This document shows, piece after piece, positions 1 through 64,000 of a DNA stretch of 64,000 bases. Numbering within the stretch: the first letter of the stretch is position 1; every line of letters starts with the position of its first letter. The stretch comes from Escherichia coli (GTDB lineage Bacteria; Pseudomonadota; Gammaproteobacteria; Enterobacterales; Enterobacteriaceae): the NCBI GenBank assembly GCA_029351405.1, contig GCA_029351405.1_4841.1; one strand, 5' to 3'. Position numbers and translations under genes: made by a program. The notes under the pieces are model-generated. The model was not told the origin of the DNA and did not search any database. It saw only the letters and a program-made list of their open reading frames with translations.

Positions 1-1256
1 AGGACATGGTGTCTTGTGCTCAAACAGGTTTTCGTTTTCGTTGTGCGTGACTTTGCGGGTTTTTAGAAACTGACCAAGCAAATAACTGCTAATGATTCCG
101 AAGTTCTGATGGCGGCGTAACAGCCTATAAGTCAGTGAGGTCTTCCGATTCCTCATCACCAAATTCGGCGCACTAAAATAGACGGGAGGGTGTGATTAAT
201 AATCTCCCGTCGACAATGCCGTTATATCTGACTGCCCAAAGGGGATAAGCTCCTGAGTAAGCAGAGGTGGGTTGCCTAAGTCAGATGGGATGTAAGGTCA
301 GCGCTGGCCGAGCATTTGGGTTCGACTCCTAAAAACGGCTCCACATCTTTGAGGATATTCTCACGAGTATCTTGAAAGATGTGAGCGAAGTCTTGCCATC
401 AGCCCTGATCCCTGGCAGGTGAAGGGCACACAAATCGAAGTGCCTTGACAATTTATCTTAAACCCAAAGGTTGATCTACAAATTGGGCGGCCAATCCGGT
501 GGACGATAACAGCATATTGGGCCATACTGTTGAGTCAGGGCACTTCGATTTGTGAACTTGAGATAGCGCTGGGTGAAAAAGATCAGTGCCTTGTAGACTA
601 AGTGCCTATGCATTCCGGACACTGGTGGGCACCAGGAACAACTCAAAATAAGCAGGCCATCAAGGGTAGCTCCCTGGTGTGACGAACAATGAGTGACCGT
701 ACTAAGGGGAAACCCGAGACAGGTATAGTATTCTCAAGTTCACAAAATGAAGAGCATTTAAAGAGTTCGATTCTCTTTCAGGCCATTCGTGGTGTGATGT
801 GAGTCATGAATGTTCTTCATCTTTGGGTGATTCTATGTTGTCGGGCTATCAACCCATGCTTGCTGGAGCAACCAGCGGCTCTGAATCAACCAGCCAGTCT
901 CGTTTGGTCCGAGCGTTAGAGGACAAGTTGCTTCTACATGGAAGCTGCGAGTTGTAACATTTGGTTGCAACTTTGATGGCTCTGGATTTATAAACCATGT
1001 CTATGGGTGACGCGGGATCTTTAATACCAGAGCCATCAAAGTTGTGTCCAACCCGATCTTACAAGCCCGTATCCCGGTCTGGTTAAGACTTGTAAGTGGA
1101 AAGCCCTGGAAAAATAAACGCCTGTGGCGAGGCTATGGTGCAAGCCAAAGACCCACAGAAGCGCATGCCGTGAGGCAGCACAAAGAGGCCTGCATGAACT
1201 GATCATGCACAAACGGGATAAAGGGTTGACAGTCCTTGGTTGGTACACAATAATTT

Positions 1257-1333
1257 GGTCCTGTAGCTCAGTCGGTTAGAGCAGTGAACTCATAATTCAT
1301 TGGTCATTGGTTCAAACCCAATCAGGATCACCA
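1257..1333 (+). tRNA. tRNA with CAT anticodon (Met, or Ile if lysidine-modified)
   Basis: Cloverleaf folded by eye: acceptor GGTCCTG/CAGGATC, anticodon stem GTGAA/TTCAT with loop CTCATAA, T-arm ATTGG-TTCAAAC-CCAAT, encoded CCA at 1331-1333. Confidence 0.75.
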
Positions 1334-1504
1334 TATTGAGGGGCGATAGTTTAATGGATAGCTGTCCGGACAGTGAATCCTCATAGAGAACGGCTGGGTG
1401 GCCAAACCCAGCAGGTGAGGTGAAAAGCCTCAGACCCCGCCAATACAGTTTGTTGTAAAATAAATGTTTGTTCAATAAACTTTATATGGTATAGTGATTT
1501 GCAA

Positions 1505-1580
1505 GACGATGTAGTTCAGTCGGTAGAACGGCGGTCTGTTAAACCGTATGTCGCAGGTTCAAGTCCTGCCATCGTCGCCA
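1505..1580 (+). tRNA. tRNA-Asn (GTT)
   Basis: Acceptor GACGATG/CATCGTC, D-arm GTTC-AGTCGGTA-GAAC, anticodon stem GCGGT/ACCGT with loop CTGTTAA, T-arm GCAGG-TTCAAGT-CCTGC, 3' GCCA. Confidence 0.8.
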
Positions 1581-1837
1581 GACAATGGGTGTGAACGAAA
1601 GTGAATAGGCATAAAGTACGCGACCGACAAGCTCCAAGCCTCTGTCCAATAGCCGAACGGAATCCGAAGACGACGATAGTAGCACTCACCAAATTCAGAG
1701 TGTAGAGGCTACAGTAGTGCGCACCTCACGGGTTGCTACACCGGACACTCTGATACAAATCTACCGCTGCGTGGATTAGCTGAGGAAGGATGGCCGATGT
1801 CCTCGAGCGTGGCCCAGCACGCAGCGGCAGACCAAAT

Positions 1838-1921
1838 GTGAGTGTGGCAGAGCGGTCGAATGCAGGAGACTGTAAATCTCCCCGTAACAGCGCGGTGGTT
1901 CGAATCCATCCACTCACACCA
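1838..1921 (+). tRNA. tRNA-Tyr (GTA), class II with long variable arm
   Basis: Acceptor GTGAGTG/CACTCAC, anticodon stem GGAGA/TCTCC with loop CTGTAAA, ~12 nt variable region, T-arm GGTGG-TTCGAAT-CCATC, 3' ACCA. Confidence 0.7.
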
Positions 1922-2141
1922 AACACAGTAAGCGTTGCAGCCAGCTGTGTATAAAATGGGGTGACTCCACATCGGAAACGATGCCCCAACTTCCAGAAAT
2001 GGTCGGGCGCAAAGCCTGTAAAGTTCCAGGAGATCGAACCAGAAGGCACTGGTCGCCAGTTAACCAATCGGCGCTGAGAAGCGCGGGGAGTTGGGCTACG
2101 GCAGATCAAATGCTCAATCGGGTGTGAAGCCCGTCCAAATT

Positions 2142-2230
2142 GGAAGGTTGCCCGAGAGGTTTAAGGGACTCGACTGCTAATCGAGTGGGGCTTTTAGCCC
2201 CCGAAGGTTCGAATCCTTCACCTTCCGCCA
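2142..2230 (+). tRNA. tRNA-Ser (GCT), class II with long variable arm
   Basis: Acceptor GGAAGGT/ACCTTCC, anticodon stem CTCGA/TCGAG with loop CTGCTAA, variable stem-loop GGGGCTTTTAGCCCC, T-arm GAAGG-TTCGAAT-CCTTC, 3' GCCA. Confidence 0.8.
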
Positions 2231-2447
2231 AATTACGGGCGTGACTTCCTGAAGAGTTAGAAGATGTGCATGTCGGCTCTCTCGTAATCGGGGTGTTTAG
2301 GAAGTTAAGAAAATCGCGGCGAGGATAGTGAAATGCAAATAGCTTTCTCTACGTCGACGACTTCAGGTTCGACTCCTGACGCGCTCTCCCATAGGGCAGT
2401 ACCAGTGCAAGCGTGTAGTCTTTCAACCCATTCCATCGATGTGGTAT

Positions 2448-2477
2448 AGCCGGATATCCTATCCGGCTTTCTTTTTA
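2448..2477 (+). terminator. Rho-independent terminator closing the tRNA cluster
   Basis: Hairpin AGCCGGAT-(ATCCT)-ATCCGGCT followed by TTCTTTTTAT. Confidence 0.6.
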
Positions 2478-2600
2478 TCCCTGTCTTATTATCTTCTTAT
2501 CGACCCAAGCATGTCCTCCTTTATCGTAGTTTGTTCAATGATACAAAGGGGGTTTAAAATTTAACCGTTAACCCCCTATCATAGATTTGAGGATATACTA

Positions 2601-3245
2601 ATGCGTAATGTTTCTATCTGGGAATTGAACGAAGTGATTTCCCGTGACACCCCTCCAATTGTCAGACTCTTCCGATACAAGGGTGTCAAGCGTACTCTGA
2701 ATGAGTTCCTGTCGCCTGTTTACGTCTACCGTGATGGCGGGTTCTTCCGCCGCGATAAAAACATCCCGAACCTTGGTATGACGTTTGATTTGAGTATCAA
2801 AGGCCAGGTTGTATTGATGGGTTATGGTAGCCTGGAACAATCTGAGAAAGGCCAGGGCGCTCCACTTATGGTCTTCGGTTCGTTTGAACAAGCCGTGCAC
2901 TGGCTGATCAGAAACGGATATGATTTCTATGGCGAAGAAAGCGCCAATTGGCGTCGTCGCAAGGTCAAGTCTGTTGATTTCTACGCAGAGCGCAAGAAAT
3001 ATCTGGATATCGCTCATCAGTATGAGCAGTCTAAGAAATCCGTTCTAATCAAACCATGCGTTACGGTCGGTGAAGAAGTGGGTGTCGTGGATAATTCCGA
3101 TTTGAATCAGGCAATTAAATCTTTGAATCCAACTCCTCCGGCCAGTCGTGTTCTGAATGATCAGGGCGCTCCGGTAAAACAAAAGGTCAAGAAGCCGACT
3201 TTCATGGAAAACATGATGAAGTTCCTTCGTCTGTTCAAGAAATAA
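2601..3245 (+). CDS. hypothetical protein (214 aa), basic C-terminus
   Basis: ATG preceded by GAGGAT RBS; first ORF after the tRNA cluster; no motif recognised. Confidence 0.6.
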   Translation: MRNVSIWELNEVISRDTPPIVRLFRYKGVKRTLNEFLSPVYVYRDGGFFRRDKNIPNLGMTFDLSIKGQVVLMGYGSLEQSEKGQGAPLMVFGSFEQAVHWLIRNGYDFYGEESANWRRRKVKSVDFYAERKKYLDIAHQYEQSKKSVLIKPCVTVGEEVGVVDNSDLNQAIKSLNPTPPASRVLNDQGAPVKQKVKKPTFMENMMKFLRLFKK

Positions 3246-3314
3246 GCCGAGATTCTCCTTTTCTATACTCCTGTAGATACACTATGATAAGCCAATGTCT
3301 ACAGGAGAAATAGA

Positions 3315-4508
3315 ATGAACAAAACCATCTTCGATACCCTTTCCCTCGACCGCAACCTGGTCCATTGGGAAGATTATCTCTACAAGCACACCCCGTGCGA
3401 ACTTGTCGTCAACCCCGAAACCAACCAGCAGGTCTGGTTCAAGCGTGAAGATTATTTTGCGCCGCTGTCCAATTACGCGGATGGCCAACAGGGTATCAAC
3501 GGCAGCAAACTCCGCCAGGCCATCTGGCTGATGGTTGAGCACCTCAAGGCCGGAGGCTCCCCTGATATCATTCATGGTACTGTTGTTGGTAGCCCGCAGT
3601 CCCCTATGGCGACAGCAGTCTCTCGGCACTTCGGCGGCAAGACAACCACTGTGCTCGGAGCGACCAAACCCACCACCTGTATGAACCACGACATGGTGGC
3701 AATGTCAGCCTGGTTTGGTAGTGAGTTCAACTTCGTCGGCTCGGGTTACAACAGCACCATCCAGCCGCGCTGTAAGAAACTCATCGAGCAGGTGAACCCA
3801 AAGGCGTACTATCTGGAATATGGTATCACCCTCGACCATACAGTGCATTCTCCTGAGCGCATCGCTGGCTTCCATATGCTGGGTGGCGAGCAGGTTGCCA
3901 ACATTCCTGATCACATTACTGACCTGATCATCCCAGCCGGATCGTGCAACTCTTGCACAAGCATCCTGACCGGGCTGGCAATGCATCCGAAGCCTAATCT
4001 GAAGCGTGTGTATCTGATCGGCATCGGTCCTAACCGCCTTGACTTTATCGAGAGCCGTCTGCGCATCATCGGCAAACATGCCAATCTGCCGCACATTGTC
4101 GACTTCACCCGTCGCTATCACGACAACCCAGACTATGTACACGGCAAGAAGGAGCTTCAGCATGCCTCTAAGAGCGTTTCGCTGGCTGGCCTCCTAAGTG
4201 GTATCAGGCAGAAGGAAGAGCCAGAGGTCGTGCTTCCTCGCTTTGAGGTACACCATTGGGATCTTCATACCACTAATTGGGTTCGTTACAATGACCTGAT
4301 GGAATATCAGTGGGGTGATATTGAGTTGCATCCTCGCTATGAAGGCAAGGTCATGACCTGGGTTCAGCAGAACAAGCCAGAGCTGCTCAATGAGAACACT
4401 CTGTTCTGGATTGTGGGTAGCAAGCCGTACATTGAGCCAATGAAGGCAGCATGCCCTGAGCTGGCTATCCCTGAAACAGTTCCTGTAAACGATTTCACCC
4501 CTTCCTGA
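3315..4508 (+). CDS. PLP-dependent enzyme, fold-type II (ACC deaminase / D-cysteine desulfhydrase / cysteine synthase-like)
   Basis: 397 aa; KREDY...NGSKLRQAIWLM resembles the KRDD...GGNKxRKLE lysine-Schiff-base region of the ACC-deaminase/DcyD family; GGAG RBS upstream. Confidence 0.6.
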   Translation: MNKTIFDTLSLDRNLVHWEDYLYKHTPCELVVNPETNQQVWFKREDYFAPLSNYADGQQGINGSKLRQAIWLMVEHLKAGGSPDIIHGTVVGSPQSPMATAVSRHFGGKTTTVLGATKPTTCMNHDMVAMSAWFGSEFNFVGSGYNSTIQPRCKKLIEQVNPKAYYLEYGITLDHTVHSPERIAGFHMLGGEQVANIPDHITDLIIPAGSCNSCTSILTGLAMHPKPNLKRVYLIGIGPNRLDFIESRLRIIGKHANLPHIVDFTRRYHDNPDYVHGKKELQHASKSVSLAGLLSGIRQKEEPEVVLPRFEVHHWDLHTTNWVRYNDLMEYQWGDIELHPRYEGKVMTWVQQNKPELLNENTLFWIVGSKPYIEPMKAACPELAIPETVPVNDFTPS

Positions 4509-4652
4509 CCCTCCTGAATACCCCATACATTCCGTGTGGGGTATCTATGAAAACCTTCCTCCAATATTTCCGAGAGGCGTCCTGTACAAACCAGACCTCG
4601 CCAAGCGGGAAGCCTAAATACCCCATATGGCTAACCCACTGAGGAACCCAAC

Positions 4653-5111
4653 ATGCCAACATCCAAATTGTTTGAATCAGAATACACCAATGACATCCCT
4701 GTATGGACTGGTGTTCAAGACGGTATCACGATTGAGCTGTTTGATCGTGAAGAGACAGGCGCGGAAGAGATCTATGCAGGCGTTGAAGGCACTGATGTTG
4801 TCCGCGCCGCCGTAGCACTTGCCACCTTCCTGGAAGATGCACCGATTGATGGCGTGCCGTTCGAGGCGCACGTAGATCCCAAGGATCCGACCTCTATCAT
4901 CATTACAGTGAATGGAGTGCCATACACTTCGTACAGTATCGAGACGGACGAAGAGGGCAGCGGAGCGCTGTATATTGCCACCGACCTGCAGCTGGAAGAC
5001 GATGAGATGGATTATCTGATTCAGAACGGGGTACTGCCACCGTTTACCGATGAAGAACTGGACACGGAACTGGCCGCCGTCGGGGACGACGAAGACTTCT
5101 GGGAAGAATAA
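4653..5111 (+). CDS. hypothetical highly acidic protein (152 aa)
   Basis: Asp/Glu-rich throughout, ending ...AAVGDDEDFWEE; followed by a bidirectional terminator. Confidence 0.6.
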   Translation: MPTSKLFESEYTNDIPVWTGVQDGITIELFDREETGAEEIYAGVEGTDVVRAAVALATFLEDAPIDGVPFEAHVDPKDPTSIIITVNGVPYTSYSIETDEEGSGALYIATDLQLEDDEMDYLIQNGVLPPFTDEELDTELAAVGDDEDFWEE

Positions 5112-5142
5112 GAAAAGGGGCGTTAAGCCCCTTTCTTTATTT
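5111..5142. terminator. Bidirectional intrinsic terminator between convergent genes
   Basis: Hairpin AGGGGC-(GTTAA)-GCCCCT flanked by an A-run upstream and TTCTTTATTTC downstream. Confidence 0.6.
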
Positions 5143-5149
5143 CTTCACA

Positions 5150-5707
5150 TTAAAGGTGGGAATCCAGCCAGGCGTTCTTTTCGTTCTGCCACTCCCAAGC
5201 GGCCTGGCCGCCAGCCATGATCACTTCCAGGGAAGGAGTATTGTCATCCTCGCCGCCGTGAAGGTCAGGGTCGAAGCCGTCATCTTCAGGATCGTCTTCG
5301 CATTCATTCTGATAAGCGGAATATTCGATGTAATGGGCTTCAGCATCGCAATCCATGTCACCCAGAGCAGCCTCAAGAGTCATTTTACCTTCAGCGATCA
5401 GTTCGGCAGTCGCGTCGTCCAGGCCTGCGTCTTTCGCTTCAACGAACAGTTCGTGGCGTTTCTGGAAAAGGAAGAAGTTCATGGCTTCAATGCGCGAGTC
5501 GAAGTACTCTTTGCGGGGAATCATGATTTCACGACCATCGACTTTGCTTACCATCAGCAGGCATGAACCGTATTCAACCAGGTAGCGACCGCCTTTCACT
5601 GGGTTGGAACCGTCAATTGTGCCCAGAGTGGTGATTGCGCGGCCTTCTTCAGTACCGTACATTACAGTTTTGCCAGATTTGGATTGAGCGATAATTTCGA
5701 TTGCCAT
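5150..5707 (-). CDS. hypothetical protein with acidic C-terminal half (186 aa from internal Met)
   Basis: Start moved to MAIEII (CAT at 5705-5707) with AGGA RBS; the track ORF extends to 5794 through a low-complexity N-terminus. Confidence 0.55.
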   Translation of the reverse strand: MAIEIIAQSKSGKTVMYGTEEGRAITTLGTIDGSNPVKGGRYLVEYGSCLLMVSKVDGREIMIPRKEYFDSRIEAMNFFLFQKRHELFVEAKDAGLDDATAELIAEGKMTLEAALGDMDCDAEAHYIEYSAYQNECEDDPEDDGFDPDLHGGEDDNTPSLEVIMAGGQAAWEWQNEKNAWLDSHL

Positions 5708-5802
5708 GATGTATTTCCTTCTCTTCAGATTGTTGTTTGTTCGTACTACAATTAGAAGTATACGCCAGTTATTGAAGAAGTAAACTTTATTCAATAAATA
5801 TT

Positions 5803-6015
5803 TTAATAAATTTTGAACTCTGCTCCCCTGTACGTCGCCGTCCCTCGTTCTATGAGGCCGTCAGGGACAATTACCTTTGTTGGCCAACCACCATCTGGAG
5901 CCTTAATAGTCAGGCGCGTCTTATGATCACCCAGCTGTGTTTGTTCATAGATCCTTCCGCGTACTATCGTCGCCCCGCCCTGGGTGACAAGCAATCTCTT
6001 GTTTACCACATTCAT
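5803..6015 (-). CDS. hypothetical small protein (70 aa)
   Basis: ORF in the same orientation as its neighbours, bounded by terminator-like hairpins. Confidence 0.4.
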   Translation of the reverse strand: MNVVNKRLLVTQGGATIVRGRIYEQTQLGDHKTRLTIKAPDGGWPTKVIVPDGLIERGTATYRGAEFKIY

Positions 6016-6020
6016 TCCCT

Positions 6021-6052
6021 AAACACCAAAAGAAAGGGGAGTTTCCTCCCCT
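6021..6052 (-). terminator. Intrinsic terminator (minus strand)
   Basis: Hairpin AGGGGAG-(TTTC)-CTCCCCT with a T-run on the minus strand just after the 6058-6648 stop. Confidence 0.55.
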
Positions 6053-6057
6053 TGAAC

Positions 6058-6648
6058 TTATTTCTTCAGATCAGGCCACGCACCAGAGGTCGCAGTAGAC
6101 CCAGCTGGGGGAGCAGACTCAAGATCGGGAGAACCCGACTGAGTAACAACAGTGGGATCTTTCTGTACGACCCGAACCCCAAATTGCTTGAGAGCATCCA
6201 TAGCTTGGGCTTTTCGCCTGTTGCTTTTGTAGTGGTTGTAGCCTTTGATACCGAATGATGCACTAATTGCTGTCAATAACGAATAGGTATACCATTCAGG
6301 TGCGGTATCTAGTGCCTGAAGGCCACCGATTACTGCTTTGATGAAATCCCCTTTATGATACTCACCAGGGAACAGAATCAGTTCCACAACCGGAGCAGTC
6401 ATGACGAGGATGGCGGGTATGGCCAACACGATAGTCCAGAATTCGTCTTTCCAAGACCCGCCGACTTCGGTGATCTTAGACAGCTCCCAATCTGAGGAGG
6501 ACTTGATGGCCTCCAGCTTGACGTCGTGTTTGGCCTGTACAACTTCCCGCTTATATTGGATCAAATCAGTCCCGAGGTTCCAGAGTTGCTTGAGCGCCCC
6601 TGGGATCATACCAACGAGGGGGATTGCCATAATAAACTCCTTGGTCAA
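6058..6648 (-). CDS. hypothetical membrane protein (196 aa)
   Basis: Hydrophobic segments (IPLVGMIPGAL, FWTIVLAIPAILVMTAPVV); divergent from the DNA polymerase gene. Confidence 0.5.
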   Translation of the reverse strand: MTKEFIMAIPLVGMIPGALKQLWNLGTDLIQYKREVVQAKHDVKLEAIKSSSDWELSKITEVGGSWKDEFWTIVLAIPAILVMTAPVVELILFPGEYHKGDFIKAVIGGLQALDTAPEWYTYSLLTAISASFGIKGYNHYKSNRRKAQAMDALKQFGVRVVQKDPTVVTQSGSPDLESAPPAGSTATSGAWPDLKK

Positions 6649-6709
6649 TGAATGGCTCTATGGTTAAATATGCCCACGTGCTAACGGCACGGATAACCTG
6701 GAGAATTAC

Positions 6710-9709
6710 ATGACCGTTTTCTATACGAACGTTGCCCGAAGGGGCAATGACCTGTTGATTCGAATTGCAGATGACATGGGTAATCGCCGTCTGTTGAAAA
6801 AGAAATTCGAACCCACTCTCTATTTACCCACGGTTGACTATTCAAATGTTGAAAAGGTCGGCCTTCTCAATGAACCCCTGGCAGCCAAGCAGTTCCCTTC
6901 CATGCGTGACGCTGATAACTATCTTGAAGAGTACAAGGAAGTCCAGGGTGCTGCCATTTACGGGCAGACCGATTATGCATACCAGTTCATCGCCCATAGC
7001 TTTCCTGGAAAGATTGAGCCGGATTACTCCAACATCCATATTGCTAACCTCGATATCGAAGTATTCTCCGCCGGGTGGAAAGACGGAAAGATGACCAAAG
7101 GTCCATTCCCTCACCCAACTATTGAGCAGCAGACGTTCAAAGGGAATGAGGCGCGCATTCGCCGCTTCCATAAACAAGTGCTGGCCAACCATGACTTTGT
7201 CCGTGAGCACTTCCCTGGTTCTTTCATCAGCAACAACGTCACTGATCAGTTCCCTATCATTGACAGCAACGGCAAGATCACCCAAGACATGAATGCGGCG
7301 TTCCCCATTACCCTGATCCAGCTTCAGGATATGGCGACCAATAAGTTCATGGTCTGGGGTATGCCCTGTGCCAAAGATCGTAACAAATTCGCATACGACA
7401 CCGAAGACAAAGAGATCGGCGGCCTTGAGGTTGTTTATCAGGAGTTCACCACCGAACAAGATCTGCTGCGCTCGTTCCTAGACTTCTGGTCGGAGCGTCA
7501 GTTCGACGGCTGGACAGGCTGGAACATTGAAACGTTCGATAGCCCGTATCTTGTTGAGCGTATGAACCAGGTTCTGGGTGAGGCTGAAACGTCGCGCCTC
7601 AGTCCTTGGGGTATCATTAAGAAGCGTATCATTCGCGATAAGAAGGGCGATATCACGACATATCAGTTCGTGGGCTGTCCTATGCTCGATTATATGCAGA
7701 TCTACAAGAAACACACGTACACCACCCGTGAACGCTACTCTCTTGACTGGATTGCGTATTGTGAGCTGGGTGAGAAGAAGATGGACTACAGTGAGAGCAA
7801 GTCGCTCTTTGATCTGTACTTCAACGACTACTGCAAACACACCCGATATGGTATCAAAGACGTTAAGCTGGTGTGGCGACTTGAACAGAAGCTGCGCCTG
7901 CTCCAGCTGATGTTCGTCCTGGCCTACCGCACCAAGTCCAACTATGAAGACGGTCTGGGCACTGTGGCTCCGTGGCTGGCCATGTGCTACTATCGCCTGT
8001 ACGAGAAGGGGATAGTGCCTAAGATCCAGCGTGTATACGATGGTCCGACCGACTTTGAGGGTGCATACGTCATGGATGTGACACCAGGAATCTACTTCTG
8101 GGTCTTCTCGGAAGATTTGAACTCCCTGTATCCTCACATCATTCAGCAGTACAACCTCGGTCCAGAGACTATCGTTGGCGACAAACACCAGCGCCGTGAG
8201 ATCATTGAGGCTATGTGTGAAGAGCTGGCTGCTCAGATGAATAACATGGCAACGCCGATGCACAAACGTCGGTTGATGAAAGCCCTTCACGACAAGCTGT
8301 TGCGTGCGGTTGACGAACGCCTGCAGGTTGTTGATGAGTTGGTTGCCCTGGGTGAGTTCCACTTTGAAACCCTGCGCCGCTACAACGTGTCGTTCACGCC
8401 GAACGTTCAATTCTTCAGCAACGAGAAGATGTCGTTCCTGTCTGAAATCATGCGTGGTATCTACAGCGACCGTAAAGTAGAGAAAGCCAAGGGTCTGAAA
8501 TACGAGCAGTGGGCTGGTTGGTGTAAAGAGATGTCGAAGGGTGACTTCCATCTTGAGTCTGCCATGAAGTCTCGCTACTATGACCCAGAGTGGTATGAAG
8601 AGCACAAGAACATTGATCTTGATGCCCTGACTGAAGTGATGAAGAAGTGGGAAGATCTGGGTGTTGCTCAAGATACCCTTCAGCAAGGTCTGAAGATCTT
8701 GATGAATGCAGGTTATGGCGCGATCTCAAACGTCTGGTTCAAAGAGTACTTCAACCTCAACATTGCCGAAGCCATCACCACATCCGGTCAGCTGATCAAC
8801 AAGTGGAACAAGCGTTACACTGATGACTATCTGAACAAGCTGTGTGGTACAACAGGCCAGGACTTCGTCATCGCAGGGGATACCGACTCCAACTACATCT
8901 GCATTGAGCGTCTTGTCAAGCAGTTGTGGCCTGATGTTACTGACCATCATGTTATGGTTGATAATATCGACCAATGGATCAAAGACAACTACCAGCCGAA
9001 GACCAATGAGTGGGCACAGCTTCTGTGTAACACCATGAACGGATTTGAACAGCGCATGGTGTGGGAGCGTGAGGTCATTGCGTCAGCCGCTGTCTGGCGA
9101 GCCAAGAAGATGTATGCCATGGCAGTGTACGACAGTGAGGGTATCAAGTACGAGAAGCCGAAGATCAAGTTCAAAGGCCTGGAAGCCCGCAAGTCCACCA
9201 CGCCGGAATGGTGTCGTGAGCGTCTTGTCAAGTGCTATGAGAAGATCCTACTAGGCACCGAAGAGGAAGTGCAGACGCTCATCTCCCAGTACAAAGAGGA
9301 GTACATGAAACTCTCTGTAGACGATATCGCCAAGGCTTCCGGCGTGTCCGACATAGAGAAGTGTGTGGCTGCTGACGGATCGTTCATCTCTGGTGCTCAT
9401 TTTGCTGCCAAGGCTTGTGTGGGCTACAACCGTCTGGTTGAGAAGAACGAAGATCTGGGTCTACCGATGATCGAGTCGGGTGATAAGGTACAGATGGTGT
9501 TGTTGAAGCCAGGCAACCCATTCGGCCAGAATTACTTTGCATATCCTGAGTTCTTCCCTGAGGAGCTTGGTCTGGGTAAATGGGTGGATTATCAGGCGGC
9601 CTTTGAGAAGTCCTTCATTGATCCGATTCAGTCTATCCTCGACGTGGTCGGCTGGTCACACAAGCGCCGTGTGAACCTTCTTGCCATGATGCAAAAGAAG
9701 AAAGGTTGA
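6710..9709 (+). CDS. 43: DNA polymerase, family B (T4 gp43-like)
   Basis: 999 aa; N-terminus KFPSMRDADNYL...ANLDIEV parallels T4 gp43 KFPSMKDARDW...ANCDIEV; motif B KILMNAGYG and motif C GDTDSNY; GGAG RBS. Confidence 0.95.
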   Translation: MTVFYTNVARRGNDLLIRIADDMGNRRLLKKKFEPTLYLPTVDYSNVEKVGLLNEPLAAKQFPSMRDADNYLEEYKEVQGAAIYGQTDYAYQFIAHSFPGKIEPDYSNIHIANLDIEVFSAGWKDGKMTKGPFPHPTIEQQTFKGNEARIRRFHKQVLANHDFVREHFPGSFISNNVTDQFPIIDSNGKITQDMNAAFPITLIQLQDMATNKFMVWGMPCAKDRNKFAYDTEDKEIGGLEVVYQEFTTEQDLLRSFLDFWSERQFDGWTGWNIETFDSPYLVERMNQVLGEAETSRLSPWGIIKKRIIRDKKGDITTYQFVGCPMLDYMQIYKKHTYTTRERYSLDWIAYCELGEKKMDYSESKSLFDLYFNDYCKHTRYGIKDVKLVWRLEQKLRLLQLMFVLAYRTKSNYEDGLGTVAPWLAMCYYRLYEKGIVPKIQRVYDGPTDFEGAYVMDVTPGIYFWVFSEDLNSLYPHIIQQYNLGPETIVGDKHQRREIIEAMCEELAAQMNNMATPMHKRRLMKALHDKLLRAVDERLQVVDELVALGEFHFETLRRYNVSFTPNVQFFSNEKMSFLSEIMRGIYSDRKVEKAKGLKYEQWAGWCKEMSKGDFHLESAMKSRYYDPEWYEEHKNIDLDALTEVMKKWEDLGVAQDTLQQGLKILMNAGYGAISNVWFKEYFNLNIAEAITTSGQLINKWNKRYTDDYLNKLCGTTGQDFVIAGDTDSNYICIERLVKQLWPDVTDHHVMVDNIDQWIKDNYQPKTNEWAQLLCNTMNGFEQRMVWEREVIASAAVWRAKKMYAMAVYDSEGIKYEKPKIKFKGLEARKSTTPEWCRERLVKCYEKILLGTEEEVQTLISQYKEEYMKLSVDDIAKASGVSDIEKCVAADGSFISGAHFAAKACVGYNRLVEKNEDLGLPMIESGDKVQMVLLKPGNPFGQNYFAYPEFFPEELGLGKWVDYQAAFEKSFIDPIQSILDVVGWSHKRRVNLLAMMQKKKG

Positions 9710-9762
9710 TTCAATAAACCAAAGGGGGATATAATTCCCCCTGTTAACCCTTTGACAAACAG

Positions 9763-10113
9763 GTGATTGAAATGAAACTCAATAAGATTCTTCTGGTGTG
9801 CGCTCTGGCTTTCTCTACCACTGCGTGCTCCACCCTTCTGGACGTTGCGTCTACTGTAGACCTTGACGCGCCGACGTTCACCAATGAGCAGGCCGTGTCC
9901 AAGATGGAAGACACTATTAAGGCACATGCAGCACTGGACAACACTACTCCGGGTCCGCTCCAAACTGTCTGCAACTATGACGATTCCATCCAGGAAGACG
10001 AAACTTACCACTGCATCACCTACGTGAAGCAGGCCTCCGTCGTTCTGTATGCAGATTGTACCGAAGAACAGTGTGTTGCTACAGGCTACGATAAAGTTGA
10101 GGAAGACAAATGA
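9763..10113 (+). CDS. putative secreted/lipoprotein (116 aa)
   Basis: Signal-peptide-like N-terminus KILLVCALAFSTTAC with a Cys after the hydrophobic core; alternative start at 9772. Confidence 0.5.
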   Translation: MIEMKLNKILLVCALAFSTTACSTLLDVASTVDLDAPTFTNEQAVSKMEDTIKAHAALDNTTPGPLQTVCNYDDSIQEDETYHCITYVKQASVVLYADCTEEQCVATGYDKVEEDK

Positions 10114-10889
10114 ACAACCTGGTTTGTATCTATGATATGAAATCAAAGGTCGGTGGTCTGTATCGCGTCCTCGTGGATGTTGACCTGACGTTGGTCGACA
10201 GCCTCTCCCCTTGGGTGCAGTGGTTCAACGAAGAGAACATCGCCGCCGCTGCTATCGCTACGGGGGACCATAAGTCATACCAGTTCCAGCCGATTACCAA
10301 AGAGTGTTATATGTCCCATGCTGGCGACCTGGCTATTCTGATGCGTGAACGTGCGCATCCGGCGTGGCTATACCATGAAGTCCAATTGGGGATGCACAAA
10401 CAACGTGTGCCAAGCGGTAACGATCCTATGGATTGGTGGCGTCGCCCTGACTTGTACGCCAAGATGAACCCGCTCCCCGGTGCTTACGAGTTCCTGGTAA
10501 ATCTGAAGGATATCTTGCTTGAAGATTTCGACAATGTTGAATTCATCGCGGTGTCGAAGTGCGAGCCGGAACACGAGCGCAGCAAGCGTCAGTTTGTCTA
10601 TGATAAGTTCCCTGGTATCTTCAACGGGTTTGTCAGCACCGACGAAAAGCATCTGCTGGCTGGCGATGTCCTGATTGATGACAATCCGAAGTATGTTGAG
10701 CCGTGTGGTCTGAACAACATCTTTGTCATCTTTGTTCCTCAGGGCAATTATGAAAAACTGGATCTTTCGAACTCGGAAGATATGCTTTATATTAAACCAG
10801 TAGAAGGCCAGAACCACTTCGACTTCCTGAATCACAATATTATTGAAGTGGTCAATCGCCTGATTAGTCATTATCAATACGTCCGATAG
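10110..10889 (+). CDS. HAD-superfamily hydrolase, 5'(3')-deoxyribonucleotidase-like
   Basis: 259 aa; N-terminal VLVDVDLTLVD matches the HAD DxDxT phosphatase motif; ATGA overlap with the upstream stop. Confidence 0.55.
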   Translation: MNNLVCIYDMKSKVGGLYRVLVDVDLTLVDSLSPWVQWFNEENIAAAAIATGDHKSYQFQPITKECYMSHAGDLAILMRERAHPAWLYHEVQLGMHKQRVPSGNDPMDWWRRPDLYAKMNPLPGAYEFLVNLKDILLEDFDNVEFIAVSKCEPEHERSKRQFVYDKFPGIFNGFVSTDEKHLLAGDVLIDDNPKYVEPCGLNNIFVIFVPQGNYEKLDLSNSEDMLYIKPVEGQNHFDFLNHNIIEVVNRLISHYQYVR

Positions 10890-10898
10890 GAGGACATC

Positions 10899-11204
10899 GT
10901 GCAAGATCAGAATAAGTTCGGGGAAATCCCCGACAAGCGTTCCGGTGATAGCGACATGGATGGCGTGATTAACCATGTGAACAACTTCATTCGCCAGCAG
11001 GAGACTCCGACTCCTATCGGCGCAGCCAAGGCTCTTCATGATGTACTGGTGAAGATCGGCCAGCGCTCTGAAGCGGATGAAATCTTCTATAACTTCGACG
11101 ACCAGTATAAAGTTAAGTTTGAAGAAAACGGTCGTCCGCATGTTGCTGTGTTCTGGGCACCTTGGCTGGGCGGCGTGAGCTGGCGTATTGAGGATGCTGT
11201 GTAA
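10899..11204 (+). CDS. hypothetical protein (101 aa)
   Basis: GTG start preceded by TAGGAGGA RBS. Confidence 0.45.
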   Translation: MQDQNKFGEIPDKRSGDSDMDGVINHVNNFIRQQETPTPIGAAKALHDVLVKIGQRSEADEIFYNFDDQYKVKFEENGRPHVAVFWAPWLGGVSWRIEDAV

Positions 11205-12121
11205 TGGCTAAAATAATTGTAGTGAAGGGAACAAGTGGCGTGGGCAAGGGTACGAGAGTGGTCCAGTTCATCGAATGGCTCCGTACGAAGCTGGAGCCTA
11301 CCGAACTGACCTACACCGTTGGTGACAAGACTCGCCCGTTTGGCCTGAAGTTCGGAGAGCTGAAGTTAATCTTCGTTGGACAGTACACCGTGTCTAACAA
11401 ATCCGGCCTGGCTTCCTGGACTTCAATGGATGCAATCCATGCTGCTACAGGCTCAGGCGATATTGCTCGTGATCTAATCAAGTGCTGGTTGGTTCAGGGA
11501 TACACTCTGGTGTGCGAGGGTGAACCCCTCATGCTGTCGGACAAATGGCGTCCTGAATGGATGTTCAAGAACTATCCGATTGAATCATTGGCGCTGCTGT
11601 ACTTTGCGTACCCCGACCGCTATCAGTACGATGCTCGTATCCGTGGTCGCTCTGGTAAAGAAGCAGGGAACTCCGGCTGGTCGCGCAACGAATCTTACTC
11701 CAAGGAGTTTGAGAAGTCGAAGGCCGAAATGCTGGCGCTGGGCTTCACTGTGGCTGTTGATGATTACAGCGGACAGGATATCCTGTATAAATCACCGAAT
11801 GCCAACACCCAGGAGTTCCTGACCAGCCAGCAGTCAGAGTTGGCGGTACTACCGTTCGACGCCCCGCTTTGGGTGGTGGGTAACGCGATTTGCCATCAGA
11901 TACGGTCCGAACTGCGTGAAGTTAACATGGACACCAAAGACTTTTACGCCTACTGTGAAACCAATCCGATGACCCGTGAGGTCGGCGGTGATGATCCTTT
12001 GGCGCACAGAGTGCCTGAGAAGCCGCAGAAGGCATCCAAAACTAAAACCAAGGCGAGCGCCCAGCCAGAAGTAACGAAGGCAGCGTCGCGCTCTCTCCTT
12101 GACCTGATGAAGAAGGGGTGA
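11204..12121 (+). CDS. P-loop kinase-like protein (candidate nucleotide or DNA-base kinase)
   Basis: 305 aa; N-terminal IVVKGTSGVGKGT glycine-rich P-loop; distinct from the dNMP kinase at 52608-53177. Confidence 0.5.
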   Translation: MAKIIVVKGTSGVGKGTRVVQFIEWLRTKLEPTELTYTVGDKTRPFGLKFGELKLIFVGQYTVSNKSGLASWTSMDAIHAATGSGDIARDLIKCWLVQGYTLVCEGEPLMLSDKWRPEWMFKNYPIESLALLYFAYPDRYQYDARIRGRSGKEAGNSGWSRNESYSKEFEKSKAEMLALGFTVAVDDYSGQDILYKSPNANTQEFLTSQQSELAVLPFDAPLWVVGNAICHQIRSELREVNMDTKDFYAYCETNPMTREVGGDDPLAHRVPEKPQKASKTKTKASAQPEVTKAASRSLLDLMKKG

Positions 12122-12321
12122 TCATGAAACGGTTGTCTAATTATCTGTTGTTCATCGGTCTGATTATGGCAGCTATTTCAATGTGCGTTGGCCTGGCGTA
12201 TCATTTCACTTCTCTGGATTTAACGACCTCAGAGAAGTTGAATGTGACTGTGATGTACTGTATTGGCGCGGTGATGTCTATCGGCGCTGCTGGTTACAAA
12301 ATATTCAAGGAACCAAAATGA
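12118..12321 (+). CDS. small membrane protein (67 aa)
   Basis: Two hydrophobic helices; ATGA overlaps at both ends. Confidence 0.4.
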   Translation: MIMKRLSNYLLFIGLIMAAISMCVGLAYHFTSLDLTTSEKLNVTVMYCIGAVMSIGAAGYKIFKEPK

Positions 12322-12677
12322 AAATTCAAATCCCTCGCGATGCTGTAGCTGTTGCGATTGACTACACCGGAAACGCCAAGCACATTACTGCCGTGCGCCT
12401 GATTCCTGAAAAGAACTGCGTCATCCCTCAGTTCCAGCTGAATGCCAATCCGTCGTCCAAAGACTTCGGCAAGTGGTTACAGGCTGCTCCGTTCCGTACC
12501 CAGACGAATGCTCAGATGTTCATCTCGGGTAAGACCCACACTGCAGCCCGTCTGTGGTTCGTGACCGCTGACCGTCGCTTTGTTGATATGTGGGAACGTC
12601 CGATGGGGTTCGTGAAGCCGGAAGATATTCAGCTGGCTCCTGAAGAGGAAGCGAAAGATGAAAATCAAGTCGGTTGA
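12318..12677 (+). CDS. hypothetical protein (119 aa)
   Basis: Start set at MKIQIP (ATG 12318) overlapping the upstream TGA; the track ORF starts earlier at 12183 inside the upstream gene. Confidence 0.45.
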   Translation: MKIQIPRDAVAVAIDYTGNAKHITAVRLIPEKNCVIPQFQLNANPSSKDFGKWLQAAPFRTQTNAQMFISGKTHTAARLWFVTADRRFVDMWERPMGFVKPEDIQLAPEEEAKDENQVG

Positions 12678-12843
12678 TTTTATCTTCATGATGCTGATGT
12701 TCGTTATCTTCACGGTATCGCTCGTCGGCGCCATGGTCACAGAAGGGGTTCCACAACGTCCCTTCCTGGTGATTTGTCCTGTATCGATCGCCACTTTCTT
12801 CTATCTGGCGTTCCGTGTTGAATTGGGGAACAAACTCGAATGA
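12658..12843 (+). CDS. small membrane protein (61 aa)
   Basis: Hydrophobic FIFMMLMFVIFTVSLVGAMV; translationally coupled to its neighbours. Confidence 0.4.
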   Translation: MKIKSVDFIFMMLMFVIFTVSLVGAMVTEGVPQRPFLVICPVSIATFFYLAFRVELGNKLE

Positions 12844-14075
12844 CACATCTATCTAAAATGCCGACGGGCTATACGCCCCCGGCTGAATGGAAGTACCCGA
12901 TTGACCTATCTGTTGACTACCGTAAACCTGAGAATCGCATGTACCTGCTCAAGGCTTGGGTGGAGGCGCTGTCCTACACAGAAGAGCACAACCAGCAGAT
13001 GCGTCTGATGGACTATGCGATTGAAGTCACTGAAGGCATCAGCCTCGAACAGAAAGTCGAGCGCAAGATCTGGATGGCATTCCTGTGGGGTTGTTGCTAT
13101 AACGCTGTCGGACCGTGGACGATCTACAGTGAGTTCCCTATGCCACCCCAGTCCAAAGAAGAGATGCAGCGCTTCTCTGATTGGTATAATCTGAACTTTG
13201 AACGCATGCGATTCGATACCGACTGTCGCTACCGCAAGTCCAAGATGATTCCGTGTGTTCAGTCCTATATTGACTGGCTGGCTGGCCGTACTCAATATGA
13301 CGCTTTCCGTGGGATGTTGGTGTGCATCGATAAGACAGAACAATTCACCCAGCTGTGGGACACGGCGATGTCCTGGAAATACTTCGGTCGCCTGAGCGCC
13401 TGGAACTTCCTGGAAGCCCTGAACATGGTCTTCGGGAACGAATACACCATTGACGTCCCTGGCTTCATGCTGCGTGATCGTGATGGAAGCGAGTCCAACC
13501 GTAATGGCGCGGCGTTCTTGTCCAACCGTGACGATTGGGTGACTAAACACGGGAAGAAAAAGATCAACGGTTGCCCTATCACGGATGAAGAGTGTGACAT
13601 CCTTGAGGCCGACCTTGAGCAGGCGTTCCAGGATTGTGTGGCTGAGTTCGGACACCTGACGTTCATCAACCGTCTGAACTTTGAAACCTCCGGTGCTTGT
13701 TGGCTGAAGAAATTCTTCCGACTGAAGAATACCCGTTATATCGGGTGGGACGCAGAGCGTACCTGGGATGAGATAGACTACATGGAACGCGTCTGGCCTG
13801 AATACTCCTGCGCAGCGCTCTGGGAAGCCCGTTCTCTCTGGCTACCAGATACCCTGTTGTGCGAAAAGGCTCCTGCAGGGCACGTTCCAGGCGTCCAGAA
13901 GTGGAAGATGCCTGTGTTCTTTGAGACTGGTGTTCCTCTGCATATCTGGCACCTGCAAAAGGGTACGCGCTGGGAACCATCCGAGGTCTGTACGAACCTG
14001 AAGATGCCTGTGCGCAAGGTTGAGGACAAGTCGAAGTCCAGCAGCGTCAACCTCATGGCACTCTTGAAACGCTGA
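12840..14075 (+). CDS. hypothetical protein (411 aa), candidate DNA-modification enzyme
   Basis: Long ORF overlapping the upstream stop; no catalytic motif recognised by eye; sits downstream of the P-loop kinase. Confidence 0.55.
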   Translation: MTHLSKMPTGYTPPAEWKYPIDLSVDYRKPENRMYLLKAWVEALSYTEEHNQQMRLMDYAIEVTEGISLEQKVERKIWMAFLWGCCYNAVGPWTIYSEFPMPPQSKEEMQRFSDWYNLNFERMRFDTDCRYRKSKMIPCVQSYIDWLAGRTQYDAFRGMLVCIDKTEQFTQLWDTAMSWKYFGRLSAWNFLEALNMVFGNEYTIDVPGFMLRDRDGSESNRNGAAFLSNRDDWVTKHGKKKINGCPITDEECDILEADLEQAFQDCVAEFGHLTFINRLNFETSGACWLKKFFRLKNTRYIGWDAERTWDEIDYMERVWPEYSCAALWEARSLWLPDTLLCEKAPAGHVPGVQKWKMPVFFETGVPLHIWHLQKGTRWEPSEVCTNLKMPVRKVEDKSKSSSVNLMALLKR

Positions 14076-14111
14076 TATAAATATCCTCGCCTATAAAGCG
14101 AGGATATTATC

Positions 14112-14279
14112 ATGTTACAAGATCTGCTGGTTTATGCGCTTCCTGGCGCGGTTGTCGGCTTCATCGCTGGCGCTCTGGTCTTCCGTAAACACGCGCAAGA
14201 CGGTGAGGTGATTGTTCAGAAGGGTAAAGATATCCTAGAACAAATCGAAGCCAAACTGGACGAGCTGAAGAAAAAGTAA
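14112..14279 (+). CDS. small membrane protein (55 aa, below the ORF-track cutoff)
   Basis: ATG at 14112 with GAGGAT RBS; hydrophobic LLVYALPGAVVGFIAGALVF; followed by a terminator. Confidence 0.35.
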   Translation: MLQDLLVYALPGAVVGFIAGALVFRKHAQDGEVIVQKGKDILEQIEAKLDELKKK

Positions 14280-14306
14280 TCTGACTGGGGTTGCTTCCTT
14301 CAATAA

Positions 14307-14346
14307 AGGGGAATGGGTTATTATTAGCCCGTTCCCCTTTCTTTTT
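14307..14346 (+). terminator. Rho-independent terminator
   Basis: Hairpin GGGGAA(T)GGG-(TTATTATTAG)-CCC(G)TTCCCC followed by TTTCTTTTT; TTCAATAAA motif immediately upstream. Confidence 0.6.
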
Positions 14347-14361
14347 GCAAGGATATACATC

Positions 14362-14559
14362 ATGGAAACCCAAGATTATAAGATCTTAGTGACAACCGTT
14401 GGTTTCGACGGGAAGAATCAATCTATTGCAGTAGACACTTCCGTTCTGGAGTTCAAGGACAAGAGTTCGGCAGAAACGGCGTTTGCTCATTTGGTGGAAT
14501 CACAAAGATATATGAGCACTTTTATGCGTGTCAAACAAACATACACCAAACTCTATTAA
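14362..14559 (+). CDS. hypothetical protein (65 aa)
   Basis: ORF after the terminator in the plus-strand early-type block. Confidence 0.45.
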   Translation: METQDYKILVTTVGFDGKNQSIAVDTSVLEFKDKSSAETAFAHLVESQRYMSTFMRVKQTYTKLY

Positions 14560-14571
14560 GAGGATTTCACT

Positions 14572-14796
14572 ATGGCAATGCAACGAATTGAAGATATGGA
14601 CTCCCTGGATATCGAATCTATGGTGTCTGTAATGCTCGAAGAAGATCGCAAGACCCCTGTGGTACAGTATCAGATGCCGGAATTGGGCGACGCTGATGGG
14701 CTGTGGAAAATGCTGAACGACAACAAATCCTCCGGTAAGAATGGGTTTGTCCGTGGCGAACTGAATATCATTTGTGTCGGAGGGTGTACAAGATGA
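14572..14796 (+). CDS. hypothetical protein (74 aa)
   Basis: Acidic N-terminus; stop overlaps the next start. Confidence 0.45.
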   Translation: MAMQRIEDMDSLDIESMVSVMLEEDRKTPVVQYQMPELGDADGLWKMLNDNKSSGKNGFVRGELNIICVGGCTR

Positions 14797-15011
14797 TCAA
14801 GAATACTCGAACAATGAAGCGCGCAATCGCTCACTGTGTCCATTCAGTGGCAACTATTATGTTCCGCCACCACATCACATTTGATGAAGCACTGGACCCA
14901 CAGTACCATGAAGAGCGTTGGGATTTGTTGTTAAAGAACGGTGCCAATCCTGAGCATAAAGATCAACTCCTTGGGATGACCAAGGCGCAGCTCGTCGGTG
15001 AATCCAAATGA
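14793..15011 (+). CDS. hypothetical protein (72 aa)
   Basis: Start set at ATG 14793 in an ATGA overlap; the track ORF begins at 14772. Confidence 0.45.
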   Translation: MIKNTRTMKRAIAHCVHSVATIMFRHHITFDEALDPQYHEERWDLLLKNGANPEHKDQLLGMTKAQLVGESK

Positions 15012-16123
15012 TCTACCTCCTGTTTGGTGTGCCATTGGTACTGGCTATCCTGTTTGTGACCTACCACCGCAAGACCCATGAGCCGAAAGAGACTCTGATA
15101 GCGACCGCGATTGTAGTGGTGCTATCCTGTCTGATTCAGGCGGGGACTTATGCTGCGTTCTCCCTTGGTAGTTCAGGGGATGTTGAGATCCTGAACGGGT
15201 ACGTCACTGCAAAGGAGCGGAATAAGGTGAGTTGTGAGCATTCATATGAATGCAACTGCTACTACACCACATCATGTTCCGGTTCCGGTAGCAGCAAGTC
15301 ATGTACCCGCACCCGCCATTGCAGCACATGCTATGAGCACTCTTATGACGTTGATTGGGATGTATTAACAACCGTCGGTGATCTGAGCATTGACCGTATT
15401 GATCGTCAGGGTACTACAGAGCCCCCGCGCTGGTCACAAGTTAAAATCGGGGAACCTGCGGCGCGTGAACATTCATATATGAATTATGTGCTGGGCAACA
15501 AAGACTCTCTGTTCTCCCGCTCAGACCAGCAGTTTGCTGAGCGTTTCAAAGACAAGATTCCCAAGTACCCTGAGGTCTATGACTACTATCGCGTCACTCG
15601 TGTGCTGAACGTGTCCGGCCTGGCGTTACCGACCACATACTGGAACGACTATCTGAACGATGTCCTGAAGAAGCTGGGTGCAGCCAAGCAGGTGAACATC
15701 GTATGGGTTGTGACTTCCGGTCAGCCAGTTGAATACTTCCAGGGCTTGGTCTATGCTTGGGATGGTGGTAAAAAGAACGACGTTATCGTCGTGACCGACA
15801 TCAACAAAGATCTGAAGATCAACTGGGGCAAGAGCACTTCGTTCGCTGATGGTATGCACAACCGTGAACTCCATTCTCGCAATGGCATGGCTCTCACAGG
15901 CCACGACATGGGCGTCGGTGTCATGGCTGATGTTGTCGCTAACATCACCAAAGGCTACAACCGCGTTGAGATGAAGGAAATGGAGTACCTGAAGTGGCGG
16001 GAACTCAAGACCTGGGAAGTTGTGATTGTTGTTCTGCTAGGCTGTCTGCCGTTCACCGCAATTTTCATATTACAGCGAATGGAGTACAATGGTGGCCGTC
16101 GTCGTTATCCGTTTAATTTTTAA
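15008..16123 (+). CDS. membrane protein with Cys-rich region (371 aa), LemA partner
   Basis: N-terminal and C-terminal transmembrane helices; cluster CEHSYECNCYY...CSGSGSSKSC...HCSTC; immediately upstream of the LemA-like gene. Confidence 0.55.
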   Translation: MIYLLFGVPLVLAILFVTYHRKTHEPKETLIATAIVVVLSCLIQAGTYAAFSLGSSGDVEILNGYVTAKERNKVSCEHSYECNCYYTTSCSGSGSSKSCTRTRHCSTCYEHSYDVDWDVLTTVGDLSIDRIDRQGTTEPPRWSQVKIGEPAAREHSYMNYVLGNKDSLFSRSDQQFAERFKDKIPKYPEVYDYYRVTRVLNVSGLALPTTYWNDYLNDVLKKLGAAKQVNIVWVVTSGQPVEYFQGLVYAWDGGKKNDVIVVTDINKDLKINWGKSTSFADGMHNRELHSRNGMALTGHDMGVGVMADVVANITKGYNRVEMKEMEYLKWRELKTWEVVIVVLLGCLPFTAIFILQRMEYNGGRRRYPFNF

Positions 16124-16141
16124 TCAAAAGAGGAAGTAAGA

Positions 16142-16711
16142 ATGTCTCAATCTAAGGGTATCGCAACAGGTTGGATAGTTGGTTTGGCTTTGCTGGGTGT
16201 AGTGATTCTCGGCATCGGTACAGTCATCAGCTACTTCAACGACTTCAACCGCACTGAGCAGCAGGTCAAGAAGTTCAACAAAGACTCCGAGAACTACCTG
16301 AGCAACTACACACTCAAAGTTCAAGAGACGGCGCAGATTCCTGACATGTATAAAGACGGCCTGAAGGAAGTGATCAAAGGCACGTTCGAAGGGCGTTATG
16401 GTGCTGATGGTTCCAAGGCCGTCATGCAGTGGATCCAGGAGCAGAATATTCAGTTCGATTCCAGCCTGTACAAAGAGATCCAGGTGGTGATCAGTTCTGG
16501 GCGTGATGAATTCCGCATCAGCCAGACCAAGAAGCTGGATATCTGCACAATATACGAAACCAAGCTGGCTCAGTTCCCTGGTTCGTTGATTGCTGGCATG
16601 TTCGGCTACCCGCGTATCGACCTTGACAAGACCTGCCAGGTGGTGAGCGATACCCGTACCCAGGCCGCGTTCGACGCTGGTATTCAGAAACCGATTAACT
16701 TCAAAGGCTGA
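16142..16711 (+). CDS. LemA-family protein
   Basis: 189 aa; N-terminal TM helix; C-terminal FPGSLIAGMFGYPRIDLD resembles the LemA FPxxxxAGMxGF motif; AAGAGGAAG RBS. Confidence 0.6.
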   Translation: MSQSKGIATGWIVGLALLGVVILGIGTVISYFNDFNRTEQQVKKFNKDSENYLSNYTLKVQETAQIPDMYKDGLKEVIKGTFEGRYGADGSKAVMQWIQEQNIQFDSSLYKEIQVVISSGRDEFRISQTKKLDICTIYETKLAQFPGSLIAGMFGYPRIDLDKTCQVVSDTRTQAAFDAGIQKPINFKG

Positions 16712-16715
16712 TGTC

Positions 16716-17129
16716 ATGAGCGTGAAACTCACTGAATCCCTGACACTGGACCAACAGCAGGCTCTGTTGGATGAGGTGGTGATCTCTGCTATCAAGCAAG
16801 GGATTATCAAAGACGACATGTTGATTGACCGCCCCGAGATGATCCATCATCTGGTGGTGTGCCTGGGTGAGGCCAGCAACCCTCGCAAGAAGATCGTGCT
16901 GTTTACTGATGGTGTGATCCTTCCGAGCGGGAAATGTGCGTTCTTGGATGTGGTTGAACATCCGAACACGAAAGGCAAAGAGGTCAAGACTTCTGTTCCG
17001 GTGACCCCATACACCGAGGGTGTTGACCAGCTGTCTTGGTTTGAAACAATCAACACCATTTATGTGATGGCACCGGACGGTAAACCAGTTCGGGATCTAC
17101 GAGGCGGGAAAGTAGAATCTGAAGTCTAA
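16716..17129 (+). CDS. hypothetical protein (137 aa)
   Basis: ORF closely following the LemA-like gene; followed by a terminator. Confidence 0.5.
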   Translation: MSVKLTESLTLDQQQALLDEVVISAIKQGIIKDDMLIDRPEMIHHLVVCLGEASNPRKKIVLFTDGVILPSGKCAFLDVVEHPNTKGKEVKTSVPVTPYTEGVDQLSWFETINTIYVMAPDGKPVRDLRGGKVESEV

Positions 17130-17144
17130 TCGTTCTTCAATAAA

Positions 17145-17178
17145 AGGGGATAGGGTATCATTGCTCTATCCCCTTTTT
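17145..17178 (+). terminator. Rho-independent terminator
   Basis: Hairpin GGGGATAG-(12 nt)-CTATCCCC followed by TTTTT; TTCAATAAA motif immediately upstream. Confidence 0.65.
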
Positions 17179-17241
17179 CGTGGACAGGAACATGACAGAC
17201 AAGCCAAGAAAGATGAAGAACAAACGCCGGAGCAAACGCTG

Positions 17242-17697
17242 ATGACTACCAAACCAACTTATGAAGAACTGGCGCAGACCGTTCTGACCTTCGACAGCAC
17301 CCTGAAGAATCTTTACAAGGTGCTAGGAAATAACCCGACTTCAGAGTCAGGAGAAACAGTTAATCTTCTGTTACTGATGAACCCTCTGTGGGATATTGAT
17401 GCCATTGTTACTGCCCTGAAAGATCCTGGGGCAAAGGAGCCGGAGCCAACCCCTGTATCCACTGGGATTCAGAATTATCTGGAGAACTTTGATGAGTACT
17501 CCTTCACCAATCTGCTCCTGCGTGATATGATCAACACAGAACGCCGTCGCCAGGGAAAGAACTACCCTGTGGTCCAGTCTGATGAAGAAATCGAGCAGAG
17601 TGTTCGAGAAGATCTGAACAGCACCTACTCGCCGATCGATCTGGCTGTGATGATTGTTCAGGCACTGTCCTACGCCGCCAAAGGAGAAACGAAATGA
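17242..17697 (+). CDS. hypothetical protein (151 aa)
   Basis: Start set at MTTKPT (ATG 17242, GGAG RBS); the track ORF start at 17161 lies inside the terminator hairpin. Confidence 0.45.
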   Translation: MTTKPTYEELAQTVLTFDSTLKNLYKVLGNNPTSESGETVNLLLLMNPLWDIDAIVTALKDPGAKEPEPTPVSTGIQNYLENFDEYSFTNLLLRDMINTERRRQGKNYPVVQSDEEIEQSVREDLNSTYSPIDLAVMIVQALSYAAKGETK

Positions 17698-17897
17698 AGC
17701 CCAAGATGTCCTCAGTAGCGCTGGCCGCAGCTTTGGCTCTATCGGAAAGTGTTGCTCTTTCATCACACCGTGGCGAGTTTTGGACAGAACGCTATACCAA
17801 CTATGAAGGTCCAGGCATGCCAGGGCATGGTCGCCCATCTGTAACCCGCAAGAAGAAGGCGAAGACCCATGGAAAGAACAAGCGCAAACGTAAGTGA
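17694..17897 (+). CDS. small protein with hydrophobic N-terminus and Lys/Arg-rich tail (67 aa)
   Basis: ATGA overlap with the upstream gene; ends KKKAKTHGKNKRKRK. Confidence 0.4.
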   Translation: MKPKMSSVALAAALALSESVALSSHRGEFWTERYTNYEGPGMPGHGRPSVTRKKKAKTHGKNKRKRK

Positions 17898-18038
17898 GGA
17901 GCGCCTGAAGGATCTTTCTGCAGGCACTCCAAAGTTGGCCAGATCATGGGTGATGTTTGATGACCGACGAGATAATCTTCCTTCGAGCAGAGGTCGCTCG
18001 ATTAAGTAAAACCGAACCCAAAAAGTAGAGGATATGTT

Positions 18039-18386
18039 ATGAGTTCTATTGAACAGCTGATCACCCCACAGTATGTGTACTCCAACATTGTTGAGCACCT
18101 GCGCTCACAGTTGAACGTGGGAACCCTGAACAGCACTGACCTGAAAGATCTACAAATCGTTAAAGTCGAAGTGGCGGCCTTTGGTTCTCGATATCACTTC
18201 AATGTGGAATACACGCGTGTAGAAGAGCAGCAGTCCTCTATCATCGCGCTGGCTACTCCAGTCAACCCACGCAAAGAGCCTGTGTCGGTCACCCGCACCA
18301 TCATCGGCTATCTGGAAGAGAAGTTGGAACCTGGTGCCCAACGCCCAACATTCGACTTCCAGGCGCGATTTGCCACCGAAGATTGA
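18039..18386 (+). CDS. hypothetical protein (115 aa)
   Basis: ORF followed by a strong terminator. Confidence 0.45.
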   Translation: MSSIEQLITPQYVYSNIVEHLRSQLNVGTLNSTDLKDLQIVKVEVAAFGSRYHFNVEYTRVEEQQSSIIALATPVNPRKEPVSVTRTIIGYLEEKLEPGAQRPTFDFQARFATED

Positions 18387-18394
18387 TCTGAACA

Positions 18395-18418
18395 AAGCCC
18401 TCAGCCGAGGGCTTTTTC
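18395..18418 (+). terminator. Rho-independent terminator
   Basis: Hairpin AGCCCTC-(AGCC)-GAGGGCT followed by TTTTT. Confidence 0.7.
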
Positions 18419-18492
18419 AATTGAAGACACCCACCGTATTATACCCACTCAACCAATATGTTCCCCTTTGACATTGATAGGATTTCTATACT

Positions 18493-21249
18493 ATGAAAAT
18501 GCGCAAGTCCGAGCACTTTATCCGCTCGTCGTCTTCCATTCAGGGACAGGCGTTCAACGTGAAGATGAACGATAAGATGTTTGAGACTCTGTTCTCATCA
18601 TTGTATCGTTACAAAGAGGCTGCAGCCCTGCGCGAAACCGTCTGTAACGCCATCGACTCCCATGGCATGCGTGATCGTATGCACCGTGTGATGGCATCCC
18701 ACTACGCGCCTCTCACTCCGCCTCCTGCCCGCCATAGCAAATACCTTGCACCGAAGGGTAAGCAGGTTGTTGTGCATCTACCTGATGACTTTGAACCATG
18801 GCTGGAAATCCGTGATTACGGTATCGGCCTGCCACTTGAGAAGATCATTGGCGAGCCTATCCCAGCGCAGGAAGATGAGGTGCTGCTGGAAGGCAACATG
18901 GTGGTCAAGGAAGATGAGATCCCTGACTCAGCTGAGGTCATCGGCGTGCCTGCGTTCTATAATGGTGGTCTAGTGTTCCGTCGCGAAGATGGTGAAATCA
19001 TTCGTACGCCTGGGTTGTATACCACTCTCTTCCACAGTACGAAGGAAGAAGATGATGATCAGATTGGGGCATTCGGTCTTGGCTCCAAATCACCATTTGC
19101 GGTATCGGATTCGTTCACAGTGGAAAGCCGCATGGACGGTAAACTCCATCGCTTCCTGATGTACCTGAATGCCAAGCGTATCCCGACTGTTGATCTGATC
19201 ACCAAAGATCTTGAAACCCGTGATCCTAAGCCGGAAGACACCGATGAGTTCAACGGCATGACGGTGAAGATCCCGGTGAAGAACGCTCGTTTCTCTGCAT
19301 TCTCCGATGAACTGGTCCGTCTTGGTCGTGTTATGCGCCCTGAACAACGTCCAATTGTTGAGAACGCTTCATACCGCTTCAGCTGGGAAGATATCAGTTA
19401 TGATTTCAAGGTCAACAACACGTACATCCAGCCGAAAGGCCAGGGGAACACCCACTACGCTGTGATGGGCGGCGTGTCATACCCGATTGACCTGGACCAG
19501 CTGGACCCGGACACTGCTTCCATCATGAGCAAGTTTCCATCGTCCTATACGTTCTTCGAACTCGGCTCGCTGAACGTACCACCGTCGCGTGAAGACCTTT
19601 CATATGACGAATTCACGCGTGAGACGCTCTCTGAGGAGTTTAAGGGCACCGCCAATGCAATCTTGACAGAAAAGATGCGTGACCTAGAGCTGGCGTGTAA
19701 GCGCGGTCCTCTTGCCCTGTATATGGAGAAGGCAAAACTGAGCGAAATGTTCGGTAGTGGATTCCGCAAGATGGTTGAAAAGGAATACCCGGCTGACAAG
19801 CGCTTCCACGATTCATATTACCGTTATCCGCTGCCTGTTGAGATTGATCGCGATTATGACCATACCGCGCCGTTCAATGAGCTGTCATCGCCGTTCTCTA
19901 TGGAGATCTTCTATGACTGGGGTGAGTCCAGTACCCTGACCATTTCAGAAATCCAGAAGTGGATTGATCGCGGTCAGCATGTTACTGTGGTGATCGAAGA
20001 TAGTGTTCGTGCTCGTAACCTGAAGATCAAGCAACTGAAAGATACAGGGACGATAGTCATCGTGGCCAAGCCGAACACATCCTATGTCACCAAGCGCAAC
20101 CAATCTAAGGACAACCCTGCGTTCAAGAATTCTCAGGCTCTCTATGATTTCTTTGAAACTTGGATTGGTAAAGAAGAAACGACGGTTGATTATCTGTGCT
20201 TCGCTGACAAGTTCGTCGATTGGCTGAGTGCGGTGCTGGAGCCTGCTGAAGTTAAGTTCATGAACGAACTGACGTATGTCACGCCCCCGGTCACCAAAGA
20301 CCCTGGCATGTTTCCGTTCACGCGCAGCAACTTCGACATATACCAGTATGAAGAACTGACGGGCGACCAGATCTCAGATATCATCAACAAGGGCGAGCGC
20401 ATCGTCTATATTGAGGTGTCTGGCCATGCGTGTATCCATCAGGTGATGGACAGAACGTTGACGACTGCGGCGGCGCGGGGTATTCGTAAATCTCTGTATG
20501 AGCACGCAGTCAGTGTCGACGATGAAGGCAAGCCAGTGTACATCAGCGACATGCTGAACGTTCACAACCGAATCTTCCTGGCTCGTCGTAAATCCGTGCC
20601 AATGATGAAGAAGTTCCCAGAGGTCTTCATACCGATCGATGAAATCCTGAAGATCATGTTGGAAAACGTGAAGCCTATGATGGAGCGCGATAGCGCCAGG
20701 CGCATACTGGAATCATACCGCCGCATGCGCCTTGGGGCGGATCGATTAAAATACGGGAGTCGTCTGGTTCACCAGGCGTTTGGTGATGTTGAAGACGATC
20801 GTTATGGCAAATTAGTCAGCCGTTACAACAAGTTAATGAAAGTCGTGGACGATATCTTGGATGAGCAGACTGTACGTCATTACCAAAGCCTGGCGAAAGC
20901 CCCGGTTTCAATCAATGACAAGCGTCGCTTTAGCCATTTCCAGGACACAATACATTCTCTTAACGTGAATTTGTACGCCAACGATCGTGACGAAAAGATC
21001 TTCCGTTCAGAACATCAGATGTTACAGATCTTTGAATGCGCTTCGGATGTGTTGCGGTCTCATGGATTTACACCGTTTGATATATCGAGGACTCCGTCAT
21101 TGAAAGCAAGGCGGGAAAACCGATTGACCATCGAGCGTCATCGTGTTGTCCGGTTCTTGAAAGAGAATTACAAACCAAGCGCCCTGAACCCGATTGAAAA
21201 TTCTTCGGATTACTTGGACGTTATTTCAAATTCCATTATCAGGGCATAA
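18493..21249 (+). CDS. rIIA: rIIA-like protein
   Basis: 918 aa; CNAIDSH and [21 protein letters not shown] parallel T4 rIIA TNMIDAH and [21 protein letters not shown]; directly upstream of the rIIB homolog. Confidence 0.85.
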   Translation: [918 protein letters not shown]

Positions 21250-21280
21250 TAGTCCTGTTAACCAACGTGGGAACTACAAG

Positions 21281-22846
21281 ATGAACAAGATTGAAGAAAA
21301 TATCCTGAAGCATTTGAAGGAAGGCAAAAGTCAGAGCGCAATTGCTACTCTGTTGGGCATACCCCGCTCGACTGTACAACGCGTTTCCGACACGGAACTC
21401 GGTGTTGACCCTACTTCGCTGAAATCTCTGACAACAGATCAGATCGCCAATATCCAAAGGGATTCGGCGGCAGGTAATGTCAGCAATGCATTCTTGGCCA
21501 AGGTGTACGGTGTGTCCGCCAAGACGATCGCCCGTGCCCTGTTGGTCCGCATTACCGAGGAGAAAAACAAGGTAACTGTGATCTCTCCTATCAAGCCGGA
21601 AGAGCAGGAAGTATTCGAGGTCCAACCGGGCGGCACGGCCAAAGACAAAGATGGCACAGAATGGTATGTTGGGGCATATCTACCGAACCACAACAAGTAT
21701 CTGTGTCTCACTAACGACGGCAATTTCAAAGGGGCTTTCTTTGAAAAGTCTGAATTGACTCCTGTGGAAGGTGATAGTCGCGCTTTCGATGTTGAAGCTA
21801 TCGGCGAGATGGCAGAAATTTCTGTGGCACTGTCAGAAGGTGCGGACAAAGTTCCGAGCAACGTTGAAATCAGCGTTGTGGTTGACGGGGAAACCTATCC
21901 TATCCGTGGATCCTTGGATGCCCGTCGCCGTGTTGGTTACTTTGATGGCATCCTCGGTCGCACCCTGCGTCTGGCTCTGTCTTCTGTAGAATTCACCGTC
22001 GCTGTCAAAGACGTTGAAGAAGTGGCTGATGACAAGAAGACCAAGCAGGACTTCGGTGCGAAAGACCTGGACGTGTTCCTGAACGAACACCAGATCCTGA
22101 TTCTGCCTGACAGCGTTGTTATCGCGATTGACGGTAAGCCGGAAACGATCACCACTTCACACCCGGCCTACGACCGCATCGTACAGGCGATCAAAGACAA
22201 AGACGTGAAGCTGGCCTACTCGCTGATGCGACCTCGTGAAGCCATCGCGAAGTACGCTGCTGGTCTGGTAGACGTGTCTGACAACCGTGTCCGCTGGTCC
22301 GGTCATGACATCACAGGCACATCCATCGCCAAGCGTGTACTGGCGCTGATGCTGAAGGGTGACTTCCACAATCTGGACCGCATGGCGAAGTTTATGGACA
22401 AAATGTTCCAGAACCCGTCAGCTTCTCTGGTTCAGTCCGGGCGCATCTATGAGTTCATGGCTTACTCTGACATCGAAATTGACGACGATGGTGACATCAT
22501 CCTCTACAAATCGGTGCGCGGCAACTACATGGACAAGCACAGCAACACGATCAGCAACGCCCCAGGCACTATCGTGCGGATGGCTCGCTCATTCGTGAAC
22601 GACAACAACTCTGAACTGTGTTCATACGGTTTGCACGTTTGCTCCCTGGCCTACCTGAAGGAGTGTTTCGGTTCTGTGGGACAGCGTGTCGTTCGCTGTA
22701 AGCTGAACCCGCGTGACATCGTGTCGGTCACCGATGATTTTGGTTCAAGCAAAATCCGCTGCTGTGAATACCTGGTGTTGGATGACTACACTGCTGAGTA
22801 CAACCGCCAGCACAAGTCTATTGACGTGACAGGTCTTTACAAGTAA
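21281..22846 (+). CDS. rIIB: rIIB-like protein
   Basis: C-terminus CSYGLHVCS...RVVRCKLNPRDIVSV...CCEYLV parallels T4 rIIB CSRGLHVCS...RVVKVKVHPRDVVSI...CQYEV; N-terminal HTH-like SQSAIATLLGIPRSTVQRV; start set at MNKIEEN. Confidence 0.8.
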   Translation: MNKIEENILKHLKEGKSQSAIATLLGIPRSTVQRVSDTELGVDPTSLKSLTTDQIANIQRDSAAGNVSNAFLAKVYGVSAKTIARALLVRITEEKNKVTVISPIKPEEQEVFEVQPGGTAKDKDGTEWYVGAYLPNHNKYLCLTNDGNFKGAFFEKSELTPVEGDSRAFDVEAIGEMAEISVALSEGADKVPSNVEISVVVDGETYPIRGSLDARRRVGYFDGILGRTLRLALSSVEFTVAVKDVEEVADDKKTKQDFGAKDLDVFLNEHQILILPDSVVIAIDGKPETITTSHPAYDRIVQAIKDKDVKLAYSLMRPREAIAKYAAGLVDVSDNRVRWSGHDITGTSIAKRVLALMLKGDFHNLDRMAKFMDKMFQNPSASLVQSGRIYEFMAYSDIEIDDDGDIILYKSVRGNYMDKHSNTISNAPGTIVRMARSFVNDNNSELCSYGLHVCSLAYLKECFGSVGQRVVRCKLNPRDIVSVTDDFGSSKIRCCEYLVLDDYTAEYNRQHKSIDVTGLYK

Positions 22847-22863
22847 CCAAACCCCATCCACCA

Positions 22864-22887
22864 AGGAGGCTCCGGCCTCCTTTCAGT
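22864..22887 (+). terminator. Terminator-like hairpin after rIIB
   Basis: AGGAGGC-(TCCG)-GCCTCCT followed by TTCAGTT (weak T-run); same stem-loop core as the hairpin at 24975. Confidence 0.45.
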
Positions 22888-23070
22888 TCGAAGGCGAGAC
22901 CAGAGAATACTCCCACAAGAACTTTCCTCCCCGTGAAGTTCATGACCAACAGTTCGTGAAATTGTTCTGTCGCTGTGGTGGTTGCGACTTCACAGATGAT
23001 GGTTACGCAATGCACGTATACTGCTGCAATTGCTGTGGTAAATACGTAACAGTCTATAGGAGAACCAAAC

Positions 23071-23496
23071 ATGGCGAAGAAACCTGAAGTCAAGAAAGTT
23101 GAAATTAAAACCGAAGCCCCAGTCGATGACATCCAGGCGAAGGAGGAAGGTGTGTTGCCTACCTACCTACAACGCGCCATCGATAATATCCCTCCAGGGG
23201 GAGACGGAGGCGTCGTCTACGCTGGCGGGTACGGTTGGGTGTGCGAATACCAAGACGGCACGAAGGAACTCCTCCAGGAGCTTCCAGGGCTGGCTGCGAC
23301 CCTCAAGCGTTATGGTCGCGACAAGTTCGGCAAGCCGTTTGAAACCGGGGCTGTGATTGAAACCAACATCACAGCCGAGACTCTGAACCTGTTGGGGGTT
23401 GACGATCTCAAGTTGTTGGCTGCGCCGCTGGGTATCACAGAAGAAGATCGCATTCAGCTGATTGCGAAGCTGATCGAAAAATTGCAGATTAAATAA
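23071..23496 (+). CDS. hypothetical protein (141 aa)
   Basis: GGAGAA RBS; Lys/Glu-rich N-terminus. Confidence 0.5.
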   Translation: MAKKPEVKKVEIKTEAPVDDIQAKEEGVLPTYLQRAIDNIPPGGDGGVVYAGGYGWVCEYQDGTKELLQELPGLAATLKRYGRDKFGKPFETGAVIETNITAETLNLLGVDDLKLLAAPLGITEEDRIQLIAKLIEKLQIK

Positions 23497-23526
23497 GCCG
23501 ACGTACAACAGCTGAACTTATTCAAT

Positions 23527-23919
23527 ATGCCTATCGTTGACGAAAGCAACTTGATGGATTATGCACTGAGGCATTATATTGTAGATTCTGTCTCGTGGGA
23601 TGAACTGCTGGTAGACATTCAGCGGATTTCGCTAATTAATCAATCATTGAAGAGATTTGTCCCTGGTAAGAGTCCTCGGTTGATTCTCAATCAATTGATT
23701 ACTGTCTTCAATACGTTCGAAACAGAGGCCGCTTGCCGCATGCTCGTTTTGAAGGTGGATAAGCCCCAGTTGCCACGCCTCAAGGCTGCTTTGTTGACAT
23801 TAGGCGTATGGCGCGATGATTTATGTTCCGGTTCATACGAACCAGATAATGAGCTGATGATGGCTCTGAACAACGATTTGGATGAGTGGAGGAAACCATG
23901 CCAACGATCACTGTATTAG
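23527..23919 (+). CDS. hypothetical protein (130 aa)
   Basis: ORF in the operon; no motif recognised. Confidence 0.45.
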   Translation: MPIVDESNLMDYALRHYIVDSVSWDELLVDIQRISLINQSLKRFVPGKSPRLILNQLITVFNTFETEAACRMLVLKVDKPQLPRLKAALLTLGVWRDDLCSGSYEPDNELMMALNNDLDEWRKPCQRSLY

Positions 23920-24707
23920 TAGCACCGGAAGTTGTTCGCAACAAACCGGAAACTGAGCGTCTTCACACTGTAACAGGTACTGCTCGTGGTTGGGAAAAGA
24001 CCAGTCTTAACCAAGACCCAGACGAGATCCTGACTGAGTGTAAAGGTCTGGATGCACTGCTGACCAAGAGCAATTTGCAGGCCGATGGCGTCACCAAAGT
24101 GGATCCAACCAAGCCCGTTGGCTTCCAGCTGTCTTATGAAATCCACGACCCAAGCGCTGTGCTGACCACTGGCCTGACCATCACCCCTGAAACTGCTAAT
24201 GGTGAAGTCGGTCAGGTTGTTGAACTGAAGGCGGCCGTCGCTCCGGAGAACGCGACCTACCAGGGTGTCAACTGGTACTCTGGCGATCTGACCAAAGCTG
24301 TGCACATCGGTGGTGGTAAATTCAAGCTGCTGGCGCCGGGTTCAGTGACTGTTTACGGTGTAACCATCGAAGGTGACCACACTGACTCTACCGTCATCAC
24401 AGTGGCTGGTGCTCTGTCTCTGTCTACCGATCTGGCCGCTTCTCAGGATGTAACAACAGGTGAATCCGCAACCTTCACCATCGCTGCTACAGGCGGCACT
24501 ACCCCATACACACATACTTGGTACTTCTCTGATGTCCCTGGTGGTGAAGGTGAGGTGATCGATGCTGGCACTAACCCCACTGCTGCAACTGCGAGCCTGG
24601 TTATCACTGCAGTTGCTGCCGAAAACGAGGGTGAGTACTGGTGTGTTGTTGAAGACGCTGACGGCCACTCTGTGACCTCTACTCGTTGCGAAATGGCTGC
24701 GGTCTAA
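23898..24707 (+). CDS. Ig-like domain-containing protein (BIG2-like plus I-set-like)
   Basis: Start set at MPTITV (ATG 23898, GGAGGA RBS); segments ATYQGVNWYSGDL...GSVTVYGVT and TFTIAATGG...GEYWCVVEDADGHSVTS resemble Ig-like domains. Confidence 0.55.
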   Translation: MPTITVLVAPEVVRNKPETERLHTVTGTARGWEKTSLNQDPDEILTECKGLDALLTKSNLQADGVTKVDPTKPVGFQLSYEIHDPSAVLTTGLTITPETANGEVGQVVELKAAVAPENATYQGVNWYSGDLTKAVHIGGGKFKLLAPGSVTVYGVTIEGDHTDSTVITVAGALSLSTDLAASQDVTTGESATFTIAATGGTTPYTHTWYFSDVPGGEGEVIDAGTNPTAATASLVITAVAAENEGEYWCVVEDADGHSVTSTRCEMAAV

Positions 24708-24709
24708 TC

Positions 24710-24943
24710 ATGAAAGGCTTCCAGGACTTCCTTGAAGACTCGGCAGCCCCTGGAACCACGACCGCCGATGTGGGGAAACCCGAAGGCGGTATGGTGAAAG
24801 AGCCTGTCAAGAAGCCCAAGGATCTTGAGGAAGAACAAGAGCAGACCTCCTTCCAAAAGATCTTTGGAAACATCTTCAAAGACCTCGACCTGAAGAATGC
24901 GCGAAAGTGGAACTTCAGGACAGGCAAATATGAAGAGGAATGA
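24710..24943 (+). CDS. hypothetical small protein (77 aa)
   Basis: Start set at MKGFQDF (ATG 24710) just after the upstream stop. Confidence 0.4.
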   Translation: MKGFQDFLEDSAAPGTTTADVGKPEGGMVKEPVKKPKDLEEEQEQTSFQKIFGNIFKDLDLKNARKWNFRTGKYEEE

Positions 24944-24974
24944 GCCATGAACGCGATGATCATGGGTTAACAAA

Positions 24975-24995
24975 AGAGGCTCCGGCCTCTTTTTC
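24975..24995 (+). terminator. Rho-independent terminator
   Basis: Hairpin AGAGGC-(TCCG)-GCCTCT followed by TTTT. Confidence 0.7.
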
Positions 24996-25018
24996 ATTTC
25001 CGGTATTCGGTGTATAAT
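24991..25018 (+). promoter_or_regulatory. candidate sigma70-type promoter
   Basis: TATAAT at 25013-25018 with TTTTCA 16 nt upstream; about 45 nt before the ATG at 25062. Confidence 0.35.
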
Positions 25019-25061
25019 GGACTCGTTCCCCATGAGCGGAACCTAACTGAGGATACACCAA

Positions 25062-25562
25062 ATGAAATCCATGGTCAAACGTAAAGTCGAAATCTCCCTG
25101 ACTGCCCATATTGAAATGGTCCAACAACTTATCCTGGATGCGTATGAAATCCAGAAAGATCGCCAATCGAGGGGAGGTGTGACGGACCCCACCTGTCCTG
25201 GAAACATACTGTACTATCGCATGCTGCGCCAGACTGGGCACACCGCCGCGCTGAAGAAGATTCTGTCCTATGATTTCCAGACAGAGAACAACCTCAACAT
25301 CATGGGTGTCTTCCATAGCGTTAGTGAACGCGATTCTTTCTTCCGCTCCCGAGCAGGTGCGGATGTATCATTGCCCGATGTAGACAAGAAACAGCACACG
25401 ACAACCATCTCCCATTACATGGGCACGGGCATCGATAAAGCAAACATCATCGTGTTCTCTGATACGTTGCATGACCCCAAGCGCCTTGCATCTGCGCATG
25501 AAATGCTGCGGGAAGGTCGCAGCGCCCTCACTAATTTGACTTTAGTAGTGTTTCTGGGCTAG
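25062..25562 (+). CDS. hypothetical protein (166 aa)
   Basis: GAGGAT RBS; first gene after the terminator/promoter pair. Confidence 0.5.
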   Translation: MKSMVKRKVEISLTAHIEMVQQLILDAYEIQKDRQSRGGVTDPTCPGNILYYRMLRQTGHTAALKKILSYDFQTENNLNIMGVFHSVSERDSFFRSRAGADVSLPDVDKKQHTTTISHYMGTGIDKANIIVFSDTLHDPKRLASAHEMLREGRSALTNLTLVVFLG

Positions 25563-25611
25563 ATAGTTACAGGGGAGTTTCCTCCCCTATTTCCCTAACA
25601 GGAGGTGCGCA

Positions 25612-25809
25612 ATGTACAAGTTCAGAATTAACAGAGAACGTAATTCGTTCAAATTCGGTGTAATCGCTGGGGTGTGTTTGTTCCTGGCGCTCGAAAGCGT
25701 TATCGGCCTGCTTACAACACCACAAATGCAGGTAACTCGTTACCTTCTTGCCATTATATTTTCTGTTGTCGGTTTACTCTGCTCCTATTTGGGGTGTGTG
25801 AAGAAATAA
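25612..25809 (+). CDS. small membrane protein (65 aa)
   Basis: Two hydrophobic helices; AGGAGG RBS. Confidence 0.4.
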   Translation: MYKFRINRERNSFKFGVIAGVCLFLALESVIGLLTTPQMQVTRYLLAIIFSVVGLLCSYLGCVKK

Positions 25810-25836
25810 ACTGGCTGCACACAGCAATACTTTGAT

Positions 25837-26340
25837 TTGAGAAACTATATCATGATGCTGTTAATGAACGTTCCACAGAACAAGATGACCCCTGCAACAG
25901 AGGGTAAGAATCACTTCAACATCTACAGCCGGAGCCGGACGGAACTCGGGCGCTTCCTCTCGCATTTTACCCATCATCCAATGACTACCCATGAACATGG
26001 TGTGTTTAACTCCATGGAGGGGTACTGGTATTGGCTGAAGTATAGGGATGACAACCTGCGCCTGCTCGACGGTTATGAGGCCAAGCAATATGGACAGGGA
26101 TTGGCGGCTTCCCGCGTCATTGTCCTGGACCCGTCTACCGAAGAATTCAAGCGCGATATCCTATTTGCAACTAGCATGAAACTCCAGACAATGCCTGAAC
26201 GTCTGAAGATCAGATTGGCTTACAGTCGCCTACCCCTGATCCATGCATATGTTCAGAACGGGAAATACAGTTTTCAAAACTCTATGGACTATATCATTGC
26301 CCACATTAATCGTCTCCGCATACAAGGAACTTTGAAATGA
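25837..26340 (+). CDS. hypothetical protein (167 aa)
   Basis: ORF with several candidate starts (25837 or 25852). Confidence 0.45.
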   Translation: MRNYIMMLLMNVPQNKMTPATEGKNHFNIYSRSRTELGRFLSHFTHHPMTTHEHGVFNSMEGYWYWLKYRDDNLRLLDGYEAKQYGQGLAASRVIVLDPSTEEFKRDILFATSMKLQTMPERLKIRLAYSRLPLIHAYVQNGKYSFQNSMDYIIAHINRLRIQGTLK

Positions 26341-26918
26341 AATTTCTACACACTATCGTCGACACTTCTTATGACTGCACTGCTCATACCCCAGACCGTT
26401 CGCCTGTGTTTGTTCTGAACAAACTAGGTGAAGAGATCTGTGAACTGTCTGATGTGTTTCATGGTATAGTATCTTCCGAGCCGTTGAATGGCGAAGTTGC
26501 TGATGTCATTATCTCTGCTATTGACCTTCTGTACGTCATGGATTATGACGACGTCCAAATGCGCGGCTCTCTGAACAAGGCCGAAATGATCGACTCTGTC
26601 ATCAACCACATGGCGACAGTGAACGATATTTCTTCTAATCTGTTGGAAGAAGACTGGTTCCGTCTGATTGATCGTGATCCTCAAAAGCATCTGAATCTTA
26701 TCCATCATTATCATGGCCGGATTATCCGATTGTGCAACCAGCCTTATCGCAGTCAAGACAGATTGGATCAACTCGTCAATGACCTAATCAAGCATGTTGC
26801 GCGCATGGGGTGTGGGGAAGGGGCGATCCGTGGATCCTCTTTGATGGCCACTCGCATTAAAGTGGAGCACGCTATTGAACACAAGGTTGAAAAGTGGCGT
26901 AGCAAATTTGGTCTATAA
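26337..26918 (+). CDS. MazG-like nucleotide pyrophosphohydrolase domain protein (putative)
   Basis: 193 aa; KLGEEICELSD...GEVADVIISAIDLLYVM fits the all-alpha NTP-PPase pattern of spaced Glu/Asp. Confidence 0.45.
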   Translation: MKFLHTIVDTSYDCTAHTPDRSPVFVLNKLGEEICELSDVFHGIVSSEPLNGEVADVIISAIDLLYVMDYDDVQMRGSLNKAEMIDSVINHMATVNDISSNLLEEDWFRLIDRDPQKHLNLIHHYHGRIIRLCNQPYRSQDRLDQLVNDLIKHVARMGCGEGAIRGSSLMATRIKVEHAIEHKVEKWRSKFGL

Positions 26919-26967
26919 GCCGACCCCATACATAATCTTGTGTGTTTACCATTGACGGGATAGGCCG

Positions 26968-28878
26968 ATGTCCAACAAAATTGATATTGAACGCAAGTAC
27001 AAGAAGCTCACTCACGTTGAGCATATCCTACTCCGCCCAGAGCGTCATCTGGGCAGTATTCGTTCGTCTGTGGGGACGGTGTGGGTGTATGACCCAACTA
27101 AGGACAAAGTCATCTTCCGTGACAACTTTGAGTACTCCCCCGCGCTGATCAAACAGTTTGATGAAATCATCACCAACTGTGTTGACCACAGCAAGACCCC
27201 TGAGGGCAAATCCCTGACGGAAATCACCGTCACAGTTTCCCCGATGAACGGTCAAATCATCGTTGCCGACAACGGGGGTATCCCTGTGGTCAAGCATGGC
27301 GTCACCAACGAGTGGCTTCCTGAAATGTTGTTCGGCTCTCTATATGCGGGATCGAACTTCAACGACGAAGACGAAGAGTACAACAACCAGAAGTCCGGTG
27401 GTCAGAATGGCGAAGGGGCGTCCCTCGTCAACGTGTTCTCCAAATGGTTCCGCGTCACGACTAATGACGGCAAGAAGTCTTATACTCAGACGTTTGAAGA
27501 CAACATGAGCAAGAAATCTAACCCAGTCATCAGCAACGTGAACAGTCCTGGCACATCCATCGCCTGGATCCCTGACTATGCTCGTCTGGGCGTCAAAGGA
27601 CTTGATCAGAACAACCTGCTGATGATCTATCGCCGCGCGTTTGAAGTGGCTGCGTGTAACCCGCGCCTGAAGATTGTTCTCAACGGGAAGCAAATCCGGA
27701 TTGACCGCTTTGGTCACTTCGTTGATTACTTCCATGCTGGTTCGGCTGTTGACGAAACCGGGGATTGGTCTGTTGCTGTAGCTCCTTCATCCGGTACGTT
27801 CATGCACGCATCATACGTGAACTCTATTGCCACCCACATCGGTGGTCCTCACGTTGATTATGTTGCCGACCAGATCGTGGCAGCGATTCGTCCCCAGCTG
27901 GTGAAGAAGTTCAAGACCGAACTGAAGCCAGCAATGATCAAGAACCACATGTCCTTGTTCATCGCTGCCGACATCAACAACCCGCGCTTTGACAGCCAGA
28001 CCAAGGAGCGCATGACCACTCCTGTCAGCCAGTTCGGTACGTCGTACAAGCCCAGCGATAAACTGATCCGCAAGGCGCTTGAGTTCGTTACGGCTGGTCT
28101 GAGCAAAGAACTGGCTTCCCTGCGCAATGAGCAGGATGATGCTGAGTTTGAAAAGGCCAAGAAGGATATCAGTAAACGGGATTATCGTGAGATTGAGAAG
28201 TATTACCCGGCGACCGCCCGTGGTGACCGCAGCGGATGCTCCCTGTTGCTGACAGAGGGTGATAGTGCCTCCAATCCTATCCTGAACGCCCGCGACACCA
28301 AGAAGATCGGGTTGTTCCCGCTTCGTGGTAAGTTCATCAACTGCCTGAACGCCCCGCGCTCAAAGGTGATGAACAATGAAGAGTTCAAGAACCTGTGTAC
28401 GATCCACGGCGGTGCAGTACCAGGCCAGCCCCTTGACATCACCCGTTACCCACAGACTGTTGTGGCTACCGATGCGGACGATGACGGCATCCACATCCGT
28501 GGGTTGTTGATCACCCTGTATTGCACCTACTGGCCGGAGTACGTCCGTCAGGGCAGGCTGAAGCTCCTGCGCACCCCTTACATGCGTGTGTGGTGTGGTA
28601 AGGTGATGCATGAGTTCATGAACAACGCAGAGTATGAGGAGTTCCTGAAGACGCCTGATGCCAAGAAGATCACGAAGAAGAAATATCTGAAAGGTCTTGG
28701 CGGTAACAGCACTGAAGACTTCAAACGTATTCTAAACAACCTGGATGCGTATACTACGACGGTCACGCTGGACGATGGCTATCAACAGTCACTGAAGAAT
28801 GGCTTCGGTGACGAGGCCGCCGATTACCGCAAAACCTGGTTTAGCGATGTTTGCCTATTTGAAACTGAGGATGAATAA
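26968..28878 (+). CDS. 39: DNA topoisomerase II large subunit (GyrB-like, T4 gp39-like)
   Basis: 636 aa; N-terminal ATPase region and PRFDSQTKERM matching T4 gp39 MRFDSQTKERL. Confidence 0.9.
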   Translation: MSNKIDIERKYKKLTHVEHILLRPERHLGSIRSSVGTVWVYDPTKDKVIFRDNFEYSPALIKQFDEIITNCVDHSKTPEGKSLTEITVTVSPMNGQIIVADNGGIPVVKHGVTNEWLPEMLFGSLYAGSNFNDEDEEYNNQKSGGQNGEGASLVNVFSKWFRVTTNDGKKSYTQTFEDNMSKKSNPVISNVNSPGTSIAWIPDYARLGVKGLDQNNLLMIYRRAFEVAACNPRLKIVLNGKQIRIDRFGHFVDYFHAGSAVDETGDWSVAVAPSSGTFMHASYVNSIATHIGGPHVDYVADQIVAAIRPQLVKKFKTELKPAMIKNHMSLFIAADINNPRFDSQTKERMTTPVSQFGTSYKPSDKLIRKALEFVTAGLSKELASLRNEQDDAEFEKAKKDISKRDYREIEKYYPATARGDRSGCSLLLTEGDSASNPILNARDTKKIGLFPLRGKFINCLNAPRSKVMNNEEFKNLCTIHGGAVPGQPLDITRYPQTVVATDADDDGIHIRGLLITLYCTYWPEYVRQGRLKLLRTPYMRVWCGKVMHEFMNNAEYEEFLKTPDAKKITKKKYLKGLGGNSTEDFKRILNNLDAYTTTVTLDDGYQQSLKNGFGDEAADYRKTWFSDVCLFETEDE

Positions 28879-28879
28879 G

Positions 28880-30211
28880 ATGGTTGCCAAGAGCATTACT
28901 GTAACGGACTTTGTCAACACTGACCATAAGCAGTTTTCTGTGGTCAACAGCATCCGTCAAATCCCTCAGCTGATTGACAGCCTCAAGCCAAGCCAGCGCA
29001 AGATCCTTTTCGCTGCTCTTGAGTACAACAAGGAGGAGATTGTTGACCGCCTTGGTATGTTCGCCGCCGCTCGCACCAACTACAAGTCTGGTGGTGAGAA
29101 CATGAGCGGCACTATCGTGAACATGGCTCAGGGGTTCCCAGGCACGAACAACATCCCGTACTTTGACCGCGATGGCCAGTTTGGTTCTATCATGGGGCGT
29201 GATGCTTCATCTGCCCGATACATATCCGTCGCTGTATCTGACGTTATCCGCAAGATCTTCCGCAAGGAGGATGAGGGTATCTTGGAATACAACTACCTTG
29301 GTGAAGAAAGGCTGGAGCCGAAGTTCTTTCTGCCCATCCTACCCATGTTCCTGGTGAATGGGATCAATGGTATCGGCACCGGATATTCCACCGACACCCC
29401 GTGTCATTGCGTTAAGTCCGTGCTGAATGCCCTGAGAGCGCTTCTCCGTGGCGAAGACCCGAAAGACTTAAAACCGTACTGGAACGGCTTCAAAGGAGAG
29501 ACAGGCTATACTGAGGAAGGAAGAGCATACAGTCGTGGTATCTTCCGTCGCGTCAATGCCACGACCCTGCATATCACCGAAGTCCCAGTGGGCTGGTTTG
29601 CCAAAACCTATGAGACCAAGGTGTTGCTGCCTCTGTACAAGGCAGGTATCCTCACCGAGTACGCCAACGACACGACGGAAGATGGCTGGGATATCACGGT
29701 TGTGTTTAAGCGCGGCGAACTCTCTAAGCTGAGTGACGAGCAGGTTGAGCAGATGTTCAAGTTGTATTCAGCCACCAAGCCTGTTTGGACAGCATGGGAT
29801 GAAGACGGTGTTATTCATCGTTATTCTGGTTGGCGGGATATGTTGCTGCCGTTCTTCAATTATCGCCTGTCACGGTACGAAGACCGTCGCCAGTATCTGT
29901 TGAAGGACATGGCAGACAGGATCCGCAAGCTGGGTGACCGGGCGGTGTTCATTGAATGGGCGACGCGTGTTGATCTCCGCCAAAAGATTGACGTGCTGAA
30001 GTCTCTGTTCATGCAGGACTACCCGGACTTTGGTGGTGATCTTGACGAGTTGTTCAAGATGCCTCTGTCGTCTATTACTCTGGACGCCCGTGAGCGCCTA
30101 CTCAAGCAGATTGAGAACCTTGAAGTACAACATAAGGAATTAAGTAAGAAAGAGGACATCGATCTTTACACTGAAGACCTTGATGACCTTGAAAAGGCTC
30201 TTGGCCTTTAA
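28880..30211 (+). CDS. 52: DNA topoisomerase II medium subunit (GyrA-like, T4 gp52-like)
   Basis: 443 aa from ATG 28880 just after the gp39-like stop; N-terminus LKPSQRKILFAALE...GENMSGTIVNM typical of the breakage-reunion subunit. Confidence 0.85.
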   Translation: MVAKSITVTDFVNTDHKQFSVVNSIRQIPQLIDSLKPSQRKILFAALEYNKEEIVDRLGMFAAARTNYKSGGENMSGTIVNMAQGFPGTNNIPYFDRDGQFGSIMGRDASSARYISVAVSDVIRKIFRKEDEGILEYNYLGEERLEPKFFLPILPMFLVNGINGIGTGYSTDTPCHCVKSVLNALRALLRGEDPKDLKPYWNGFKGETGYTEEGRAYSRGIFRRVNATTLHITEVPVGWFAKTYETKVLLPLYKAGILTEYANDTTEDGWDITVVFKRGELSKLSDEQVEQMFKLYSATKPVWTAWDEDGVIHRYSGWRDMLLPFFNYRLSRYEDRRQYLLKDMADRIRKLGDRAVFIEWATRVDLRQKIDVLKSLFMQDYPDFGGDLDELFKMPLSSITLDARERLLKQIENLEVQHKELSKKEDIDLYTEDLDDLEKALGL

Positions 30212-30250
30212 CATAGGAGGGTTCGCCCTCCTCACCTGGAGGGTTGTGCT

Positions 30251-30538
30251 ATGTTCTATCTCCGTTCTGCGGCACCTGTGGTATTCATCATTTTCCTATT
30301 TGATTTCCTGGTTCCTCGCTTTATCAAAGAAGAGGTGGCGTTTGGTCTCTATGGTGAGACGGAAGACCCAGAGGTCGATGAATATTACCCAATGTGCGCC
30401 CTGAAAGATATCGAGGAAGGGGAAGATGTTGCAATGGTAGGCACTATGCGTTCTTTCAACCTGTTCGGGATTGCACTCTTTCCGAAACTGGTTGGTGAAC
30501 TGCGCCCCTACGATCCCGATGCTACTGTAGAGGGTTGA
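30251..30538 (+). CDS. hypothetical small membrane-associated protein (95 aa)
   Basis: Hydrophobic N-terminus; GGAGGG RBS after a hairpin at 30215-30240. Confidence 0.4.
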   Translation: MFYLRSAAPVVFIIFLFDFLVPRFIKEEVAFGLYGETEDPEVDEYYPMCALKDIEEGEDVAMVGTMRSFNLFGIALFPKLVGELRPYDPDATVEG

Positions 30539-30856
30539 TCATAACATAGCTTCTGAGTCCTAAACTTCTGTCTATGGATGATTCCTTGTATTTTCATTGT
30601 CCTGGGTGTGGTATACTTCATCTATATCGCATTAAGGGCGAAACCCAAGGTCCGATGTGGTCGTGGAAAAACAATGTTATTGAGCCTACGTTCACACCGA
30701 GCCCCTGCTGGTGAATGCAACTGATCCAGCATCATTTGCCATCTGTTCCTGACCGACGGCAAAATACAATTCCTCGGCGACTGTTTCCATGATCTGAAGA
30801 ACCAGACAGTGGATATGGTCGACATATCTGAACCTGAAATTTGGATTGAATAGATT

Positions 30857-31267
30857 ATGAAATTACTGGGATATTTTCGTGAACTCCCAACGGGAACTGA
30901 AGGCAAGTTGTTCTCACAGGTGAAGGGGGATGACATCGGTGATACGATGATTCCCCTGTACACTCGTGAACTTCCTGCCGAAGGTGCCTGGGAGCGCCGT
31001 GTGGTCGCTGCCGCCAACAAATATGGTGATGTAATCGTCGTTGCCGACCGTCACCACAGCCGATTCATGAACAGCCAGCTCAAGATCCTGAAAGAAGCAG
31101 GCGTCATTAAATCCATCCATACCCGCGAACAGGGATTCATCGACAACCAGGGCAACTTCCTCACTCGTGAAGAGGCATGCATCGTAGCCCGTGAAGCTGG
31201 ACAGATCAATCAGGTGCGCCTGAAGACAACCCCTTTCCGCGAACTCTTTTCCGAAGACCTCTATTGA
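30857..31267 (+). CDS. hypothetical protein (136 aa)
   Basis: ORF heading the operon that contains the macro-domain and DexA genes. Confidence 0.5.
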   Translation: MKLLGYFRELPTGTEGKLFSQVKGDDIGDTMIPLYTRELPAEGAWERRVVAAANKYGDVIVVADRHHSRFMNSQLKILKEAGVIKSIHTREQGFIDNQGNFLTREEACIVAREAGQINQVRLKTTPFRELFSEDLY

Positions 31268-31317
31268 AGAAAAAGGCGGTATTATTACCGCCTCGACCTC
31301 TTGTTTGGTAACATCAA

Positions 31318-31560
31318 ATGAACCCAGAATTTGAAAATCTGTTCGAGCGATGCTTCGAACCAGGTTCTGTGTCCGGTTACATGGACCGTCTTTGCACTGC
31401 CATTGTAATACGCCTTGCTGCCAAGGGTATCGTTGTCAACACCATTATCCGCAATGGGAACAACTTTATCATGCAGATGACTGATTATCACCGCCGCACA
31501 GGCATCATCCAGGTGTCATGTGTTGACAACAGCATTATTGAATGGAGACAGTACGCATGA
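31318..31560 (+). CDS. hypothetical protein (80 aa)
   Basis: Stop overlaps the macro-domain gene start. Confidence 0.45.
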   Translation: MNPEFENLFERCFEPGSVSGYMDRLCTAIVIRLAAKGIVVNTIIRNGNNFIMQMTDYHRRTGIIQVSCVDNSIIEWRQYA

Positions 31561-32156
31561 CCACATATGTAATCAACGGTGGTGATTTACTGAAAGCCGC
31601 CTGTAGCTTCAATCTGATCGACATCTTTGCCCACGGTGCCAACTGTTGGTCTACCATGGGCGCGGGTATTGCCCTGCACATCGGCAACAACTTCCCATCC
31701 CTACGCGAAGTCGATGCGAACGACCCTCGTGGTCCAGAGCAACGCCTGGGTGGCATGTCTTATGCATTCGACCACAGCAAAGGCGTTTGGGGCGCGAACC
31801 TCTACACTCAGTTTTATCCAGGCCCGAACGCTCGCATGCCGTCTGTCATCAGTTCTGTTCAGACCCTGTTCGAGCAGGTGCATGAAATTGTGGAAGCAAC
31901 TAAAGACGAAACTGTCTATGTCGGCCTGCCTGCTATCGGCTGTGGTATTGGTGGCCTGAACCTCTACAGTGTAGTGCGCCATATCAATCGAATCTCTGAA
32001 AGCGTGTATGAAGAGACCCGCCGTCGTGTCGTCCCAGTCTTCTATATCAGGGAAGGAGACGGATTCGATGATGATATGATGGAACTTTCTCATCTGGACA
32101 CAGAAGGTATCATGATTGTCGAAGATGAGCAAGAAATCATCGACGAGGAGGCGTAA
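31557..32156 (+). CDS. macro domain protein (ADP-ribose binding / ADP-ribosyl hydrolase-like)
   Basis: Start set at ATG 31557; VINGGDLL...FAHGANCWSTMGAGIALHIG resembles the macro-domain glycine-rich diphosphate-binding loop. Confidence 0.6.
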   Translation: MTTYVINGGDLLKAACSFNLIDIFAHGANCWSTMGAGIALHIGNNFPSLREVDANDPRGPEQRLGGMSYAFDHSKGVWGANLYTQFYPGPNARMPSVISSVQTLFEQVHEIVEATKDETVYVGLPAIGCGIGGLNLYSVVRHINRISESVYEETRRRVVPVFYIREGDGFDDDMMELSHLDTEGIMIVEDEQEIIDEEA

Positions 32157-32789
32157 ATGTACAAGTCTAATTTCCTTGCAGTTGCCGACAGCGAAACCCT
32201 GGGTCGCTGGGATGATGCAGTCATGTTGTCCTGGGCGCACACCATCGCCGACCTGACCAAGCGTTATACTCTTCAGCAGCTGGTTGAGGAGCGCACGACG
32301 TTCATTAAGCTGAATGTCAAAGAGCAACTCGAACTTGGTCGCGTGAAGGACGCTGGGACAGTTGAATGGTGGCTGGGCACGGGCAAGCGCAACCCGTGTG
32401 ATGCGGCTCGCGCCGTCAGTCTGTACCCGACTGAGCAGGACATCTCTATCTTCCAGCTGGCCGATGAAATCCGCAAGGGATGTCATCGTCTTGGGGTAGA
32501 CCCGCGCTCGGTTGACTGGTGTGACCGTAACTTGTTCGATCTACGCAAGGCTCAACACATCATTGAGGTGACGTGTAAGCAGGACTCCAACGAGCCATGG
32601 GATTACCACCACACCTTCGACATCGTGAGCTGGCTGAAGGGTGTTGGGCAACAGGATCGCTACGCTGGCATCAAGGCGTGGGAACTGGAAGGTATGGTCT
32701 ATCATGATCCTCGTTATGACGCCGCGCTTGATTGGCTTCGTATTCAGAAGACCATGGAAGATCTGATGGGACTGGAGGTTGTGGGATGA
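32157..32789 (+). CDS. dexA: DexA-like 3'-5' exonuclease (DEDD family)
   Basis: 210 aa; FLAVADSETLG parallels T4 DexA FIIDFETMG (Exo I DxE); TVEWW and a C-terminal HxxxD-like motif. Confidence 0.7.
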   Translation: MYKSNFLAVADSETLGRWDDAVMLSWAHTIADLTKRYTLQQLVEERTTFIKLNVKEQLELGRVKDAGTVEWWLGTGKRNPCDAARAVSLYPTEQDISIFQLADEIRKGCHRLGVDPRSVDWCDRNLFDLRKAQHIIEVTCKQDSNEPWDYHHTFDIVSWLKGVGQQDRYAGIKAWELEGMVYHDPRYDAALDWLRIQKTMEDLMGLEVVG

Positions 32790-33088
32790 TTGTATTCACT
32801 GTCATCGGTGTGATCGTAACAGCTGGGGTGTTCACAGCCATATTGGGCTACCTGTACTTCATGTTCCTTCATCCGTTATTTCAGGCGTTCAGTCTCACGA
32901 ATTGGTACTTGGCCTGCCTAAAGGCCGACGGCGGCGTGAACACGGCCTCTCTTCCTTACTGGCGGCTGGTGGCGCATTACTACTCGGTCGGTGGCTGGCC
33001 TGGGGAAAGGACATGGAACTCTATCGGTGAGTGGTATGGAATAGGTCGATGGCGTATATTCCCTGATGAAGATGATCAAGCCCCGTGA
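32786..33088 (+). CDS. hypothetical membrane protein (100 aa)
   Basis: Start set at ATG 32786 in an ATGA overlap with the dexA stop; hydrophobic N-terminus. Confidence 0.45.
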   Translation: MIVFTVIGVIVTAGVFTAILGYLYFMFLHPLFQAFSLTNWYLACLKADGGVNTASLPYWRLVAHYYSVGGWPGERTWNSIGEWYGIGRWRIFPDEDDQAP

Positions 33089-33100
33089 GGGGCTTTTCTA
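33079..33100 (+). terminator. Rho-independent terminator
   Basis: Hairpin AGCCCC-(GTGA)-GGGGCT followed by TTTT, overlapping the stop at 33088. Confidence 0.65.
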
Positions 33101-33151
33101 TATCCGGGATAGAGTATCATTGGTTCACCAACGAATCCTCTGGAAACTGTT

Positions 33152-33364
33152 ATGACTACAGCAAGAAGTTACAGAAAGAACTTCAACATCGAAGGGATTG
33201 AGTTCTACCACCATTACGCCCAGGACACACATGGCACTGTATGCAACACATACATGCTTGACGGTCACCCTGTAGGTTCCGATGAGTTCTATCGTGTTCT
33301 GCGCGAGTGTACAGAAGAATCCCTTCCGTACATCATCAACGCCAACGGATTGATTAAACCATGA
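33152..33364 (+). CDS. hypothetical protein (70 aa)
   Basis: Stop overlaps the QueC-like gene start. Confidence 0.45.
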   Translation: MTTARSYRKNFNIEGIEFYHHYAQDTHGTVCNTYMLDGHPVGSDEFYRVLRECTEESLPYIINANGLIKP

Positions 33365-34050
33365 TCAACGTATCAATAAACGACCGTGATTTCGTTCGCG
33401 ATGTTATGACAAACAACAAAGACCCTCTTGCGTACAACGGGGAGAAGGTTACTCTGTTCTGGTCAGGCGGTGTGGACAGCACGTACATGCTATTCTGGTT
33501 GTTGGCTCACGGGTACGAAGTTCACACGATCTACTGCGAACTGGAGAACAACTCCTTCAAGGTGAAACGTGAGAACTGGGCGCGCAAGAAGATCAGGGAA
33601 TGGGTGATCACCAATTCGCCAAGGTTGAACGCTCATTGGCATCACAGGGAAACCCCGATCAGCAAAATGAGCATCCAGTCTGGTGGGTTCCGGCCTTGTC
33701 TGGCTCAAGCCCCTGTGTGGTTAGTGAACACCCAATTCGTGGGCGGCCATTTTGATCGAGGACTGCCAAGAACTTATGTGATGGCATACGTCAACGGAGA
33801 CGACGCTCTCCACTGGATTCCAGCCTTCAACAAGATCGTGGAGGGTTATAACATGTTGGCCAAAGACGGGCATGAGATCACCGTTCTCTTCCCTCTCGCC
33901 AGCATGAAGAAGACATGGTTCTACGAAGCCCTGAAACCGATCTATGGCCTGATGACCTGGTGTGAATATCCCGTTCTGAAAAAGAACTGTGATTGCCCCG
34001 CTTGTGTCCGCCACCGTCATGAACTTTCCGTGTTTGAGGGGAAACAATGA
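33361..34050 (+). CDS. QueC-like PP-loop ATPase (7-cyano-7-deazaguanine synthase family)
   Basis: 229 aa; LFWSGGVDSTYML matches the QueC SGGxDS PP-loop; GYEVHTIYCE parallels E. coli QueC YDEVHCVTFD; C-terminal Cys cluster NCDCPAC. Confidence 0.6.
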   Translation: MINVSINDRDFVRDVMTNNKDPLAYNGEKVTLFWSGGVDSTYMLFWLLAHGYEVHTIYCELENNSFKVKRENWARKKIREWVITNSPRLNAHWHHRETPISKMSIQSGGFRPCLAQAPVWLVNTQFVGGHFDRGLPRTYVMAYVNGDDALHWIPAFNKIVEGYNMLAKDGHEITVLFPLASMKKTWFYEALKPIYGLMTWCEYPVLKKNCDCPACVRHRHELSVFEGKQ

Positions 34051-34388
34051 AACCGTCTGTTGTGGTGAACGACATCACGAGATTGATAAACCTTGTCAAA
34101 GATGTGTTTCCACAACAGGTGGATGTCGAGTACGTGGGGAAGAACGGGAAGTGTTACCAGGTTGCTCTGTTGTTGAAGCACGTGTACCCTCAAGCAGAGA
34201 TCCATTACAGTCAGACCGAAGGTCATGTGTATACTCTGATTGATGGGCATTACTACGACATCGACGGCATCCACTTCAGTGTCCCACCGGACACGTGTTT
34301 GCTCGAACACAACAGAGGCCATAAACCCCATCGCTGGCATAAAGGGTTTGTGAACGTACCGATTTTAGAATGGTTGAGGAAACCATAA
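34047..34388 (+). CDS. hypothetical protein (113 aa), His-rich
   Basis: Coupled between the QueC-like and phosphoesterase genes. Confidence 0.45.
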
Positions 34389-34948
34389 TGGCAGGAATTG
34401 TAAAGTATCTGGGCGACACCCACCTTGGGCACAAGAAGATCTTCAATCCCCGTGGGTTCGATACCCAAGAGGCACATGATGCTGCAGTTATCGACAGTAT
34501 CTTTCAGGGGTTGAAGTCCCGAGACGTCCTTGAACTGGCTGGGGACATCTGCTTCATCGGGGCTGAGGGGTTCATTCGCCTGATGCGCGAGGGTGCCAAG
34601 AGGAATATTGATGAGTTCAAGCGCCGCCCAGTTCCCGATGACTGGCGTCCGAACTTTATCATCAGGGTGGCGCAAGGCAACCATGACAGCTTCAAGATGT
34701 TGATGCAGCTGTATCAAGAGGGATGGATTAGCTCCTTTGGTGCGATGTATGAGCGTGATACTCCGGTTGGTCGTGTGTTGACCACTCACGTTCCTTATCA
34801 ATTAGACCGCTGGGCGTATAATATCCATGGTCATCTTCACGAAAATATTCGCGAAGAGCGCGAATACCTGAACTGTAGTTGGGAACAATTCAAGCGCCCT
34901 GTAACCCTGTCTGAGTTGTTATACACCAATCTGGGGATTGAAATATGA
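34388..34948 (+). CDS. calcineurin-like metallophosphoesterase
   Basis: Start at ATG 34388 (TAATG overlap); motifs GDTHLGH, AGDI, QGNHD and HGHLH match the phosphoesterase signature. Confidence 0.6.
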
Positions 34949-35262
34949 AAATTTATTTTCCTGGCCAAAAGGTGCCTTCTGAAGTGCAGAAGGTCACAAT
35001 CACAGGCTACCGGAAAGGGGATCCATATCTGCGCTTCTCCTCTCCATGTATCGTGAAGCAAACTAAAACGGGTTATTATATCAGGCCGATTGTGTTGATG
35101 GGCTGTGTAATGACGTTCAGAGCTTCCTGTGAACACGTTCTTATACAAGGAAGTCCAAACATCGAAGGTGGAGAAACCCACATGAACTGCAAGCCGATTA
35201 TCCCGACATGGTTGATTATTGGTGTGCTTTCCGTTTTAGCTCTGAAAGGAGTATTGTCATGA
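34945..35262 (+). CDS. hypothetical protein (105 aa)
   Basis: ATGA overlap upstream; hydrophobic C-terminus. Confidence 0.4.
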
Positions 35263-35588
35263 AAAAGCCACGCATCACAGGACATCAACTCTGCGTCCTT
35301 TTAGGAATGTTGAACTTTGAGAAAGGTCATTGCCGTTATGGTGAATGGTACTTTCATCCCAAATCCTGGACCAATGACAAGGGCAACACCGTCTGGACGT
35401 TCCGGGTATGCCCGAACGCTGGTGGTTTCACCTCCGTCAAAGGCAACCCCCGCACAGGGGCTTCCCTGCTCGCCAAGGGGTTGATCGAACCAGCTGGCTC
35501 AATGGTTCATGACGGTTCTTACGTGAACTGGCCGAACACTGAGGTGACGTTCTATCGCCTGACCGAACTCGGTAAATCTTATCTCTGA
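35259..35588 (+). CDS. hypothetical protein (109 aa)
   Basis: Start set at MKKPRITGH (ATG 35259) in an ATGA overlap. Confidence 0.45.
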   Translation: MKKPRITGHQLCVLLGMLNFEKGHCRYGEWYFHPKSWTNDKGNTVWTFRVCPNAGGFTSVKGNPRTGASLLAKGLIEPAGSMVHDGSYVNWPNTEVTFYRLTELGKSYL

Positions 35589-35658
35589 ATAAAGATTCAG
35601 CGGTTATTGAAGAAGGGGGAGTATATACTTCCCCTTAGTTTATTAAGAGGAACCGGAA

Positions 35659-35973
35659 ATGACCCCATTAAAAGAAATGTATGAGCGCCTGTCTGAACTA
35701 CAGGCGAAGGAAAAGCGCTTCTCAGAAGAAGAGACAGAGCTGTCCGAGCTGAACAACCTGATCGCCACTCGTGAGAAGTACCTGCAGCGCTACATTAATC
35801 ACCCGCCGCGCATGGTAGACCGCGTCAGCACTATCATGGACCTGGATGAAGTTACTCCTGGCAAAGAAATCATTGTCAGGGAAGTCCACCAGATGGTCGC
35901 CATGGGTCAGATCTTTGGTCGTGCAGACCAAGACGACATGATCTTCCTCCTTGAAAAGAAACTGGTGATGTGA
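35659..35973 (+). CDS. hypothetical protein (104 aa)
   Basis: GAGGAA RBS; stop overlaps the cd start. Confidence 0.45.
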   Translation: MTPLKEMYERLSELQAKEKRFSEEETELSELNNLIATREKYLQRYINHPPRMVDRVSTIMDLDEVTPGKEIIVREVHQMVAMGQIFGRADQDDMIFLLEKKLVM

Positions 35974-36479
35974 TGGCTATCAAACCCCGTATGTTGTTTG
36001 CGCATATGCGCTCGGCTCATGCATACGCTCTGTCCAGCTATGCACAGCGCCTGAAGGTCGGCTGTGTTATCGTTGACCCGCGTGTTGACCAGCCCCTGTC
36101 TATCGGTTGGAACGGGACTGCTCCTGGCGCTCCTAATGTCTGTGAGAAGGAAGTAGACGGTCAACTGGTATCGGTGGGTGTTATCCACGCCGAGGAGAAT
36201 GCTCTGAGCAAACTCCCCCAGCACACTGAAGACTGTTGTGGCCTGGTGATGTTTGTCACTCATAGCCCATGCCCAGAGTGCACCCGTCGTATTATCGACA
36301 GTGGCAAGATCGCTAAAGTGTTCTATGACCGACCATATCGTATCATAGACGGTATTATTGAAATGCTGGCTGCTGGAATTGAAGTATATCGCATGGTCGA
36401 TCAGTTTGTTGTAGTCCAGCATTCTGTGAAGAACGGCGAACTGGTATCCACCCCTGTTTTAGTGAACCCTGACAAATAA
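35970..36479 (+). CDS. cd: deoxycytidylate (dCMP) deaminase
   Basis: 169 aa; zinc-binding motifs HAEENA and PCPEC of the cytidine/deoxycytidylate deaminase family. Confidence 0.8.
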   Translation: MMAIKPRMLFAHMRSAHAYALSSYAQRLKVGCVIVDPRVDQPLSIGWNGTAPGAPNVCEKEVDGQLVSVGVIHAEENALSKLPQHTEDCCGLVMFVTHSPCPECTRRIIDSGKIAKVFYDRPYRIIDGIIEMLAAGIEVYRMVDQFVVVQHSVKNGELVSTPVLVNPDK

Positions 36480-36489
36480 GGAATTTATC

Positions 36490-36897
36490 ATGCGTTATGT
36501 AGATCGTATGCTCGGCAAAGACGAGCACGTTATTGCCTTCACCCGCCCGACTTGGTGGAGCGGTTTTTGGATTTACGTTCTGGTTATTTTAACGTTTATC
36601 CCAACATTTGGATTCAGCTTGTTATTTCTGATACCAACAATTTTAAATGTATTGACAACTGAATTCGCTGTGACTAACAAGCGCGTCATCGTCAAACGTG
36701 GTTTCATCCGTCGTGATGCTGATGAGTTGCGCATTGGTAAGGTGGAGACAGTGAAGGTTGATCAGTCCATCACAGGCCGCATCTTGGGCTTCTCAACAAT
36801 CAGCGTGATCGGTACGGGTGGCACCCGCCTGCTGGCCAAGGGTTGTGCTGGTGGTAATGCTTTCCGTCAGAAGATCTACGATCACCTAGAAGACTGA
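36490..36897 (+). CDS. membrane protein with bacterial PH-like domain (bPH_2/DUF304-like)
   Basis: 135 aa; two N-terminal TM helices followed by TNKRVIVKRGFIRR...VETVKVDQSITGRILGF. Confidence 0.5.
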   Translation: MRYVDRMLGKDEHVIAFTRPTWWSGFWIYVLVILTFIPTFGFSLLFLIPTILNVLTTEFAVTNKRVIVKRGFIRRDADELRIGKVETVKVDQSITGRILGFSTISVIGTGGTRLLAKGCAGGNAFRQKIYDHLED

Positions 36898-36899
36898 TC

Positions 36900-37112
36900 A
36901 TGATCATTTCAGGTTACACTATCGATCTTTATTGTGAATGCTCAGATTGCAAGGCATGCAGTTGGGCTTGGGAAGAGCATCACCCCAAGTGCGGGTTCAA
37001 ACAATACACTGGTGAGACTTGGGGTGAGTGTGTCAAACAGGCGCGAGCAGACGGCTGGCAAATTGGGCGCGACAGGCATACCTGTTACGCCCCTGGCCAC
37101 AAGAGAAGTTAA
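36900..37112 (+). CDS. small Cys-rich protein (70 aa)
   Basis: Seven Cys and several His in 70 residues (CECSDCKAC...HPKCG...CYAPGH). Confidence 0.4.
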   Translation: MIISGYTIDLYCECSDCKACSWAWEEHHPKCGFKQYTGETWGECVKQARADGWQIGRDRHTCYAPGHKRS

Positions 37113-37723
37113 GGTAAGAGTAGTCCATCATCCCGCTCCGTTGGGGCGGGTTTAATCTCCTTCCGCATCTGTTCCTTCAGCACCCTGACACGTTCGGCAT
37201 GTCGGCGATCTTGCATCTCCATATCCCGTTTCTTTTTCGACTTCAATTCGAACTGTTTACGAACATCCGGATCTTCACCTGGAACAAGATGCTCTTCAGT
37301 CCAGATAATGAACTTCCAGTTCTTCTTGGCACACAGTTCGCGGGTGGCCTCCCACTTGGCAGAATTGACCAACCAGGTTCGCATCGCATTGTTGAATGTC
37401 GACTCCTTCATGTTCGGAGTCTTCTTCGGCTGCTTGATCTGGTCTTTGGGCTTGATCTCAATGAGGGTGACCTGTAGTTCATCTTGCCCTTCACGGCGCG
37501 TCCAGACCTTGAGGTCCATGAAGTAACGATGGGTGCGCCCGTCGACTGGGGAAATGTAAGGGATTACGGTCTCCTCACTAGACCACTTCACTATCGCGGA
37601 GTTCATATCACAGAACTTGAAAGCCACCAACTCCAGCGAAGAGCGGAAGATGATGTTATTCACATTCCCCTGATACTTCTTGGGATTAACTGGGGTGTAC
37701 TTCCCCTGAAGATAGTTGCTCAT
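37109..37723 (-). CDS. putative head completion protein (T4 gp4-like)
   Basis: 204 aa; KYTPVNPKKYQGNVNNIIFRSS...KWSSEETVIPYISPVDGRTHRYFMD recalled as gp4-family-like; divergent from the downstream baseplate genes as in T4. Confidence 0.4.
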   Translation of the reverse strand: MSNYLQGKYTPVNPKKYQGNVNNIIFRSSLELVAFKFCDMNSAIVKWSSEETVIPYISPVDGRTHRYFMDLKVWTRREGQDELQVTLIEIKPKDQIKQPKKTPNMKESTFNNAMRTWLVNSAKWEATRELCAKKNWKFIIWTEEHLVPGEDPDVRKQFELKSKKKRDMEMQDRRHAERVRVLKEQMRKEIKPAPTERDDGLLLP

Positions 37724-37773
37724 AATCTAGTCCTAAATAGCCATAACACTCTATCTATTTAAGGGCTGAGACC

Positions 37774-38742
37774 ATGGCCGACTTCAAGAAGACAATCGAT
37801 AAGATCAAGGTTCTGAACACGAAGGGATTGTCCCAGGCTCAGAAGCAATTGTCTTATCCCCTGGACGTTACTGGGGGTAAAACCTTGGGACACTATGTCC
37901 TATTCAACATCAACCGCATCTCCGGTTCATCTTATGGCAACACGGCTACTCAGACTATCGAGAACCCAATACAGAACCCTCTGGGGAATACTCCTGTGGT
38001 CTATGGGTCCAAGTCTGGTTCCATCACCAAATATGCATGGGCGCGTCACGTTCGTTCAAACGAATCTATTGTTCTGTGTATGCCGGAGTCCATTACAACC
38101 AACTATGGCGTTGGCTGGAACGGTAGCGAGCTGGGGCTGGCTGGTATGGGGGCACAGTTCCTTTCCCGCGCCGCCCAAGACATGACTCAGTTTAAACTGG
38201 GTGATGCGCTCAACGTCGGGAAGGAGATGGGGAGATTCGCTGCCACCAAGGCTATCCAATCTGCGTCGGAGGCTATTCCATTCCTGCCGAGCATTAACGC
38301 CCATGACACCCTTGAGTTGTTCACAGGCACCATGACCAACCCATATGTGGAGATGATCTTCCAGGGTGTACGCAACCGTGAGATTCCATTTACATTCAAA
38401 TTCACGCCGCGATCTCAGAAGGAAGCCAAGATGGTCCGTGAGATCATCCGCATGTTCAAGATGCACATGTACCCAGAGTACAAGTACAACAAGAACTCCA
38501 GTGCCTTCTATCTGCATCCATCGACCTTTGATATCACGTTCATGGTCAATGGTGAGCGTAACCAATGGCTCCACCGCATCTCCACCTGCGTGCTGTCCAA
38601 CATGTTCGTCAACGAAACGCCGGACAGTTCATATGCAGTACACAAGGATGATGGGATCGTATCTACACAGGTTGACATGACCTTCATCGAACTGGAGCCT
38701 CTGCATAAAGGGCGCTTTGAAACCGAAGGCGATAGCTTCTAA
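37774..38742 (+). CDS. baseplate tail-tube junction protein (gp48/gp54-like)
   Basis: 322 aa; size and beta-rich composition fit the gp48/gp54 tube-like family; position next to hub genes. Confidence 0.4.
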   Translation: MADFKKTIDKIKVLNTKGLSQAQKQLSYPLDVTGGKTLGHYVLFNINRISGSSYGNTATQTIENPIQNPLGNTPVVYGSKSGSITKYAWARHVRSNESIVLCMPESITTNYGVGWNGSELGLAGMGAQFLSRAAQDMTQFKLGDALNVGKEMGRFAATKAIQSASEAIPFLPSINAHDTLELFTGTMTNPYVEMIFQGVRNREIPFTFKFTPRSQKEAKMVREIIRMFKMHMYPEYKYNKNSSAFYLHPSTFDITFMVNGERNQWLHRISTCVLSNMFVNETPDSSYAVHKDDGIVSTQVDMTFIELEPLHKGRFETEGDSF

Positions 38743-38753
38743 GAGAGGATGCC

Positions 38754-39308
38754 ATGAAATATTTTGAGAAGTTTCCACTTGTTTGGCATCAATTGCAAGA
38801 TGTCCAAGAGAATGATCAGGTGCTGTTACAGAACTTAACGCGCCGGGTGATGATCTTACAGAAAATTAAGGACATCGAAGGGCTTCTCCTGCCGTATACG
38901 ATCCAAGAGGGGGAAACCCCAAGGTCTTTCGCGGAACGCGTTTACGGATCCTTCGAGTTGTTTTGGATACCTTGTCTGATAAATGGCATCATGGACATCA
39001 ATAAGGACTGGCCGAAACCGGAACGCCGTATTATTGAAGAACTGACTGCAGATTATGGCATCGATGGTATGTGGGATACAGCCTATTATGTCGACCAGTT
39101 CAACAATGTGACCGACGCCCGTGCTATCAAATTTGCATATAACCTAGACCTGGATGAGCCGTCCATAATTGCTAACTATGGCCTGACGGCAGTTTCATAC
39201 CATGATGATGCAATCAGTAAGAATGAAGCCAAACGGAACATCCAAGTACTCGACCCAGATTATGTGTCTTCGTTTGTCAATCAGCTGGAGCAGGAGTTGG
39301 CGAAATGA
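38754..39308 (+). CDS. LysM-like domain baseplate protein (gp53-like)
   Basis: 184 aa; PYTIQEGETPRSFAERVYGSFELFWIPCLINGI resembles a LysM fold motif. Confidence 0.4.
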   Translation: MKYFEKFPLVWHQLQDVQENDQVLLQNLTRRVMILQKIKDIEGLLLPYTIQEGETPRSFAERVYGSFELFWIPCLINGIMDINKDWPKPERRIIEELTADYGIDGMWDTAYYVDQFNNVTDARAIKFAYNLDLDEPSIIANYGLTAVSYHDDAISKNEAKRNIQVLDPDYVSSFVNQLEQELAK

Positions 39309-40693
39309 TCGAAAACAGAGAGACCCAAGACGGTATTGTAACACCGTCAACAACATTTGACCTGAAGTATATGGCGATCCTCCCTCATACACCCCAGGGT
39401 GGATCACCAACGCCATATGACCTGACGGCGTTGTTTGAGGAGTTCAACGTCTTCCAGGATCTGGGTCTTGAAGGGAAGTCATCTCCATCACTTACAGCCA
39501 ATGTCTTGATAAAAGAGGGGTGGGACATTCTTGACACAATGCCTATCTTGGGTGGTGAAGAAGTTGTGGTGTCATTCAAGAGTCCGGCGGCCTCGGAATA
39601 CACCACTCTCTCCCTGCGCGTAGCGCGTGTTGGGCGCGTAGCTGATGAGTCCAACAGCTCGTCCAAGAAAGCATTCTGGTTGCACATGGTGACCACCGAT
39701 GCCTATAAGGACAGCATGATCCGCTGCTCCCTCGGTCTTGACGGTTCGTATTCTGACATGGCAAAGGTAATCTTCAATCAGCTGGAGTCGCGCACCAAGT
39801 TCGAAGACATCGACCCGTCGTATGGTATTCAAGAGCGGTTCGCCACCCCGCTCTGGCCTGTGCTGCGATCTATTGATTATATGGCGAGCCGTTCTTATGA
39901 CGAATTGTTCATGCCATTCGTGTTCTATGAAGACTTCAATGGCTATCACTTCAAGAGCCTGACGACGTTGTTCAACCAGGGCAGCCAGTCATTGACAGCA
40001 GAAGAGAAGCAGGAACTAGCTCAGCAGAACAAGTTGTTCCGTGATCCTCAGGACGCGCCGCTCATGCAGGATAACAACTTCAACTCTGAGCGCTTTATGC
40101 GCACGATCATCAAGGCAGAGAAGAAGCTGGCGCGTGACCAGTTCATGGCAAATTACCGTGACGTCCTGGCGGTGAACGAGCGTGTCTACGACTTTGAGAC
40201 CAAGACAGTCACCCCAACACAGCGCATCTATACTGAGTGGTTTGCAGAGACGGCTCACCTTGATCCGTTCCCGATGTTCTCAGATGAATTCAATCGTCAG
40301 AACGTCCGTTACATTGAAGCCCAGCCGGATGGAGCGGAGCAGATTGATTATGCTCGTCGTGTTATCAACTTCAGTCTTGCCAGCACTGTGATGCGCGTGT
40401 TGCTCGTTGGTGATAACCGCCTGAACGTCGGTCAGGTGTTCTACGTCGAAGACCAGTCCAACCGTCCTAAGAAGAACGAAAACCTGGCAGAGTTAAGTAA
40501 GCTATCGACAGGCCACTATATCGTGACCAAAGTGCGTCACAAAATTTCCCGCCTGACCAAAGATTATCAGTGCATCGCTGAGATTGCCAAGGACAGTTTG
40601 CTGGAGCAGGTGCTTCCACCTCAGACCAATCAGACAACTGCTTCCACCACTACTCCTCAGGCGATTGAGAAAGGCCAAGCACAGAAGGTTTAA
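39305..40693 (+). CDS. baseplate hub protein (gp27 / gpD-like)
   Basis: 462 aa; C-terminal GHYIVTKVRHKISRLTKDYQCIAEIA resembles the conserved gpD/VgrG-core motif. Confidence 0.45.
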   Translation: MIENRETQDGIVTPSTTFDLKYMAILPHTPQGGSPTPYDLTALFEEFNVFQDLGLEGKSSPSLTANVLIKEGWDILDTMPILGGEEVVVSFKSPAASEYTTLSLRVARVGRVADESNSSSKKAFWLHMVTTDAYKDSMIRCSLGLDGSYSDMAKVIFNQLESRTKFEDIDPSYGIQERFATPLWPVLRSIDYMASRSYDELFMPFVFYEDFNGYHFKSLTTLFNQGSQSLTAEEKQELAQQNKLFRDPQDAPLMQDNNFNSERFMRTIIKAEKKLARDQFMANYRDVLAVNERVYDFETKTVTPTQRIYTEWFAETAHLDPFPMFSDEFNRQNVRYIEAQPDGAEQIDYARRVINFSLASTVMRVLLVGDNRLNVGQVFYVEDQSNRPKKNENLAELSKLSTGHYIVTKVRHKISRLTKDYQCIAEIAKDSLLEQVLPPQTNQTTASTTTPQAIEKGQAQKV

Positions 40694-40704
40694 CGAGGTG
40701 ACCC

Positions 40705-42651
40705 ATGGCACAGGAAGCAACGAACAATGATGTTGTCAAAGTTCTAGACAAGATCAAGGCGGAGATGATGCAGCGCAAACAACTCCGCGCTCAGAATGAA
40801 ACCAACAGACAGCTTGATCGGATGAACAAGAATCTGGCCAAGCTGGAATCTGCCACTAAACAGGACACCAAGGCCGAGTCCAAGCCATTTGAAATCCGTA
40901 TCCCGACAGTCAATGAGATCGTCATGGGATTCGCTCGCATGTCTCCGATCTTCACCCGCGACTTCAGCGTATGGATGAAGGATACTGTCGATGTGGGTAA
41001 CGAAGGCAATCGGGAACTGGAGAATATCACAGGCAAGATTGACCGCCTCGGTGAGATCACCCGCATGCCAACAGATGACACGTCCCTGGAGTATCTTAAC
41101 CTGATCTCAGACCAGCTGAAGTCTGCCAATGATGACACCCTCAAGCGCATGGACGAGCAGAGTGTGTCTCTGGTCCGCGTGGGATCATTCTTGAACATGA
41201 TCGACGGAGTGATGATCGAGGTTCGTGACGATGTTGCTGAACTGAAAAGGAACTCCGATGACACCCTTACTCGCTTGTCTAGCATTGAAAACAAGATTGG
41301 GCGCACGGGCGGTCATATCGTTGGAGTTCTGACACGCATCTTTGATGAAGACCAGAAGTGGCGTGAGAAGGACGAGATGCGCCGTGGGGAAACCGACAAA
41401 GAAACGGGTGGTCATCCTCAGGCGGGTTCTGTTATACCCAAAGACGATGACCAGAAAGACGATTCCTCCGGTATCGGGGCGGCGGTGGCGGCCATGCTTG
41501 GCCTGAATGCACTGAAGGGCTTCTTGCTCAAGCCGTTCAAGATCATCGGTGGTGTTGTCGGGACTTTCCTCGGCATGTTCTCCAAGCTGGGAGAAGGTAT
41601 CACCAAACTTCTGGGTCCATTTGGGAAGGTGTTCAAGTTCCTGAAAGTCGGCCCACTGGCTCTCCTGTCTATGATCTGGGACTTCGGTAAAGGCTTCATT
41701 GATGCGAAGGAGATCCTGGGTAAAGGTGCTGTCACGATAGTTGACCGAGTACGGGCGGGGATATCAGAACTGGTTGGTGGATTTGGTGATCTATTTGACT
41801 GGGTGTCCAAGATCTTTGGCTTTGATACCAAAGCGGGTGAAACCCTGCGCAAATACACCCTCATGATCACTGAGGCTCCCGCTCGTTGGCTGAATGGTAT
41901 TATCGACTGGATTAGCAACGACTTGTTTGCAGGGATCGGGAGAGACACGTCTCTTACGGATATCCCTGGCAAGTTAGCAGACAACCTACAGTCCGAGTTG
42001 ATGAAGCTGGTAGACTGGATCACAGGGGGTATCAGTAGTGTGATCGACGAGGGCATGGGTGTGGCCAACAAGGTTATTGACGAAATCAAGAAGGGATTTG
42101 CCGAAAATGTGAAGAAACCTTTCTTCAACATGCTGAACACAATCACTAATGCGATGTTCGATATCGTTGACAAGTTCGTCAGCATCATCCCTGACGCTCT
42201 GGGTGGACAGGCTGCGAAGCAGAAGATGGATGAGGCTCGCCAGTCTATGCTGATTGACACTGATGGGAATCCGTCTCCTAATGTGACAGAGACCCAGCAG
42301 CCACAGACGCCAGCACAACCGAACATTGATACACAAACGCTGACTCCAATACCTTCTGGTGTGTCTTCAGATTACAAGAATATGACTAATGACCGCACCT
42401 CTCAGCTGAAAGCTGCGTATGGTTCTATCGGGGGTGGTACTCTGGGCGGGGCCATGCCATCACAAGGGAGGGCGCTGTCTAATATCGAGCAAGTACAAGG
42501 CGGCTATTCACCGCCTCCAGCCAGCGTCGTGATGCCAGTACAGCAGAATGTGGATGCTTCTAAGAGGATCAACACGACCAATAACTTCAACAGCTCATCT
42601 CTTGAGCCTGAGAACAAAACAGATAATTCCCGCATCCTGTGGGAATGGTAA
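40705..42651 (+). CDS. tail tube length tape-measure-like protein (gp29-like)
   Basis: 648 aa; N-terminal coiled-coil, central Gly-rich hydrophobic segments (GGVVGTFLGMFSKLGEG...) and polar C-terminus. Confidence 0.45.
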   Translation: MAQEATNNDVVKVLDKIKAEMMQRKQLRAQNETNRQLDRMNKNLAKLESATKQDTKAESKPFEIRIPTVNEIVMGFARMSPIFTRDFSVWMKDTVDVGNEGNRELENITGKIDRLGEITRMPTDDTSLEYLNLISDQLKSANDDTLKRMDEQSVSLVRVGSFLNMIDGVMIEVRDDVAELKRNSDDTLTRLSSIENKIGRTGGHIVGVLTRIFDEDQKWREKDEMRRGETDKETGGHPQAGSVIPKDDDQKDDSSGIGAAVAAMLGLNALKGFLLKPFKIIGGVVGTFLGMFSKLGEGITKLLGPFGKVFKFLKVGPLALLSMIWDFGKGFIDAKEILGKGAVTIVDRVRAGISELVGGFGDLFDWVSKIFGFDTKAGETLRKYTLMITEAPARWLNGIIDWISNDLFAGIGRDTSLTDIPGKLADNLQSELMKLVDWITGGISSVIDEGMGVANKVIDEIKKGFAENVKKPFFNMLNTITNAMFDIVDKFVSIIPDALGGQAAKQKMDEARQSMLIDTDGNPSPNVTETQQPQTPAQPNIDTQTLTPIPSGVSSDYKNMTNDRTSQLKAAYGSIGGGTLGGAMPSQGRALSNIEQVQGGYSPPPASVVMPVQQNVDASKRINTTNNFNSSSLEPENKTDNSRILWEW

Positions 42652-43311
42652 TCAGATTCCGTGGGCTTGTATTAGCTCACGGAGTCTCTGTTTTGAATAT
42701 GTGGTATCCTCATCCGGAACCACAGCATTCGTCTTCCTGAGCAAGAACGCCTCTGAGTTCCAGTAGATGTCATCACGCAGAATCGTATCGTATAGATGAA
42801 TGAAACCAACGATCTTGTTCAGACCGACAAGGAACCAAATCGGGAACTTCTTGATGATGATGTCTGTCAGCAACGGTGGATGGCCTGTACCCGTCCCCTT
42901 GATGTACTCAATGAAGGTGCAGTTGCGCTCCCTTATGGCAGGAATCATCTCCCGCTCGAACTCCTCAAGGAAGTTATATGTGAAGTTCTCGTACAGCTTA
43001 CGGTATTCATCATAATTGGCCTGAGCCTGGCGTGTAAGCAATGTCGTCACCCAGGTCTTGGGTGATTTGATGAAGTTGGCAATGATGTAGTTCTCTACCA
43101 CTTCACCCTGTGTTGACTCGAACCGACGGGCAAGGCGAGCAAACTGTTTGCACACGGCCTCCTTCGCCAAGAACGTCTCGAACTTGTAATTCATCGGTCC
43201 ATACAAGCTGTAATCGAAGTCCTTAGTGGTGAAGTGCAGCTTGATCGCCATGAAGACACAGTAAACGTTGAACGCTCGCTCGAACTCCATCTTCTGCCAC
43301 TCTGTTAGCAT
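42652..43311 (-). CDS. 59: helicase loading protein (T4 gp59-like)
   Basis: 219 aa; N-terminal VYCVFMAIKLHFTTKDFDY follows the gp59 pattern VYKLYLMIKQHMNGKYD; stop abuts the convergent plus-strand gene. Confidence 0.6.
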   Translation of the reverse strand: MLTEWQKMEFERAFNVYCVFMAIKLHFTTKDFDYSLYGPMNYKFETFLAKEAVCKQFARLARRFESTQGEVVENYIIANFIKSPKTWVTTLLTRQAQANYDEYRKLYENFTYNFLEEFEREMIPAIRERNCTFIEYIKGTGTGHPPLLTDIIIKKFPIWFLVGLNKIVGFIHLYDTILRDDIYWNSEAFLLRKTNAVVPDEDTTYSKQRLRELIQAHGI

Positions 43312-43559
43312 TTGCGTTCCTCTTCTTTAATAAATTGCAATAACTCTTCCATCAGCCCTTTCTTCTTGATGAACTGTAACACCAGGATGAAGCGACGGAA
43401 GGAGCGGGGGACAACACGATAACCCTTCGCCCAGTAGTTCACAACATTAGAACAATCCAATAAACGAGCCAGCCCAGATTGTGACACCCCGAGGCTCAGC
43501 AGAACCTTGTACATGTACTTCTTGTCATTTACCGGAAGCTCTTTCATTCTTAAACTCAT
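43305..43559 (-). CDS. HTH (XRE/Cro-like) DNA-binding protein
   Basis: 84 aa; LSLGVSQSGLARLLDCSNVVNYWAKG helix-turn-helix. Confidence 0.5.
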   Translation of the reverse strand: MSLRMKELPVNDKKYMYKVLLSLGVSQSGLARLLDCSNVVNYWAKGYRVVPRSFRRFILVLQFIKKKGLMEELLQFIKEEERKC

Positions 43560-43782
43560 GATACTTGTCCGCTAATGTCTTATAATATTTGTTAGGATTA
43601 TACTCCTGTTTGGAATAGTGAAGAGTAAGGGAAGCACTCAGACCTAGGATAATCACGACAACGAGCGCCTTGTGGTTATTGATCTCGGGAATAGCTATCC
43701 ACACCAGCAACAACACAAGCGAGCTGATAATCAAGGACAGCAAGAACGTTAATGTAATCACCAATGCGAATAGCTCGTCCAT
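43525..43782 (-). CDS. small membrane protein (85 aa)
   Basis: Two long hydrophobic helices; overlaps the downstream gene by ~35 nt. Confidence 0.35.
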   Translation of the reverse strand: MDELFALVITLTFLLSLIISSLVLLLVWIAIPEINNHKALVVVIILGLSASLTLHYSKQEYNPNKYYKTLADKYHEFKNERASGK

Positions 43783-43786
43783 CAGA

Positions 43787-44020
43787 TCACACCTCTTTGT
43801 GATTCTTCATCTTGCGAACAGTGCCTACAAACCCAAGATCCTTCCCGCAATGGGTGCAGATAGCGTGGCAAGCATGGTTCTCACGATAGGTGCTGTGTTT
43901 GCAGCGCCATTGCTTGAACGCCGAACGGGCAACTAGGATCACGGCGATCAAGAAGACGATACCGGATATCTGAAGTTCAACCAAGAACTTCGCCCACCAG
44001 AAACTCATATACTCACCCAT
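43787..44020 (-). CDS. small membrane protein with C-terminal CxxC zinc-ribbon-like motif
   Basis: Start set at MGEY (CAT 44018-44020); TM helix then CKHSTYRENHACHAICTHCGK. Confidence 0.4.
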   Translation of the reverse strand: MGEYMSFWWAKFLVELQISGIVFLIAVILVARSAFKQWRCKHSTYRENHACHAICTHCGKDLGFVGTVRKMKNHKEV

Positions 44021-45443
44021 TATCCTTCTCCAACAGGAATGCGATGTTTTCAATGTACGCTTTCTGTATCGCATAGACTTCATCCAGTGTGTTGGCCACT
44101 TTCTTGTCAATGCGGACTTCTACAAGGCGAGGTAGGAACAAAGACTTCATCGCATCATCTGTCTTGTCCTGTACGCCATTGGAGAGCACTGCGGCGATCT
44201 TGCCAATGTAGTCGCCCTGGTTCTCCCACATATGGCGTCTCAGCTCATCTGAGATCCCTGAGACGCCAACAACAAGCAGGCCGTCGGAAGTTTTACAAAT
44301 CAGTGAGCCAAAAGTCTTGGCGTGTTTGCCTTTCTTGTCGGCCTCGTTGAAGCCCACGATTTCAAGGTCACACTCAACCTCCATCTTCAGCTTCAGACCT
44401 TCAGAAGAAGTACCATCTTCCCACGGCATGTCTGCGGCCTTACATATCGTGCCTTCTTCTTTGCGAGCCAGCGCGTCTTTGAAGTGGTCTACGGCTTCGG
44501 CAAATGAGTGAACAACACGAGTTTCCTGAACCTGAACCAGACCGTCGTCTTCATCAAACAGTTGCTGGATGATATCGAAGCGGCGCTCATACGGGGTGTC
44601 CACGCGCTGGGCGTTGAACCAGTTGTCGTACGGGATAACATCCCACACCCGGTAGATCACCCGATAACGATCTTCTAGGGGTTCTCCTGTCTGAATCACG
44701 CTGTTGAGTTTACCGTTACCGACAGCACGAGGCAGGATGGTATTCGACTTGAGGTCAACCACGAGAAGTTCACCATGGAACACACTCTCACCAATCCCCG
44801 CATCGTAGATCAGGTCTTTGAACACCAGTGAAAGGTTATCAACCGAACCACCTGCGATAAGGGAACCGGAGCGAGAGCGAATCTCAGGCTCTTTATTGTA
44901 CCGACATATGATATTGGCGAACATACCGTCTGACTTCAGCTGGCTGTAGACGCCACGCTTGAAGTCCATCTTCTTCAGCAGGTCAATCGTCATGTTGTCA
45001 TAACGATGATACGGAAGAATGTTGATCAGGCGTCCAGTGCCTCCAGCGGCGTTGAATGCAGCGTTGATGCCCTTCTCAGCGATACCCGCCTTGATATCAC
45101 GGTCTAGGATCATCTGAATGAGTTCGTGGTATTGGGGATCCATCTTCAGGGCGACAGAGGCCAACAGGGCGTCAGCCTTTTGGCCACTGACAAGACGCTG
45201 CGCCATCTGGTCGAGGACGTCATAGACTTCGCTGATGTCATCAGTCTTCTCACGGACGAGCATGCGAGGATACGCGCTGAGCTTCAACTCAGTCCGATAG
45301 AACGACGTCATTGGGTCATAGACATACTGCAAGAAGTCTGCCAAGTCTGGGTTGTTCTTGAATGCTTCGGTCAGCACAGCTTTCTTCGCATTGCTGCCTT
45401 TGGTTTCGCGAAGTCGGTGGACTGTTTCAAGGATAGGGATCAT
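44013..45443 (-). CDS. 30: ATP-dependent DNA ligase (T4 gp30-like)
   Basis: 476 aa; adenylation motif LKSDGMFANI (KxDG); C-terminus ENQGDYIGKI...SLFLPRLVEVRIDKKVANTLDEV parallels T4 ligase ENQNYYIGKI...KLFLPIAIRLREDKTKANTFEDV. Confidence 0.85.
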   Translation of the reverse strand: MIPILETVHRLRETKGSNAKKAVLTEAFKNNPDLADFLQYVYDPMTSFYRTELKLSAYPRMLVREKTDDISEVYDVLDQMAQRLVSGQKADALLASVALKMDPQYHELIQMILDRDIKAGIAEKGINAAFNAAGGTGRLINILPYHRYDNMTIDLLKKMDFKRGVYSQLKSDGMFANIICRYNKEPEIRSRSGSLIAGGSVDNLSLVFKDLIYDAGIGESVFHGELLVVDLKSNTILPRAVGNGKLNSVIQTGEPLEDRYRVIYRVWDVIPYDNWFNAQRVDTPYERRFDIIQQLFDEDDGLVQVQETRVVHSFAEAVDHFKDALARKEEGTICKAADMPWEDGTSSEGLKLKMEVECDLEIVGFNEADKKGKHAKTFGSLICKTSDGLLVVGVSGISDELRRHMWENQGDYIGKIAAVLSNGVQDKTDDAMKSLFLPRLVEVRIDKKVANTLDEVYAIQKAYIENIAFLLEKDNG

Positions 45444-45556
45444 GTGGTGTCTCCAGGGTTATATGTGCTGCTATTATAACCCTGGGGACTTCAATAGATT
45501 ATTGGCGGGTGTGGGATTTTGCCTGGCCGATAATGAGGTTAGTGTGTAATCTTCAG

Positions 45557-45898
45557 TTATTTCTTCGGGGGTTCAATTGAGGTGAAAGAATCCTTCCAAC
45601 TCTTGAATTTTTCAACCAGGGCTTCTTTACCCAGCTCGTCATTTGACACGCTGTGAATATAGGCGAATGCTCCATAGCCGGATCCTGGCATAGCCTTGCA
45701 GATGCGCAGACTAACCAAAGAATCTCCTACGGAAACAAGATAGTGGTCACGACGATTGTTCAGGGCATAATGGTTGTCGTGAAACTTGTCAACAATAACA
45801 CAGTTCTGAGGTTCGACGTCGATCGGTAGCCCGTTAGCTTCGGATCCACCGCGCCCAAGCACGCAGCCTGGGAATAATGTTTCTACGAGTGTGGTCAT
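45557..45898 (-). CDS. hypothetical protein (113 aa)
   Basis: ORF co-oriented with the minus-strand block; TTCAATAAA motif ~45 nt upstream on the minus strand. Confidence 0.45.
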   Translation of the reverse strand: MTTLVETLFPGCVLGRGGSEANGLPIDVEPQNCVIVDKFHDNHYALNNRRDHYLVSVGDSLVSLRICKAMPGSGYGAFAYIHSVSNDELGKEALVEKFKSWKDSFTSIEPPKK

Positions 45899-46130
45899 GG
45901 TCTGTTCCTTCTGTAAGTTCCCATGTATTATATGGGTGAATAGTTTATTGAATTATTTGTTGTGGAAACCCAGAGCCTTGTGGACTTCTTCGCGATTTAA
46001 TTTCGGCCTGAGACTCTGTGCGATTAATCCGGCGCTCGCCATTCCATTTCAACATCGATCGCATCTATCAGACAACGGATCTCAGCGCATCAGGGGCTTA
46101 CCCAACAGCCAGTTGAAATACTCGCGCATG

Positions 46131-46343
46131 TCACTTCCTCATCAGTGAGAGTAGGTTGACCGTAGCCGGGCGCGCATCAGGGGCGTAGAAGACGTCCTGA
46201 GAGTGCCTCTTACAGCACGGGCAATCCTTCGTGGCGATTACACAGGGAGCCTTGTCCACGGCAAATCCAGCGGCTTCGGCTTCCTTCACAGTGGTGAATG
46301 GCAGGTAAGCACTTGTGCCCTGCCCTCCGCATGAACATTCCAT
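46131..46343 (-). CDS. small Cys-rich protein (70 aa)
   Basis: CSCGG...CVIATKDCPCC cysteine cluster. Confidence 0.4.
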   Translation of the reverse strand: MECSCGGQGTSAYLPFTTVKEAEAAGFAVDKAPCVIATKDCPCCKRHSQDVFYAPDARPATVNLLSLMRK

Positions 46344-46543
46344 CAGAAATCCTCCAACGTGATACCATTGACTTCCGACATTAACCCAAGGCGCTTAACC
46401 CGACGAGCGTGGCGGTGCTCCTTCTTGATGCTTTTAGAGCGTTGTGCTTTGGAACGTCGATTCTTGTAAGTGTCAGACGGATACTTGTCATGTCCTGGAC
46501 AACAAGACCCTGGCTCGTACACATCCATGATTTCACGTTTCAT
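46343..46543 (-). CDS. small basic protein (66 aa)
   Basis: SCCPGH motif and Lys/Arg-rich core; one-nt overlap with the downstream gene. Confidence 0.4.
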   Translation of the reverse strand: MKREIMDVYEPGSCCPGHDKYPSDTYKNRRSKAQRSKSIKKEHRHARRVKRLGLMSEVNGITLEDF

Positions 46544-46655
46544 CTCTATTTCCTCTTAAAGGGGATGACCAGGGCTATGATGAGAAGCATAGCTGTAATC
46601 ATCCCGCATGCTATCAGACCAAAGGCGAACGACTTCAGAACAAACTCAATCAAAT

Positions 46656-47882
46656 TCATAATTTCCTCAATTTGGCTCTGGTGACCTGAGTTTGTTTAAC
46701 GCCGTTGTACTCAGTCAGTTCTTTGACACGACCACGGATGATCATATCGCCCTGCAAGAACTCTGTATCCATATAAGAGGTCTTCCAGGTAATTGTATTG
46801 CCTTCTGCTGTTTTGAAAGTAAACAGGTAACTATCACCATATTCATTGGAGAAGAGGAAGGTGCGCTTGTCGAACCTGACTTGCACTTCCAGCATTTCAC
46901 CGACTTCTCCCACCCATTTGTTCTCCACCTTGCGTTCAGTACGAGGACGATGGATGTAATCGTAATACTTCTTGGCACCCCAGCGGACTGTGTTGTTATC
47001 CTTGATGAGGTGATAGCCGGGTTCACACATGCGTTTCAGGCGAACATTGAACTCATTAGATTCGGACAGCGCACTGATGAAAAGCTTCATATGGTACATT
47101 TCCGACTCTGCATCTTCACGGTATTCGTGTGCCTTGTTTACGAAATACTCTTCATCGGAACCTGCTTTTGGTTTCTGGTGAGACCGGACATAGCCCAGTA
47201 CTTTGTCAAACAGTTCAGACTTGATATCCACGCCTGCCAGCATCACTTGGAAGCATGCGCGCAGGTAACTGTGGGTGTCGGTGAAGCGCTCATTTTGGAC
47301 GCGATATATACCCTCTGGGTCGTCCTCGTCTGGCATGAAGAACTCTTGGATTTCCAGATAGTAAGACATAATCGCGTCAAGCGATTTCTGATGAGGTACA
47401 TAATGATGCATACAGGTGCTACCAATCAGCATCTGGGTATGCGTTTCCTCATTTTCAATCACATACGTGTTCTTGCGACGGATGGCTAGATTGCAATGCT
47501 GACACCAAGAGACGTTCTCTGTCTCGAAGCGACGGATGAAGTCAGGATTGATGTTGTCGGACAGGCGGTTAAGAATAACTTTTGGATATTCGTGATTGAA
47601 CTGACCGATGATCTTCCAGCCACCATAAGAGACGGGGCGGTCAATGCCTTCGCCTTCGAGAGTAACAGGTTTCCACCAGTGAGTAAGGATCTCACCAGTG
47701 AAGTCGCGGGTGTGGGTTTTGAAGGGTTCACCATAAGTCACAGTCGGAAACGGAACACCCAACCTTTCGGCAGTGCGCTCGAGCTTCTTCAGTCGCTCAA
47801 CTACCAACCCTTCATTGTCGATCGGAATATTGAATGTTTTGACGTTCATTTCCAGCCTCATGATGTAGTTGTAACTCTTCAA
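46656..47882 (-). CDS. hypothetical protein (408 aa) with Cys/His cluster
   Basis: Long ORF; WCQHCNLAIRRKN...GSTCMHHY cluster; preceded on the minus strand by a terminator. Confidence 0.55.
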   Translation of the reverse strand: MKSYNYIMRLEMNVKTFNIPIDNEGLVVERLKKLERTAERLGVPFPTVTYGEPFKTHTRDFTGEILTHWWKPVTLEGEGIDRPVSYGGWKIIGQFNHEYPKVILNRLSDNINPDFIRRFETENVSWCQHCNLAIRRKNTYVIENEETHTQMLIGSTCMHHYVPHQKSLDAIMSYYLEIQEFFMPDEDDPEGIYRVQNERFTDTHSYLRACFQVMLAGVDIKSELFDKVLGYVRSHQKPKAGSDEEYFVNKAHEYREDAESEMYHMKLFISALSESNEFNVRLKRMCEPGYHLIKDNNTVRWGAKKYYDYIHRPRTERKVENKWVGEVGEMLEVQVRFDKRTFLFSNEYGDSYLFTFKTAEGNTITWKTSYMDTEFLQGDMIIRGRVKELTEYNGVKQTQVTRAKLRKL

Positions 47883-47930
47883 TACAGATTAAATATTAGG
47901 CGATTATTTCTTGAAAGTAAAGTTATTGAA

Positions 47931-47958
47931 GTTAAAAAGCCCAGTACTTGACTGGGCT
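47931..47958 (-). terminator. Intrinsic terminator (minus strand)
   Basis: Hairpin AGCCCAGT-(ACTTG)-ACTGGGCT with a T-run on the minus strand; GTTATTGAAG motif adjacent. Confidence 0.65.
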
Positions 47959-47976
47959 TCTTGGTGTTCTATTGAC

Positions 47977-48291
47977 TTATTCGCCACTGGCATTCGGATC
48001 TCGATCGGGCTTGGCGTTCGGGAATAGAGACTCGTATAAGTCTTGATATTTCTCGCTCGTTTCGATCGTCTTATGGTAAGTTCCATTGGCGCGGTCGGAT
48101 ACAACCTTGCGCAAGTCGCTGGCCTTGATACCCGTGTCTTTCGCCAGCTCGGCCAGAGTCTCAGTAATGAAAGTCTGTTCTGACTTGATGCGGACCTGGG
48201 CGGCACGACAGTTTTCAATTGCACCTATCAGCTTGCGACGGGATTCAGGATCAGATGGTAGTACATAAAAGCCGATTTGTTCTACAGACAT
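47977..48291 (-). CDS. hypothetical protein (104 aa)
   Basis: ORF co-oriented with the minus-strand block. Confidence 0.45.
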   Translation of the reverse strand: MSVEQIGFYVLPSDPESRRKLIGAIENCRAAQVRIKSEQTFITETLAELAKDTGIKASDLRKVVSDRANGTYHKTIETSEKYQDLYESLFPNAKPDRDPNASGE

Positions 48292-48306
48292 TTGGTGTTC
48301 CTCTTG

Positions 48307-48642
48307 TTAAGATCTCATACCTTGTGGGATCAGATTAGTCCCACAACGGCGTAAAAAGAAGTTTACGATTGAGTGATACTGGAACTTCGGGATGATCTCT
48401 ACACCATCTTCCGTCGTATACCATTCCACTGTGTTGGTGCGCACTGGAAGGGGAAATGACGGCAGATCCAGCTGTACGAGTTCACCCTCTTGGCATATCA
48501 TACCAATTCCATATTCCTCCCAGATTTTACGATTGTTGAAGAACTCCAGAGTCTGCTCCGGACTCAGCTCAATCGCTTGTTTGGTGTGGCACACCTGTTT
48601 GGCGGCCTGCACCAGGCCAGCCATAAAATCATTGTGTGACAT
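48307..48642 (-). CDS. hypothetical protein (111 aa)
   Basis: TTCAATAAA motif ~55 nt upstream on the minus strand. Confidence 0.45.
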   Translation of the reverse strand: MSHNDFMAGLVQAAKQVCHTKQAIELSPEQTLEFFNNRKIWEEYGIGMICQEGELVQLDLPSFPLPVRTNTVEWYTTEDGVEIIPKFQYHSIVNFFLRRCGTNLIPQGMRS

Positions 48643-48706
48643 GATGTGCTCCTGGTTTACATTCAGATCATAGAATTATACCCTATGACCCGCTTTATTG
48701 AATTGC

Positions 48707-50131
48707 CTAGAATTTCCAATTATTGACCGTTTGGGCTTTCTGCTCATCGCTGGCAGCAGCCCCGGACTTGTTGAGGTCATGTTTGATGTGTACGTTTTCG
48801 ACATATTTGGCCTCAGCCTCAGTCAGGTCCTTCTTAACTTCGTTCCAGTCCAGGTCAAACAGGATCTGTTTGTCTTGGTCCATACCAAACAGGAATGATT
48901 TCAGCTTCTGCTTGTTGGCATAACGGTTCTTGAGTATTGAGGCTCGGGCTTTCTTGACCGCCGCCAGTTCGTCAGGAGCATAGAATGCCATGATGAAGTC
49001 GGCCACCTTCGGAATACCGATAGCATCTGCCAAATCACTGATTCCGCCATCAGTGCTATTCTGATTCTCACGATTGAACTGCATACCAGTCCATACAGGG
49101 ACATCAAACTCAAATCCCAGCGCACGAAACTCACGAGCCACAGACGTGTAATAGACGTTCGTGTTCTGCATCAGGTGGGCAGGCAGGCGCGAGGAAGCAG
49201 CTTCGCCAAGATAGTCAATAACGATAACATCGGGAGCACGACCAGTTGCCTGGATGTACTCAAGGATATCGCGGCGGAATAAACCTGTGTGTCCAGCACC
49301 GGAAGGATATTCCTTGATGACGATATCACCCTTGGGTGCACCATCTTGGCGACTGCGGAGCTTCTCTATCGTTGCAATATACTCGTGCCTTGTGAGTTTC
49401 TCTAAAGACTCAAAGTCACGACGCATGATACGGGCATCAAGACGGTGTCGCCAGACGTTCTCGGCCACTTCAAGGGTGAAGACAAAGACGTTCAGCCCCT
49501 GCTCCGAGTACCCTGCGGTCAGGTCAATCAGCGTTGTGGTCTTACCTGCGTTGATCGCACCTGTTACGATGTTCAGTGTCTTCTTACCAACGCCACCACG
49601 TGTCGCCTTATTGAAGATCTCAACTGCGAACGGGATCTTGGCCTCGTTGGAGTTCATGTGGTCATACTGCTCTGCCGCCATCTCCCAATAGATGTGACCG
49701 AGGTATGAATCAAACCGGATCGCCAGGGCTTCCTGCAACATGGTCGGGATGTTGTTCATCTCGTCCTTGCGCTTCTCGTCACCGTAGATGTTGACGGCGG
49801 TCTTGATTGCGTTGTGTACGGCCTTTTGCCGCGCCCAAGCCTCGGTTTCCTTCGCCAGCCACTCTTCATTGAAGGTGTTGTCGTTGATGTTCTCCAGGGC
49901 AGATACCGCCTGGTCAAACACATATTCGTTCAGCTTTGTCCGTTCAAGAATTATAGATAGTGCTTCGACAGACGGGCGGGCATTGTACTCTGAGGTATAA
50001 CTGTCAATCAGACCAAAGATGACCTTTTCGCCTTCGTTGTCAAAATAATCGGCTTTCAGGTACGGCAGGATCTTTCTTTGGTAATCTTCATTGTAAATCA
50101 ACTGTGAAAGCACGACAGATTCGAGTAACAT
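48707..50131 (-). CDS. 41: replicative DNA helicase (DnaB-like, T4 gp41-like)
   Basis: 474 aa; Walker A GAINAGKTT and overall DnaB-family layout; near-identical in size to T4 gp41. Confidence 0.9.
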   Translation of the reverse strand: MLLESVVLSQLIYNEDYQRKILPYLKADYFDNEGEKVIFGLIDSYTSEYNARPSVEALSIILERTKLNEYVFDQAVSALENINDNTFNEEWLAKETEAWARQKAVHNAIKTAVNIYGDEKRKDEMNNIPTMLQEALAIRFDSYLGHIYWEMAAEQYDHMNSNEAKIPFAVEIFNKATRGGVGKKTLNIVTGAINAGKTTTLIDLTAGYSEQGLNVFVFTLEVAENVWRHRLDARIMRRDFESLEKLTRHEYIATIEKLRSRQDGAPKGDIVIKEYPSGAGHTGLFRRDILEYIQATGRAPDVIVIDYLGEAASSRLPAHLMQNTNVYYTSVAREFRALGFEFDVPVWTGMQFNRENQNSTDGGISDLADAIGIPKVADFIMAFYAPDELAAVKKARASILKNRYANKQKLKSFLFGMDQDKQILFDLDWNEVKKDLTEAEAKYVENVHIKHDLNKSGAAASDEQKAQTVNNWKF

Positions 50132-50137
50132 TGGCCA

Positions 50138-50467
50138 CTACCCCACCAAAAATTTATTATATTCCTGAGCATTACGCTGCATGAGGTCTACAAGGATATC
50201 CCCTGACACCTCAGTGAACAAGTCATTTTCTTTCAAATTCACAAACATCAGACGCAATGGTTTCTTCAATATATCAGTCACGAAAGACAGGCGGGGTTCG
50301 CCGTCCACTTCGTTGATGGCCACCTTGCCGAACCGGAATTGAACACCACGGAATTTGCCAGAAGTGATCTTGATGATCGCCAGCTGATCAGCACCAGGGT
50401 CGATGATTGTGTAGTTATTGGGGGAGTCTCCTCCCCCTCCACTGTTATTCGCTTGTGTTAATAACAT
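50138..50467 (-). CDS. hypothetical protein (109 aa from internal Met)
   Basis: Lies between the helicase and UvsX; start uncertain (50467 or 50518), so it overlaps the uvsX 3' end. Confidence 0.4.
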   Translation of the reverse strand: MLLTQANNSGGGGDSPNNYTIIDPGADQLAIIKITSGKFRGVQFRFGKVAINEVDGEPRLSFVTDILKKPLRLMFVNLKENDLFTEVSGDILVDLMQRNAQEYNKFLVG

Positions 50468-51530
50468 GGTCCATTTGCTCCAGCATGTTAGCAGGCATAA
50501 CAGTACCGTTAGAAACACCGAACATTTTCTTCACGTCATCGGCGAAGTTGACATTCTCCAGCAGCGGATACCAGAAATCATCACCCATCTGACGCTTCTG
50601 ATATTTCTTTTCCTTCTCAGGATCGAAACCACCCTTGGCTGTACGCACATACCAGCCGGAAGACGGCATATCAACATAACCCAGAGCACGAGCGATCTCA
50701 AGCAGGCCGCTCCAGCGATCAATACCACCGTTGTACAGTACCGTCACAGGGAGCTTGGCTTTCTCTTTGACATGGCGACCTTTCATGATGCTTATGTTGA
50801 AGTTCCAGCCCAGCAGATCTTTGTCTTCCTTCACCTGAGAACGGGTGATAAACCAGATCAAGTTGGATGATAAGAAGCCCTGCTTGCCGCCTTTGATGTT
50901 AGGCTCGGCATACTGGTTGCCGATCTCATCGTAATAGGAGTTGATCCAAACACACACGAGATTTTTGCTGTTGATTTCAGGAGTCATGACACGCCAGAAG
51001 CTGTTGAGGGCACGGGCGCGGGTCATGTCTTGAGTGTCGTTCCCTTTGATCGCATCTTCAACTTCCTTGGTGGAGGGAAGTTGGCTGATAGAGTCGATGA
51101 AGATTATAACATGGTCGCCTTTCTTGACTTCCTGTAGGATCTGCAGCAAGCGGATCTTGGTCTGTTCAACGTTGTCGATCGGTACGTACAGGACGCGGTC
51201 CATGTCAATGCCCATAGAGGTCCAGTAATCAGCGTTGGCACCCTTTTCCGAGTCAGCAAATACACAGATAGCATCAGGGAACTTGTCCATATAAGCCTTG
51301 ACGTCCACCAGACCGAACATCGTTTTGAAGGTACGGGAATCACCCACCATCATCTTGATACCGGAGATCAGGCCGCCGTCAATACGCCCAGACCATGCGA
51401 TGTCGATCAGGGGAATACCAGTAGAACATATGATAGACGGTTCCAGAGCGTCTGATTGGGACAGTACTGAAGCCTGGTCGTCATGTTTCTTGGCAACCTT
51501 CAGCATGCGGTCCATTAATGAACTGGCCAT
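50445..51530 (-). CDS. uvsX: UvsX recombinase (RecA-like)
   Basis: 361 aa; IPLIDIAWSGRIDGG...MVGDSRTFKTMFGL...PDAICVFADSE parallels T4 UvsX IPMMNIALSGEITGG...LAGPSKSFKSNFGL...PDAVCLFYDSE. Confidence 0.9.
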   Translation of the reverse strand: MASSLMDRMLKVAKKHDDQASVLSQSDALEPSIICSTGIPLIDIAWSGRIDGGLISGIKMMVGDSRTFKTMFGLVDVKAYMDKFPDAICVFADSEKGANADYWTSMGIDMDRVLYVPIDNVEQTKIRLLQILQEVKKGDHVIIFIDSISQLPSTKEVEDAIKGNDTQDMTRARALNSFWRVMTPEINSKNLVCVWINSYYDEIGNQYAEPNIKGGKQGFLSSNLIWFITRSQVKEDKDLLGWNFNISIMKGRHVKEKAKLPVTVLYNGGIDRWSGLLEIARALGYVDMPSSGWYVRTAKGGFDPEKEKKYQKRQMGDDFWYPLLENVNFADDVKKMFGVSNGTVMPANMLEQMDHVINTSE

Positions 51531-52057
51531 TTCACTTCCTCTTTGTTGTTAATCGTCGTTAGTAAGTCTACACCCATAACCTTCTGGGACAAAATGTTAA
51601 CCGCCTCTTGGATGCTCTTCAGGGACATTGTCTCAACAAGCGACGATGCGTCATTATGCCGGTCGGTTAGGTACATATTGCGCAGATTGTTGTAGTTCGT
51701 GCGGTTGATGCACGCAGTGTTCAGTGCTATATTCAGGATATACATTATCTGTTCAATGGTTACATCCTTTGGCATAGCGTGGATGTAATAGATCGAGCCT
51801 TCAAAATAGACGTCTACCAGTTCATCTGGTATCTTGATGCCACCACTGGCATACTCTTCGATCATTCTGAACAGAGACTCTGGTTGCTCGCTGGCGATCT
51901 TATGCGTAACAGTCGCCGAAAGACCGTCGCCCGGTTTAACAGGCCTGTTGTATTCAGTAAGGAATACATTATGGCCGCCGCCGATGATGTGCTCGGCGAA
52001 TTTGGAGGATGCCTGAGCAGCGTTCTCCGCATGGTATGAAACGACGACTGTAAACAT
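51515..52057 (-). CDS. hypothetical protein (180 aa)
   Basis: Occupies the slot between uvsX and the nucleotide-metabolism genes where T4 has beta-glucosyltransferase; no glycosyltransferase motif seen. Confidence 0.5.
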   Translation of the reverse strand: MFTVVVSYHAENAAQASSKFAEHIIGGGHNVFLTEYNRPVKPGDGLSATVTHKIASEQPESLFRMIEEYASGGIKIPDELVDVYFEGSIYYIHAMPKDVTIEQIMYILNIALNTACINRTNYNNLRNMYLTDRHNDASSLVETMSLKSIQEAVNILSQKVMGVDLLTTINNKEEVKWPVH

Positions 52058-52611
52058 TAGAACTCCAGGGTCAGAGGGGTTTCTGCGGACTTGTCGTAAT
52101 CCGCGCCACCAGAAGCACGCAGACGATTGCGATCGTTCTTGCGCTTGTGCGCCAGTATGTAAGTCTCAATGTCGATCTCCATATAAGAACACGCAGACGA
52201 CAGGAAGAACATGAGAGTCTCAACGCAAGGATCGTTCATGAATTGCCCAAGGCGGTACGTAACATTGCGATGCCTTGCAACACCCAAAGCAGGTGGGGTG
52301 AATTCGCGATTACTGAGGACTTCAAATTCTTCTTCGATCTCGCCTTTGGTGCGGTCCACAAGGATGAAGCACAACATGAAGTGTACCACGTCCACCAGTT
52401 CATAAACTGCGTTCGTATGGTCAAACCCGATGTCGTTGCCATAGACCTTCCAGTCACGGGTGGTTTCATCAAGGAACTCTGCCCACTCACGATAGATAGA
52501 GTTGATGACTGCGTTCTGACTCCATACATTCTTCCACTCTTCCCCAAAGTAGGCCACGTTAGTGGCCTTTTGGAGTTCGAGCAGGCTTTTGATATGCCCT
52601 GCTGTGATCAT
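52057..52611 (-). CDS. dCTP/dUTP pyrophosphatase-like protein (T4 gp56-like)
   Basis: 184 aa; AVYELVDVVHFMLCFIL parallels T4 gp56 IKFELVDIFHFVLNMLV. Confidence 0.55.
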   Translation of the reverse strand: MITAGHIKSLLELQKATNVAYFGEEWKNVWSQNAVINSIYREWAEFLDETTRDWKVYGNDIGFDHTNAVYELVDVVHFMLCFILVDRTKGEIEEEFEVLSNREFTPPALGVARHRNVTYRLGQFMNDPCVETLMFFLSSACSYMEIDIETYILAHKRKNDRNRLRASGGADYDKSAETPLTLEF

Positions 52612-53177
52612 TTACGTTCTCCGTAGAATTTAACGAACGGTTCCCAACCATCAAATGGATTGAGGAATTCGTAGTCCACTTTCATTTGGTCAATGAAAGC
52701 CTCTATATCGTCCTCTATGATACCAGCACGATCAGCCTTTGAAATACGGGTGATAGGGCATTTCGTACTCAGCGCCCATTCATATTCCTGAGGGGTACGC
52801 AGATCGCTCACGATATAATGGACGTGGGGGTTCTGCTCTACCAGAGGAAGCTGGAAGCGCTTGAAGAATGCCAGGAACAGATCGGGTTGTACGTAACGCA
52901 AGCCCGTATCGCTGCCTAGATGAAGCCAGATCTGCCGGGGAGTTAAGCCCTTGGGGTTATCAGGGTGCACGTAAGGAACGTCCTTCACGGCATCCTCTAC
53001 CTCCGCTGGTAGCCATGGATAGATGAAGTTGGCAACCCGGCGCAGTTCATCTGAGAACGAAAGGCGCTGGATATCCATATCACCCTGTAGATGGTGATAG
53101 CTGATGAGGGACTCCAAACAGAAGTCCTTACCGGAGCGCTTGCGCCCCGTAAAGAATTCAAGATTTGGGTACATCAT
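52608..53177 (-). CDS. 1: deoxynucleoside monophosphate kinase (T4 gp1-like)
   Basis: 189 aa; P-loop FTGRKRSGKDF parallels T4 gp1 LSGVKRSGKDT. Confidence 0.7.
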   Translation of the reverse strand: MMYPNLEFFTGRKRSGKDFCLESLISYHHLQGDMDIQRLSFSDELRRVANFIYPWLPAEVEDAVKDVPYVHPDNPKGLTPRQIWLHLGSDTGLRYVQPDLFLAFFKRFQLPLVEQNPHVHYIVSDLRTPQEYEWALSTKCPITRISKADRAGIIEDDIEAFIDQMKVDYEFLNPFDGWEPFVKFYGERK

Positions 53178-54220
53178 ACTACACCTTCCAGGAACTTAGG
53201 ATCAACGATCTTGCGGTCAACCGGGGAATGGGTGAGCGCGGCGTTCAATCCATGATCCTGAATCAGGTCCAGGTTAATGAGCTTGTTATTCAATTTGCAG
53301 TGCAGGCAGTATGCCATCTGCACAATCAGACCGCGATCCGCATCATACTCCTTCAGGAAGGCAACAACAGTTTCCCAAGGACTACCGAAGTCACAATGAA
53401 CAAGCACGCCAGTGAACAGATCGCGGATATGGTTCTGGTTGGTCACGTTCGTGAAGTGGATCATGGAGTTGATGAACCCAGCTTCTACTTTGGTGTCCTT
53501 CGTGATCTTGCCCAGCTGCTTCTGGCTGACTTCATTGTTGTAGTAATGAAGATTGTTGGAGAAGAGCTTGTACTGGCCGACGTCAACATCCAACACCCGA
53601 GCAATCACTTCCTGAAGAATAGAGAACTCAATGAAGTTGATTGAACTCATACCCCACAGAACATCCTGTGAGCGATTGATAACCGTCAGGTTCAGGCGAC
53701 CTTCAACGATGGCGAACAACAGAGCCAGGTTACACACCATGTCCTTGGTCTTTGCTTCGCCACTCTCACTGAACTTCGCCAGACCAGCATCTGAATCCAG
53801 AGCCGGATCATAGATGGTGAGGTACGCCTGGCGAGTGTTTGGATTCTTGCGCAGGCGGTTGATGACGCTATCCAGCTGGCCATGGGCGTACAGACGCGGA
53901 CCATAAGCGGCTCGCCATGTGTGGCCGTTGTCGGAAAAGTTGGCGGCGCGGGGCAACACGCGGGACAGGAAGCGAACGTCATCGCGCCCGGACAGAACCC
54001 AGAAGGTCTCGCCGATGGCGGCGATAGCCGATGAGTTACGACCTTCAACGGATAGCCAGCGGTCACGGATGTCGGCGACGGTTATGGTCACGCCATCAAG
54101 GAAGCGGGTGCTATCAGTATTGATTTCAGCATTACCAGGATCAGATTCGATCCCGAATTCACGGATAGCCAAGACAGCCTGTTTCAGCATGTCATTGTTG
54201 TTTATTGCTTTGATTTCCAT
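53174..54220 (-). CDS. thymidylate synthase-family pyrimidine hydroxymethylase (dCMP or dUMP hydroxymethylase)
   Basis: 348 aa; RQAYLTIYDP and KDMVCNLALLF...INRSQDVLWG align with the TS/gp42 phosphate-binding Arg and catalytic Cys...RSxD region; about 100 aa longer than T4 gp42. Confidence 0.7.
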   Translation of the reverse strand: MEIKAINNNDMLKQAVLAIREFGIESDPGNAEINTDSTRFLDGVTITVADIRDRWLSVEGRNSSAIAAIGETFWVLSGRDDVRFLSRVLPRAANFSDNGHTWRAAYGPRLYAHGQLDSVINRLRKNPNTRQAYLTIYDPALDSDAGLAKFSESGEAKTKDMVCNLALLFAIVEGRLNLTVINRSQDVLWGMSSINFIEFSILQEVIARVLDVDVGQYKLFSNNLHYYNNEVSQKQLGKITKDTKVEAGFINSMIHFTNVTNQNHIRDLFTGVLVHCDFGSPWETVVAFLKEYDADRGLIVQMAYCLHCKLNNKLINLDLIQDHGLNAALTHSPVDRKIVDPKFLEGVV

Positions 54221-54891
54221 CAGATACTCCCAAAATCACGACAGAGGAATGCCATCACAGCCTGGTCTACTGTTAGGCCGTGAGACTTCATCATACCCGC
54301 AGCCACCGTAGGGAACAAGTCTTTATGTCGTTGACGATGGTCATGAACTCTCTCCCACTTCTCGACCACCAGACTTTCATTGAAATCCACACCGCCGTTG
54401 CGTGATTTAACGCGGGTGATACACGTTTCAAGAGGAGTGTCCATAAAGAGCACAACCAATTCACGTGGTGGGCGTGTCAGGCGGGGGATCCAAGAACTCA
54501 ATAATGTGGATGGAATGATACCTTCGAAAATCACATCATATTTCAAGTATTCTGGTTGGTCAGCAATAGACAACGCGAACAACATCTGCTCAGTGTCCTT
54601 CAGGGAATCAACCCCCTTGGACTTCGACTTGTCATATTTACCGATACAGACCACGTTGAACGAAGGACAGACAGTCAGCATGACCTTGCCGTTATGGGTC
54701 ACGACATACGCCTGAGGATCCCTCTCCGCCAGCTGAGACGGCACAGTGGATTTACCGCTACCATTGGAGCCTTTGACGTAGTAGATTTGCCCTCGTGCTG
54801 GGTATATCCCCTTCACAACAGGTGGTTTAAAGAATGTGTGGACGGGGCGCTTCATCAGCCCCTTCAGGGAGTAGGACATAGACTGCTCCAA
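54220..54891 (-). CDS. P-loop NTPase, kinase-like (223 aa)
   Basis: Walker A GSNGSGKST; kinase-sized; directly upstream of the hydroxymethylase in the same operon. Confidence 0.5.
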   Translation of the reverse strand: MEQSMSYSLKGLMKRPVHTFFKPPVVKGIYPARGQIYYVKGSNGSGKSTVPSQLAERDPQAYVVTHNGKVMLTVCPSFNVVCIGKYDKSKSKGVDSLKDTEQMLFALSIADQPEYLKYDVIFEGIIPSTLLSSWIPRLTRPPRELVVLFMDTPLETCITRVKSRNGGVDFNESLVVEKWERVHDHRQRHKDLFPTVAAGMMKSHGLTVDQAVMAFLCRDFGSI

Positions 54892-54920
54892 TAAACAAAA
54901 GGAGCTGCTATTATAGCAGC
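54890..54920 (-). terminator. Intrinsic terminator (minus strand)
   Basis: Hairpin GCTGCTA-(TTA)-TAGCAGC with T-run TTTTGTTTATT on the minus strand after the 54955-55776 stop. Confidence 0.55.
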
Positions 54921-54954
54921 CCCTTCATCTATTGAACAGTTTCTGAACTTAAAT

Positions 54955-55776
54955 TTACACAGCTTTCGCTTCAGCCAGAGCCTGTGGAAGCCATTCATTG
55001 ATCGCCTTAACCAGAGACTCAGCATCAGACTCTTTGATCTTCTGACGTTTGGTGAAGGACTTGCCGTTTACGTACAGACTGAAGCCCCAGCCACCGGAAA
55101 CGATAGGCGCAACGTCGACATACGTATTGGTGCGGGCGTGAAGGTTTTCAGGGTTAGCCAGTTCGGTGACCGGGAACTGGAACCAACGCATGTCTGGGTT
55201 CACGTAGCTCAGGAACACGCCGGGGACAACACCAGCTTCAATCGCCGCCAAGACCGGACCGTGATTAGAAGCGCGAGCCAAGTCAACCATTTCCTCACGT
55301 TTGGTGTGACGGCGTTTACGCTCTACCAGCGCTGCCTGCGGGGTCAGGGTCTTACCCTTCGATGCTTCTTTCAACATAGAAGACGCCAAGGAGCCGATTT
55401 TCGCGTCGGACGGCTGATTGCCTTCTTCCAGCGCCGCGTTGACTGCATCTTGAACCGCGTCTACTGGGGCTTCACAAGCATCGGCAGAGATCGGTGCTTC
55501 AGCATCAACGGTTTCAGCGACTTTCAGGGATACTTCAGCTTGGGCTTGCTCTTGGGCTTGCGCCAGAGCCTGCTGAGTTTCTTCCTTCTCTTCGGCGCTC
55601 AGACCTTCAATCAGTTCGAAGCCGTTGGCAGCCTGAAGAACACCTTCAACCATACGGCGCAGGGTAACGTTTCCGATGATCAGACCTGCTTCTTTGATTT
55701 CAGCCTGAATAGCAGCAACGTCTTTGCCTTCAATTTCAATTTTGGTTCCAGAATCCACATGAAGAATATATGACAT
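54955..55776 (-). CDS. hypothetical protein (273 aa) with Ala/Glu/Gln-rich central linker
   Basis: Long ORF; low-complexity AEEKEETQQALAQAQEQAQAE linker between two globular-looking halves. Confidence 0.5.
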   Translation of the reverse strand: MSYILHVDSGTKIEIEGKDVAAIQAEIKEAGLIIGNVTLRRMVEGVLQAANGFELIEGLSAEEKEETQQALAQAQEQAQAEVSLKVAETVDAEAPISADACEAPVDAVQDAVNAALEEGNQPSDAKIGSLASSMLKEASKGKTLTPQAALVERKRRHTKREEMVDLARASNHGPVLAAIEAGVVPGVFLSYVNPDMRWFQFPVTELANPENLHARTNTYVDVAPIVSGGWGFSLYVNGKSFTKRQKIKESDAESLVKAINEWLPQALAEAKAV

Positions 55777-55965
55777 AATAAAAACCCTTTCGTTATTAAG
55801 ACCGTATCCGCGGCATATTGTTGTTCTGACTGTGTAGTGAGAACATAATATACTGCATTTTCATAGATGTAAACTACTTTTTATTGAAAAGAAAGTTAAC
55901 ACCTTAGTGTTATAAGGTGCGCGACCAAGCGGAGCGCGAACTTGCGTGAATATTAACTTTCTACG

Positions 55966-56247
55966 TCAATATAGAAAAACCATTTCCGGTGGCCAACAAT
56001 TTGTTAGCTCGACTTTTGCGAACCGTGGTTGGCAGTACGCATCAACCGACTCATCAAACAGACAGTGTTCTACATTTGCAATCATCAGATCATCATCCAC
56101 CACTTCAACAGAATGGACAATGATCTTGTGGTCATACGTCAGGCAACCGTCTAAATGCATGTTGTCAGCGCGGAGGTGTTGCATGATGAAATACTCTATG
56201 ATCGACTCAAGGACAGTCGTCAGCTTCAGATAACGTTTCATACACAC
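55966..56247 (-). CDS. hypothetical protein (93 aa)
   Basis: ORF co-oriented with its neighbours. Confidence 0.4.
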   Translation of the reverse strand: MCMKRYLKLTTVLESIIEYFIMQHLRADNMHLDGCLTYDHKIIVHSVEVVDDDLMIANVEHCLFDESVDAYCQPRFAKVELTNCWPPEMVFLY

Positions 56248-56261
56248 CTCTCACATTGGAG

Positions 56262-57011
56262 TTATTTGGACAGATAGAAGTTTGGAACTTCAGGGAAATG
56301 CTCTGGTAGATATCCCACCAGAACATCCTGTTTCACCTTCCCTTCGATATCTTCGCGGATACGACGAATCACATCTTCCTGTTGTTCTGCTGCCATCACT
56401 TCTTCCATGGCTGAGTACAAGTTTTCTAGAATGACACCTACGTAGTTGTGGATGGCACGACAGGAGTTCTGATCATACTCCATATCCGGATGAATCGCCA
56501 GGTCGACCTGATCACGCCCTACCAGCAGATGCCCAGACACCAGATTTATCGGGTATTTGAATACTTCACCAGATTTGACAGCAACTCCGTCGGCTTGCTT
56601 CAGCAGGAATTCGGTTTCAGAGAAGCGTTCAAGTAGTTCCGATGGGAATACCATATCGAGATTCTGATGTTTACGACCAAAGAAGTACAGACAATGCGCC
56701 AGTTTCAGGCATGCATCGGTGGCCATCTTCATGTGTGCTTTAGCGTGTTCATAACCAGCGATCACATCACGGACATAATCGTACAGGTCGGAATGACCAA
56801 AACGGATGTCCTCTTCGAAGCGGATTGCTGTTTCACTGTCCGGTTTCACACCCAGAACATCGAAAATATTTTGTTCACGAACGGATCTGCCGTTTCGATC
56901 GAAACCCAGAACGCAACCGACTTCGAATCCACTCTTTTCAAAATTTGGGAGTTTCATATCAAGGCGAGCTGGGGTAAACTCTAACCCGAACATACGATAA
57001 ATTTGTGACAT
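56262..57011 (-). CDS. hypothetical protein (249 aa)
   Basis: Long ORF; no motif recognised. Confidence 0.5.
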   Translation of the reverse strand: MSQIYRMFGLEFTPARLDMKLPNFEKSGFEVGCVLGFDRNGRSVREQNIFDVLGVKPDSETAIRFEEDIRFGHSDLYDYVRDVIAGYEHAKAHMKMATDACLKLAHCLYFFGRKHQNLDMVFPSELLERFSETEFLLKQADGVAVKSGEVFKYPINLVSGHLLVGRDQVDLAIHPDMEYDQNSCRAIHNYVGVILENLYSAMEEVMAAEQQEDVIRRIREDIEGKVKQDVLVGYLPEHFPEVPNFYLSK

Positions 57012-57073
57012 GTTATAGCCTCATCATTTAGGATTACCTGTTCACGAATTATCCCTCGGAACGGGTTATAGAA

Positions 57074-57778
57074 CTATTTCTTCTTATGCATACGACGTGC
57101 ATCTTTCCACACAGACATCTGGCTCTGTTTCTGGAAGCGGGCAGTGCGCATGAAGAGAACGATCTCCCAGTACTGTGGCTCAATCTCGTAAAGCTGTGAA
57201 CGGAACTGATCGGCGCGGTACAGCTTCACACAGTGATTGTACAGCGGATGGTTGGCGAAGCGCTTCAGGGCTTCCCAGGTGAGCTTCAGACGCGTCTTCG
57301 AGCGGTATGCCCGTTCGTTACGCAACTTGATCAGATCCTCAAACACCAACAGCCTGAGCTTCGGTGGCAGGTAGTGCATGTTGAGTCCCCAGAGGTATGT
57401 CACACCCTTCTCTCCAAAGGTGATACCATCACCCTTGACAAAGTTGAAGAAGAACACCAGAGGGTACATATCCCAGTAGGGTAGTTCATTCTTCGTCAGA
57501 GCATCATATTTGAAATAGAACATACGCCCGACTATATACCGCACACCTTGTACCGGACGTTTATGATCAGCGAATGCCTGTTTCATATGGTTGGGACTCA
57601 GGTTGGCGTCCTTAGACACACGCTCCATGAACCACAAATGCGAACGGCGGATGTTACGCTTCGCCTCTGGGCCGAAGTGTTGACGGTACTTGCGGATGTA
57701 ACGCTTGACCAGCTCGGGGGCGTCCATCTCGGCCGGAAACAGCAACGGATCTTCTTCGCCAGCTGCATTCTTTGCCAT
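57074..57778 (-). CDS. hypothetical protein (234 aa), basic
   Basis: Long ORF; basic termini; no motif recognised. Confidence 0.5.
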   Translation of the reverse strand: MAKNAAGEEDPLLFPAEMDAPELVKRYIRKYRQHFGPEAKRNIRRSHLWFMERVSKDANLSPNHMKQAFADHKRPVQGVRYIVGRMFYFKYDALTKNELPYWDMYPLVFFFNFVKGDGITFGEKGVTYLWGLNMHYLPPKLRLLVFEDLIKLRNERAYRSKTRLKLTWEALKRFANHPLYNHCVKLYRADQFRSQLYEIEPQYWEIVLFMRTARFQKQSQMSVWKDARRMHKKK

Positions 57779-57789
57779 TTGTCAACTCC

Positions 57790-57797
57790 TATAAATA
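57790..57797 (+). promoter_or_regulatory. T4-type late promoter (TATAAATA)
   Basis: Exact TATAAATA 35 nt upstream of the GTG start at 57832 of a structural-like gene. Confidence 0.5.
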
Positions 57798-57831
57798 ATA
57801 ACAGTTATTTTATTTAAGTGGAGTCCTCATC

Positions 57832-58776
57832 GTGGAAGACTATCGCAATTTTATCACACAGATGTTACAGCGGGGCTTGTCGCGCAAGAACCGCTTCAGA
57901 GTGACCATCCCTCTACCACCAGGGATCTTTGATTCCAATGCCACTCTGGCTAATGACGGAAAGGCGTACAGAACCAATTCATCTTTCGGCGACTTGTTTA
58001 AGCAGTCAGCCCGTATTGTAAACGCTTTCTTTGGAGGGACAAACCAGACGTCCCGTTCCCTTCAGATGATGTGTATGGTTGCCTCATTGCCAGGGGTTGG
58101 TATCGACACCACTCCAATGACAAGCAACGGTAATCACATCAAGATGCCGAACAACAAGTCCAACGTCGACCTCGACTTGTCATTCTTATTAGCCAATGAC
58201 TATTATGAGAAGTCTGTGATGGACAAGTGGAAGAGTCTGATCTTTGATCCACACACCACCAAAATGGGATATTACGAAGACTTCGTGACTGACATATGCA
58301 TTGAACAGCTTGACACCGAAGATCAAGTGGTCCACCGCGTCTACATCGTCGAGGCTCACCCAATAAATTTCAGTTCTATTGAGCTGGATAAAGGTGCCAC
58401 AGACCAGTTCAACCAGTACAACATTTCTTTCTCTTACAACAAAGTGCTTTCGGAGACAGAATATGAAACACGCAGCCTTTCCAGCGATTTTCTTCCTCTC
58501 GGCATTGCTGACGCTCTTACCAGTGGTGACTGGGAAACTGCGGCCTCAAAAGCCGGACAACTTTATCGCAAGGTGAAAGAAGGGAACTTCACAGGAGAGG
58601 CTCTCCTGGCTTACAAACAGCTTGACCAACTTGTAAACAACCTGGCTGGGATAAGCATACAGGACTTCGAGCGCATCTCGGTAGGTATCTCTCGTGACAT
58701 CATGGGTAACGATAACCTGACGGCGGCGGAGAAGACAAGCCTGTTGGGGTTATTGAAAGACGTGATGGGAAAATAA
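57832..58776 (+). CDS. tail-tube/baseplate junction-like structural protein (gp48/gp54-like paralog)
   Basis: 314 aa; GTG start; N-terminal RKNRFRVTIPLPPG and overall composition resemble the gp54/gp48 family; plus-strand gene inside the minus-strand block. Confidence 0.4.
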   Translation: MEDYRNFITQMLQRGLSRKNRFRVTIPLPPGIFDSNATLANDGKAYRTNSSFGDLFKQSARIVNAFFGGTNQTSRSLQMMCMVASLPGVGIDTTPMTSNGNHIKMPNNKSNVDLDLSFLLANDYYEKSVMDKWKSLIFDPHTTKMGYYEDFVTDICIEQLDTEDQVVHRVYIVEAHPINFSSIELDKGATDQFNQYNISFSYNKVLSETEYETRSLSSDFLPLGIADALTSGDWETAASKAGQLYRKVKEGNFTGEALLAYKQLDQLVNNLAGISIQDFERISVGISRDIMGNDNLTAAEKTSLLGLLKDVMGK

Positions 58777-58802
58777 AAAGCCATCCGAAGATGGCTTGTT
58801 GA

Positions 58803-59813
58803 TCAGTTAGACTTGAGATACTGCTCGAATTCGTCAATGGAAGCCGTGTTTCTGGCATTCGGTTGAGCCTGAGCCTGAGACGGCGCGGCCTGTTGCTGTT
58901 TCAGGCTATCTTGAGCAGTTGGCTGATGCGTAGTCTGGGTGCTAGGAGCATGAGCCATCGTGGCTGCACCACCTTCAACCAGAGGCTGGTCATCAGGGAT
59001 TGCCAGAACTTTGCGCAGGCGCTTTTCCAGGGAGTCGTAGTCTTTGAAGTTAGCCGGATTGAAGAATTCAAACAGGCTGTGCTCGCGAGACCAGACGTCT
59101 TCCATATACGCTTCGTCATCACTCAGCGGGGCAGGGTTCTCCCACACCACCTTACTGAAGTTTGCCACCAGACCTTCCCAGTTCCCAAACTTCTTCTGCT
59201 CGCCAAAGAGCTTCAGGTTCAGGTTGGCACCTTCCCACAGATCGAACGGATCGAATTTAGGGTCGGTTGGGAACTTAGGATTCTGCGCCTGATCCAGGAT
59301 TTTCTTGATGGCGTTACCAAATTCCAGCAGGAAGACCTTGCCGTTGTTTTCCGGTACGTTGACATCTTTGATCACCAGAATGTTAGCGTAGTATTTGGTG
59401 TCGGGTAGACGTTTCTTCAGGATGTCCTTCAGCTTTTCGTCGTTCGTTTCTTTCTGCTGCGCCCACAGCGGACGGTCATGGTCGCGCACCGGATCGTCGT
59501 TACCGAACGTCTGAGGTGAGTTCTCAATATACCAACCACCAGGTCCCTGGAACTGATGCTTCATGATCATGGCACAAGGGGTAAGGATCTGATCTTTATC
59601 GATCGTTCCTTCTTCCTGTGCCTTGAGGTCTACCAGCGGGACTGGCAGGAAGCGGATGATGTTCTCAGAGATACCATCTTTGTTCCAAGTCCATTTCCAG
59701 ATGCGAGGATCCTTCTGGAAACCGGACTTCTGACCTTGCTGTGCAAGACGCGCCTGCATAGCTTCAGTTTGCTGGCCACGGGATGCTTTCAGACGATCGA
59801 ATAAATTACCCAT
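58803..59813 (-). CDS. 32: single-stranded DNA-binding protein (T4 gp32-like)
   Basis: 336 aa; NIIRFLPVP, KYYANILVIKDVNVPENNGKVF and FDLWEGANLNLK parallel T4 gp32 [30 protein letters not shown] and CPWEGANFVLK; acidic/Gln-rich C-terminus. Confidence 0.85.
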   Translation of the reverse strand: MGNLFDRLKASRGQQTEAMQARLAQQGQKSGFQKDPRIWKWTWNKDGISENIIRFLPVPLVDLKAQEEGTIDKDQILTPCAMIMKHQFQGPGGWYIENSPQTFGNDDPVRDHDRPLWAQQKETNDEKLKDILKKRLPDTKYYANILVIKDVNVPENNGKVFLLEFGNAIKKILDQAQNPKFPTDPKFDPFDLWEGANLNLKLFGEQKKFGNWEGLVANFSKVVWENPAPLSDDEAYMEDVWSREHSLFEFFNPANFKDYDSLEKRLRKVLAIPDDQPLVEGGAATMAHAPSTQTTHQPTAQDSLKQQQAAPSQAQAQPNARNTASIDEFEQYLKSN

Positions 59814-59912
59814 TTCTTAATTTCCTCTGTTTCCGCCCCTCAGGGCTATTCTGTTACATGTATTTTCAGTTTGCTACAAAGCGGGGTAATTATACCCCGA
59901 TCTTACATTGAA

Positions 59913-60152
59913 TTAACCTTTAAGCACTTGATTTGCTGGGTCAATTTCAATAATGTCGAACACGTCCGAAAACGTCTTCTTGCCTTCGTCGTGCGTGTGA
60001 TACTCAACGACATATGAGCGACCATCAGGGGTAACGTAACGAATACGATCCGTCTGGTCGGCATTCTCGTTCAGACTACCCACACGCCAGCGCATTGCGC
60101 CAGGAAGAAACTCGGCAGCTTTCATTGCGCTGTAAATTGATTCTTTGCTCAT
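59913..60152 (-). CDS. hypothetical protein (79 aa)
   Basis: ORF upstream of gp32 in the minus-strand operon. Confidence 0.45.
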   Translation of the reverse strand: MSKESIYSAMKAAEFLPGAMRWRVGSLNENADQTDRIRYVTPDGRSYVVEYHTHDEGKKTFSDVFDIIEIDPANQVLKG

Positions 60153-60159
60153 AATAGAC

Positions 60160-60405
60160 CTACACTAATTTCTTAGACTTTAGCGCGTCTTTGATCAGGC
60201 GCGCATCGGAGCACTCAGCTGTCAGTCGTGACAACAATGGTGCTGTAATCATCTTTTTGACTTTGGTCTCGTCTATGTCGTTCTCTTCACAGACAGCTGC
60301 CAGAGTCTCAAGGATAGTATCCTTGGTTTGGGCGGCGCGTAGTAGGACGATTTCAGAAAATAATTCTGGTGTCATCACAAGCGCTGGCTGTTTTTCGTCA
60401 GACAT
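60160..60405 (-). CDS. hypothetical protein (81 aa)
   Basis: ORF co-oriented with its neighbours. Confidence 0.45.
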   Translation of the reverse strand: MSDEKQPALVMTPELFSEIVLLRAAQTKDTILETLAAVCEENDIDETKVKKMITAPLLSRLTAECSDARLIKDALKSKKLV

Positions 60406-60643
60406 CGATTGTGTTCCCCTTACCCGAACCCTTCTTTATCGTACGCAAGACGTCCTTGAAGCCGTCTGGAGCTGATTGTGGTCCCTTCACCCCAGAGACA
60501 ATCTTGGGAGCACCCACGATCATACTAATCTCCCCTCCGCACTCAGTGCAGGGGTTGGATTCAGGCTCATGGCGATCTGCAATAGATTTACGCAGTGTCA
60601 TCGCGTTACCACAGCCCTTGCATTGATAATCATACAGCGGCAT
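60398..60643 (-). CDS. zinc-ribbon protein (FmdB-like)
   Basis: 81 aa; MPLYDYQCKGCGN...NPCTECGG paired CxxC. Confidence 0.5.
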   Translation of the reverse strand: MPLYDYQCKGCGNAMTLRKSIADRHEPESNPCTECGGEISMIVGAPKIVSGVKGPQSAPDGFKDVLRTIKKGSGKGNTIDV

Positions 60644-60944
60644 GGAACACCCCCAAGGTTGTCAGCACGAAACGAACCATAATGATAACCAGCAACATCA
60701 CTGTAGAAAACACTACACGCTTGATCATTTTATCGCGCATGTGGATGAACTGATATGAGAGGATAGCCTCGGCCTGTTGATCGGCACGAACGTTCGTGTC
60801 ACGATGTGGGGACAGTGTGTAGAAGTTGATCTGGTACACATACGCATGAACCAGAGTGAAGAACGACTTCACCCAGACCAAGACAACCACTAACAACAAG
60901 GCGAACGTCAGGAAGTTCGCCAACAACCAATAATCGACCATCAT
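60630..60944 (-). CDS. membrane protein (104 aa)
   Basis: Three hydrophobic helices. Confidence 0.4.
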   Translation of the reverse strand: MMVDYWLLANFLTFALLLVVVLVWVKSFFTLVHAYVYQINFYTLSPHRDTNVRADQQAEAILSYQFIHMRDKMIKRVVFSTVMLLVIIMVRFVLTTLGVFHAAV

Positions 60945-61531
60945 ACACCTCTGTTGAAGTCTGGATTATTCTCAATGAAGTAAGAGCCACAAGCCATTAT
61001 CGCAAACGAATCCACGAGGTCATCGATTGGCTTGGGATCCTTAACTTCCAACATATCCATTATACCGCGCATGCTAACATTGAACAGTGACTCGAAGTGA
61101 GCGATCATGGCATGTTTATCCGCGTTGCCCTTGTCGGTGAACATCTTCTTCACGTGTGATGGCGTGACGATCTGGAAGTCGAAATTGTTACGGCGCAGGG
61201 CTTGCTTCAACAGTGAGGTATTCTCTGCGGTCTGGCATATGTTGTTGGAGTTCTTAGAGTTGCCCATAGCATACCCTTCAAGAGTGATCGCATCCGGCTT
61301 CTCAGTCAACAGGACAGCCTCAGCCCATTTACAGATGTTATAGAAGCGTTCTTCTGGGGTCTCCCACTTCGGTTGCTTCATGATAAGGATATTCTGACGA
61401 ATCTGAGTGCAGTACTTCTCCACAGTATAATATGCGTAGAAGCGCAGATGATCAAAATCAAGAGGGTCTTTATCATCCCAGAAGCACAGGGATGGACAGC
61501 CATAGGAGTAGTCGATTCCGCAATATTTCAT
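60941..61531 (-). CDS. RuvC-like (RNase H-fold) nuclease, putative junction resolvase
   Basis: 196 aa; N-terminal YCGIDYSYG, central AITLEGYA and C-terminal IDDLVDSFAIMACG resemble RuvC-family carboxylate motifs. Confidence 0.45.
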   Translation of the reverse strand: MKYCGIDYSYGCPSLCFWDDKDPLDFDHLRFYAYYTVEKYCTQIRQNILIMKQPKWETPEERFYNICKWAEAVLLTEKPDAITLEGYAMGNSKNSNNICQTAENTSLLKQALRRNNFDFQIVTPSHVKKMFTDKGNADKHAMIAHFESLFNVSMRGIMDMLEVKDPKPIDDLVDSFAIMACGSYFIENNPDFNRGV

Positions 61532-61582
61532 GTAAATAGCCCATAACGAAGTTTCATTGGTGTATGGGCTATTTACGCCGGG

Positions 61583-62092
61583 TTAACGGGTGATGATTTT
61601 GCTATCAGGCAGGACCAGACCAGGGTGGTCCAGGTTCTTCTGCATCTGTTGGATACTCTGCAGGATCACGGTAGTGTCAATGTGGCGTTTCACTTTGCGC
61701 GCTTCATCACCGTAGGAGATCTGCCCCTGAGGATCGATGTAGTGGGCTGACACAACCTGCAGATCATAACCACACTTGATCAGGTACTTAGCAATGTTGC
61801 TAACTTCGAGAGACAGGGACTCACCGTCCACACCGATGTTGGCTGAGTAGACGATTACGCCATTTTCTACCGCTTTTGGTTCAAACAAAACCATACCAGC
61901 GATCGTCTGGATCAAAGGAACTCCCTCGGTATCGAAAGCCACCTGATCGAACGCGCCGATGAACTCATCCGGCACTTTACCTTCGGCATCAGAAACTGTG
62001 TGTTTCATAAGGTCCAGGACGTGTTGTTGTACTTCCTCAATCGGAGCACGTTCAACGGGTTTTTCGTTTTGCATTACTTTTCTCCAGTTCAT
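61583..62092 (-). CDS. hypothetical protein (169 aa from internal Met)
   Basis: Start set at MNWRKV (CAT 62090-62092, GGAG RBS); the track ORF extends to 62185 inside the upstream gene. Confidence 0.45.
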   Translation of the reverse strand: MNWRKVMQNEKPVERAPIEEVQQHVLDLMKHTVSDAEGKVPDEFIGAFDQVAFDTEGVPLIQTIAGMVLFEPKAVENGVIVYSANIGVDGESLSLEVSNIAKYLIKCGYDLQVVSAHYIDPQGQISYGDEARKVKRHIDTTVILQSIQQMQKNLDHPGLVLPDSKIITR

Positions 62093-62582
62093 AATCGCGC
62101 TCCACAACGTATTGGTAGACACGCATCTTAATATAGTCAGCACTGCCTGCTGAAGACAGCACCATCCATCCACTACTAAGGGCATTCATCTTATATTGAC
62201 CAACACCCTCTTGAAAATAACTTTTAATCTGTTCCAGCTTTCGCCCACGATGATAATACGAGATGAGTTCACCGATGACAATACAATCTGGATAATGCTT
62301 TTCCAATGTATTGATGTTGCGGTGAACATATACGGGTAGAACTTCTTCATCGTCGATAGGGCTGTAGTATGGGTCTACGATGACCACTTGTAGACCATAA
62401 CGCAGCAGGTCTTTGACACCCAGCCGACAGAACTTATAATCTTCGTGTTTCATTGCCACATGGAGGATATTCTCTTTCTTGGCATAATCGGTCAGGAAGA
62501 TAAAGAAGTCTGTGTTGGGATCGGGATATTGTATAGACAGTTCTTTGCCTATTTCACTAAAACAAAATCCGCGCATTTTCAT
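62052..62582 (-). CDS. hypothetical protein (176 aa)
   Basis: First gene of the minus-strand block, divergent from the plus-strand gene at 62626. Confidence 0.45.
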   Translation of the reverse strand: MKMRGFCFSEIGKELSIQYPDPNTDFFIFLTDYAKKENILHVAMKHEDYKFCRLGVKDLLRYGLQVVIVDPYYSPIDDEEVLPVYVHRNINTLEKHYPDCIVIGELISYYHRGRKLEQIKSYFQEGVGQYKMNALSSGWMVLSSAGSADYIKMRVYQYVVERDYELEKSNAKRKTR

Positions 62583-62625
62583 TCCTCGTTATAATTACTC
62601 TTACAATATACCGTGGAGATACATT

Positions 62626-63432
62626 ATGAATTTACCATCATTGCCCAGAACAGAAAAGACATATAAAAGCGACTTTTGGCCTACTGTGATCAAATATCGC
62701 GCCTTTACTGCGGGGCAACAAACTTTGTTACTTCAGGTGTCAGATCCGCAAACGCCGATTGAAGAACGCGCAGCCATGATGGAGAGTCTCTTTAGCGAGT
62801 GTGTAAATGCAGGCGCACCTTTCAGCAAACTGCCAATCGGCGTTGTTGAAGAAGTGTTCATCCGCATGCGCATGATCTCCATCGGTGAATTGATGAAGAT
62901 TCGTTATAAGTGCAATAATCAGATTGAAGAAACGATCGATCTGGGAGATGGTCAAGAAAAGCACCAGATGGTTCCCTGTGAGCAGGAACTGACTTTACCT
63001 ATCCCGTTGAACAATGTCAAATGCATTGCTCAGGACGGCTTCCGGGAGACGTTTGACCTGCCAGGTGGATATCACCTCAAAATGCGCCAACCTTCCTTCT
63101 CGGACGCTACGGCACTGTCTGATGCTGCAAGCGTTGAGATGATGCTGGCCACCTTTATCGACTGTCTGTATGATGATGACGGTCAGGTGTGGAAGGTTGA
63201 GAATCCTGAAGAAATCGGAATCACTCCGGAAGAGGCTACTGAGCGCCGCCGTGTGAAAGAAGCGTTTGTTGGGTGGGTGAAGGATAACATCGAATCAGAT
63301 GTTATTGACAGCATTACGAAGAACTTCTTCCATAAAATACCGCGCATCCACTACAAGAGTTCGATCAAGTGTCCGAAATGTGGTAAGGAGCACAAAATCG
63401 AATTCAATAGTATTAATGAAATTTTCATTTAA
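62626..63432 (+). CDS. hypothetical protein with C-terminal zinc ribbon (268 aa)
   Basis: Start set at MNLPSLP (ATG 62626, GGAGA RBS); late-promoter-like TATAATTA at 62591-62598; C-terminal KCPKCGKEH. Confidence 0.5.
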   Translation: MNLPSLPRTEKTYKSDFWPTVIKYRAFTAGQQTLLLQVSDPQTPIEERAAMMESLFSECVNAGAPFSKLPIGVVEEVFIRMRMISIGELMKIRYKCNNQIEETIDLGDGQEKHQMVPCEQELTLPIPLNNVKCIAQDGFRETFDLPGGYHLKMRQPSFSDATALSDAASVEMMLATFIDCLYDDDGQVWKVENPEEIGITPEEATERRRVKEAFVGWVKDNIESDVIDSITKNFFHKIPRIHYKSSIKCPKCGKEHKIEFNSINEIFI

Positions 63433-63581
63433 TGTTTGAAACTGATTTATTATCCTACTTCGTGATGTGTGATGAATTGAAGTTACACGGCTATAGCATA
63501 TTTGAAATCAACGAGTCGATGCCATGGCATCTTGACTTGTTAACCGAAGCCCTCAAGGTCAGGTTGTCTAAGAAACAGTAA
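63432..63581 (+). CDS. hypothetical small protein (49 aa)
   Basis: ATG in a TAATG overlap with the upstream stop; ends just before a strong terminator. Confidence 0.3.
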   Translation: MFETDLLSYFVMCDELKLHGYSIFEINESMPWHLDLLTEALKVRLSKKQ

Positions 63582-63606
63582 TCCCGCTTCGGCGGGATTT
63601 TTATTG
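63581..63606 (+). terminator. Rho-independent terminator
   Basis: Hairpin ATCCCGC-(TTCG)-GCGGGAT followed by TTTTTATT. Confidence 0.75.
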
Positions 63607-64000
63607 GCTTAACTGTAAAATCGGTTAACACGCACTCTCTTTACCTGAAATTGCTATAATGGGCTTGTTCCCCGAATCATTTGTTGGTGTTTGTCTGTTT
63701 TGAATCAGATTGTCAGTAAAATACCATTTTTCAAGGAGTGTTCTGGGGTGTACAGTTATTGCCTCGCCCTTATGCCTCCATGGCATTGGAATGGTGCTGC
63801 CCGCATAGGGCGGTTTGATGAGCGAAGCGAATAGGATCGAATAAAACAAATAAAATGAACGGAAGCAGAGCTTCCTATAGTATATAAGGCAAAATCAGCT
63901 GCGCATAAATACCTTCAAATCCTTGTTTGACAACCGGAACTCAATATGTTAGACAATATGAGATGGTTTTACGGCACCGTTGAAGATGTCAACGATCCAG

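What the first reader, a model, noticed from the sequence alone, without database searches (positions are those of the whole stretch)
15008..16711. LemA-family protein with a Cys-rich membrane partner in a phage early region
The 189-aa protein has the LemA N-terminal TM helix and a C-terminal FPxxxxAGMxGY motif. It directly follows a 371-aa protein with TM helices at both ends and a dense Cys cluster, resembling the bacterial LemA plus membrane-partner pairs. Such a module is not part of the canonical T4 gene set and its function is unknown even in bacteria.
Basis: partly seen in the sequence, partly recalled or inferred. Interest (0 to 1): 0.5.

Follow-up and report, generated by a model that had tools for sequence, protein, structure and literature searches.

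The report
Phage LemA-like plus TPM-fold membrane pair
Two adjacent genes of a ViI-like (Ackermannviridae) phage encode a distant, phage-adapted version of the bacterial LemA/TPM membrane-protein pair, which probably faces the periplasm; the pair is kept together in about 1% of sequenced phage genomes, and its function is unknown in phages and in bacteria.

Summary
ORF A (15008-16123, 371 aa) and ORF B (16142-16711, 189 aa) are tightly packed same-strand genes of an Ackermannviridae phage (96-97% nt identity to fGh-Ecl02 and AV101), not of a T4-type phage.

B misses Pfam's LemA cut-off (13.7 vs 26.2 bits). Its family profile still finds LemA structure 2ETD as the best PDB hit (E 6e-4). It aligns to a profile of true LemA proteins at 96.7% probability (E 3.5e-10), transmembrane (TM) anchor included. 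It shares the 9-mer FPGSLIAGM with a Neobacillus LemA.

Cys and His residues are lost in pairs (C84/C105, C90/C99, H78/H111 in A; C135/C165 in B). This argues for disulfides, and therefore for periplasmic domains.

B accompanies A on the same strand in 104 of 112 loci. No third gene is conserved with them. Phage-genome counts match (A in 484 records, B in 498).

The 'virion structural protein' label is unsupported. Function is inferred only. Verdict: new variant of a known kind, moderate interest.

The parts
15008..16123 (+). Gene A: 371-aa membrane protein with a TM hairpin, a Cys/His-stapled beta domain, a TPM-fold domain and a C-terminal TM anchor. It belongs to phrog_2087 (unknown function).
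   Evidence: ORF; PHROG E 5.7e-164; AF2 model with pLDDT 91.5; 2180 clusters at 50% identity in the 1.84 billion representatives.
15008..15175 (+). A residues 1-56: two N-terminal TM helices joined by a short basic loop (YHRKTHEPK). The predicted topology is N-terminus out and loop in.
   Evidence: AF2 helices 2-20 and 26-56; hydropathy and charge inspection. Topology is inferred.
15176..15481 (+). A residues 57-158: beta-rich Cys/His domain. C84/C105, C90/C99 and H78/H111 are cross-strand pairs of a beta hairpin (i+j=189). C76 and C82 are (nearly) invariant, and C108 varies together with H78/H111.
15602..15997 (+). A residues ~199-330: alpha/beta TPM-fold domain with the near-invariant motif WxGGKKND.
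16010..16090 (+). A residues 335-361: C-terminal TM anchor, followed by a short Gly/Arg tail (GGRRRY) predicted to be cytoplasmic. Bacterial LemA-linked TPM proteins have the same layout.
16124..16141 (+). 18-nt spacer between A and B with the ribosome-binding site GAGGA.
   Evidence: Sequence read.
16142..16711 (+). Gene B: 189-aa single-pass membrane protein with a helical domain remotely homologous to bacterial LemA. It belongs to phrog_1383.
   Evidence: ORF; PHROG E 5.2e-86; profile vs PDB gives 2ETD as top hit, E 5.8e-4; hhalign vs the LemA alignment gives Prob 96.7%, E 3.5e-10 over 144 columns.
16163..16237 (+). B residues ~8-32: N-terminal TM anchor. The short N-terminus MSQSKG is predicted cytoplasmic.
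   Evidence: The TM segment aligns with the LemA TM segment.
16577..16612 (+). B residues 146-157: FPGSLIAGMFGY, the LemA C-terminal signature.
   Evidence: The 9-mer FPGSLIAGM is identical in Neobacillus LemA. It is aligned to FPGVIFAKMFGF of 2ETD. This is the only stretch matched by Pfam LemA.
16544..16636 (+). B residues 135-165: C135 and C165 form a co-varying Cys pair, inferred to be a disulfide.
   Evidence: Both present in 101 sequences, neither in 88, one only in 1, out of 190 unique sequences.

Best explanation
Genes A and B are the phage counterpart of the bacterial lemA-TPM operon.

Shown:
- B has an N-terminal membrane anchor plus a helical domain that is a remote homologue of LemA.
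- A carries a TPM-fold domain followed by a C-terminal membrane anchor, as bacterial LemA-linked TPM proteins do. A also has an N-terminal TM hairpin and a Cys/His-stapled beta domain that the two bacterial TPM partners examined here lack.
- The two genes are inherited together as a self-contained pair across many families of large virulent phages.

Inferred from paired loss of Cys residues and from charge distribution:
- Both large domains sit on the periplasmic face of the host inner membrane and are disulfide-bonded.

Inferred:
- The two proteins form a membrane-tethered periplasmic complex.
- Characterised TPM proteins (Psb32/TLP18.3 on photosystem II, AscF on the mycobacterial CIII-CIV supercomplex) dock on the outer face of a membrane complex as auxiliary or assembly factors. 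By analogy, I propose that this complex binds a conserved inner-membrane or periplasmic host component and keeps the envelope functional (intact and energised) during the long infection cycle of large phages. This would make it an auxiliary envelope-maintenance module rather than a virion or replication component.

My estimates: identity of the folds and the pair about 0.9, complex formation about 0.6, the envelope-maintenance role about 0.3.
For: LemA link:
- Profile of 50 B homologues vs all PDB sequences: LemA 2ETD is the top hit, E 5.8e-4, nearly full length.
- hhalign vs the 2ETD sequence alone: E 3.2e-5.
- hhalign vs 27 PF04011 proteins: Prob 96.7%, E 3.5e-10, 144 columns including the TM helix.
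- LemA is the Pfam family hit by the most B members (9 of 50).
- The 9-mer FPGSLIAGM is identical in Neobacillus LemA.

TPM link:
- TPM_phosphatase is the Pfam family hit by the most A members (12 of 63).
- The same 'TPM domain, then TM, then Gly/Arg tail' layout occurs in the Thermotoga and Neobacillus TPM partners.

Bacterial precedent:
- lemA is directly followed by a TPM_phosphatase gene in Thermotoga (the 2ETD protein itself) and in Neobacillus.

Pair conservation:
- B follows A on the same strand in 84 of 85 phage-type loci, and in 104 of 112 loci overall.
- No other neighbour is conserved beyond about 23 Ackermannviridae loci.
- Genome counts by host genus are nearly identical: A in 484 and B in 498 of 50,697 phage records.
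- One 553-aa natural A+B fusion has a linker between A's last TM and B's TM, which fits the proposed topology.

Periplasmic location:
- Paired loss of C84/C105 and C90/C99 in A and of C135/C165 in B.
- A has a basic C-terminal tail and a basic TM1-TM2 loop.

TPM proteins as auxiliary or assembly factors:
- PMC11237479.
- Abstracts of PMC13456599, PMC13089150 and bioRxiv 10.1101/2025.05.08.652833.

Conservation pattern:
- 35-45% identity with 12 invariant residues across phages of very different hosts. This argues for a conserved target or ligand.
Against: - No experiment bears on function, and neither bacterial LemA nor its TPM partner has a known mechanism.
- B fails Pfam's LemA gathering score (13.7 vs 26.2 bits).
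- B lacks the invariant LemA motif QLQRRxDLIPNLV.
- A itself has no Pfam TPM hit, and sequence-level hhalign to single TPM proteins is weak (Prob 27% and 1.7%).
- Complex formation was not modelled.
- In ICP1 only 8 of 82 genomes carry the module, so it is dispensable there. That pattern fits a conflict or exclusion gene as well as a maintenance gene.
- Expression timing is unknown.
Confidence: 0.55

Rival explanations
1. Superinfection exclusion. The periplasm-facing A-B complex blocks genome entry (or tail-lysozyme or channel formation) by a second phage at the inner membrane, in the manner of T4 Imm and Sp.
For: The pair is membrane-anchored, probably periplasm-facing. It sits among small accessory ORFs. 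It is accessory and patchy in ICP1, present in 8 of 82 genomes and within a variable region. It is spread patchily over unrelated phage families, which suggests horizontal transfer.
Against: The family is unusually conserved for an exclusion gene: 35-45% identity and invariant residues across phages of Enterobacteria, Vibrio, Aeromonas, Acinetobacter and Sinorhizobium. It is related to a housekeeping-type bacterial operon. There is no similarity to known exclusion or defence families (PADLOC gave only a weak TM/coiled-coil match).
Confidence: 0.15
2. Lysis-timing control. A and/or B act as holin, antiholin or lysis-inhibition partners of the neighbouring rIIA/rIIB genes.
For: B has the topology of the T4 holin T and antiholin RI (this comparison is from my own knowledge): one N-terminal TM plus a periplasmic, disulfide-bonded domain. 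rIIA lies 1.8 kb downstream.
Against: PHROGs assigns neither protein to a lysis family. Linkage to rII is limited to Ackermannviridae, since no neighbour beyond A and B is conserved across lineages. The homologous bacterial pair is chromosomal and not linked to lysis genes.
Confidence: 0.1
3. Periplasmic enzyme or metal-dependent ligand binder. The TPM domain (some TPM proteins show phosphatase or ATPase/ADPase activity) together with the His/Cys site of the beta domain hydrolyses or binds a small periplasmic molecule.
For: Polar residues are strictly invariant in A (K69, R141, N159, D192, N257), and there is a perfectly co-varying H78/H111 pair with C108. PMC11237479 cites reported TPM phosphatase and ATPase/ADPase activities.
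Against: Catalysis is disputed for TPM domains, and AscF lacks metal and nucleotide binding (abstract of PMC13456599). LemA has no known catalytic role.
Confidence: 0.1
4. B is a virion structural protein, as labelled in PHROGs (phrog_1383) and in many RefSeq records.
For: The annotation 'virion structural protein' appears in phrog_1383 and in RefSeq records of AG3, LIMEstone1, maane, May and others.
Against: In LIMEstone1, ORF194 and ORF195 are A and B (B is 96.8% identical). Neither is among the 39 virion proteins found by ESI-MS/MS, a list that ends at ORF174 (PMC3296691). The AG3 paper analysed only six gel bands, and the passages read do not mention this gene. An N-terminal TM anchor, periplasmic disulfide signals and LemA homology do not fit a tailed-phage virion part. 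One record even calls it 'major capsid protein', which shows that labels have been propagated wrongly.
Confidence: 0.04

Closest known systems
Bacterial LemA family (Pfam PF04011, COG1704; structure 2ETD, Thermotoga maritima TM0961)
   Same: Length is about 190 aa. There is a single N-terminal TM anchor with a short basic N-terminus, and a helical domain alignable over 144 columns (hhalign 96.7%). The C-terminal FPxxxxAxMxG[FY] motif is shared, with the identical 9-mer FPGSLIAGM. The neighbouring gene encodes a TPM-fold protein.
   Different: B scores below Pfam's gathering score. The invariant LemA motif QLQRRxDLIPNLV is absent, and B has a family-specific segment GRYGADGSKAVMQWIQEQN instead. 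About half of the family has an extra disulfide pair. The predicted 3-D packing does not superpose well on 2ETD. The gene lies after, not before, the TPM gene, and it is encoded by virulent phages.
TPM domain proteins (Pfam PF04536: TLP18.3/Psb32, MOLO-1, BA41/BA42, PG_0361, cg2496, AscF), especially the TPM proteins encoded next to bacterial lemA
   Different: A has no Pfam-level sequence match. Where bacterial TPM partners have a cleavable signal peptide, A has a TM hairpin and a ~100-residue Cys/His-stapled beta domain with no clear structural relative. A forms a separate family of 2180 clusters at 50% identity with uniform length of about 350-390 aa.
T4 Imm/Sp and T4 holin T/antiholin RI (phage inner-membrane and periplasmic accessory proteins)
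   Same: These are small phage-encoded proteins anchored in the inner membrane with periplasmic domains (the T4 details are from my own knowledge). In Ackermannviridae the pair lies near the rII genes.
   Different: No lysis or exclusion family was matched in PHROGs, Pfam or PADLOC. The pair is conserved across many phage families, whereas those T4 proteins are, to my knowledge, lineage-specific.

Membership tests
LemA (Pfam PF04011) | Scores at or above Pfam's gathering threshold (26.2 bits) | tested here: not met
   The window protein scores 13.7 bits, E 0.056, over residues 125-158 only. 9 of 50 family members match at E<1, best E 0.0016. The precomputed Pfam column is empty for all 98 homologues.
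LemA (Pfam PF04011) | Homology over the whole domain, detectable by profile methods | tested here: met
   Family HMM vs PDB: 2ETD is the top hit, E 5.8e-4, profile 30-160 against chain 9-156. hhalign vs 27 PF04011 proteins: Prob 96.7%, E 3.5e-10, 144 columns.
LemA (Pfam PF04011) | About 190 aa with one N-terminal TM anchor and an all-helical domain | tested here: met
   B is 189 aa. Its TM segment has a Kyte-Doolittle peak at residues 13-26, and AF2 predicts seven helices and no strands. Thermotoga and Neobacillus LemA are 193 and 191 aa with a TM peak at residues ~10-29 and ~10-21.
LemA (Pfam PF04011) | C-terminal FP-x4-A-x-M/L-x-G-F/Y motif | tested here: met
   B has FPGSLIAGMFGY at 146-157. 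Neobacillus LemA has FPGSLIAGMTGF and 2ETD has FPGVIFAKMFGF.
LemA (Pfam PF04011) | Invariant N-terminal motif QLQRRxDLIPNLV | tested here: not met
   The motif is invariant in the LemA alignment A3. The aligned B segment reads NYLSNYTLKVQETAQIP.
LemA (Pfam PF04011) | Three-dimensional similarity to the solved LemA structure 2ETD | tested here: inconclusive
   [not shown]
LemA (Pfam PF04011) | Adjacent, same-strand gene for a TPM-domain membrane protein | tested here: met
   The phage partner has a TPM fold. The order is reversed (TPM gene first) in all but one locus (L088).
TPM domain (Pfam PF04536) | Scores at or above Pfam's gathering threshold | tested here: not met
   The window protein has no PF04536 hit. 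12 of 63 family members match at E<1, best E 1.8e-4.
TPM domain (Pfam PF04536) | TPM alpha/beta fold | tested here: met
   [not shown]
TPM domain (Pfam PF04536) | Extracytoplasmic domain followed by a C-terminal TM helix | tested here: met
   In A the TPM domain (~199-330) is followed by a TM helix (335-361) and a GGRRRY tail. The Thermotoga and Neobacillus TPM partners have a signal peptide, TPM domain, TM helix and Gly/Arg tail. Location outside the cytoplasm is inferred from disulfide covariation, not measured.
TPM domain (Pfam PF04536) | Phosphatase or nucleotidase activity, or binding to a membrane complex | not testable with these tools
   This requires biochemistry.
Virion structural protein (label of phrog_1383 and RefSeq) | Detected in purified virions | tested here: not met
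   LIMEstone1 ORF194 and ORF195 are absent from its 39-protein ESI-MS/MS virion list (PMC3296691).
Phage lysis proteins (holin, antiholin, RI/RIII, spanin) | Sequence membership in a lysis family | tested here: not met
   PHROGs gives only phrog_2087 and phrog_23737 (unknown function) for A and phrog_1383 for B. Only noise-level holin hits appear in 3 of 63 A members, E >= 0.027.

The most novel reading that the evidence does not exclude
The A-B pair is a widespread phage 'envelope guard'. It would be a disulfide-stapled, possibly metal-binding periplasmic complex that latches onto a universally conserved inner-membrane machine of Gram-negative hosts, either to keep it running or to close it to competitors. 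If so, working out its target would reveal the long-unknown function of the bacterial LemA-TPM operon as well.
Probability: 0.2. Interest if true: 0.7.

Novelty: new variant of a known kind. Interest (0 to 1): 0.5.

Why it matters
LemA and its TPM partner are very widespread bacterial membrane proteins: the search with the 2ETD sequence saturated at 8000 scored hits. No mechanism is known for either.

This work shows that about 1% of sequenced phage genomes carry a diverged, strictly paired version, across several distinct groups of large phages: Ackermannviridae, Aeh1-like phages, GAP32-, RaK2- and RAY-like jumbo phages, phages of about 105-120 kb that I take to be T5-like, and some ICP1 isolates. 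Lak megaphages matched for B only.

Phage genetics offers a simple route to a phenotype and to the host target: delete two genes, or compare natural ICP1 isolates with and without the module. That could also open up the bacterial system.

The result also corrects a propagated annotation ('virion structural protein', in one record 'major capsid protein'). It gives the unannotated 371-aa partner (phrog_2087) a fold assignment.

Tried and rejected
- Direct Pfam, NCBIfam and PADLOC scans of the two proteins gave nothing above threshold. The PADLOC LeoBC match (E 3e-4, B residues 9-112) covers the TM and first-helix region, and I discounted it.
- Single-sequence searches of the PDB gave nothing.
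- The afdb50 fold library was unavailable, so I could not look for full-length bacterial analogues of A.
- hhalign of the A family against single TPM sequences was weak. The TPM assignment therefore rests on the predicted fold and on sub-threshold Pfam hits.
- Five literature searches on LemA or TPM in phages found no study of this module. Several 'LemA' hits were the surname Lemay.
- The genome-reduction study of the Ackermannviridae phage selz (PMC9825161) might say whether the genes are removable. Its supplementary tables are not held, and gene numbers could not be mapped.
- A search for Ackermannviridae transcriptomes found nothing usable.
- The promoter scan was at chance level (7 found vs 6.0 expected), so expression timing is unassigned.
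- The Achromobacter and Variovorax isolate loci (L087, L092) were checked for prophage context without a clear answer. L087 has YqaJ, RecA and MscS-like neighbours; L092 has no Pfam hits.
Full report
WHAT IS THERE

The window comes from an Ackermannviridae (ViI-like, Aglimvirinae) phage. Bases 14000-18000 are 96-97% identical to Enterobacter phage fGh-Ecl02 and to Escherichia phages AV101 and A221, and 229 phage records match. G+C is about 49%. The phage is not of T4 type.

ORF A (15008-16123, 371 aa) and ORF B (16142-16711, 189 aa) are on the + strand. They are packed like an operon:
- A's ATG overlaps the stop of the upstream 79-aa ORF (ATGA).
- An 18-nt spacer with GAGGA precedes B.
- The next ORF starts 4 nt after B's stop.

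Upstream lies an amino-acid:DNA transferase gene (Pfam ADDT, E 1e-59). Downstream lies rIIA. A strong terminator-like hairpin (16-bp stem, 14305-14340) precedes the block. It follows a T4-late-type TATAAATA (14076) and a 55-aa membrane ORF. LIMEstone1's authors annotated the same layout, with the pair as ORF194 and ORF195. I could not assign a promoter to the A-B block, so 'early region' remains unproven.

IS B LemA-LIKE?

The direct Pfam scan is sub-threshold: 13.7 bits against a cut-off of 26.2, covering residues 125-158 only. Profile methods are clear:
- An HMM of 50 homologues (alignment A1) finds LemA structure 2ETD as the best of all PDB sequences. E is 5.8e-4, and the match spans profile positions 30-160 and chain residues 9-156.
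- hhalign against the 2ETD sequence alone gives E 3.2e-5.
- hhalign against an alignment of 27 bona fide PF04011 proteins gives Prob 96.7%, E 3.5e-10, over 144 columns including the TM helix.
FPGSLIAGM is an identical 9-mer in Neobacillus LemA.

Three results count against simple membership:
- The invariant LemA motif QLQRRxDLIPNLV is missing.
- The AF2 model of B (pLDDT 84) does not superpose convincingly on 2ETD. Foldseek puts 2ETD at rank 5 with E 0.44.

I therefore call B a remote LemA homologue that forms its own phage family (phrog_1383), not a PF04011 member.

WHAT IS A?

A has no family-level annotation (phrog_2087, unknown function). The AF2 model is confident (pLDDT 91.5, pTM 0.81). 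It shows, in order:
- two N-terminal TM helices;
- a beta-rich domain (residues 57-158);
- an alpha/beta domain (about 199-330);
- a C-terminal TM helix (335-361).

THE BACTERIAL PRECEDENT

In Thermotoga (the very protein of 2ETD) and in Neobacillus, lemA is directly followed by a TPM_phosphatase gene, with overlapping stop and start. Those TPM proteins have a signal peptide, the TPM domain, a TM helix and a Gly/Arg tail. The bacterial LemAs have a basic N-terminus followed by a TM helix.

The C-terminal half of A has the same layout: TPM domain, TM helix, GGRRRY tail. The phage pair is therefore the same two-fold module, with two differences. The gene order is reversed, and an extra TM hairpin plus a Cys/His beta domain is added to the TPM protein.

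TOPOLOGY

In 226 unique A sequences, Cys and His residues are lost in pairs:

| Pair | Both present | First only | Second only | Neither |
|---|---|---|---|---|
| C84/C105 | 182 | 0 | 2 | 25 |
| C90/C99 | 195 | 4 | 2 | 15 |
| H78/H111 | 206 | 0 | 0 | 16 |

All three pairs satisfy i+j=189. They are therefore cross-strand neighbours on the AF2 hairpin formed by strands 80-91 and 98-108. C84/C105 and C90/C99 are lost independently of each other. That fits two disulfides rather than one Cys4 site. H78, H111 and C108 vary together, which may mark a metal site. The variant form is that of the GAP32-like jumbo phages.

In B, C135 and C165 are both present in 101 sequences, both absent in 88, and single in 1.

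Disulfides imply an oxidising compartment. Together with the basic TM1-TM2 loop and the basic C-terminal tail of A, this places both large domains in the periplasm. One natural 553-aa A+B fusion (P0346) joins A's last TM to B's TM through a short linker, which is topologically consistent. All of this is inference, not measurement.

CONSERVATION AND DISTRIBUTION

- In 84 of 85 loci from viral collections and related contigs, B follows A on the same strand, mostly directly. The one exception is a truncated contig.
- Over all 112 loci, A and B are the only conserved genes. Other neighbours are shared only by about 23 Ackermannviridae loci.
- A has 2180 relatives (clusters at 50% identity) at E<=1e-3 among 1.84 billion representatives, with uniform length.
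- Among 50,697 phage genomes, A is found in 484 and B in 498, with near-identical counts per host genus.
- Carriers named in those hit lists are: Ackermannviridae; Aeromonas Aeh1-like phages; the GAP32/PBECO4/K64-1 and Erwinia RAY-type jumbo phages; Vibrio, Providencia and Pectobacterium phages of about 105-120 kb, which I take to be T5-like; Acinetobacter phages of about 104 kb; Sinorhizobium phiM7; and Pseudomonas Lu11.
- Prevotella Lak megaphages and Tenacibaculum PTm5 matched for B only.
- In Vibrio phage ICP1 the module lies in a variable region, and only 8 of 82 ICP1-type genomes carry it.
- In bacterial genomes A is rare: 27 loci in 185,579 species. Most are MAG contigs that keep the pair. 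Four loci have A alone in apparently cellular surroundings.

THE 'VIRION STRUCTURAL PROTEIN' LABEL

PHROGs and many RefSeq records give B this name. One GenBank record even calls it 'major capsid protein'. In LIMEstone1, B is 96.8% identical. Its 39-protein virion proteome lists neither ORF194 nor ORF195 (PMC3296691). The AG3 paper analysed six gel bands only. I found no primary evidence for the label. A TM-anchored, probably periplasmic LemA homologue is an unlikely virion part.

HOW IT PROBABLY WORKS

Shown: the two folds, the pairing, and the conservation.

Inferred: a periplasm-facing, membrane-tethered A-B complex. Characterised TPM proteins are auxiliary or assembly factors that dock on the outer face of membrane complexes. 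Examples are Psb32/TLP18.3 on photosystem II, AscF in the CIII-CIV supercomplex, and YdjH with PspA (PMC11237479; abstracts).

The phage family is strongly conserved across very different hosts, with 12 invariant residues. That points to a conserved target or ligand. My best guess is an auxiliary envelope-maintenance module of large virulent phages (about 0.3). Rivals are superinfection exclusion (0.15), lysis-timing control (0.1), a periplasmic enzyme or metal-dependent binder (0.1) and a virion component (0.04).

No paper on this phage module turned up in five literature searches.

VERDICT

This is a new variant of a known, but functionally unsolved, kind of system. Interest is moderate (0.5). 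It is not categorically new, but it offers a tractable route to a long-standing unknown.

Noticed in passing
window 14076-14340: A T4-late-type TATAAATA (14076-14083) precedes a 55-aa single-TM ORF (14112-14279, phrog_3879). A very strong terminator-like hairpin (16-bp stem, 14305-14340) follows. LIMEstone1's authors annotated the same mini-cassette as late promoter, ORF191 and terminator.
   Followed up: partly
window 12840-14075: This 411-aa protein matches Pfam ADDT (amino acid:DNA transferase, E 1e-59). I take it to be part of the thymidine hypermodification pathway of ViI-like phages. One GenBank record names the homologue aGPT-Pplase clade 2.
   Followed up: no
window 1257-2230: Cluster of four tRNA genes (Met, Asn, Tyr, Ser) at the start of the window.
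   Followed up: no
L101, L105, L108, L109 (A homologue at about 5800-7100 in each): These are stand-alone A homologues (32-35% identity) without a B gene, in apparently cellular contexts. Neighbours include nuoL/K/J-like genes, a histidine kinase, Ser/Thr kinases, and a TrmB-like methyltransferase with a racemase. The contigs come from Myxococcota-like and Rickettsiales-labelled MAGs.
   Followed up: partly
protein P0346 (553 aa): This is a natural fusion of A (residues 1-355) and B (371-552, E 1e-66), with a short linker between A's last TM and B's TM. It is a single cluster and could be a lost stop codon or an assembly or gene-call artefact.
   Followed up: partly
L115 2989-4582 (Vibrio phage ICP1 isolate 2017_DRC_32): The A-B module sits in a variable block between the genes formerly called GP41 and GP30. 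Only 8 of 82 ICP1-type genomes carry it.
   Followed up: partly
[not shown]
   Followed up: no
L091, L094-L096, L098-L100, L102, L104, L111, L112: 11 of the 27 'genome' loci that carry A are contigs binned into CPR/Patescibacteria MAGs (Saccharibacteria, Sungiibacteriota, Kaiserbacteria, Paceibacterota, SR1, Peribacteria). They may be mis-binned large-phage contigs or phages of CPR bacteria.
   Followed up: no
L088 341-1992: This is the only locus seen with the bacterial gene order (B before A, same strand). In several jumbo-phage loci (L036, L048, L049, L083, L084) 0.35-1.3 kb is inserted between A and B.
   Followed up: no
phage records H100, H114: There are annotation errors in public records. 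B is labelled 'virion structural protein' in RefSeq LIMEstone1, although that phage's own virion proteome lacks it. B is labelled 'major capsid protein' in Pectobacterium phage DU_PP_V.
   Followed up: yes
phage records H126, H127: B-like proteins are also found in Prevotella Lak megaphages (15 records, about 548 kb) and in Tenacibaculum phage PTm5. This extends the family to phages of Bacteroidota. Whether A is next to them was not checked.
   Followed up: no

What the first reader, a model, noticed from the sequence alone, without database searches (positions are those of the whole stretch)
33152..34948. QueC-like PP-loop ATPase with a metallophosphoesterase in a small operon
The 229-aa protein carries the QueC SGGxDS PP-loop, QueC-like size and a C-terminal Cys cluster. 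It is coupled to a 70-aa and a 113-aa unknown protein and a calcineurin-like phosphoesterase. No FolE, QueD, QueE or DpdA/TGT homolog is visible in this window. It may belong to a 7-deazaguanine DNA-modification pathway whose other parts lie elsewhere, or be a QueC-like enzyme with a different role such as nucleobase conjugation or counter-defence.
Basis: partly seen in the sequence, partly recalled or inferred. Interest (0 to 1): 0.6.

Follow-up and report, generated by a model that had tools for sequence, protein, structure and literature searches.

The report
Orphan phage QueC-like ATP pyrophosphatase
This gene encodes a divergent, phage-specific relative of the queuosine enzyme QueC that keeps the ATP-using core and zinc site but not the residues QueC needs, is not part of a deazaguanine DNA-modification pathway, is not tied to the neighbouring phosphatase, and has an unknown substrate.

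Summary
Four overlapping + strand ORFs sit at 33152-34948: a 70-aa ORF, a 229-aa PP-loop protein with SGGVDS and a C-terminal Cys4 cluster, a 113-aa protein and a metallophosphoesterase. The window is an Ackermannviridae (Aglimvirinae-like) phage.

- It lacks the QueC motifs YxQxHxxE, VPxRN and YPDC. It scores 18.7 bits against a 150.3-bit cut-off for the QueC equivalog model.
- tblastn with phage 9g proteins finds no DpdA, FolE, QueD or QueE in the window or in the closest complete genome.
- The four genes are not a module. Close relatives lack exactly the 70-aa plus QueC-like pair and keep the other two genes; other genera show other combinations.
- The protein belongs to a large, almost purely phage and metagenomic subfamily (1158 representative clusters) with its own motifs and no conserved partner.
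- Hutinet et al. 2019 already flagged the ECML-4 ortholog as a "singleton QueC-like" protein.

The most likely mechanism is ATP-dependent adenylation of a carboxyl or carbonyl group on a non-CDG, or differently bound, heterocycle. The substrate is unknown. Interest is modest.

The parts
33078..33095 (+). Terminator-like hairpin (AAGCCCCGTGAGGGGCTT followed by a T-rich tail) upstream of the unit. It is conserved in relatives with and without the QueC-like pair and marks the left edge of the indel region.
33152..33364 (+). 70-aa ORF (phrog_16682). The AF2 model is a small beta4-alpha2 protein with no structural relatives. Its stop overlaps the QueC-like start (ATGA). It is gained or lost together with the QueC-like gene in Aglimvirinae and is adjacent to it in Taipeivirus. 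It is absent from Kuttervirus and lies 2.7 kb away in phiMAM1.
33361..34050 (+). 229-aa QueC-superfamily PP-loop ATP pyrophosphatase of a phage-specific subfamily. Family motifs: SGGxDS; Y..I.NN..K..RE; L.Q.P.W; GYV(M/N)(N/G)DDA; FPL.K..K; TWCE...C.C..C.R.
33463..33480 (+). PP-loop SGGVDS (residues 35-40), the pyrophosphate-binding motif. It is invariant in the family.
33961..34005 (+). QueC-type zinc-binding Cys4 cluster, C201-x8-C210-x-C212-x2-C215, preceded by TW and followed by E ('TWCE'). The wider family has the canonical C-x8-C-x2-C-x2-C spacing.
34047..34388 (+). 113-aa Phage_YunG-like protein (PF24591, E=3e-43; phrog_4814), function unknown. It is retained in relatives that lack the QueC-like gene.
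34388..34948 (+). Calcineurin-like metallophosphoesterase (phrog_547), annotated as Ser/Thr phosphatase in relatives and similar to the phage T5 phosphatase by annotation. All five metal-binding motifs are present. An alternative upstream ATG lies at 34370.
34945..35262 (+). 105-aa DUF7618 protein (PF24594), in the same co-directional overlapping gene chain.
35259..35588 (+). About 110-aa phrog_4677 protein, the last gene before the next terminator-like hairpin. The start is inferred from the PHROG match and the annotation of relatives.
35613..35636 (+). Terminator-like hairpin closing the six-gene unit.

Best explanation
The 229-aa gene encodes a stand-alone enzyme of a phage-specific branch of the QueC (PF06508) superfamily.

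Shown:
- It has the QueC/Cap9 fold.
- It keeps an intact PP-loop, the Glu and Lys aligned with E. coli QueC E42 and K165, and the C-terminal Cys4 zinc site.
- It lacks the QueC residues that define conversion of CDG to preQ0.
- It has no deazaguanine-pathway partners.
- It sits as a dispensable accessory gene in the plastic DexA-to-dCMP-deaminase region of Ackermannviridae genomes.
- It is co-transcribed with small genes and a phosphoesterase, but these are evolutionarily independent of it.

Inferred:
- Like all N-type ATP pyrophosphatases, it binds ATP-Mg and adenylates a carboxylate or carbonyl oxygen of its substrate, releasing PPi. An amine or ammonia then displaces AMP to give an amide or amidine-type product.
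- In the profile alignment to Cap9, family-invariant D147 falls on Cap9 D117, the nucleobase-binding Asp. MAFFT and hhalign to QueC instead place D147 on QueC D127. If the Cap9 alignment is right, the substrate is probably a small polar N-heterocycle, possibly purine- or deazapurine-like, supplied by the host.
- It is recognised differently from CDG in QueC: the stacking Tyr and the Arg are replaced, and family-specific NN, Q and DD residues appear.
- The biological role is an auxiliary or host-takeover function. It is not DNA deazaguanylation.
For: - Identity of the phage and annotation of the region.
- Full-length homology to QueC: family profile against B. subtilis QueC 3bl5, residues 1-206, E=7e-11; Cap9 9nto E=1e-8; other PP-loop enzymes match only the P-loop at E>=1e-3. 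hhalign to E. coli QueC gives 94.7% probability over 183 columns.
- Conserved catalytic core and zinc Cys.
- Canonical motifs absent, compared with the signature defined in PMC13329287.
- TIGR00364 score 18.7 bits against a cut-off of 150.3.
- No DpdA, FolE, QueD or QueE in the window or in the fGh-Ecl02 genome, nor near 59 of 61 relatives.
- Large phage and metagenome family: 1158 representative clusters at E<=1e-3 and 482 at E<=1e-10; 639 proteins at E<=1e-8, carrying only automatic names.
- Distribution in cultured phages: 199 records, mostly Ackermannviridae, plus a few jumbo phages.
- Neighbours of distant members are replication and nucleotide-metabolism genes, with no conserved partner.
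- Independence from the phosphoesterase, the YunG-like gene and the 70-aa ORF.
- Prior literature flag of the ECML-4 ortholog as a likely non-QueC singleton: PMC6884629.
Against: - No substrate or product is identified, so the chemistry beyond adenylation is inference from the superfamily.
- D147 aligns with the deazaguanine-binding Asp of Cap9 in one alignment but with a different QueC Asp in MAFFT and hhalign. The pocket assignment is therefore uncertain, and a 7-deazaguanine substrate supplied by the host QueE is not excluded.
- QatC also lacks the canonical QueC motifs, yet it is proposed to use CDG (PMC13329287). Motif loss alone does not prove a non-deazaguanine substrate.
- The BLAST-level search for DpdA could miss a very divergent transglycosylase.
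- The model has low-confidence stretches (residues 112-114, 129-132, 204-209).
Confidence: 0.7

Rival explanations
1. A Cap9/QatC-like nucleobase-protein ligase, or a counter-defence enzyme. The protein would activate host CDG or a related base and attach it to a protein N-terminus. Alternatively it would drain or divert CDG so that host QatABCD or type IV CBASS cannot arm themselves.
For: - The family shares the 'CE' residue pair at the first zinc Cys with Cap9 rather than the 'CY' of QueC (PMC13329287).
- Invariant D147 aligns with Cap9 D117, which hydrogen-bonds the deazaguanine (10.1101/2025.04.06.647259).
- The segment between motifs 2 and 3 is short, as in Cap9.
- The gene is dispensable and sits in a plastic accessory region next to a macro-domain gene.
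- Qat systems occur in E. coli, one of the hosts of these phages (PMC13329287).
Against: - No ORF of 60 aa or more in the window or in the fGh-Ecl02 genome starts with the MG(G/T/S)S acceptor motif. The adjacent 70-aa ORF starts MTTARSY.
- There is no CD-NTase, Cap10/TGT, QatA, QatB or QatD partner. PADLOC gives only a P-loop-level QueC hit and no QatC hit.
- The Cap9 motifs Y/FxQ, RN and YxDC are not kept.
- There is no conserved partner gene across 60 loci.
- No paper found in the searches made reports an anti-Qat or anti-CBASS-IV function for a phage QueC-like protein.
Confidence: 0.12
2. A nucleic-acid base-modifying PP-loop enzyme, such as a tRNA thiolase, a lysidine-type enzyme, or a late step in DNA hypermodification, acting on phage tRNAs or on phage DNA.
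For: - The phage carries tRNAs including a CAT-anticodon tRNA annotated as Ile.
- By the annotation of its closest relative, the phage lineage carries thymidine-hypermodification genes.
- Distant family members sit in replication modules.
Against: - Sequence similarity to those families is limited to the P-loop.
- The protein has no THUMP, PUA or other RNA-binding domain, and its length is about 200 aa.
- Its Cys4 site is the QueC structural zinc type, not the three-Cys Fe-S site of thiolases.
- RPN242 lacks the gene yet is cited in the fGh-Ecl02 notes as carrying aGPT-Pplase clade 2; Ag3 also lacks the gene. The gene is therefore not needed for that pathway.
Confidence: 0.08
3. One reading: a bona fide QueC supplying preQ0 for 7-deazaguanine modification of phage DNA, or boosting Q modification of the phage tRNA-Asn and tRNA-Tyr, with the other pathway genes elsewhere or supplied by the host.
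For: - Pfam QueC is the best-scoring Pfam family and passes its gathering cut-off.
- The size and zinc motif are QueC-like.
- Many database records name the protein 'QueC-like queuosine biosynthesis'.
- The phage encodes tRNA-Asn(GTT) and tRNA-Tyr(GTA), which are queuosine-family tRNAs.
Against: - Y35, Q37, R99, the YPDC motif and Y189 of E. coli QueC are not conserved. Alanine substitutions of Y35, R99, Y131 and Y189 abolish QueC function (PMC13329287).
- The QueC equivalog model scores 18.7 bits against a cut-off of 150.3.
- There is no DpdA/TGT, FolE, QueD or QueE in the window or in the closest complete genome.
- Hutinet 2019 treated the ortholog as a singleton of another subfamily.
- The host already has QueC.
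Confidence: 0.04
4. A four-gene functional module in which the phosphoesterase and the two small proteins work with the PP-loop enzyme, for example by hydrolysing AMP or PPi products or by processing the product.
For: The start and stop codons overlap and the genes are co-directional between two terminator-like hairpins. The QueC-like gene and the phosphoesterase are also neighbours in Taipeivirus.
Against: The presence/absence matrix shows every gene occurring without the others:
- LHE287, RPN242 and Ag3 have the YunG-like gene and the phosphoesterase but no QueC-like gene.
- Det7 (Kuttervirus) has QueC-like and YunG-like genes, with only a 25-codon remnant of the phosphoesterase.
- The phiEa2809 locus has only the QueC-like gene of the four.
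- In phiMAM1 the order is rearranged.
Distant family members never have these neighbours.
Confidence: 0.04

Closest known systems
[quoted passage not shown] 2026)
   Same: The two share the fold and full-length homology. Both have the SGGxDS PP-loop, the conserved Glu (E42 = E71), the Lys (K165 = K184), the Pro of the 'PL..K' motif, and a C-terminal Cys4 zinc site with near-identical spacing. Both are about 220 aa.
   Different: The phage protein lacks YxQxHxxE (only the Glu remains, and Y-x-Q becomes I/L-x-N plus a three-residue insert). It also lacks VPxRN and YPDC, and Y189 becomes Glu. It fails the equivalog score. It has no queD, queE or folE linkage. The family has its own invariant NN, Q, DDA and TWCE motifs.
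Cap9 of type IV CBASS (PDB 9NTO), a QueC-family enzyme that ligates 7-carboxy-7-deazaguanine to the N-terminal Gly of a CD-NTase
   Different: There is no CD-NTase or Cap10 neighbour and no acceptor protein with an MGGS N-terminus. The Cap9 residues Y115 and R86 and its Y/FxQ motif are not kept. The protein is phage-encoded rather than part of a bacterial defence operon.
QatC of QatABCD
   Same: QatC is a QueC-superfamily enzyme whose canonical substrate motifs have been remodelled while the PP-loop and a zinc-site variant are kept (PMC13329287). It is paired with a small protein of unknown fold, QatB, which loosely recalls the 70-aa ORF seen here.
   Different: [quoted passage not shown] It has QatA and QatD neighbours. 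QatB carries an essential MGTS N-terminus (PMC13279940). None of this is found here, and the 70-aa ORF is not a conserved partner.
'Singleton QueC-like' proteins of phages noted by Hutinet et al. 2019 (Escherichia phage ECML-4 YP_009101458; Mycobacterium phage Muddy)
   Same: The ECML-4 protein is a direct ortholog (61% identity, H71). The authors' assessment, a member of another N-type ATP pyrophosphatase subfamily, agrees with the analysis here.
   Different: That paper set these proteins aside without analysis. This work shows that the subfamily is large, has its own motif signature, is closest to QueC and Cap9, and has no fixed partner genes.

Membership tests
PF06508 QueC superfamily (N-type ATP pyrophosphatase, QueC clade) | Pfam model above the gathering score, and homology over the whole domain rather than only the P-loop | tested here: met
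Canonical QueC (preQ0 synthase) | SGGxDS PP-loop | tested here: met
   SGGVDS at residues 35-40, invariant in 20 orthologs and 80 family members.
Canonical QueC (preQ0 synthase) | C(x)8CxxCxxC zinc motif | tested here: met
   The spacing in this protein is C201-x8-C210-x-C212-x2-C215, one residue shorter. The wider family has the canonical CGxCxxC spacing.
Canonical QueC (preQ0 synthase) | YxQxHxxE motif (Y35 essential) | tested here: not met
   This region aligns as Y..(I/L).NN..K..RE. Only the Glu is kept, and Y35, Q37 and H39 are replaced. The motif definition is from PMC13329287.
Canonical QueC (preQ0 synthase) | VPxRN motif (R99 essential) | tested here: not met
   The region reads L.Q.P.W in the family. 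There is no conserved Arg-Asn. The Ackermannviridae branch has an invariant R111 nearby, but it does not align with R99.
Canonical QueC (preQ0 synthase) | YPDC motif (aromatic Y131 essential) and Y189 next to the first zinc Cys | tested here: not met
   The region reads GYV(M/N)(N/G)DDA(I/L)(S/H)(Y/W), with no YPDC. Y189 is replaced by Glu ('TWCE').
Canonical QueC (preQ0 synthase) | NCBIfam equivalog TIGR00364 trusted score | tested here: not met
   18.7 bits against a cut-off of 150.3; only residues 33-57 align.
Canonical QueC (preQ0 synthase) | Genomic linkage with queD, queE or folE | tested here: not met
   tblastn with phage 9g proteins finds no such genes in the window or in the complete fGh-Ecl02 genome. 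None lies within about 5 kb in 59 of 61 related loci.
Canonical QueC (preQ0 synthase) | Catalysis of CDG to ADG to preQ0 | not testable with these tools
   This needs an enzyme assay or complementation of a queC deletion.
Phage 7-deazaguanine DNA-modification system (DpdA-based) | A DpdA/TGT-family transglycosylase in the genome | tested here: not met
   Phage 9g DpdA gives tblastn hits of E>=1.6 only, in the window and in the 153-kb fGh-Ecl02 genome. No such annotation appears among the record's 196 features. Caveat: the search has BLAST-level sensitivity.
Phage 7-deazaguanine DNA-modification system (DpdA-based) | 7-deazaguanine bases in virion DNA | not testable with these tools
   This needs LC-MS/MS of digested virion DNA.
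Cap9 (type IV CBASS) | Operon with a CD-NTase and Cap10 (TGT-like), and an acceptor N-terminus MGGS | tested here: not met
   PADLOC gives only a weak QueC P-loop hit for residues 28-81. No MG(G/T/S)S-initiated ORF of 60 aa or more exists in the window or the relative's genome. The neighbours are unrelated.
Cap9 (type IV CBASS) | Retained QueC core motifs Y/FxQ(x)5E, RN and YxDC | tested here: not met
   Only the Glu, the Asp aligned to D117 and the 'CE' pair are shared.
QatC (QatABCD) | About 400 aa with N- and C-terminal extensions, QatA/QatB/QatD neighbours, and the QatC motif set | tested here: not met
   The protein is 229 aa. There is no PADLOC QatC hit and no such neighbours.
Calcineurin-like metallophosphoesterase (the 186/192-aa neighbour) | Five metal-binding motifs: DxH, GD, GNH(D/E), H, GHxH | tested here: met
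   Read directly from the translation: [33 protein letters not shown] 547 'phosphoesterase' matches at E=1e-43. Pfam Metallophos did not hit at E<=0.1, and the protein has no PDB sequence relative.

The most novel reading that the evidence does not exclude
The phage-specific QueC-like subfamily could be a counter-defence or host-takeover enzyme acting on the host's 7-deazaguanine intermediate pool, or on a related nucleobase. For example, it might adenylate CDG and divert it to a dead-end amide so that QatC or Cap9 cannot arm QatABCD or type IV CBASS. Alternatively it might attach a nucleobase to a host protein. Either would be the first viral use of the QueC scaffold outside preQ0 synthesis.
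Probability: 0.1. Interest if true: 0.8.

Novelty: new variant of a known kind. Interest (0 to 1): 0.35.

Why it matters
- QueC-family enzymes have recently turned out to do more than make preQ0. Cap9 and QatC modify proteins with a nucleobase in anti-phage defence.
- This analysis shows that phages carry their own large QueC-like branch, with at least 1158 clusters at 50% identity. It keeps the ATP-activating core and zinc site but has a remodelled substrate pocket. The 2026 survey of the superfamily does not describe a phage-specific cluster.
- The practical consequence is annotation. The label 'QueC-like queuosine biosynthesis', attached to this gene in many of the roughly 200 phage records that carry it, should not be read as evidence of deazaguanine-modified DNA in Ackermannviridae.
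- The scientific consequence is a defined, dispensable, single-gene target with natural plus and minus variants, for example fGh-Ecl02, Gloob and ChubbyThor against LHE287, RPN242 and Ag3. These variants make the function testable.

Tried and rejected
- Single-sequence PDB search of the 229-aa protein found only P-loop-level matches at E>=0.3, so it was uninformative. The family profile was needed.
- The word-indexed homolog search found only 19 close orthologs. The exhaustive profile search was needed to see the family.
Bacterial genomes were therefore not scanned.
- Neighbour clustering over 62 loci looked for a conserved partner and found none. It found only replication genes: an AAA+ ATPase with an intein, PolB, UvsX, a clamp-loader subunit, dCMP deaminase and 2OG oxygenases.
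- C-terminal extensions of longer family members gave no Pfam domain beyond one weak HTH match.
- The YunG-like protein and the phosphoesterase have no PDB sequence relatives. A literature search for 'YunG' returned only surnames.
- The AFDB50 fold library was unavailable.
- The jumbo-phage contexts of Noxifer and RsoM3USA are all hypothetical proteins.
- A link to thymidine hypermodification was considered and rejected. RPN242 lacks the gene yet is cited as carrying aGPT-Pplase clade 2, and Ag3 also lacks the gene.
- A link to the phage tRNAs was considered: a CAT-anticodon tRNA and the Q-family Asn and Tyr tRNAs. There is no supporting evidence.
Full report
**What is there.**
The window comes from an Ackermannviridae phage. 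A 5-kb slice around the finding is 97.6% identical to Enterobacter phage fGh-Ecl02. It is 82-100% covered at about 87-97% identity in other close relatives, including Shigella phages Gloob and ChubbyThor and Escherichia phages LHE287, RPN242 and ZQ1. Shigella phage Ag3 is covered to 71%.

- 33152-33364: 70 aa.
- 33361-34050: 229 aa.
- 34047-34388: 113 aa.
- 34370 or 34388 to 34948: phosphoesterase.

Their start and stop codons overlap, as ATGA or TAATG. Two more small genes follow: DUF7618 at 34945-35262 and a phrog_4677 protein ending at 35588. Together the six genes form a co-directional chain between terminator-like hairpins at 33078-33095 and 35613-35636. The physical description, a small operon, is therefore correct.

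**What the 229-aa protein is.**
Library scans place it in PHROG 1550 'QueC-like' (E=1.4e-73) and above the Pfam QueC gathering score (27.9 against 22 bits). The Pfam alignment covers only the PP-loop region, residues 32-75. The curated QueC equivalog model TIGR00364 scores 18.7 bits against a cut-off of 150.3. A single-sequence PDB search gives only P-loop-level matches.

Twenty orthologs (56-91% identity) show these invariant residues: SGGxDS, N63, N64, K67, R70, E71, R111, Q116, YVNGDDA (143-149), KK (183-184), and TWCE followed by C201-x8-C210-x-C212-x2-C215.

An exhaustive profile search found 1158 representative clusters at E<=1e-3, of which 482 reach E<=1e-10. Nearly all are full-length matches in proteins of about 200 aa. 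An 80-member alignment defines the family signature:
- WSGGLDSTYL
- Y..I.NN..K..RE
- L.Q.P.W
- GYVMNDDAIS
- FPL.K..K
- TWCE-x7-CGxCxPCxR

The family profile aligns end to end with B. subtilis QueC (E=7e-11) and Cap9 (E=1e-8). All other PP-loop enzymes match only the P-loop at E>=1e-3. hhalign to E. coli QueC gives 94.7% probability over 183 columns.

It does not apply. This is a QueC-clade protein.

**Why it is not QueC in function.**
Libby et al. 2026 (PMC13329287) define the canonical QueC signature as SGGxDS, YxQxHxxE, VPxRN, YPDC, K165 and C(x)8CxxCxxC. They show that the Y35A, R99A, Y131A and Y189A substitutions abolish function.

I aligned the family with E. coli QueC and the QueC domain of phage 9g.
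- Kept: the PP-loop, E42 (= E71), P159, K165 (= K184) and the four Cys.
- Lost: Y35-x-Q37 becomes (I/L)-x-N with a three-residue insert. VPxRN has no counterpart. YPDC is absent. Y189 is Glu.

The 'CE' pair at the first zinc Cys is the Cap9 state. In the profile alignment to Cap9, family-invariant D147 falls on Cap9 D117, the residue that hydrogen-bonds the deazaguanine. The stacking residues Y115 and R86 are not kept. MAFFT and hhalign to QueC place D147 on a different Asp, D127, so this point is uncertain.

**No deazaguanine pathway.**
I took DpdA, FolE, QueD, Gat-QueC and QueE from phage 9g. I searched them by tblastn against the window and against the complete 153,282-bp genome of fGh-Ecl02, which is collinear with the window at 95-98% identity. 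Only noise was found, E>=0.15.
- The genome annotation has no such gene.
- Among 61 related loci, only two weak and distant members (L052, L054) have a QueD next door.
- For canonical QueC, 33% of neighbourhoods contain queD (PMC13329287).
- Hutinet et al. [quoted passage not shown]

**The four genes are not a module.**
Relatives that are 96-97% identical over this region (LHE287, RPN242), and Ag3 (92%), lack exactly the 70-aa plus QueC-like pair. There the DNA runs from the conserved upstream hairpin straight into the YunG-like gene.

A tblastn matrix across genera gives:

| Phage | 70-aa ORF | QueC-like | YunG-like | Phosphoesterase |
|---|---|---|---|---|
| window / fGh-Ecl02 | + | + | + | + |
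| LHE287 | - | - | + | + |
| Det7 (Kuttervirus) | - | + | + | 25-codon remnant only |
| UPM2146 (Taipeivirus) | + | + | - | + |
| phiMAM1 | + (2.7 kb upstream) | + | - | + (upstream of QueC-like) |
| phiEa2809 | - | + | - | - |

- The ORF upstream of the Kuttervirus QueC-like gene is unrelated to the 70-aa ORF.
- The region between DexA and dCMP deaminase is thus a plastic accessory region.
- The QueC-like gene is its most widely kept, but still dispensable, element. It occurs in 199 phage records, nearly all Ackermannviridae, plus some jumbo phages.
- The region is also mosaic. Against Det7, DexA and the YunG-like protein are 95-96% identical, but the QueC-like protein is only 64% identical.

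**Context of distant members.**
Lookups and a viral-contig scan followed by all-against-all clustering of neighbours found no conserved partner. The neighbours are replication and nucleotide-metabolism genes:
- PolB.
- An AAA+ ATPase, sometimes split by an intein.
- UvsX.
- A clamp-loader subunit.
- dCMP deaminase, in 9 loci.
- 2OG-Fe(II) oxygenases.

The family is almost wholly metagenomic and carries only automatic names.

**The Cap9/QatC analogy.**
Cap9 and QatC act on a partner protein with an MG(G/T)S N-terminus.
- No ORF of 60 aa or more in the window or in the fGh-Ecl02 genome starts that way.
- The 70-aa ORF starts MTTARSY.
- PADLOC gives no QatC hit.

A protein-ligase or counter-defence role is therefore not supported. 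It is also not excluded, because a host protein could be the target.

**Mechanism.**
Shown:
- The QueC/Cap9 fold.
- An intact ATP-pyrophosphatase core and a structural zinc site.
- A remodelled substrate pocket.
- Stand-alone, dispensable, phage-specific distribution.

Inferred:
- ATP-dependent adenylation of a carboxyl or carbonyl oxygen, followed by attack of ammonia or an amine.
- A small polar heterocyclic substrate other than CDG, or CDG bound in a different way.
- An auxiliary or host-takeover role.

I put 0.7 on this framing as a whole. The rivals are:
- Cap9-like ligase or counter-defence enzyme: 0.12.
- Nucleic-acid modifier: 0.08.
- Genuine QueC or DNA deazaguanylation: 0.04.
- Four-gene functional module: 0.04.

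**The other genes.**
- The 113-aa protein is Pfam Phage_YunG-like (E=3e-43), function unknown.
- The phosphoesterase has all five calcineurin-type motifs and matches PHROG 547. The Ag3 annotation notes similarity to the T5 Ser/Thr phosphatase. Neither it nor the YunG-like protein has a solved relative by sequence.

**Novelty and verdict.**
- The gene is already annotated in about 200 phage genomes, and the literature flagged it in 2019. The observation itself is therefore not new.
- What this analysis adds is that the gene represents a large, coherent, phage-specific QueC-like subfamily. It has its own motif signature, no deazaguanine partners and no fixed neighbours. The 2026 superfamily survey does not discuss a phage-specific cluster.
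- I rate it a new variant of a known kind.
- Interest is 0.35. It is worthwhile as a defined biochemical target, given the recent Cap9 and QatC findings. A specialist would not find it surprising, and the DNA-modification idea that drove the original score is not supported.

Noticed in passing
window 1257-2230: A cluster of four tRNA genes: CAT anticodon (called Met by ARAGORN, annotated tRNA-Ile in fGh-Ecl02), Asn-GTT, Tyr-GTA and Ser-GCT. Asn and Tyr are queuosine-family tRNAs. A CAT tRNA-Ile would need lysidine, which is made by a PP-loop enzyme. No link to the QueC-like gene was found.
   Followed up: partly
window 31542-32156: A Tk.4-like protein (phrog_335; weak Pfam Macro-domain hit, E=0.007) lies immediately upstream of DexA, in the same plastic accessory region. 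It could be an ADP-ribose-related counter-defence gene.
   Followed up: no
L003 (Salmonella phage Det7) 4501-5018, compared with window 34388-34948: Kuttervirus keeps only the last 25 codons of the phosphoesterase (96% identity), following an unrelated 149-aa ORF. This looks like a gene-replacement scar.
   Followed up: partly
window 32157-36897 compared with L003: Strong mosaicism. DexA, the YunG-like protein and the membrane-flanked protein are 93-96% identical to Det7 at the amino-acid level. The QueC-like protein, dCMP deaminase and Tk.4 are only 62-72% identical. This suggests allele exchange within the accessory region.
   Followed up: partly
window about 12840-14075 and about 3316-4509 (mapped from fGh-Ecl02 7171-8406 and 17651-18844): The notes in the relative's annotation identify an alpha-glutamyl/putrescinyl thymine pyrophosphorylase clade 2 and a PLP-dependent enzyme. 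These are thymidine-hypermodification genes, so the DNA is probably hypermodified at T, not G. This was not verified independently here.
   Followed up: no
L031-L035 (IMG/VR contigs) 5540-7573: In several metagenomic phages the QueC-like gene is followed directly by an AAA+ ATPase interrupted by a Hint/LAGLIDADG intein.
   Followed up: partly
L052 and L054, 4995-5995: Two distant QueC-like genes (26% identity to the family core) have a QueD homolog immediately downstream. These are probably genuine deazaguanine loci and mark the boundary of the orphan subfamily.
   Followed up: no
window 11209-12846 compared with fGh-Ecl02 8400-10557: Collinearity with the closest genome breaks here. fGh-Ecl02 carries a putative homing endonuclease in this interval, so an endonuclease presence/absence polymorphism is likely.
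   Followed up: no

What the first reader, a model, noticed from the sequence alone, without database searches (positions are those of the whole stretch)
52057..54891. Nucleotide-modification operon: dCTPase-like, dNMP kinase, TS-family hydroxymethylase and an extra P-loop kinase
Four co-oriented overlapping genes encode a gp56-like pyrophosphatase, a gp1-like dNMP kinase, a thymidylate-synthase-fold hydroxymethylase about 100 aa longer than T4 gp42, and a second Walker-A kinase (GSNGSGKST) with no T4 counterpart at this position. The gene that sits between uvsX and this operon (51515-52057) shows no glycosyltransferase motif, whereas T4 has beta-glucosyltransferase in that slot. The residue that sets cytosine versus uracil specificity in this fold (Asp in gp42, Asn in TS) aligns ambiguously here, near ...GMSSINF. 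The phage may therefore carry a hydroxymethyl-pyrimidine that is decorated by phosphorylation rather than glucosylation.
Basis: partly seen in the sequence, partly recalled or inferred. Interest (0 to 1): 0.65.

Follow-up and report, generated by a model that had tools for sequence, protein, structure and literature searches.

The report
Known thymidine hypermodification genes of ViI-like phage
The four overlapping genes are the front end of the already characterised pathway by which ViI-like (Ackermannviridae) phages make 5-hydroxymethyl-uracil DNA, phosphorylate it and swap the phosphate for an aminoethoxy group, so the locus is real but ordinary for this phage family.

Summary
Four translationally coupled minus-strand genes at 52057-54891 encode a dUTPase_2-family pyrophosphatase, a dNMP-kinase-like protein, a thymidylate-synthase-fold hydroxymethylase (348 aa) and a P-loop kinase.

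The window comes from an Aglimvirinae phage, 99.1% identical to Escherichia phage AV101 here. The operon is syntenic with Salmonella phage ViI orf63-67.

- **The "extra" kinase.** It matches Pfam PF18748, 5-hmdU DNA kinase (E 1.7e-108), and is 88% identical to ViI gp67, whose activity is proven.
- **The hydroxymethylase.** It has the catalytic Cys163. Asn195 is invariant in the phiW-14, SPO1-like and M6-like dUMP hydroxymethylases compared, and the loop has no Asp. It therefore reads as uracil-specific, not cytosine-specific.
- **The rest of the pathway is in the same window.** This covers kinase 2 (11204-12121), the serine:DNA transferase (12840-14075) and the PLP decarboxylase (3315-4508), each 85-91% identical to ViI gp243, gp247 and gp226.

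The hydroxymethyl base is phosphorylated on DNA, but the base is hmU, not hmC. The phosphate is a leaving group, replaced by serine and then decarboxylated to 5-NeOmdU (Lee et al. 2018, 2021).

Verdict: already known, low interest.

The parts
54220..54879 (-). 5-hydroxymethyl-dU DNA kinase (5-HMUDK, ViI gp67 orthologue). The longest ORF runs to a TTG at 54891, but the probable start is the ATG at 54879.
   Evidence: Pfam PF18748 HMUDK_HMUD1, E 1.7e-108. 88% identity to ViI gp67 YP_004327432. Walker A GSNGSGKST at residues 37-45. gp67 activity shown in PMC8989533.
53174..54220 (-). dUMP hydroxymethyltransferase of the thymidylate-synthase superfamily (348 aa; catalytic Cys163, specificity Asn195; C-terminal extension from about residue 240 to 348).
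   Evidence: Pfam PF00303, E 1.5e-15. phrog_3676, E 7.7e-181. 74% identity to ViI orf66. 30-40% identity over the catalytic domain to the phiW-14, SPO1-like and M6-like enzymes. Asn195 is invariant in those enzymes. hhalign to E. coli ThyA gives 98.5% probability with N195 opposite N177. NCBIfam TS equivalogs score far below cut-off (56 against 327 bits).
52608..53177 (-). dNMP-kinase-like P-loop protein (189 aa). Inferred role: converts 5-hmdUMP to 5-hmdUDP.
   Evidence: phrog_139 deoxynucleoside monophosphate kinase, E 1.8e-47. 92% identity to ViI orf65 'dnk'. Shares the GxKRSGKD P-loop with T4 gp1 but does not hit gp1's Pfam family PF21448. The same gene follows the hydroxymethylase in phiW-14.
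52057..52611 (-). All-alpha dUTPase_2-family nucleoside triphosphate pyrophosphatase (184 aa). Inferred role: converts dUTP to dUMP, which feeds the hydroxymethylase and keeps dU out of DNA.
   Evidence: Pfam PF08761, E 6.3e-9. phrog_173, E 4.1e-40. Best PDB hit is the C. jejuni dimeric dUTPase 1w2y, E 0.0013. 61% identity to ViI orf63. T4 gp56 hits the same Pfam family.
51515..52057 (-). ACT-like domain protein of unknown role, translationally coupled between the dUTPase gene and uvsX.
   Evidence: Pfam PF24021 ACT_phage, E 2.6e-79. 56% identity to ViI orf62. No PDB relative. No similarity to T4 beta-glucosyltransferase.
54898..54926 (-). Terminator-like hairpin with a T-run, just upstream of the kinase gene. 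It separates the operon from the preceding gene (54955-55776).
   Evidence: Pattern scan: 13-bp stem with 6 GC pairs, followed by TGTTTATT. This is a consensus match only.
11204..12121 (+). Second 5-hmdU DNA kinase (HMUD2, ViI gp243 orthologue).
   Evidence: Pfam PF18747, E 3.5e-157. 85% identity to gp243. gp243 activity reported in PMC8989533.
12840..14075 (+). Amino acid:DNA transferase (aGPT-Pplase2, ViI gp247 orthologue). It transfers serine onto 5-phosphomethyl-dU.
   Evidence: Pfam PF18724 ADDT, E 9.8e-60. 90% identity to gp247 over 411 aa. gp247 biochemistry reported in PMC8989533.
3315..4508 (+). PLP-dependent decarboxylase (ViI gp226 orthologue). It converts O-serinyl-thymidine to 5-NeOmdU.
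   Evidence: 91% identity to gp226. Pfam PALP, E 3.9e-7, 30.1 bits, below the 35-bit gathering score. gp226 activity reported in PMC8989533.
35970..36479 (+). dCMP deaminase, a probable additional source of dUMP (context only).
   Evidence: Pfam PF00383, E 4.3e-16. Annotated 'Cd allosteric enzyme' in AV101.
10110..10889 (+). NT5C-like 5'-deoxynucleotidase next to kinase 2. It may shape the pyrimidine nucleotide pool; its role has not been shown.
   Evidence: Pfam PF06941, E 9.9e-9. 76% identity to ViI orf239.

Best explanation
The locus is the pre-replicative half, plus the first post-replicative step, of the ViI-type thymidine hypermodification pathway of Ackermannviridae phages.

Proposed steps, with what is shown and what is inferred:
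1. The dUTPase_2-family enzyme makes dUMP, helped by the dCMP deaminase at 35970-36479. Inferred.
2. The TS-fold enzyme uses Cys163 and methylene-tetrahydrofolate to make 5-hydroxymethyl-dUMP, with Asn195 reading uracil. The family assignment is shown here; the chemistry is inferred from the family.
3. The dNMP-kinase-like protein and host NDP kinase raise it to 5-hmdUTP, and the phage B-family polymerase incorporates it in place of dTTP. Inferred.
4. On the DNA, the P-loop kinase (gp67 orthologue) and its paralogue at 11204-12121 transfer the ATP gamma-phosphate to the 5-hydroxymethyl group, giving 5-PmdU. Shown for the 85-88% identical ViI enzymes.
5. The transferase at 12840-14075 displaces the phosphate with the serine hydroxyl. 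Shown for the 90% identical ViI enzyme.
6. The PLP enzyme at 3315-4508 decarboxylates the product to 5-(2-aminoethoxy)methyl-dU. Shown for the 91% identical ViI enzyme.

The modification replaces part of the thymidines and blocks many restriction endonucleases.
For: - **Kinase.** Pfam 5-hmdU DNA kinase, E 1.7e-108, and 88% identity to ViI gp67.
- **Synteny.** ViI has the identical order uvsX-orf62-dUTPase-dnk-thyA-orf67. All five operon proteins are 56-92% identical to their ViI counterparts.
- **Downstream enzymes.** HMUD2, ADDT and the PLP enzyme lie in the same window, at 85%, 90% and 91% identity to gp243, gp247 and gp226.
- **Published biochemistry.** The activities of gp67, gp243, gp247 and gp226 are reported in PMC8989533. 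Reconstitution of 5-NeOmdU is reported in PMC5889632.
- **Uracil specificity.** Asn195 is invariant across the phiW-14, SPO1-like and M6-like dUMP hydroxymethylases. It aligns with ThyA Asn177.
- **Wider conservation.** phiW-14 has the same hydroxymethylase-dNMP kinase-dUTPase-x-UvsX order.
- **Fifth ViI protein.** The nearest relative, AV101, also carries the gp160 homologue (81% identity, PF18723).
- **Family-wide reports.** A review states that the modification genes are conserved across Ackermannviridae (PMC11721090). LC-MS found 5-NeOmdU in another E. coli Ackermannviridae phage (bioRxiv 10.64898/2026.05.19.726188).
Against: - No chemistry has been done on this phage or on any Aglimvirinae member that I could find. 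The final product is inferred from 85-91% identity to ViI enzymes.
- The substrates of the dUTPase_2 and dNMP-kinase-like proteins are untested even in ViI.
- The hydroxymethylase loop is one residue longer than in ThyA or gp42. The placement of Asn195 therefore rests on family conservation, not on a structure; the single-sequence AlphaFold model failed with pLDDT 33.
- The PLP enzyme scores below Pfam's gathering threshold.
- The gp160 homologue lies outside the window.
Confidence: 0.9

Rival explanations
1. The pathway machinery is the same, but this Aglimvirinae phage installs a different final group or a different fraction or sequence context than ViI. Examples would be retaining O-serinyl-thymidine or using another amino acid.
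For: The transferase and decarboxylase are 90-91% identical to the ViI enzymes, not identical. The substituted fraction already varies between relatives: about 40% in ViI and CBA120 against 16% in phiHS2. The hydroxymethylase C-terminal domain, the dUTPase and the ACT protein are strongly diverged from ViI.
Against: Identity of 90% over the full length usually preserves substrate choice. All five ViI proteins have orthologues in this lineage. The review states conservation across the family.
Confidence: 0.06
2. One reading: the hydroxymethyl-pyrimidine stays phosphorylated in the mature virion DNA, so phosphate is the terminal decoration in place of glucose.
For: The kinase is real and does phosphorylate the hydroxymethyl group.
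Against: The window also encodes the transferase that displaces the phosphate and the decarboxylase that follows it. According to PMC8989533, mature ViI DNA contains no 5-hmdU, which is converted before packaging to the hypermodified base or to thymine. 5-PmdU appears in that work only as the kinase product that the transferase consumes.
Confidence: 0.02
3. A T4-like cytosine pathway: the TS-fold enzyme is a dCMP hydroxymethylase and the pyrophosphatase is a dCTPase, giving hmC DNA.
For: Both the window protein and T4 gp56 hit Pfam dUTPase_2. The best PDB sequence hit of the hydroxymethylase is the CMP hydroxymethylase MilA, E 8e-18. An ungapped hhalign against gp42 puts Ile194, not Asn, opposite Asp179.
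Against: There is no Asp anywhere in the specificity loop GMSSINF. Asn195 is invariant in the enzymes of phages known to make hmdU. BLASTP finds no significant similarity to gp42 (best match 11 residues, E 3.2), and gp42 structures were not among the 60 listed PDB hits (69 matched at E up to 0.01). The orthologue sits in ViI, whose DNA carries modified T. A dCMP deaminase is encoded in the window, which would drain dCMP.
Confidence: 0.01
4. Ordinary housekeeping genes, as many database records annotate them: thymidylate synthase, thymidylate kinase or 'terminase small subunit', and dUTPase.
For: GenBank and RefSeq annotations of relatives carry these labels. phrog_800 is labelled 'terminase small subunit'.
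Against: NCBIfam TS equivalog scores are 56 bits or less against cut-offs of 108-427 bits. The kinase hits the dedicated 5-hmdU DNA kinase family at E 1.7e-108. ViI has a separate true small terminase next to its large terminase. The gp67 activity has been demonstrated.
Confidence: 0.01

Closest known systems
Salmonella phage ViI (Kuttervirus) 5-NeOmdU thymidine hypermodification pathway (Lee et al. 2018, PMC5889632; Lee et al. 2021, PMC8989533)
   Same: Gene order is identical: uvsX-ACT-dUTPase-dnk-hydroxymethylase-kinase. gp67, gp243, gp247 and gp226 have orthologues at 88%, 85%, 90% and 91% identity, and the Pfam families are the same.
   Different: The phage belongs to a different subfamily (Aglimvirinae, not Cvivirinae). 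The hydroxymethylase C-terminal domain is only 45% identical to ViI's, and the dUTPase and ACT-like proteins are 55-61% identical. No chemical analysis of this phage's DNA is available.
Delftia phage phiW-14 alpha-putrescinylthymine pathway
   Same: It has the same cassette and order: hydroxymethylase (357 aa), dNMP kinase, dUTPase_2, a small ORF, then UvsX. It also uses a 5-HMUDK and an aGPT-Pplase2.
   Different: Identity over the hydroxymethylase catalytic domain is only about 40%. In phiW-14 the kinase is not adjacent to the hydroxymethylase. The nucleophile is putrescine, not serine, and no PLP enzyme or second kinase was detected there (Table 3).
T4 hmC pathway (gp56 dCTPase, gp42 dCMP hydroxymethylase, gp1 dNMP kinase, alpha- and beta-glucosyltransferases)
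   Same: The logic is the same: a pool-clearing pyrophosphatase, a TS-fold hydroxymethylase, a dNMP kinase and a post-replicative decoration. The TS-fold gene lies near uvsX in both. gp56 and the window protein both hit Pfam dUTPase_2.
   Different: The specificity residue is Asn195, not Asp179, so the substrate is uracil rather than cytosine. The decoration goes by phosphorylation and amino-acid transfer, not glucosylation. There is no significant pairwise similarity to gp42, gp56 or beta-gt. The kinase-like protein is not in gp1's Pfam family.
MilA CMP 5-hydroxymethylase (PDB 5b6d/5jnh)
   Same: It is the closest solved structure by sequence (E 8e-18 over residues 43-243). It is a TS-fold hydroxymethylase and is longer than TS (325 aa).
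   Different: MilA acts on CMP and has Asp in the specificity loop (GAVSD), where the phage enzyme has GMSSIN. It works in antibiotic biosynthesis, not in a DNA precursor pathway.

Membership tests
ViI-type thymidine hypermodification (5-NeOmdU) system | TS-superfamily dUMP hydroxymethyltransferase with the catalytic Cys and a uracil-reading Asn | tested here: met
   PF00303, E 1.5e-15. Cys163 and Asn195 are invariant in alignments with the ViI, phiW-14, SPO1-like and M6-like enzymes. N195 aligns with ThyA N177.
ViI-type thymidine hypermodification (5-NeOmdU) system | 5-hmdU DNA kinase (P-loop, Pfam HMUDK_HMUD1) | tested here: met
   PF18748, E 1.7e-108, covering the full profile. 88% identity to ViI gp67.
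ViI-type thymidine hypermodification (5-NeOmdU) system | Second kinase paralogue (HMUD2, gp243) | tested here: met
   PF18747, E 3.5e-157, at 11204-12121. 85% identity to gp243.
ViI-type thymidine hypermodification (5-NeOmdU) system | Amino acid:DNA transferase (aGPT-Pplase2/ADDT, gp247) | tested here: met
   PF18724, E 9.8e-60, at 12840-14075. 90% identity to gp247.
ViI-type thymidine hypermodification (5-NeOmdU) system | PLP-dependent decarboxylase (gp226) | tested here: met
   91% identity over 394 aa to gp226. The Pfam PALP hit is below the gathering score (30.1 against 35 bits).
ViI-type thymidine hypermodification (5-NeOmdU) system | aGPT-Pplase1 / HMUDK_hel protein (gp160) | tested here: inconclusive
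   It is not in the window. It is present in the nearest relative AV101 at the syntenic site (81% identity to gp160; PF18723, E 2.6e-79).
ViI-type thymidine hypermodification (5-NeOmdU) system | Virion DNA contains 5-NeOmdU in place of part of dT | not testable with these tools
   This needs nucleoside LC-MS. It has been shown for ViI and CBA120 and for phiHS2, but not for this phage.
T4-type hydroxymethylcytosine/glucosylation system | Asp at the pyrimidine-specificity position of the TS-fold enzyme (gp42 Asp179) | tested here: not met
   The loop reads GMSSINF and has no Asp. The candidates are Ile194 and Asn195.
T4-type hydroxymethylcytosine/glucosylation system | DNA glucosyltransferase | tested here: not met
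   The slot next to uvsX holds an ACT_phage protein with no similarity to beta-gt. No glycosyltransferase family appeared among the 36 window proteins scanned against Pfam (35, plus the dCMP deaminase). None is annotated in AV101 in 31-74 kb or 92-116 kb. The whole genome was not scanned.
Thymidylate synthase (ThyA) proper | Score above the NCBIfam equivalog cut-off for thymidylate synthase | tested here: not met
   The best hit is 56.6 bits against a 327-bit cut-off.
T4 gp1-type dNMP kinase (Pfam DNMK PF21448) | Match to the DNMK family profile | tested here: not met
   T4 gp1 hits PF21448 at E 3e-107. The window protein does not hit it at E <= 0.01. Only the GxKRSGKD P-loop aligns. It does belong to phrog_139, 'dNMP kinase'.

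The most novel reading that the evidence does not exclude
The strongly diverged members of the cassette might tune the pathway differently in Aglimvirinae than in ViI. These are the ACT-like ligand-binding protein coupled between the dUTPase gene and uvsX, the hydroxymethylase C-terminal domain, and the dUTPase_2 protein. For example, an amino-acid-sensing ACT protein could regulate flux to hmdUTP. Alternatively the final base, or the still unknown hmdU-to-thymine conversion, could involve one of these uncharacterised proteins.
Probability: 0.06. Interest if true: 0.45.

Novelty: already known. Interest (0 to 1): 0.1.

Why it matters
The finding matters little as a discovery. The pathway was predicted computationally (Iyer et al. 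2013, cited in PMC8989533) and reconstituted biochemically for phage ViI (PMC5889632, PMC8989533). Reviews state that it is conserved across Ackermannviridae (PMC11721090).

Its practical value is in annotation:
- Many records, including RefSeq, label the 5-hmdU DNA kinase as 'terminase small subunit' or 'thymidylate kinase'.
- The same records label the dUMP hydroxymethylase as 'thymidylate synthase'.
- Anyone using this phage should expect 5-NeOmdU-modified DNA. Such DNA resists many restriction enzymes, and I would expect it (from general knowledge, not tested here) to disturb nanopore base-calling as well.

Tried and rejected
- **Single-sequence AlphaFold2 model of the hydroxymethylase.** It gave pLDDT 33.3 and pTM 0.25 and was unusable, so no fold search was run. 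An MSA-based model would have needed a large database search, which I judged not worth the cost because the verdict would not change.
- **PDB sequence searches.** These were uninformative for the dNMP-kinase-like protein (only E 0.81), the 5-HMUDK (only P-loop matches to ABC ATPases), the ACT-like protein (no hits) and the transferase (no hits).
- **Direct BLASTP against T4 proteins.** The window proteins showed no meaningful similarity to T4 gp42, gp56 or beta-gt.
- **NCBIfam.** It gave nothing above cut-off for any pathway protein.
- **Promoter scan.** Promoter-like sites in the region are no more frequent than in shuffled sequence (9 against 6.9 +/- 2.7), so no operon promoter is claimed.
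- **Rejected readings.** I rejected a T4-like hmC pathway, a bona fide ThyA with thymidylate kinase, and terminal phosphorylation. The reasons are given under the rival explanations.

Full report
**What is in the sequence**

The minus strand of 50.4-54.9 kb carries a run of translationally coupled genes (junctions read):
- uvsX, 50445-51530.
- A 180-aa gene, 51515-52057.
- A 184-aa gene, 52057-52611.
- A 189-aa gene, 52608-53177.
- A 348-aa gene, 53174-54220.
- A P-loop gene, 54220-54891.

The junctions are ATGA overlaps at 52608-52611 and 53174-53177, and single-base stop/start overlaps at 52057 and 54220.

The longest ORF of the last gene starts at a TTG (54891). Three things point instead to the ATG at 54879, giving 219 aa: a GGAG six bases upstream, the AV101 annotation, and the alignment with ViI gp67 starting at residue 5.

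A terminator-like hairpin (54926-54898) precedes the operon.

**Where the window comes from**

Megablast of 51500-54900 finds 267 phage records, all but a few in Ackermannviridae. The best is Escherichia phage AV101 (Aglimvirinae), 99.1% identical over the whole query. G+C content is about 49% throughout the window.

**Identity of the four proteins**

- **The "extra" Walker-A kinase.** It matches Pfam PF18748, '5-hmdU DNA kinase', end to end at E 1.7e-108. It is 88% identical to Salmonella phage ViI YP_004327432, known as gp67. The 2021 paper shows that gp67 produces the same phosphorylated 5-hmdU nucleotide as the reference kinase M6 gp54, which transfers the gamma-phosphate of ATP to 5-hydroxymethyl-dU in DNA (PMC8989533).
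- **The 348-aa protein.** It belongs to the thymidylate-synthase superfamily (PF00303, E 1.5e-15; hhalign to E. coli ThyA 98.5%). It falls far below every NCBIfam thymidylate-synthase cut-off (56 against 327 bits). It is 74% identical to ViI orf66. Over the catalytic domain it is 30-40% identical to the hydroxymethylases of phiW-14, SPO1-like and M6-like phages, all hmdU producers.
- **The 184-aa protein.** It is a dUTPase_2-family all-alpha pyrophosphatase (PF08761, E 6e-9; phrog_173, E 4e-40). Its best PDB relative is a dimeric dUTPase. T4 gp56 hits the same Pfam family but shows no meaningful pairwise similarity (one 17-residue match, E 0.005).
- **The 189-aa protein.** It belongs to phrog_139, 'dNMP kinase' (E 1.8e-47), and shares the GxKRSGKD P-loop with T4 gp1. 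It does not match gp1's Pfam family.
- **The 180-aa gene next to uvsX.** It is a Pfam 'phage ACT-like domain' protein (E 2.6e-79), not a glycosyltransferase.

**The specificity residue**

The loop reads RSQDVLWG-MSSIN-F and is one residue longer than in ThyA (G-LPFN177) or gp42 (G-FRND179).

- hhalign against gp42, without a gap, puts Ile194 opposite Asp179.
- HMMER and hhalign against ThyA open a one-residue gap and put Asn195 opposite Asn177.

The family view settles the matter. In an alignment with the ViI, phiW-14, SPO1-like and M6-like enzymes, the G-x4-N spacing is shared and Asn195 is invariant, as are Cys163 (the catalytic Cys, ThyA C146), Arg183, Ser184, Asp186, His225 and Tyr227. There is no Asp in the loop, so the enzyme reads as a dUMP hydroxymethylase.

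The roughly 100-aa C-terminal extension is not peculiar to this phage. The phiW-14, SPO1-like and M6-like enzymes are 357, 383 and 351 aa, and MilA, the closest solved structure (E 8e-18), is 325 aa.

**The rest of the pathway is in the same window**

Pfam scans of other ORFs found the following (identities):
- HMUD2, '5-hmdU DNA kinase 2', at 11204-12121: E 3.5e-157, 85% identical to ViI gp243.
- ADDT, 'amino acid:DNA transferase', at 12840-14075: E 9.8e-60, 90% identical to gp247.
- A PLP-dependent enzyme at 3315-4508: 91% identical to gp226.

In ViI, gp247 transfers serine onto 5-PmdU to give O-serinyl-thymidine, and gp226 decarboxylates it to 5-(2-aminoethoxy)methyl-dU. A mixture of gp67, gp160, gp226, gp243 and gp247 reconstitutes the native base.

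The fifth protein, gp160, lies outside the window. It has an 81% identical homologue (PF18723) at the syntenic place in AV101.

The window also holds a dCMP deaminase (35970-36479) and an NT5C-like deoxynucleotidase (10110-10889). These fit a pool-shaping role.

**Mechanism**

1. dUTP is converted to dUMP by the pyrophosphatase, and dCMP to dUMP by the deaminase. Inferred.
2. dUMP is hydroxymethylated. The family assignment is shown here; the chemistry is inferred from the family.
3. The product is phosphorylated to the triphosphate and incorporated into DNA. Inferred.
4. The two DNA kinases phosphorylate the hydroxymethyl group on the polymer. Shown for the ViI orthologues.
5. Serine displaces the phosphate. 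Shown for the ViI orthologue.
6. PLP-dependent decarboxylation gives 5-NeOmdU. Shown for the ViI orthologue.

According to PMC8989533, mature ViI DNA contains no 5-hmdU. It is converted to the hypermodified base or to thymine before packaging.

**Comparison with what is known, and verdict**

Gene order and content match ViI exactly. phiW-14 even shares the hydroxymethylase-dNMP kinase-dUTPase-x-UvsX order. The 2018 paper already notes that 5-HMUDK co-associates with the dUMP hydroxymethyltransferase.

A 2024 review states that the modification genes are conserved across Ackermannviridae. A 2026 preprint confirmed 5-NeOmdU by LC-MS in another E. coli Ackermannviridae phage. A genome paper on the related phage SW16-7, 91% identical at this locus, lists the same genes.

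The finding is therefore a correct recognition of a real modification operon, but an already known one. Phosphorylation of the hydroxymethyl base does occur, but on uracil, on the polymer, and as a leaving-group activation rather than as the final decoration.

**Remaining uncertainty**

- No chemistry exists for this particular phage.
- The substrates of the pyrophosphatase and the dNMP-kinase-like protein are untested.
- The placement of Asn195 has no structural confirmation, because the single-sequence AlphaFold model failed.

Noticed in passing
window 53174-54220 (also 51515-52611): The cassette is mosaic. The hydroxymethylase is 94% identical to that of Kuttervirus SFP10 but only 74% identical to that of Kuttervirus ViI. 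Residues 241-348 are 45% identical to ViI against 85% to SFP10. The dUTPase_2 and ACT-like proteins are 55-61% identical to ViI, while the flanking kinase and dNMP kinase are 88-92%. This suggests gene or domain exchange between Ackermannviridae subfamilies.
   Followed up: partly
window 54220-54879; ViI YP_004327432: RefSeq and PHROG (phrog_800) label the 5-hmdU DNA kinase 'terminase small subunit', and other records call it thymidylate kinase. ViI has a separate true small terminase next to its large terminase (Vi01_162c). This is a propagated mis-annotation.
   Followed up: partly
window 51515-52057: An ACT-like domain protein (PF24021) of unknown function is translationally coupled between the dUTPase gene and uvsX. 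It is conserved in ViI (56% identity) and has no PDB relative. phiW-14 has only a 76-aa ORF at this position.
   Followed up: partly
window 10110-10889: An NT5C-like 5'-deoxypyrimidine nucleotidase homologue lies between the DNA polymerase and the second 5-hmdU DNA kinase (Pfam E 9.9e-9; 76% identical to ViI orf239). It may be a nucleotidase that shapes the dTMP or dUMP pool; no role has been published that I found.
   Followed up: no
L005 (phiW-14) 2911-6443: phiW-14 has the same gene order as Ackermannviridae, namely hydroxymethylase, dNMP kinase, dUTPase_2, a small ORF, then UvsX, even though the proteins share only about 40% identity. This points to an old, conserved hmdU precursor cassette.
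   Followed up: partly
window 1257-2230: A cluster of four tRNA genes (Met, Asn, Tyr, Ser) lies just upstream of the PLP decarboxylase gene.
   Followed up: no
L011 (AV101) 5646-8161: The nearest relative, AV101, carries nicotinamide phosphoribosyltransferase and ribose-phosphate pyrophosphokinase genes, an NAD+ reconstitution module. The review notes that these vary among Agtrevirus phages. They lie outside this window.
   Followed up: no
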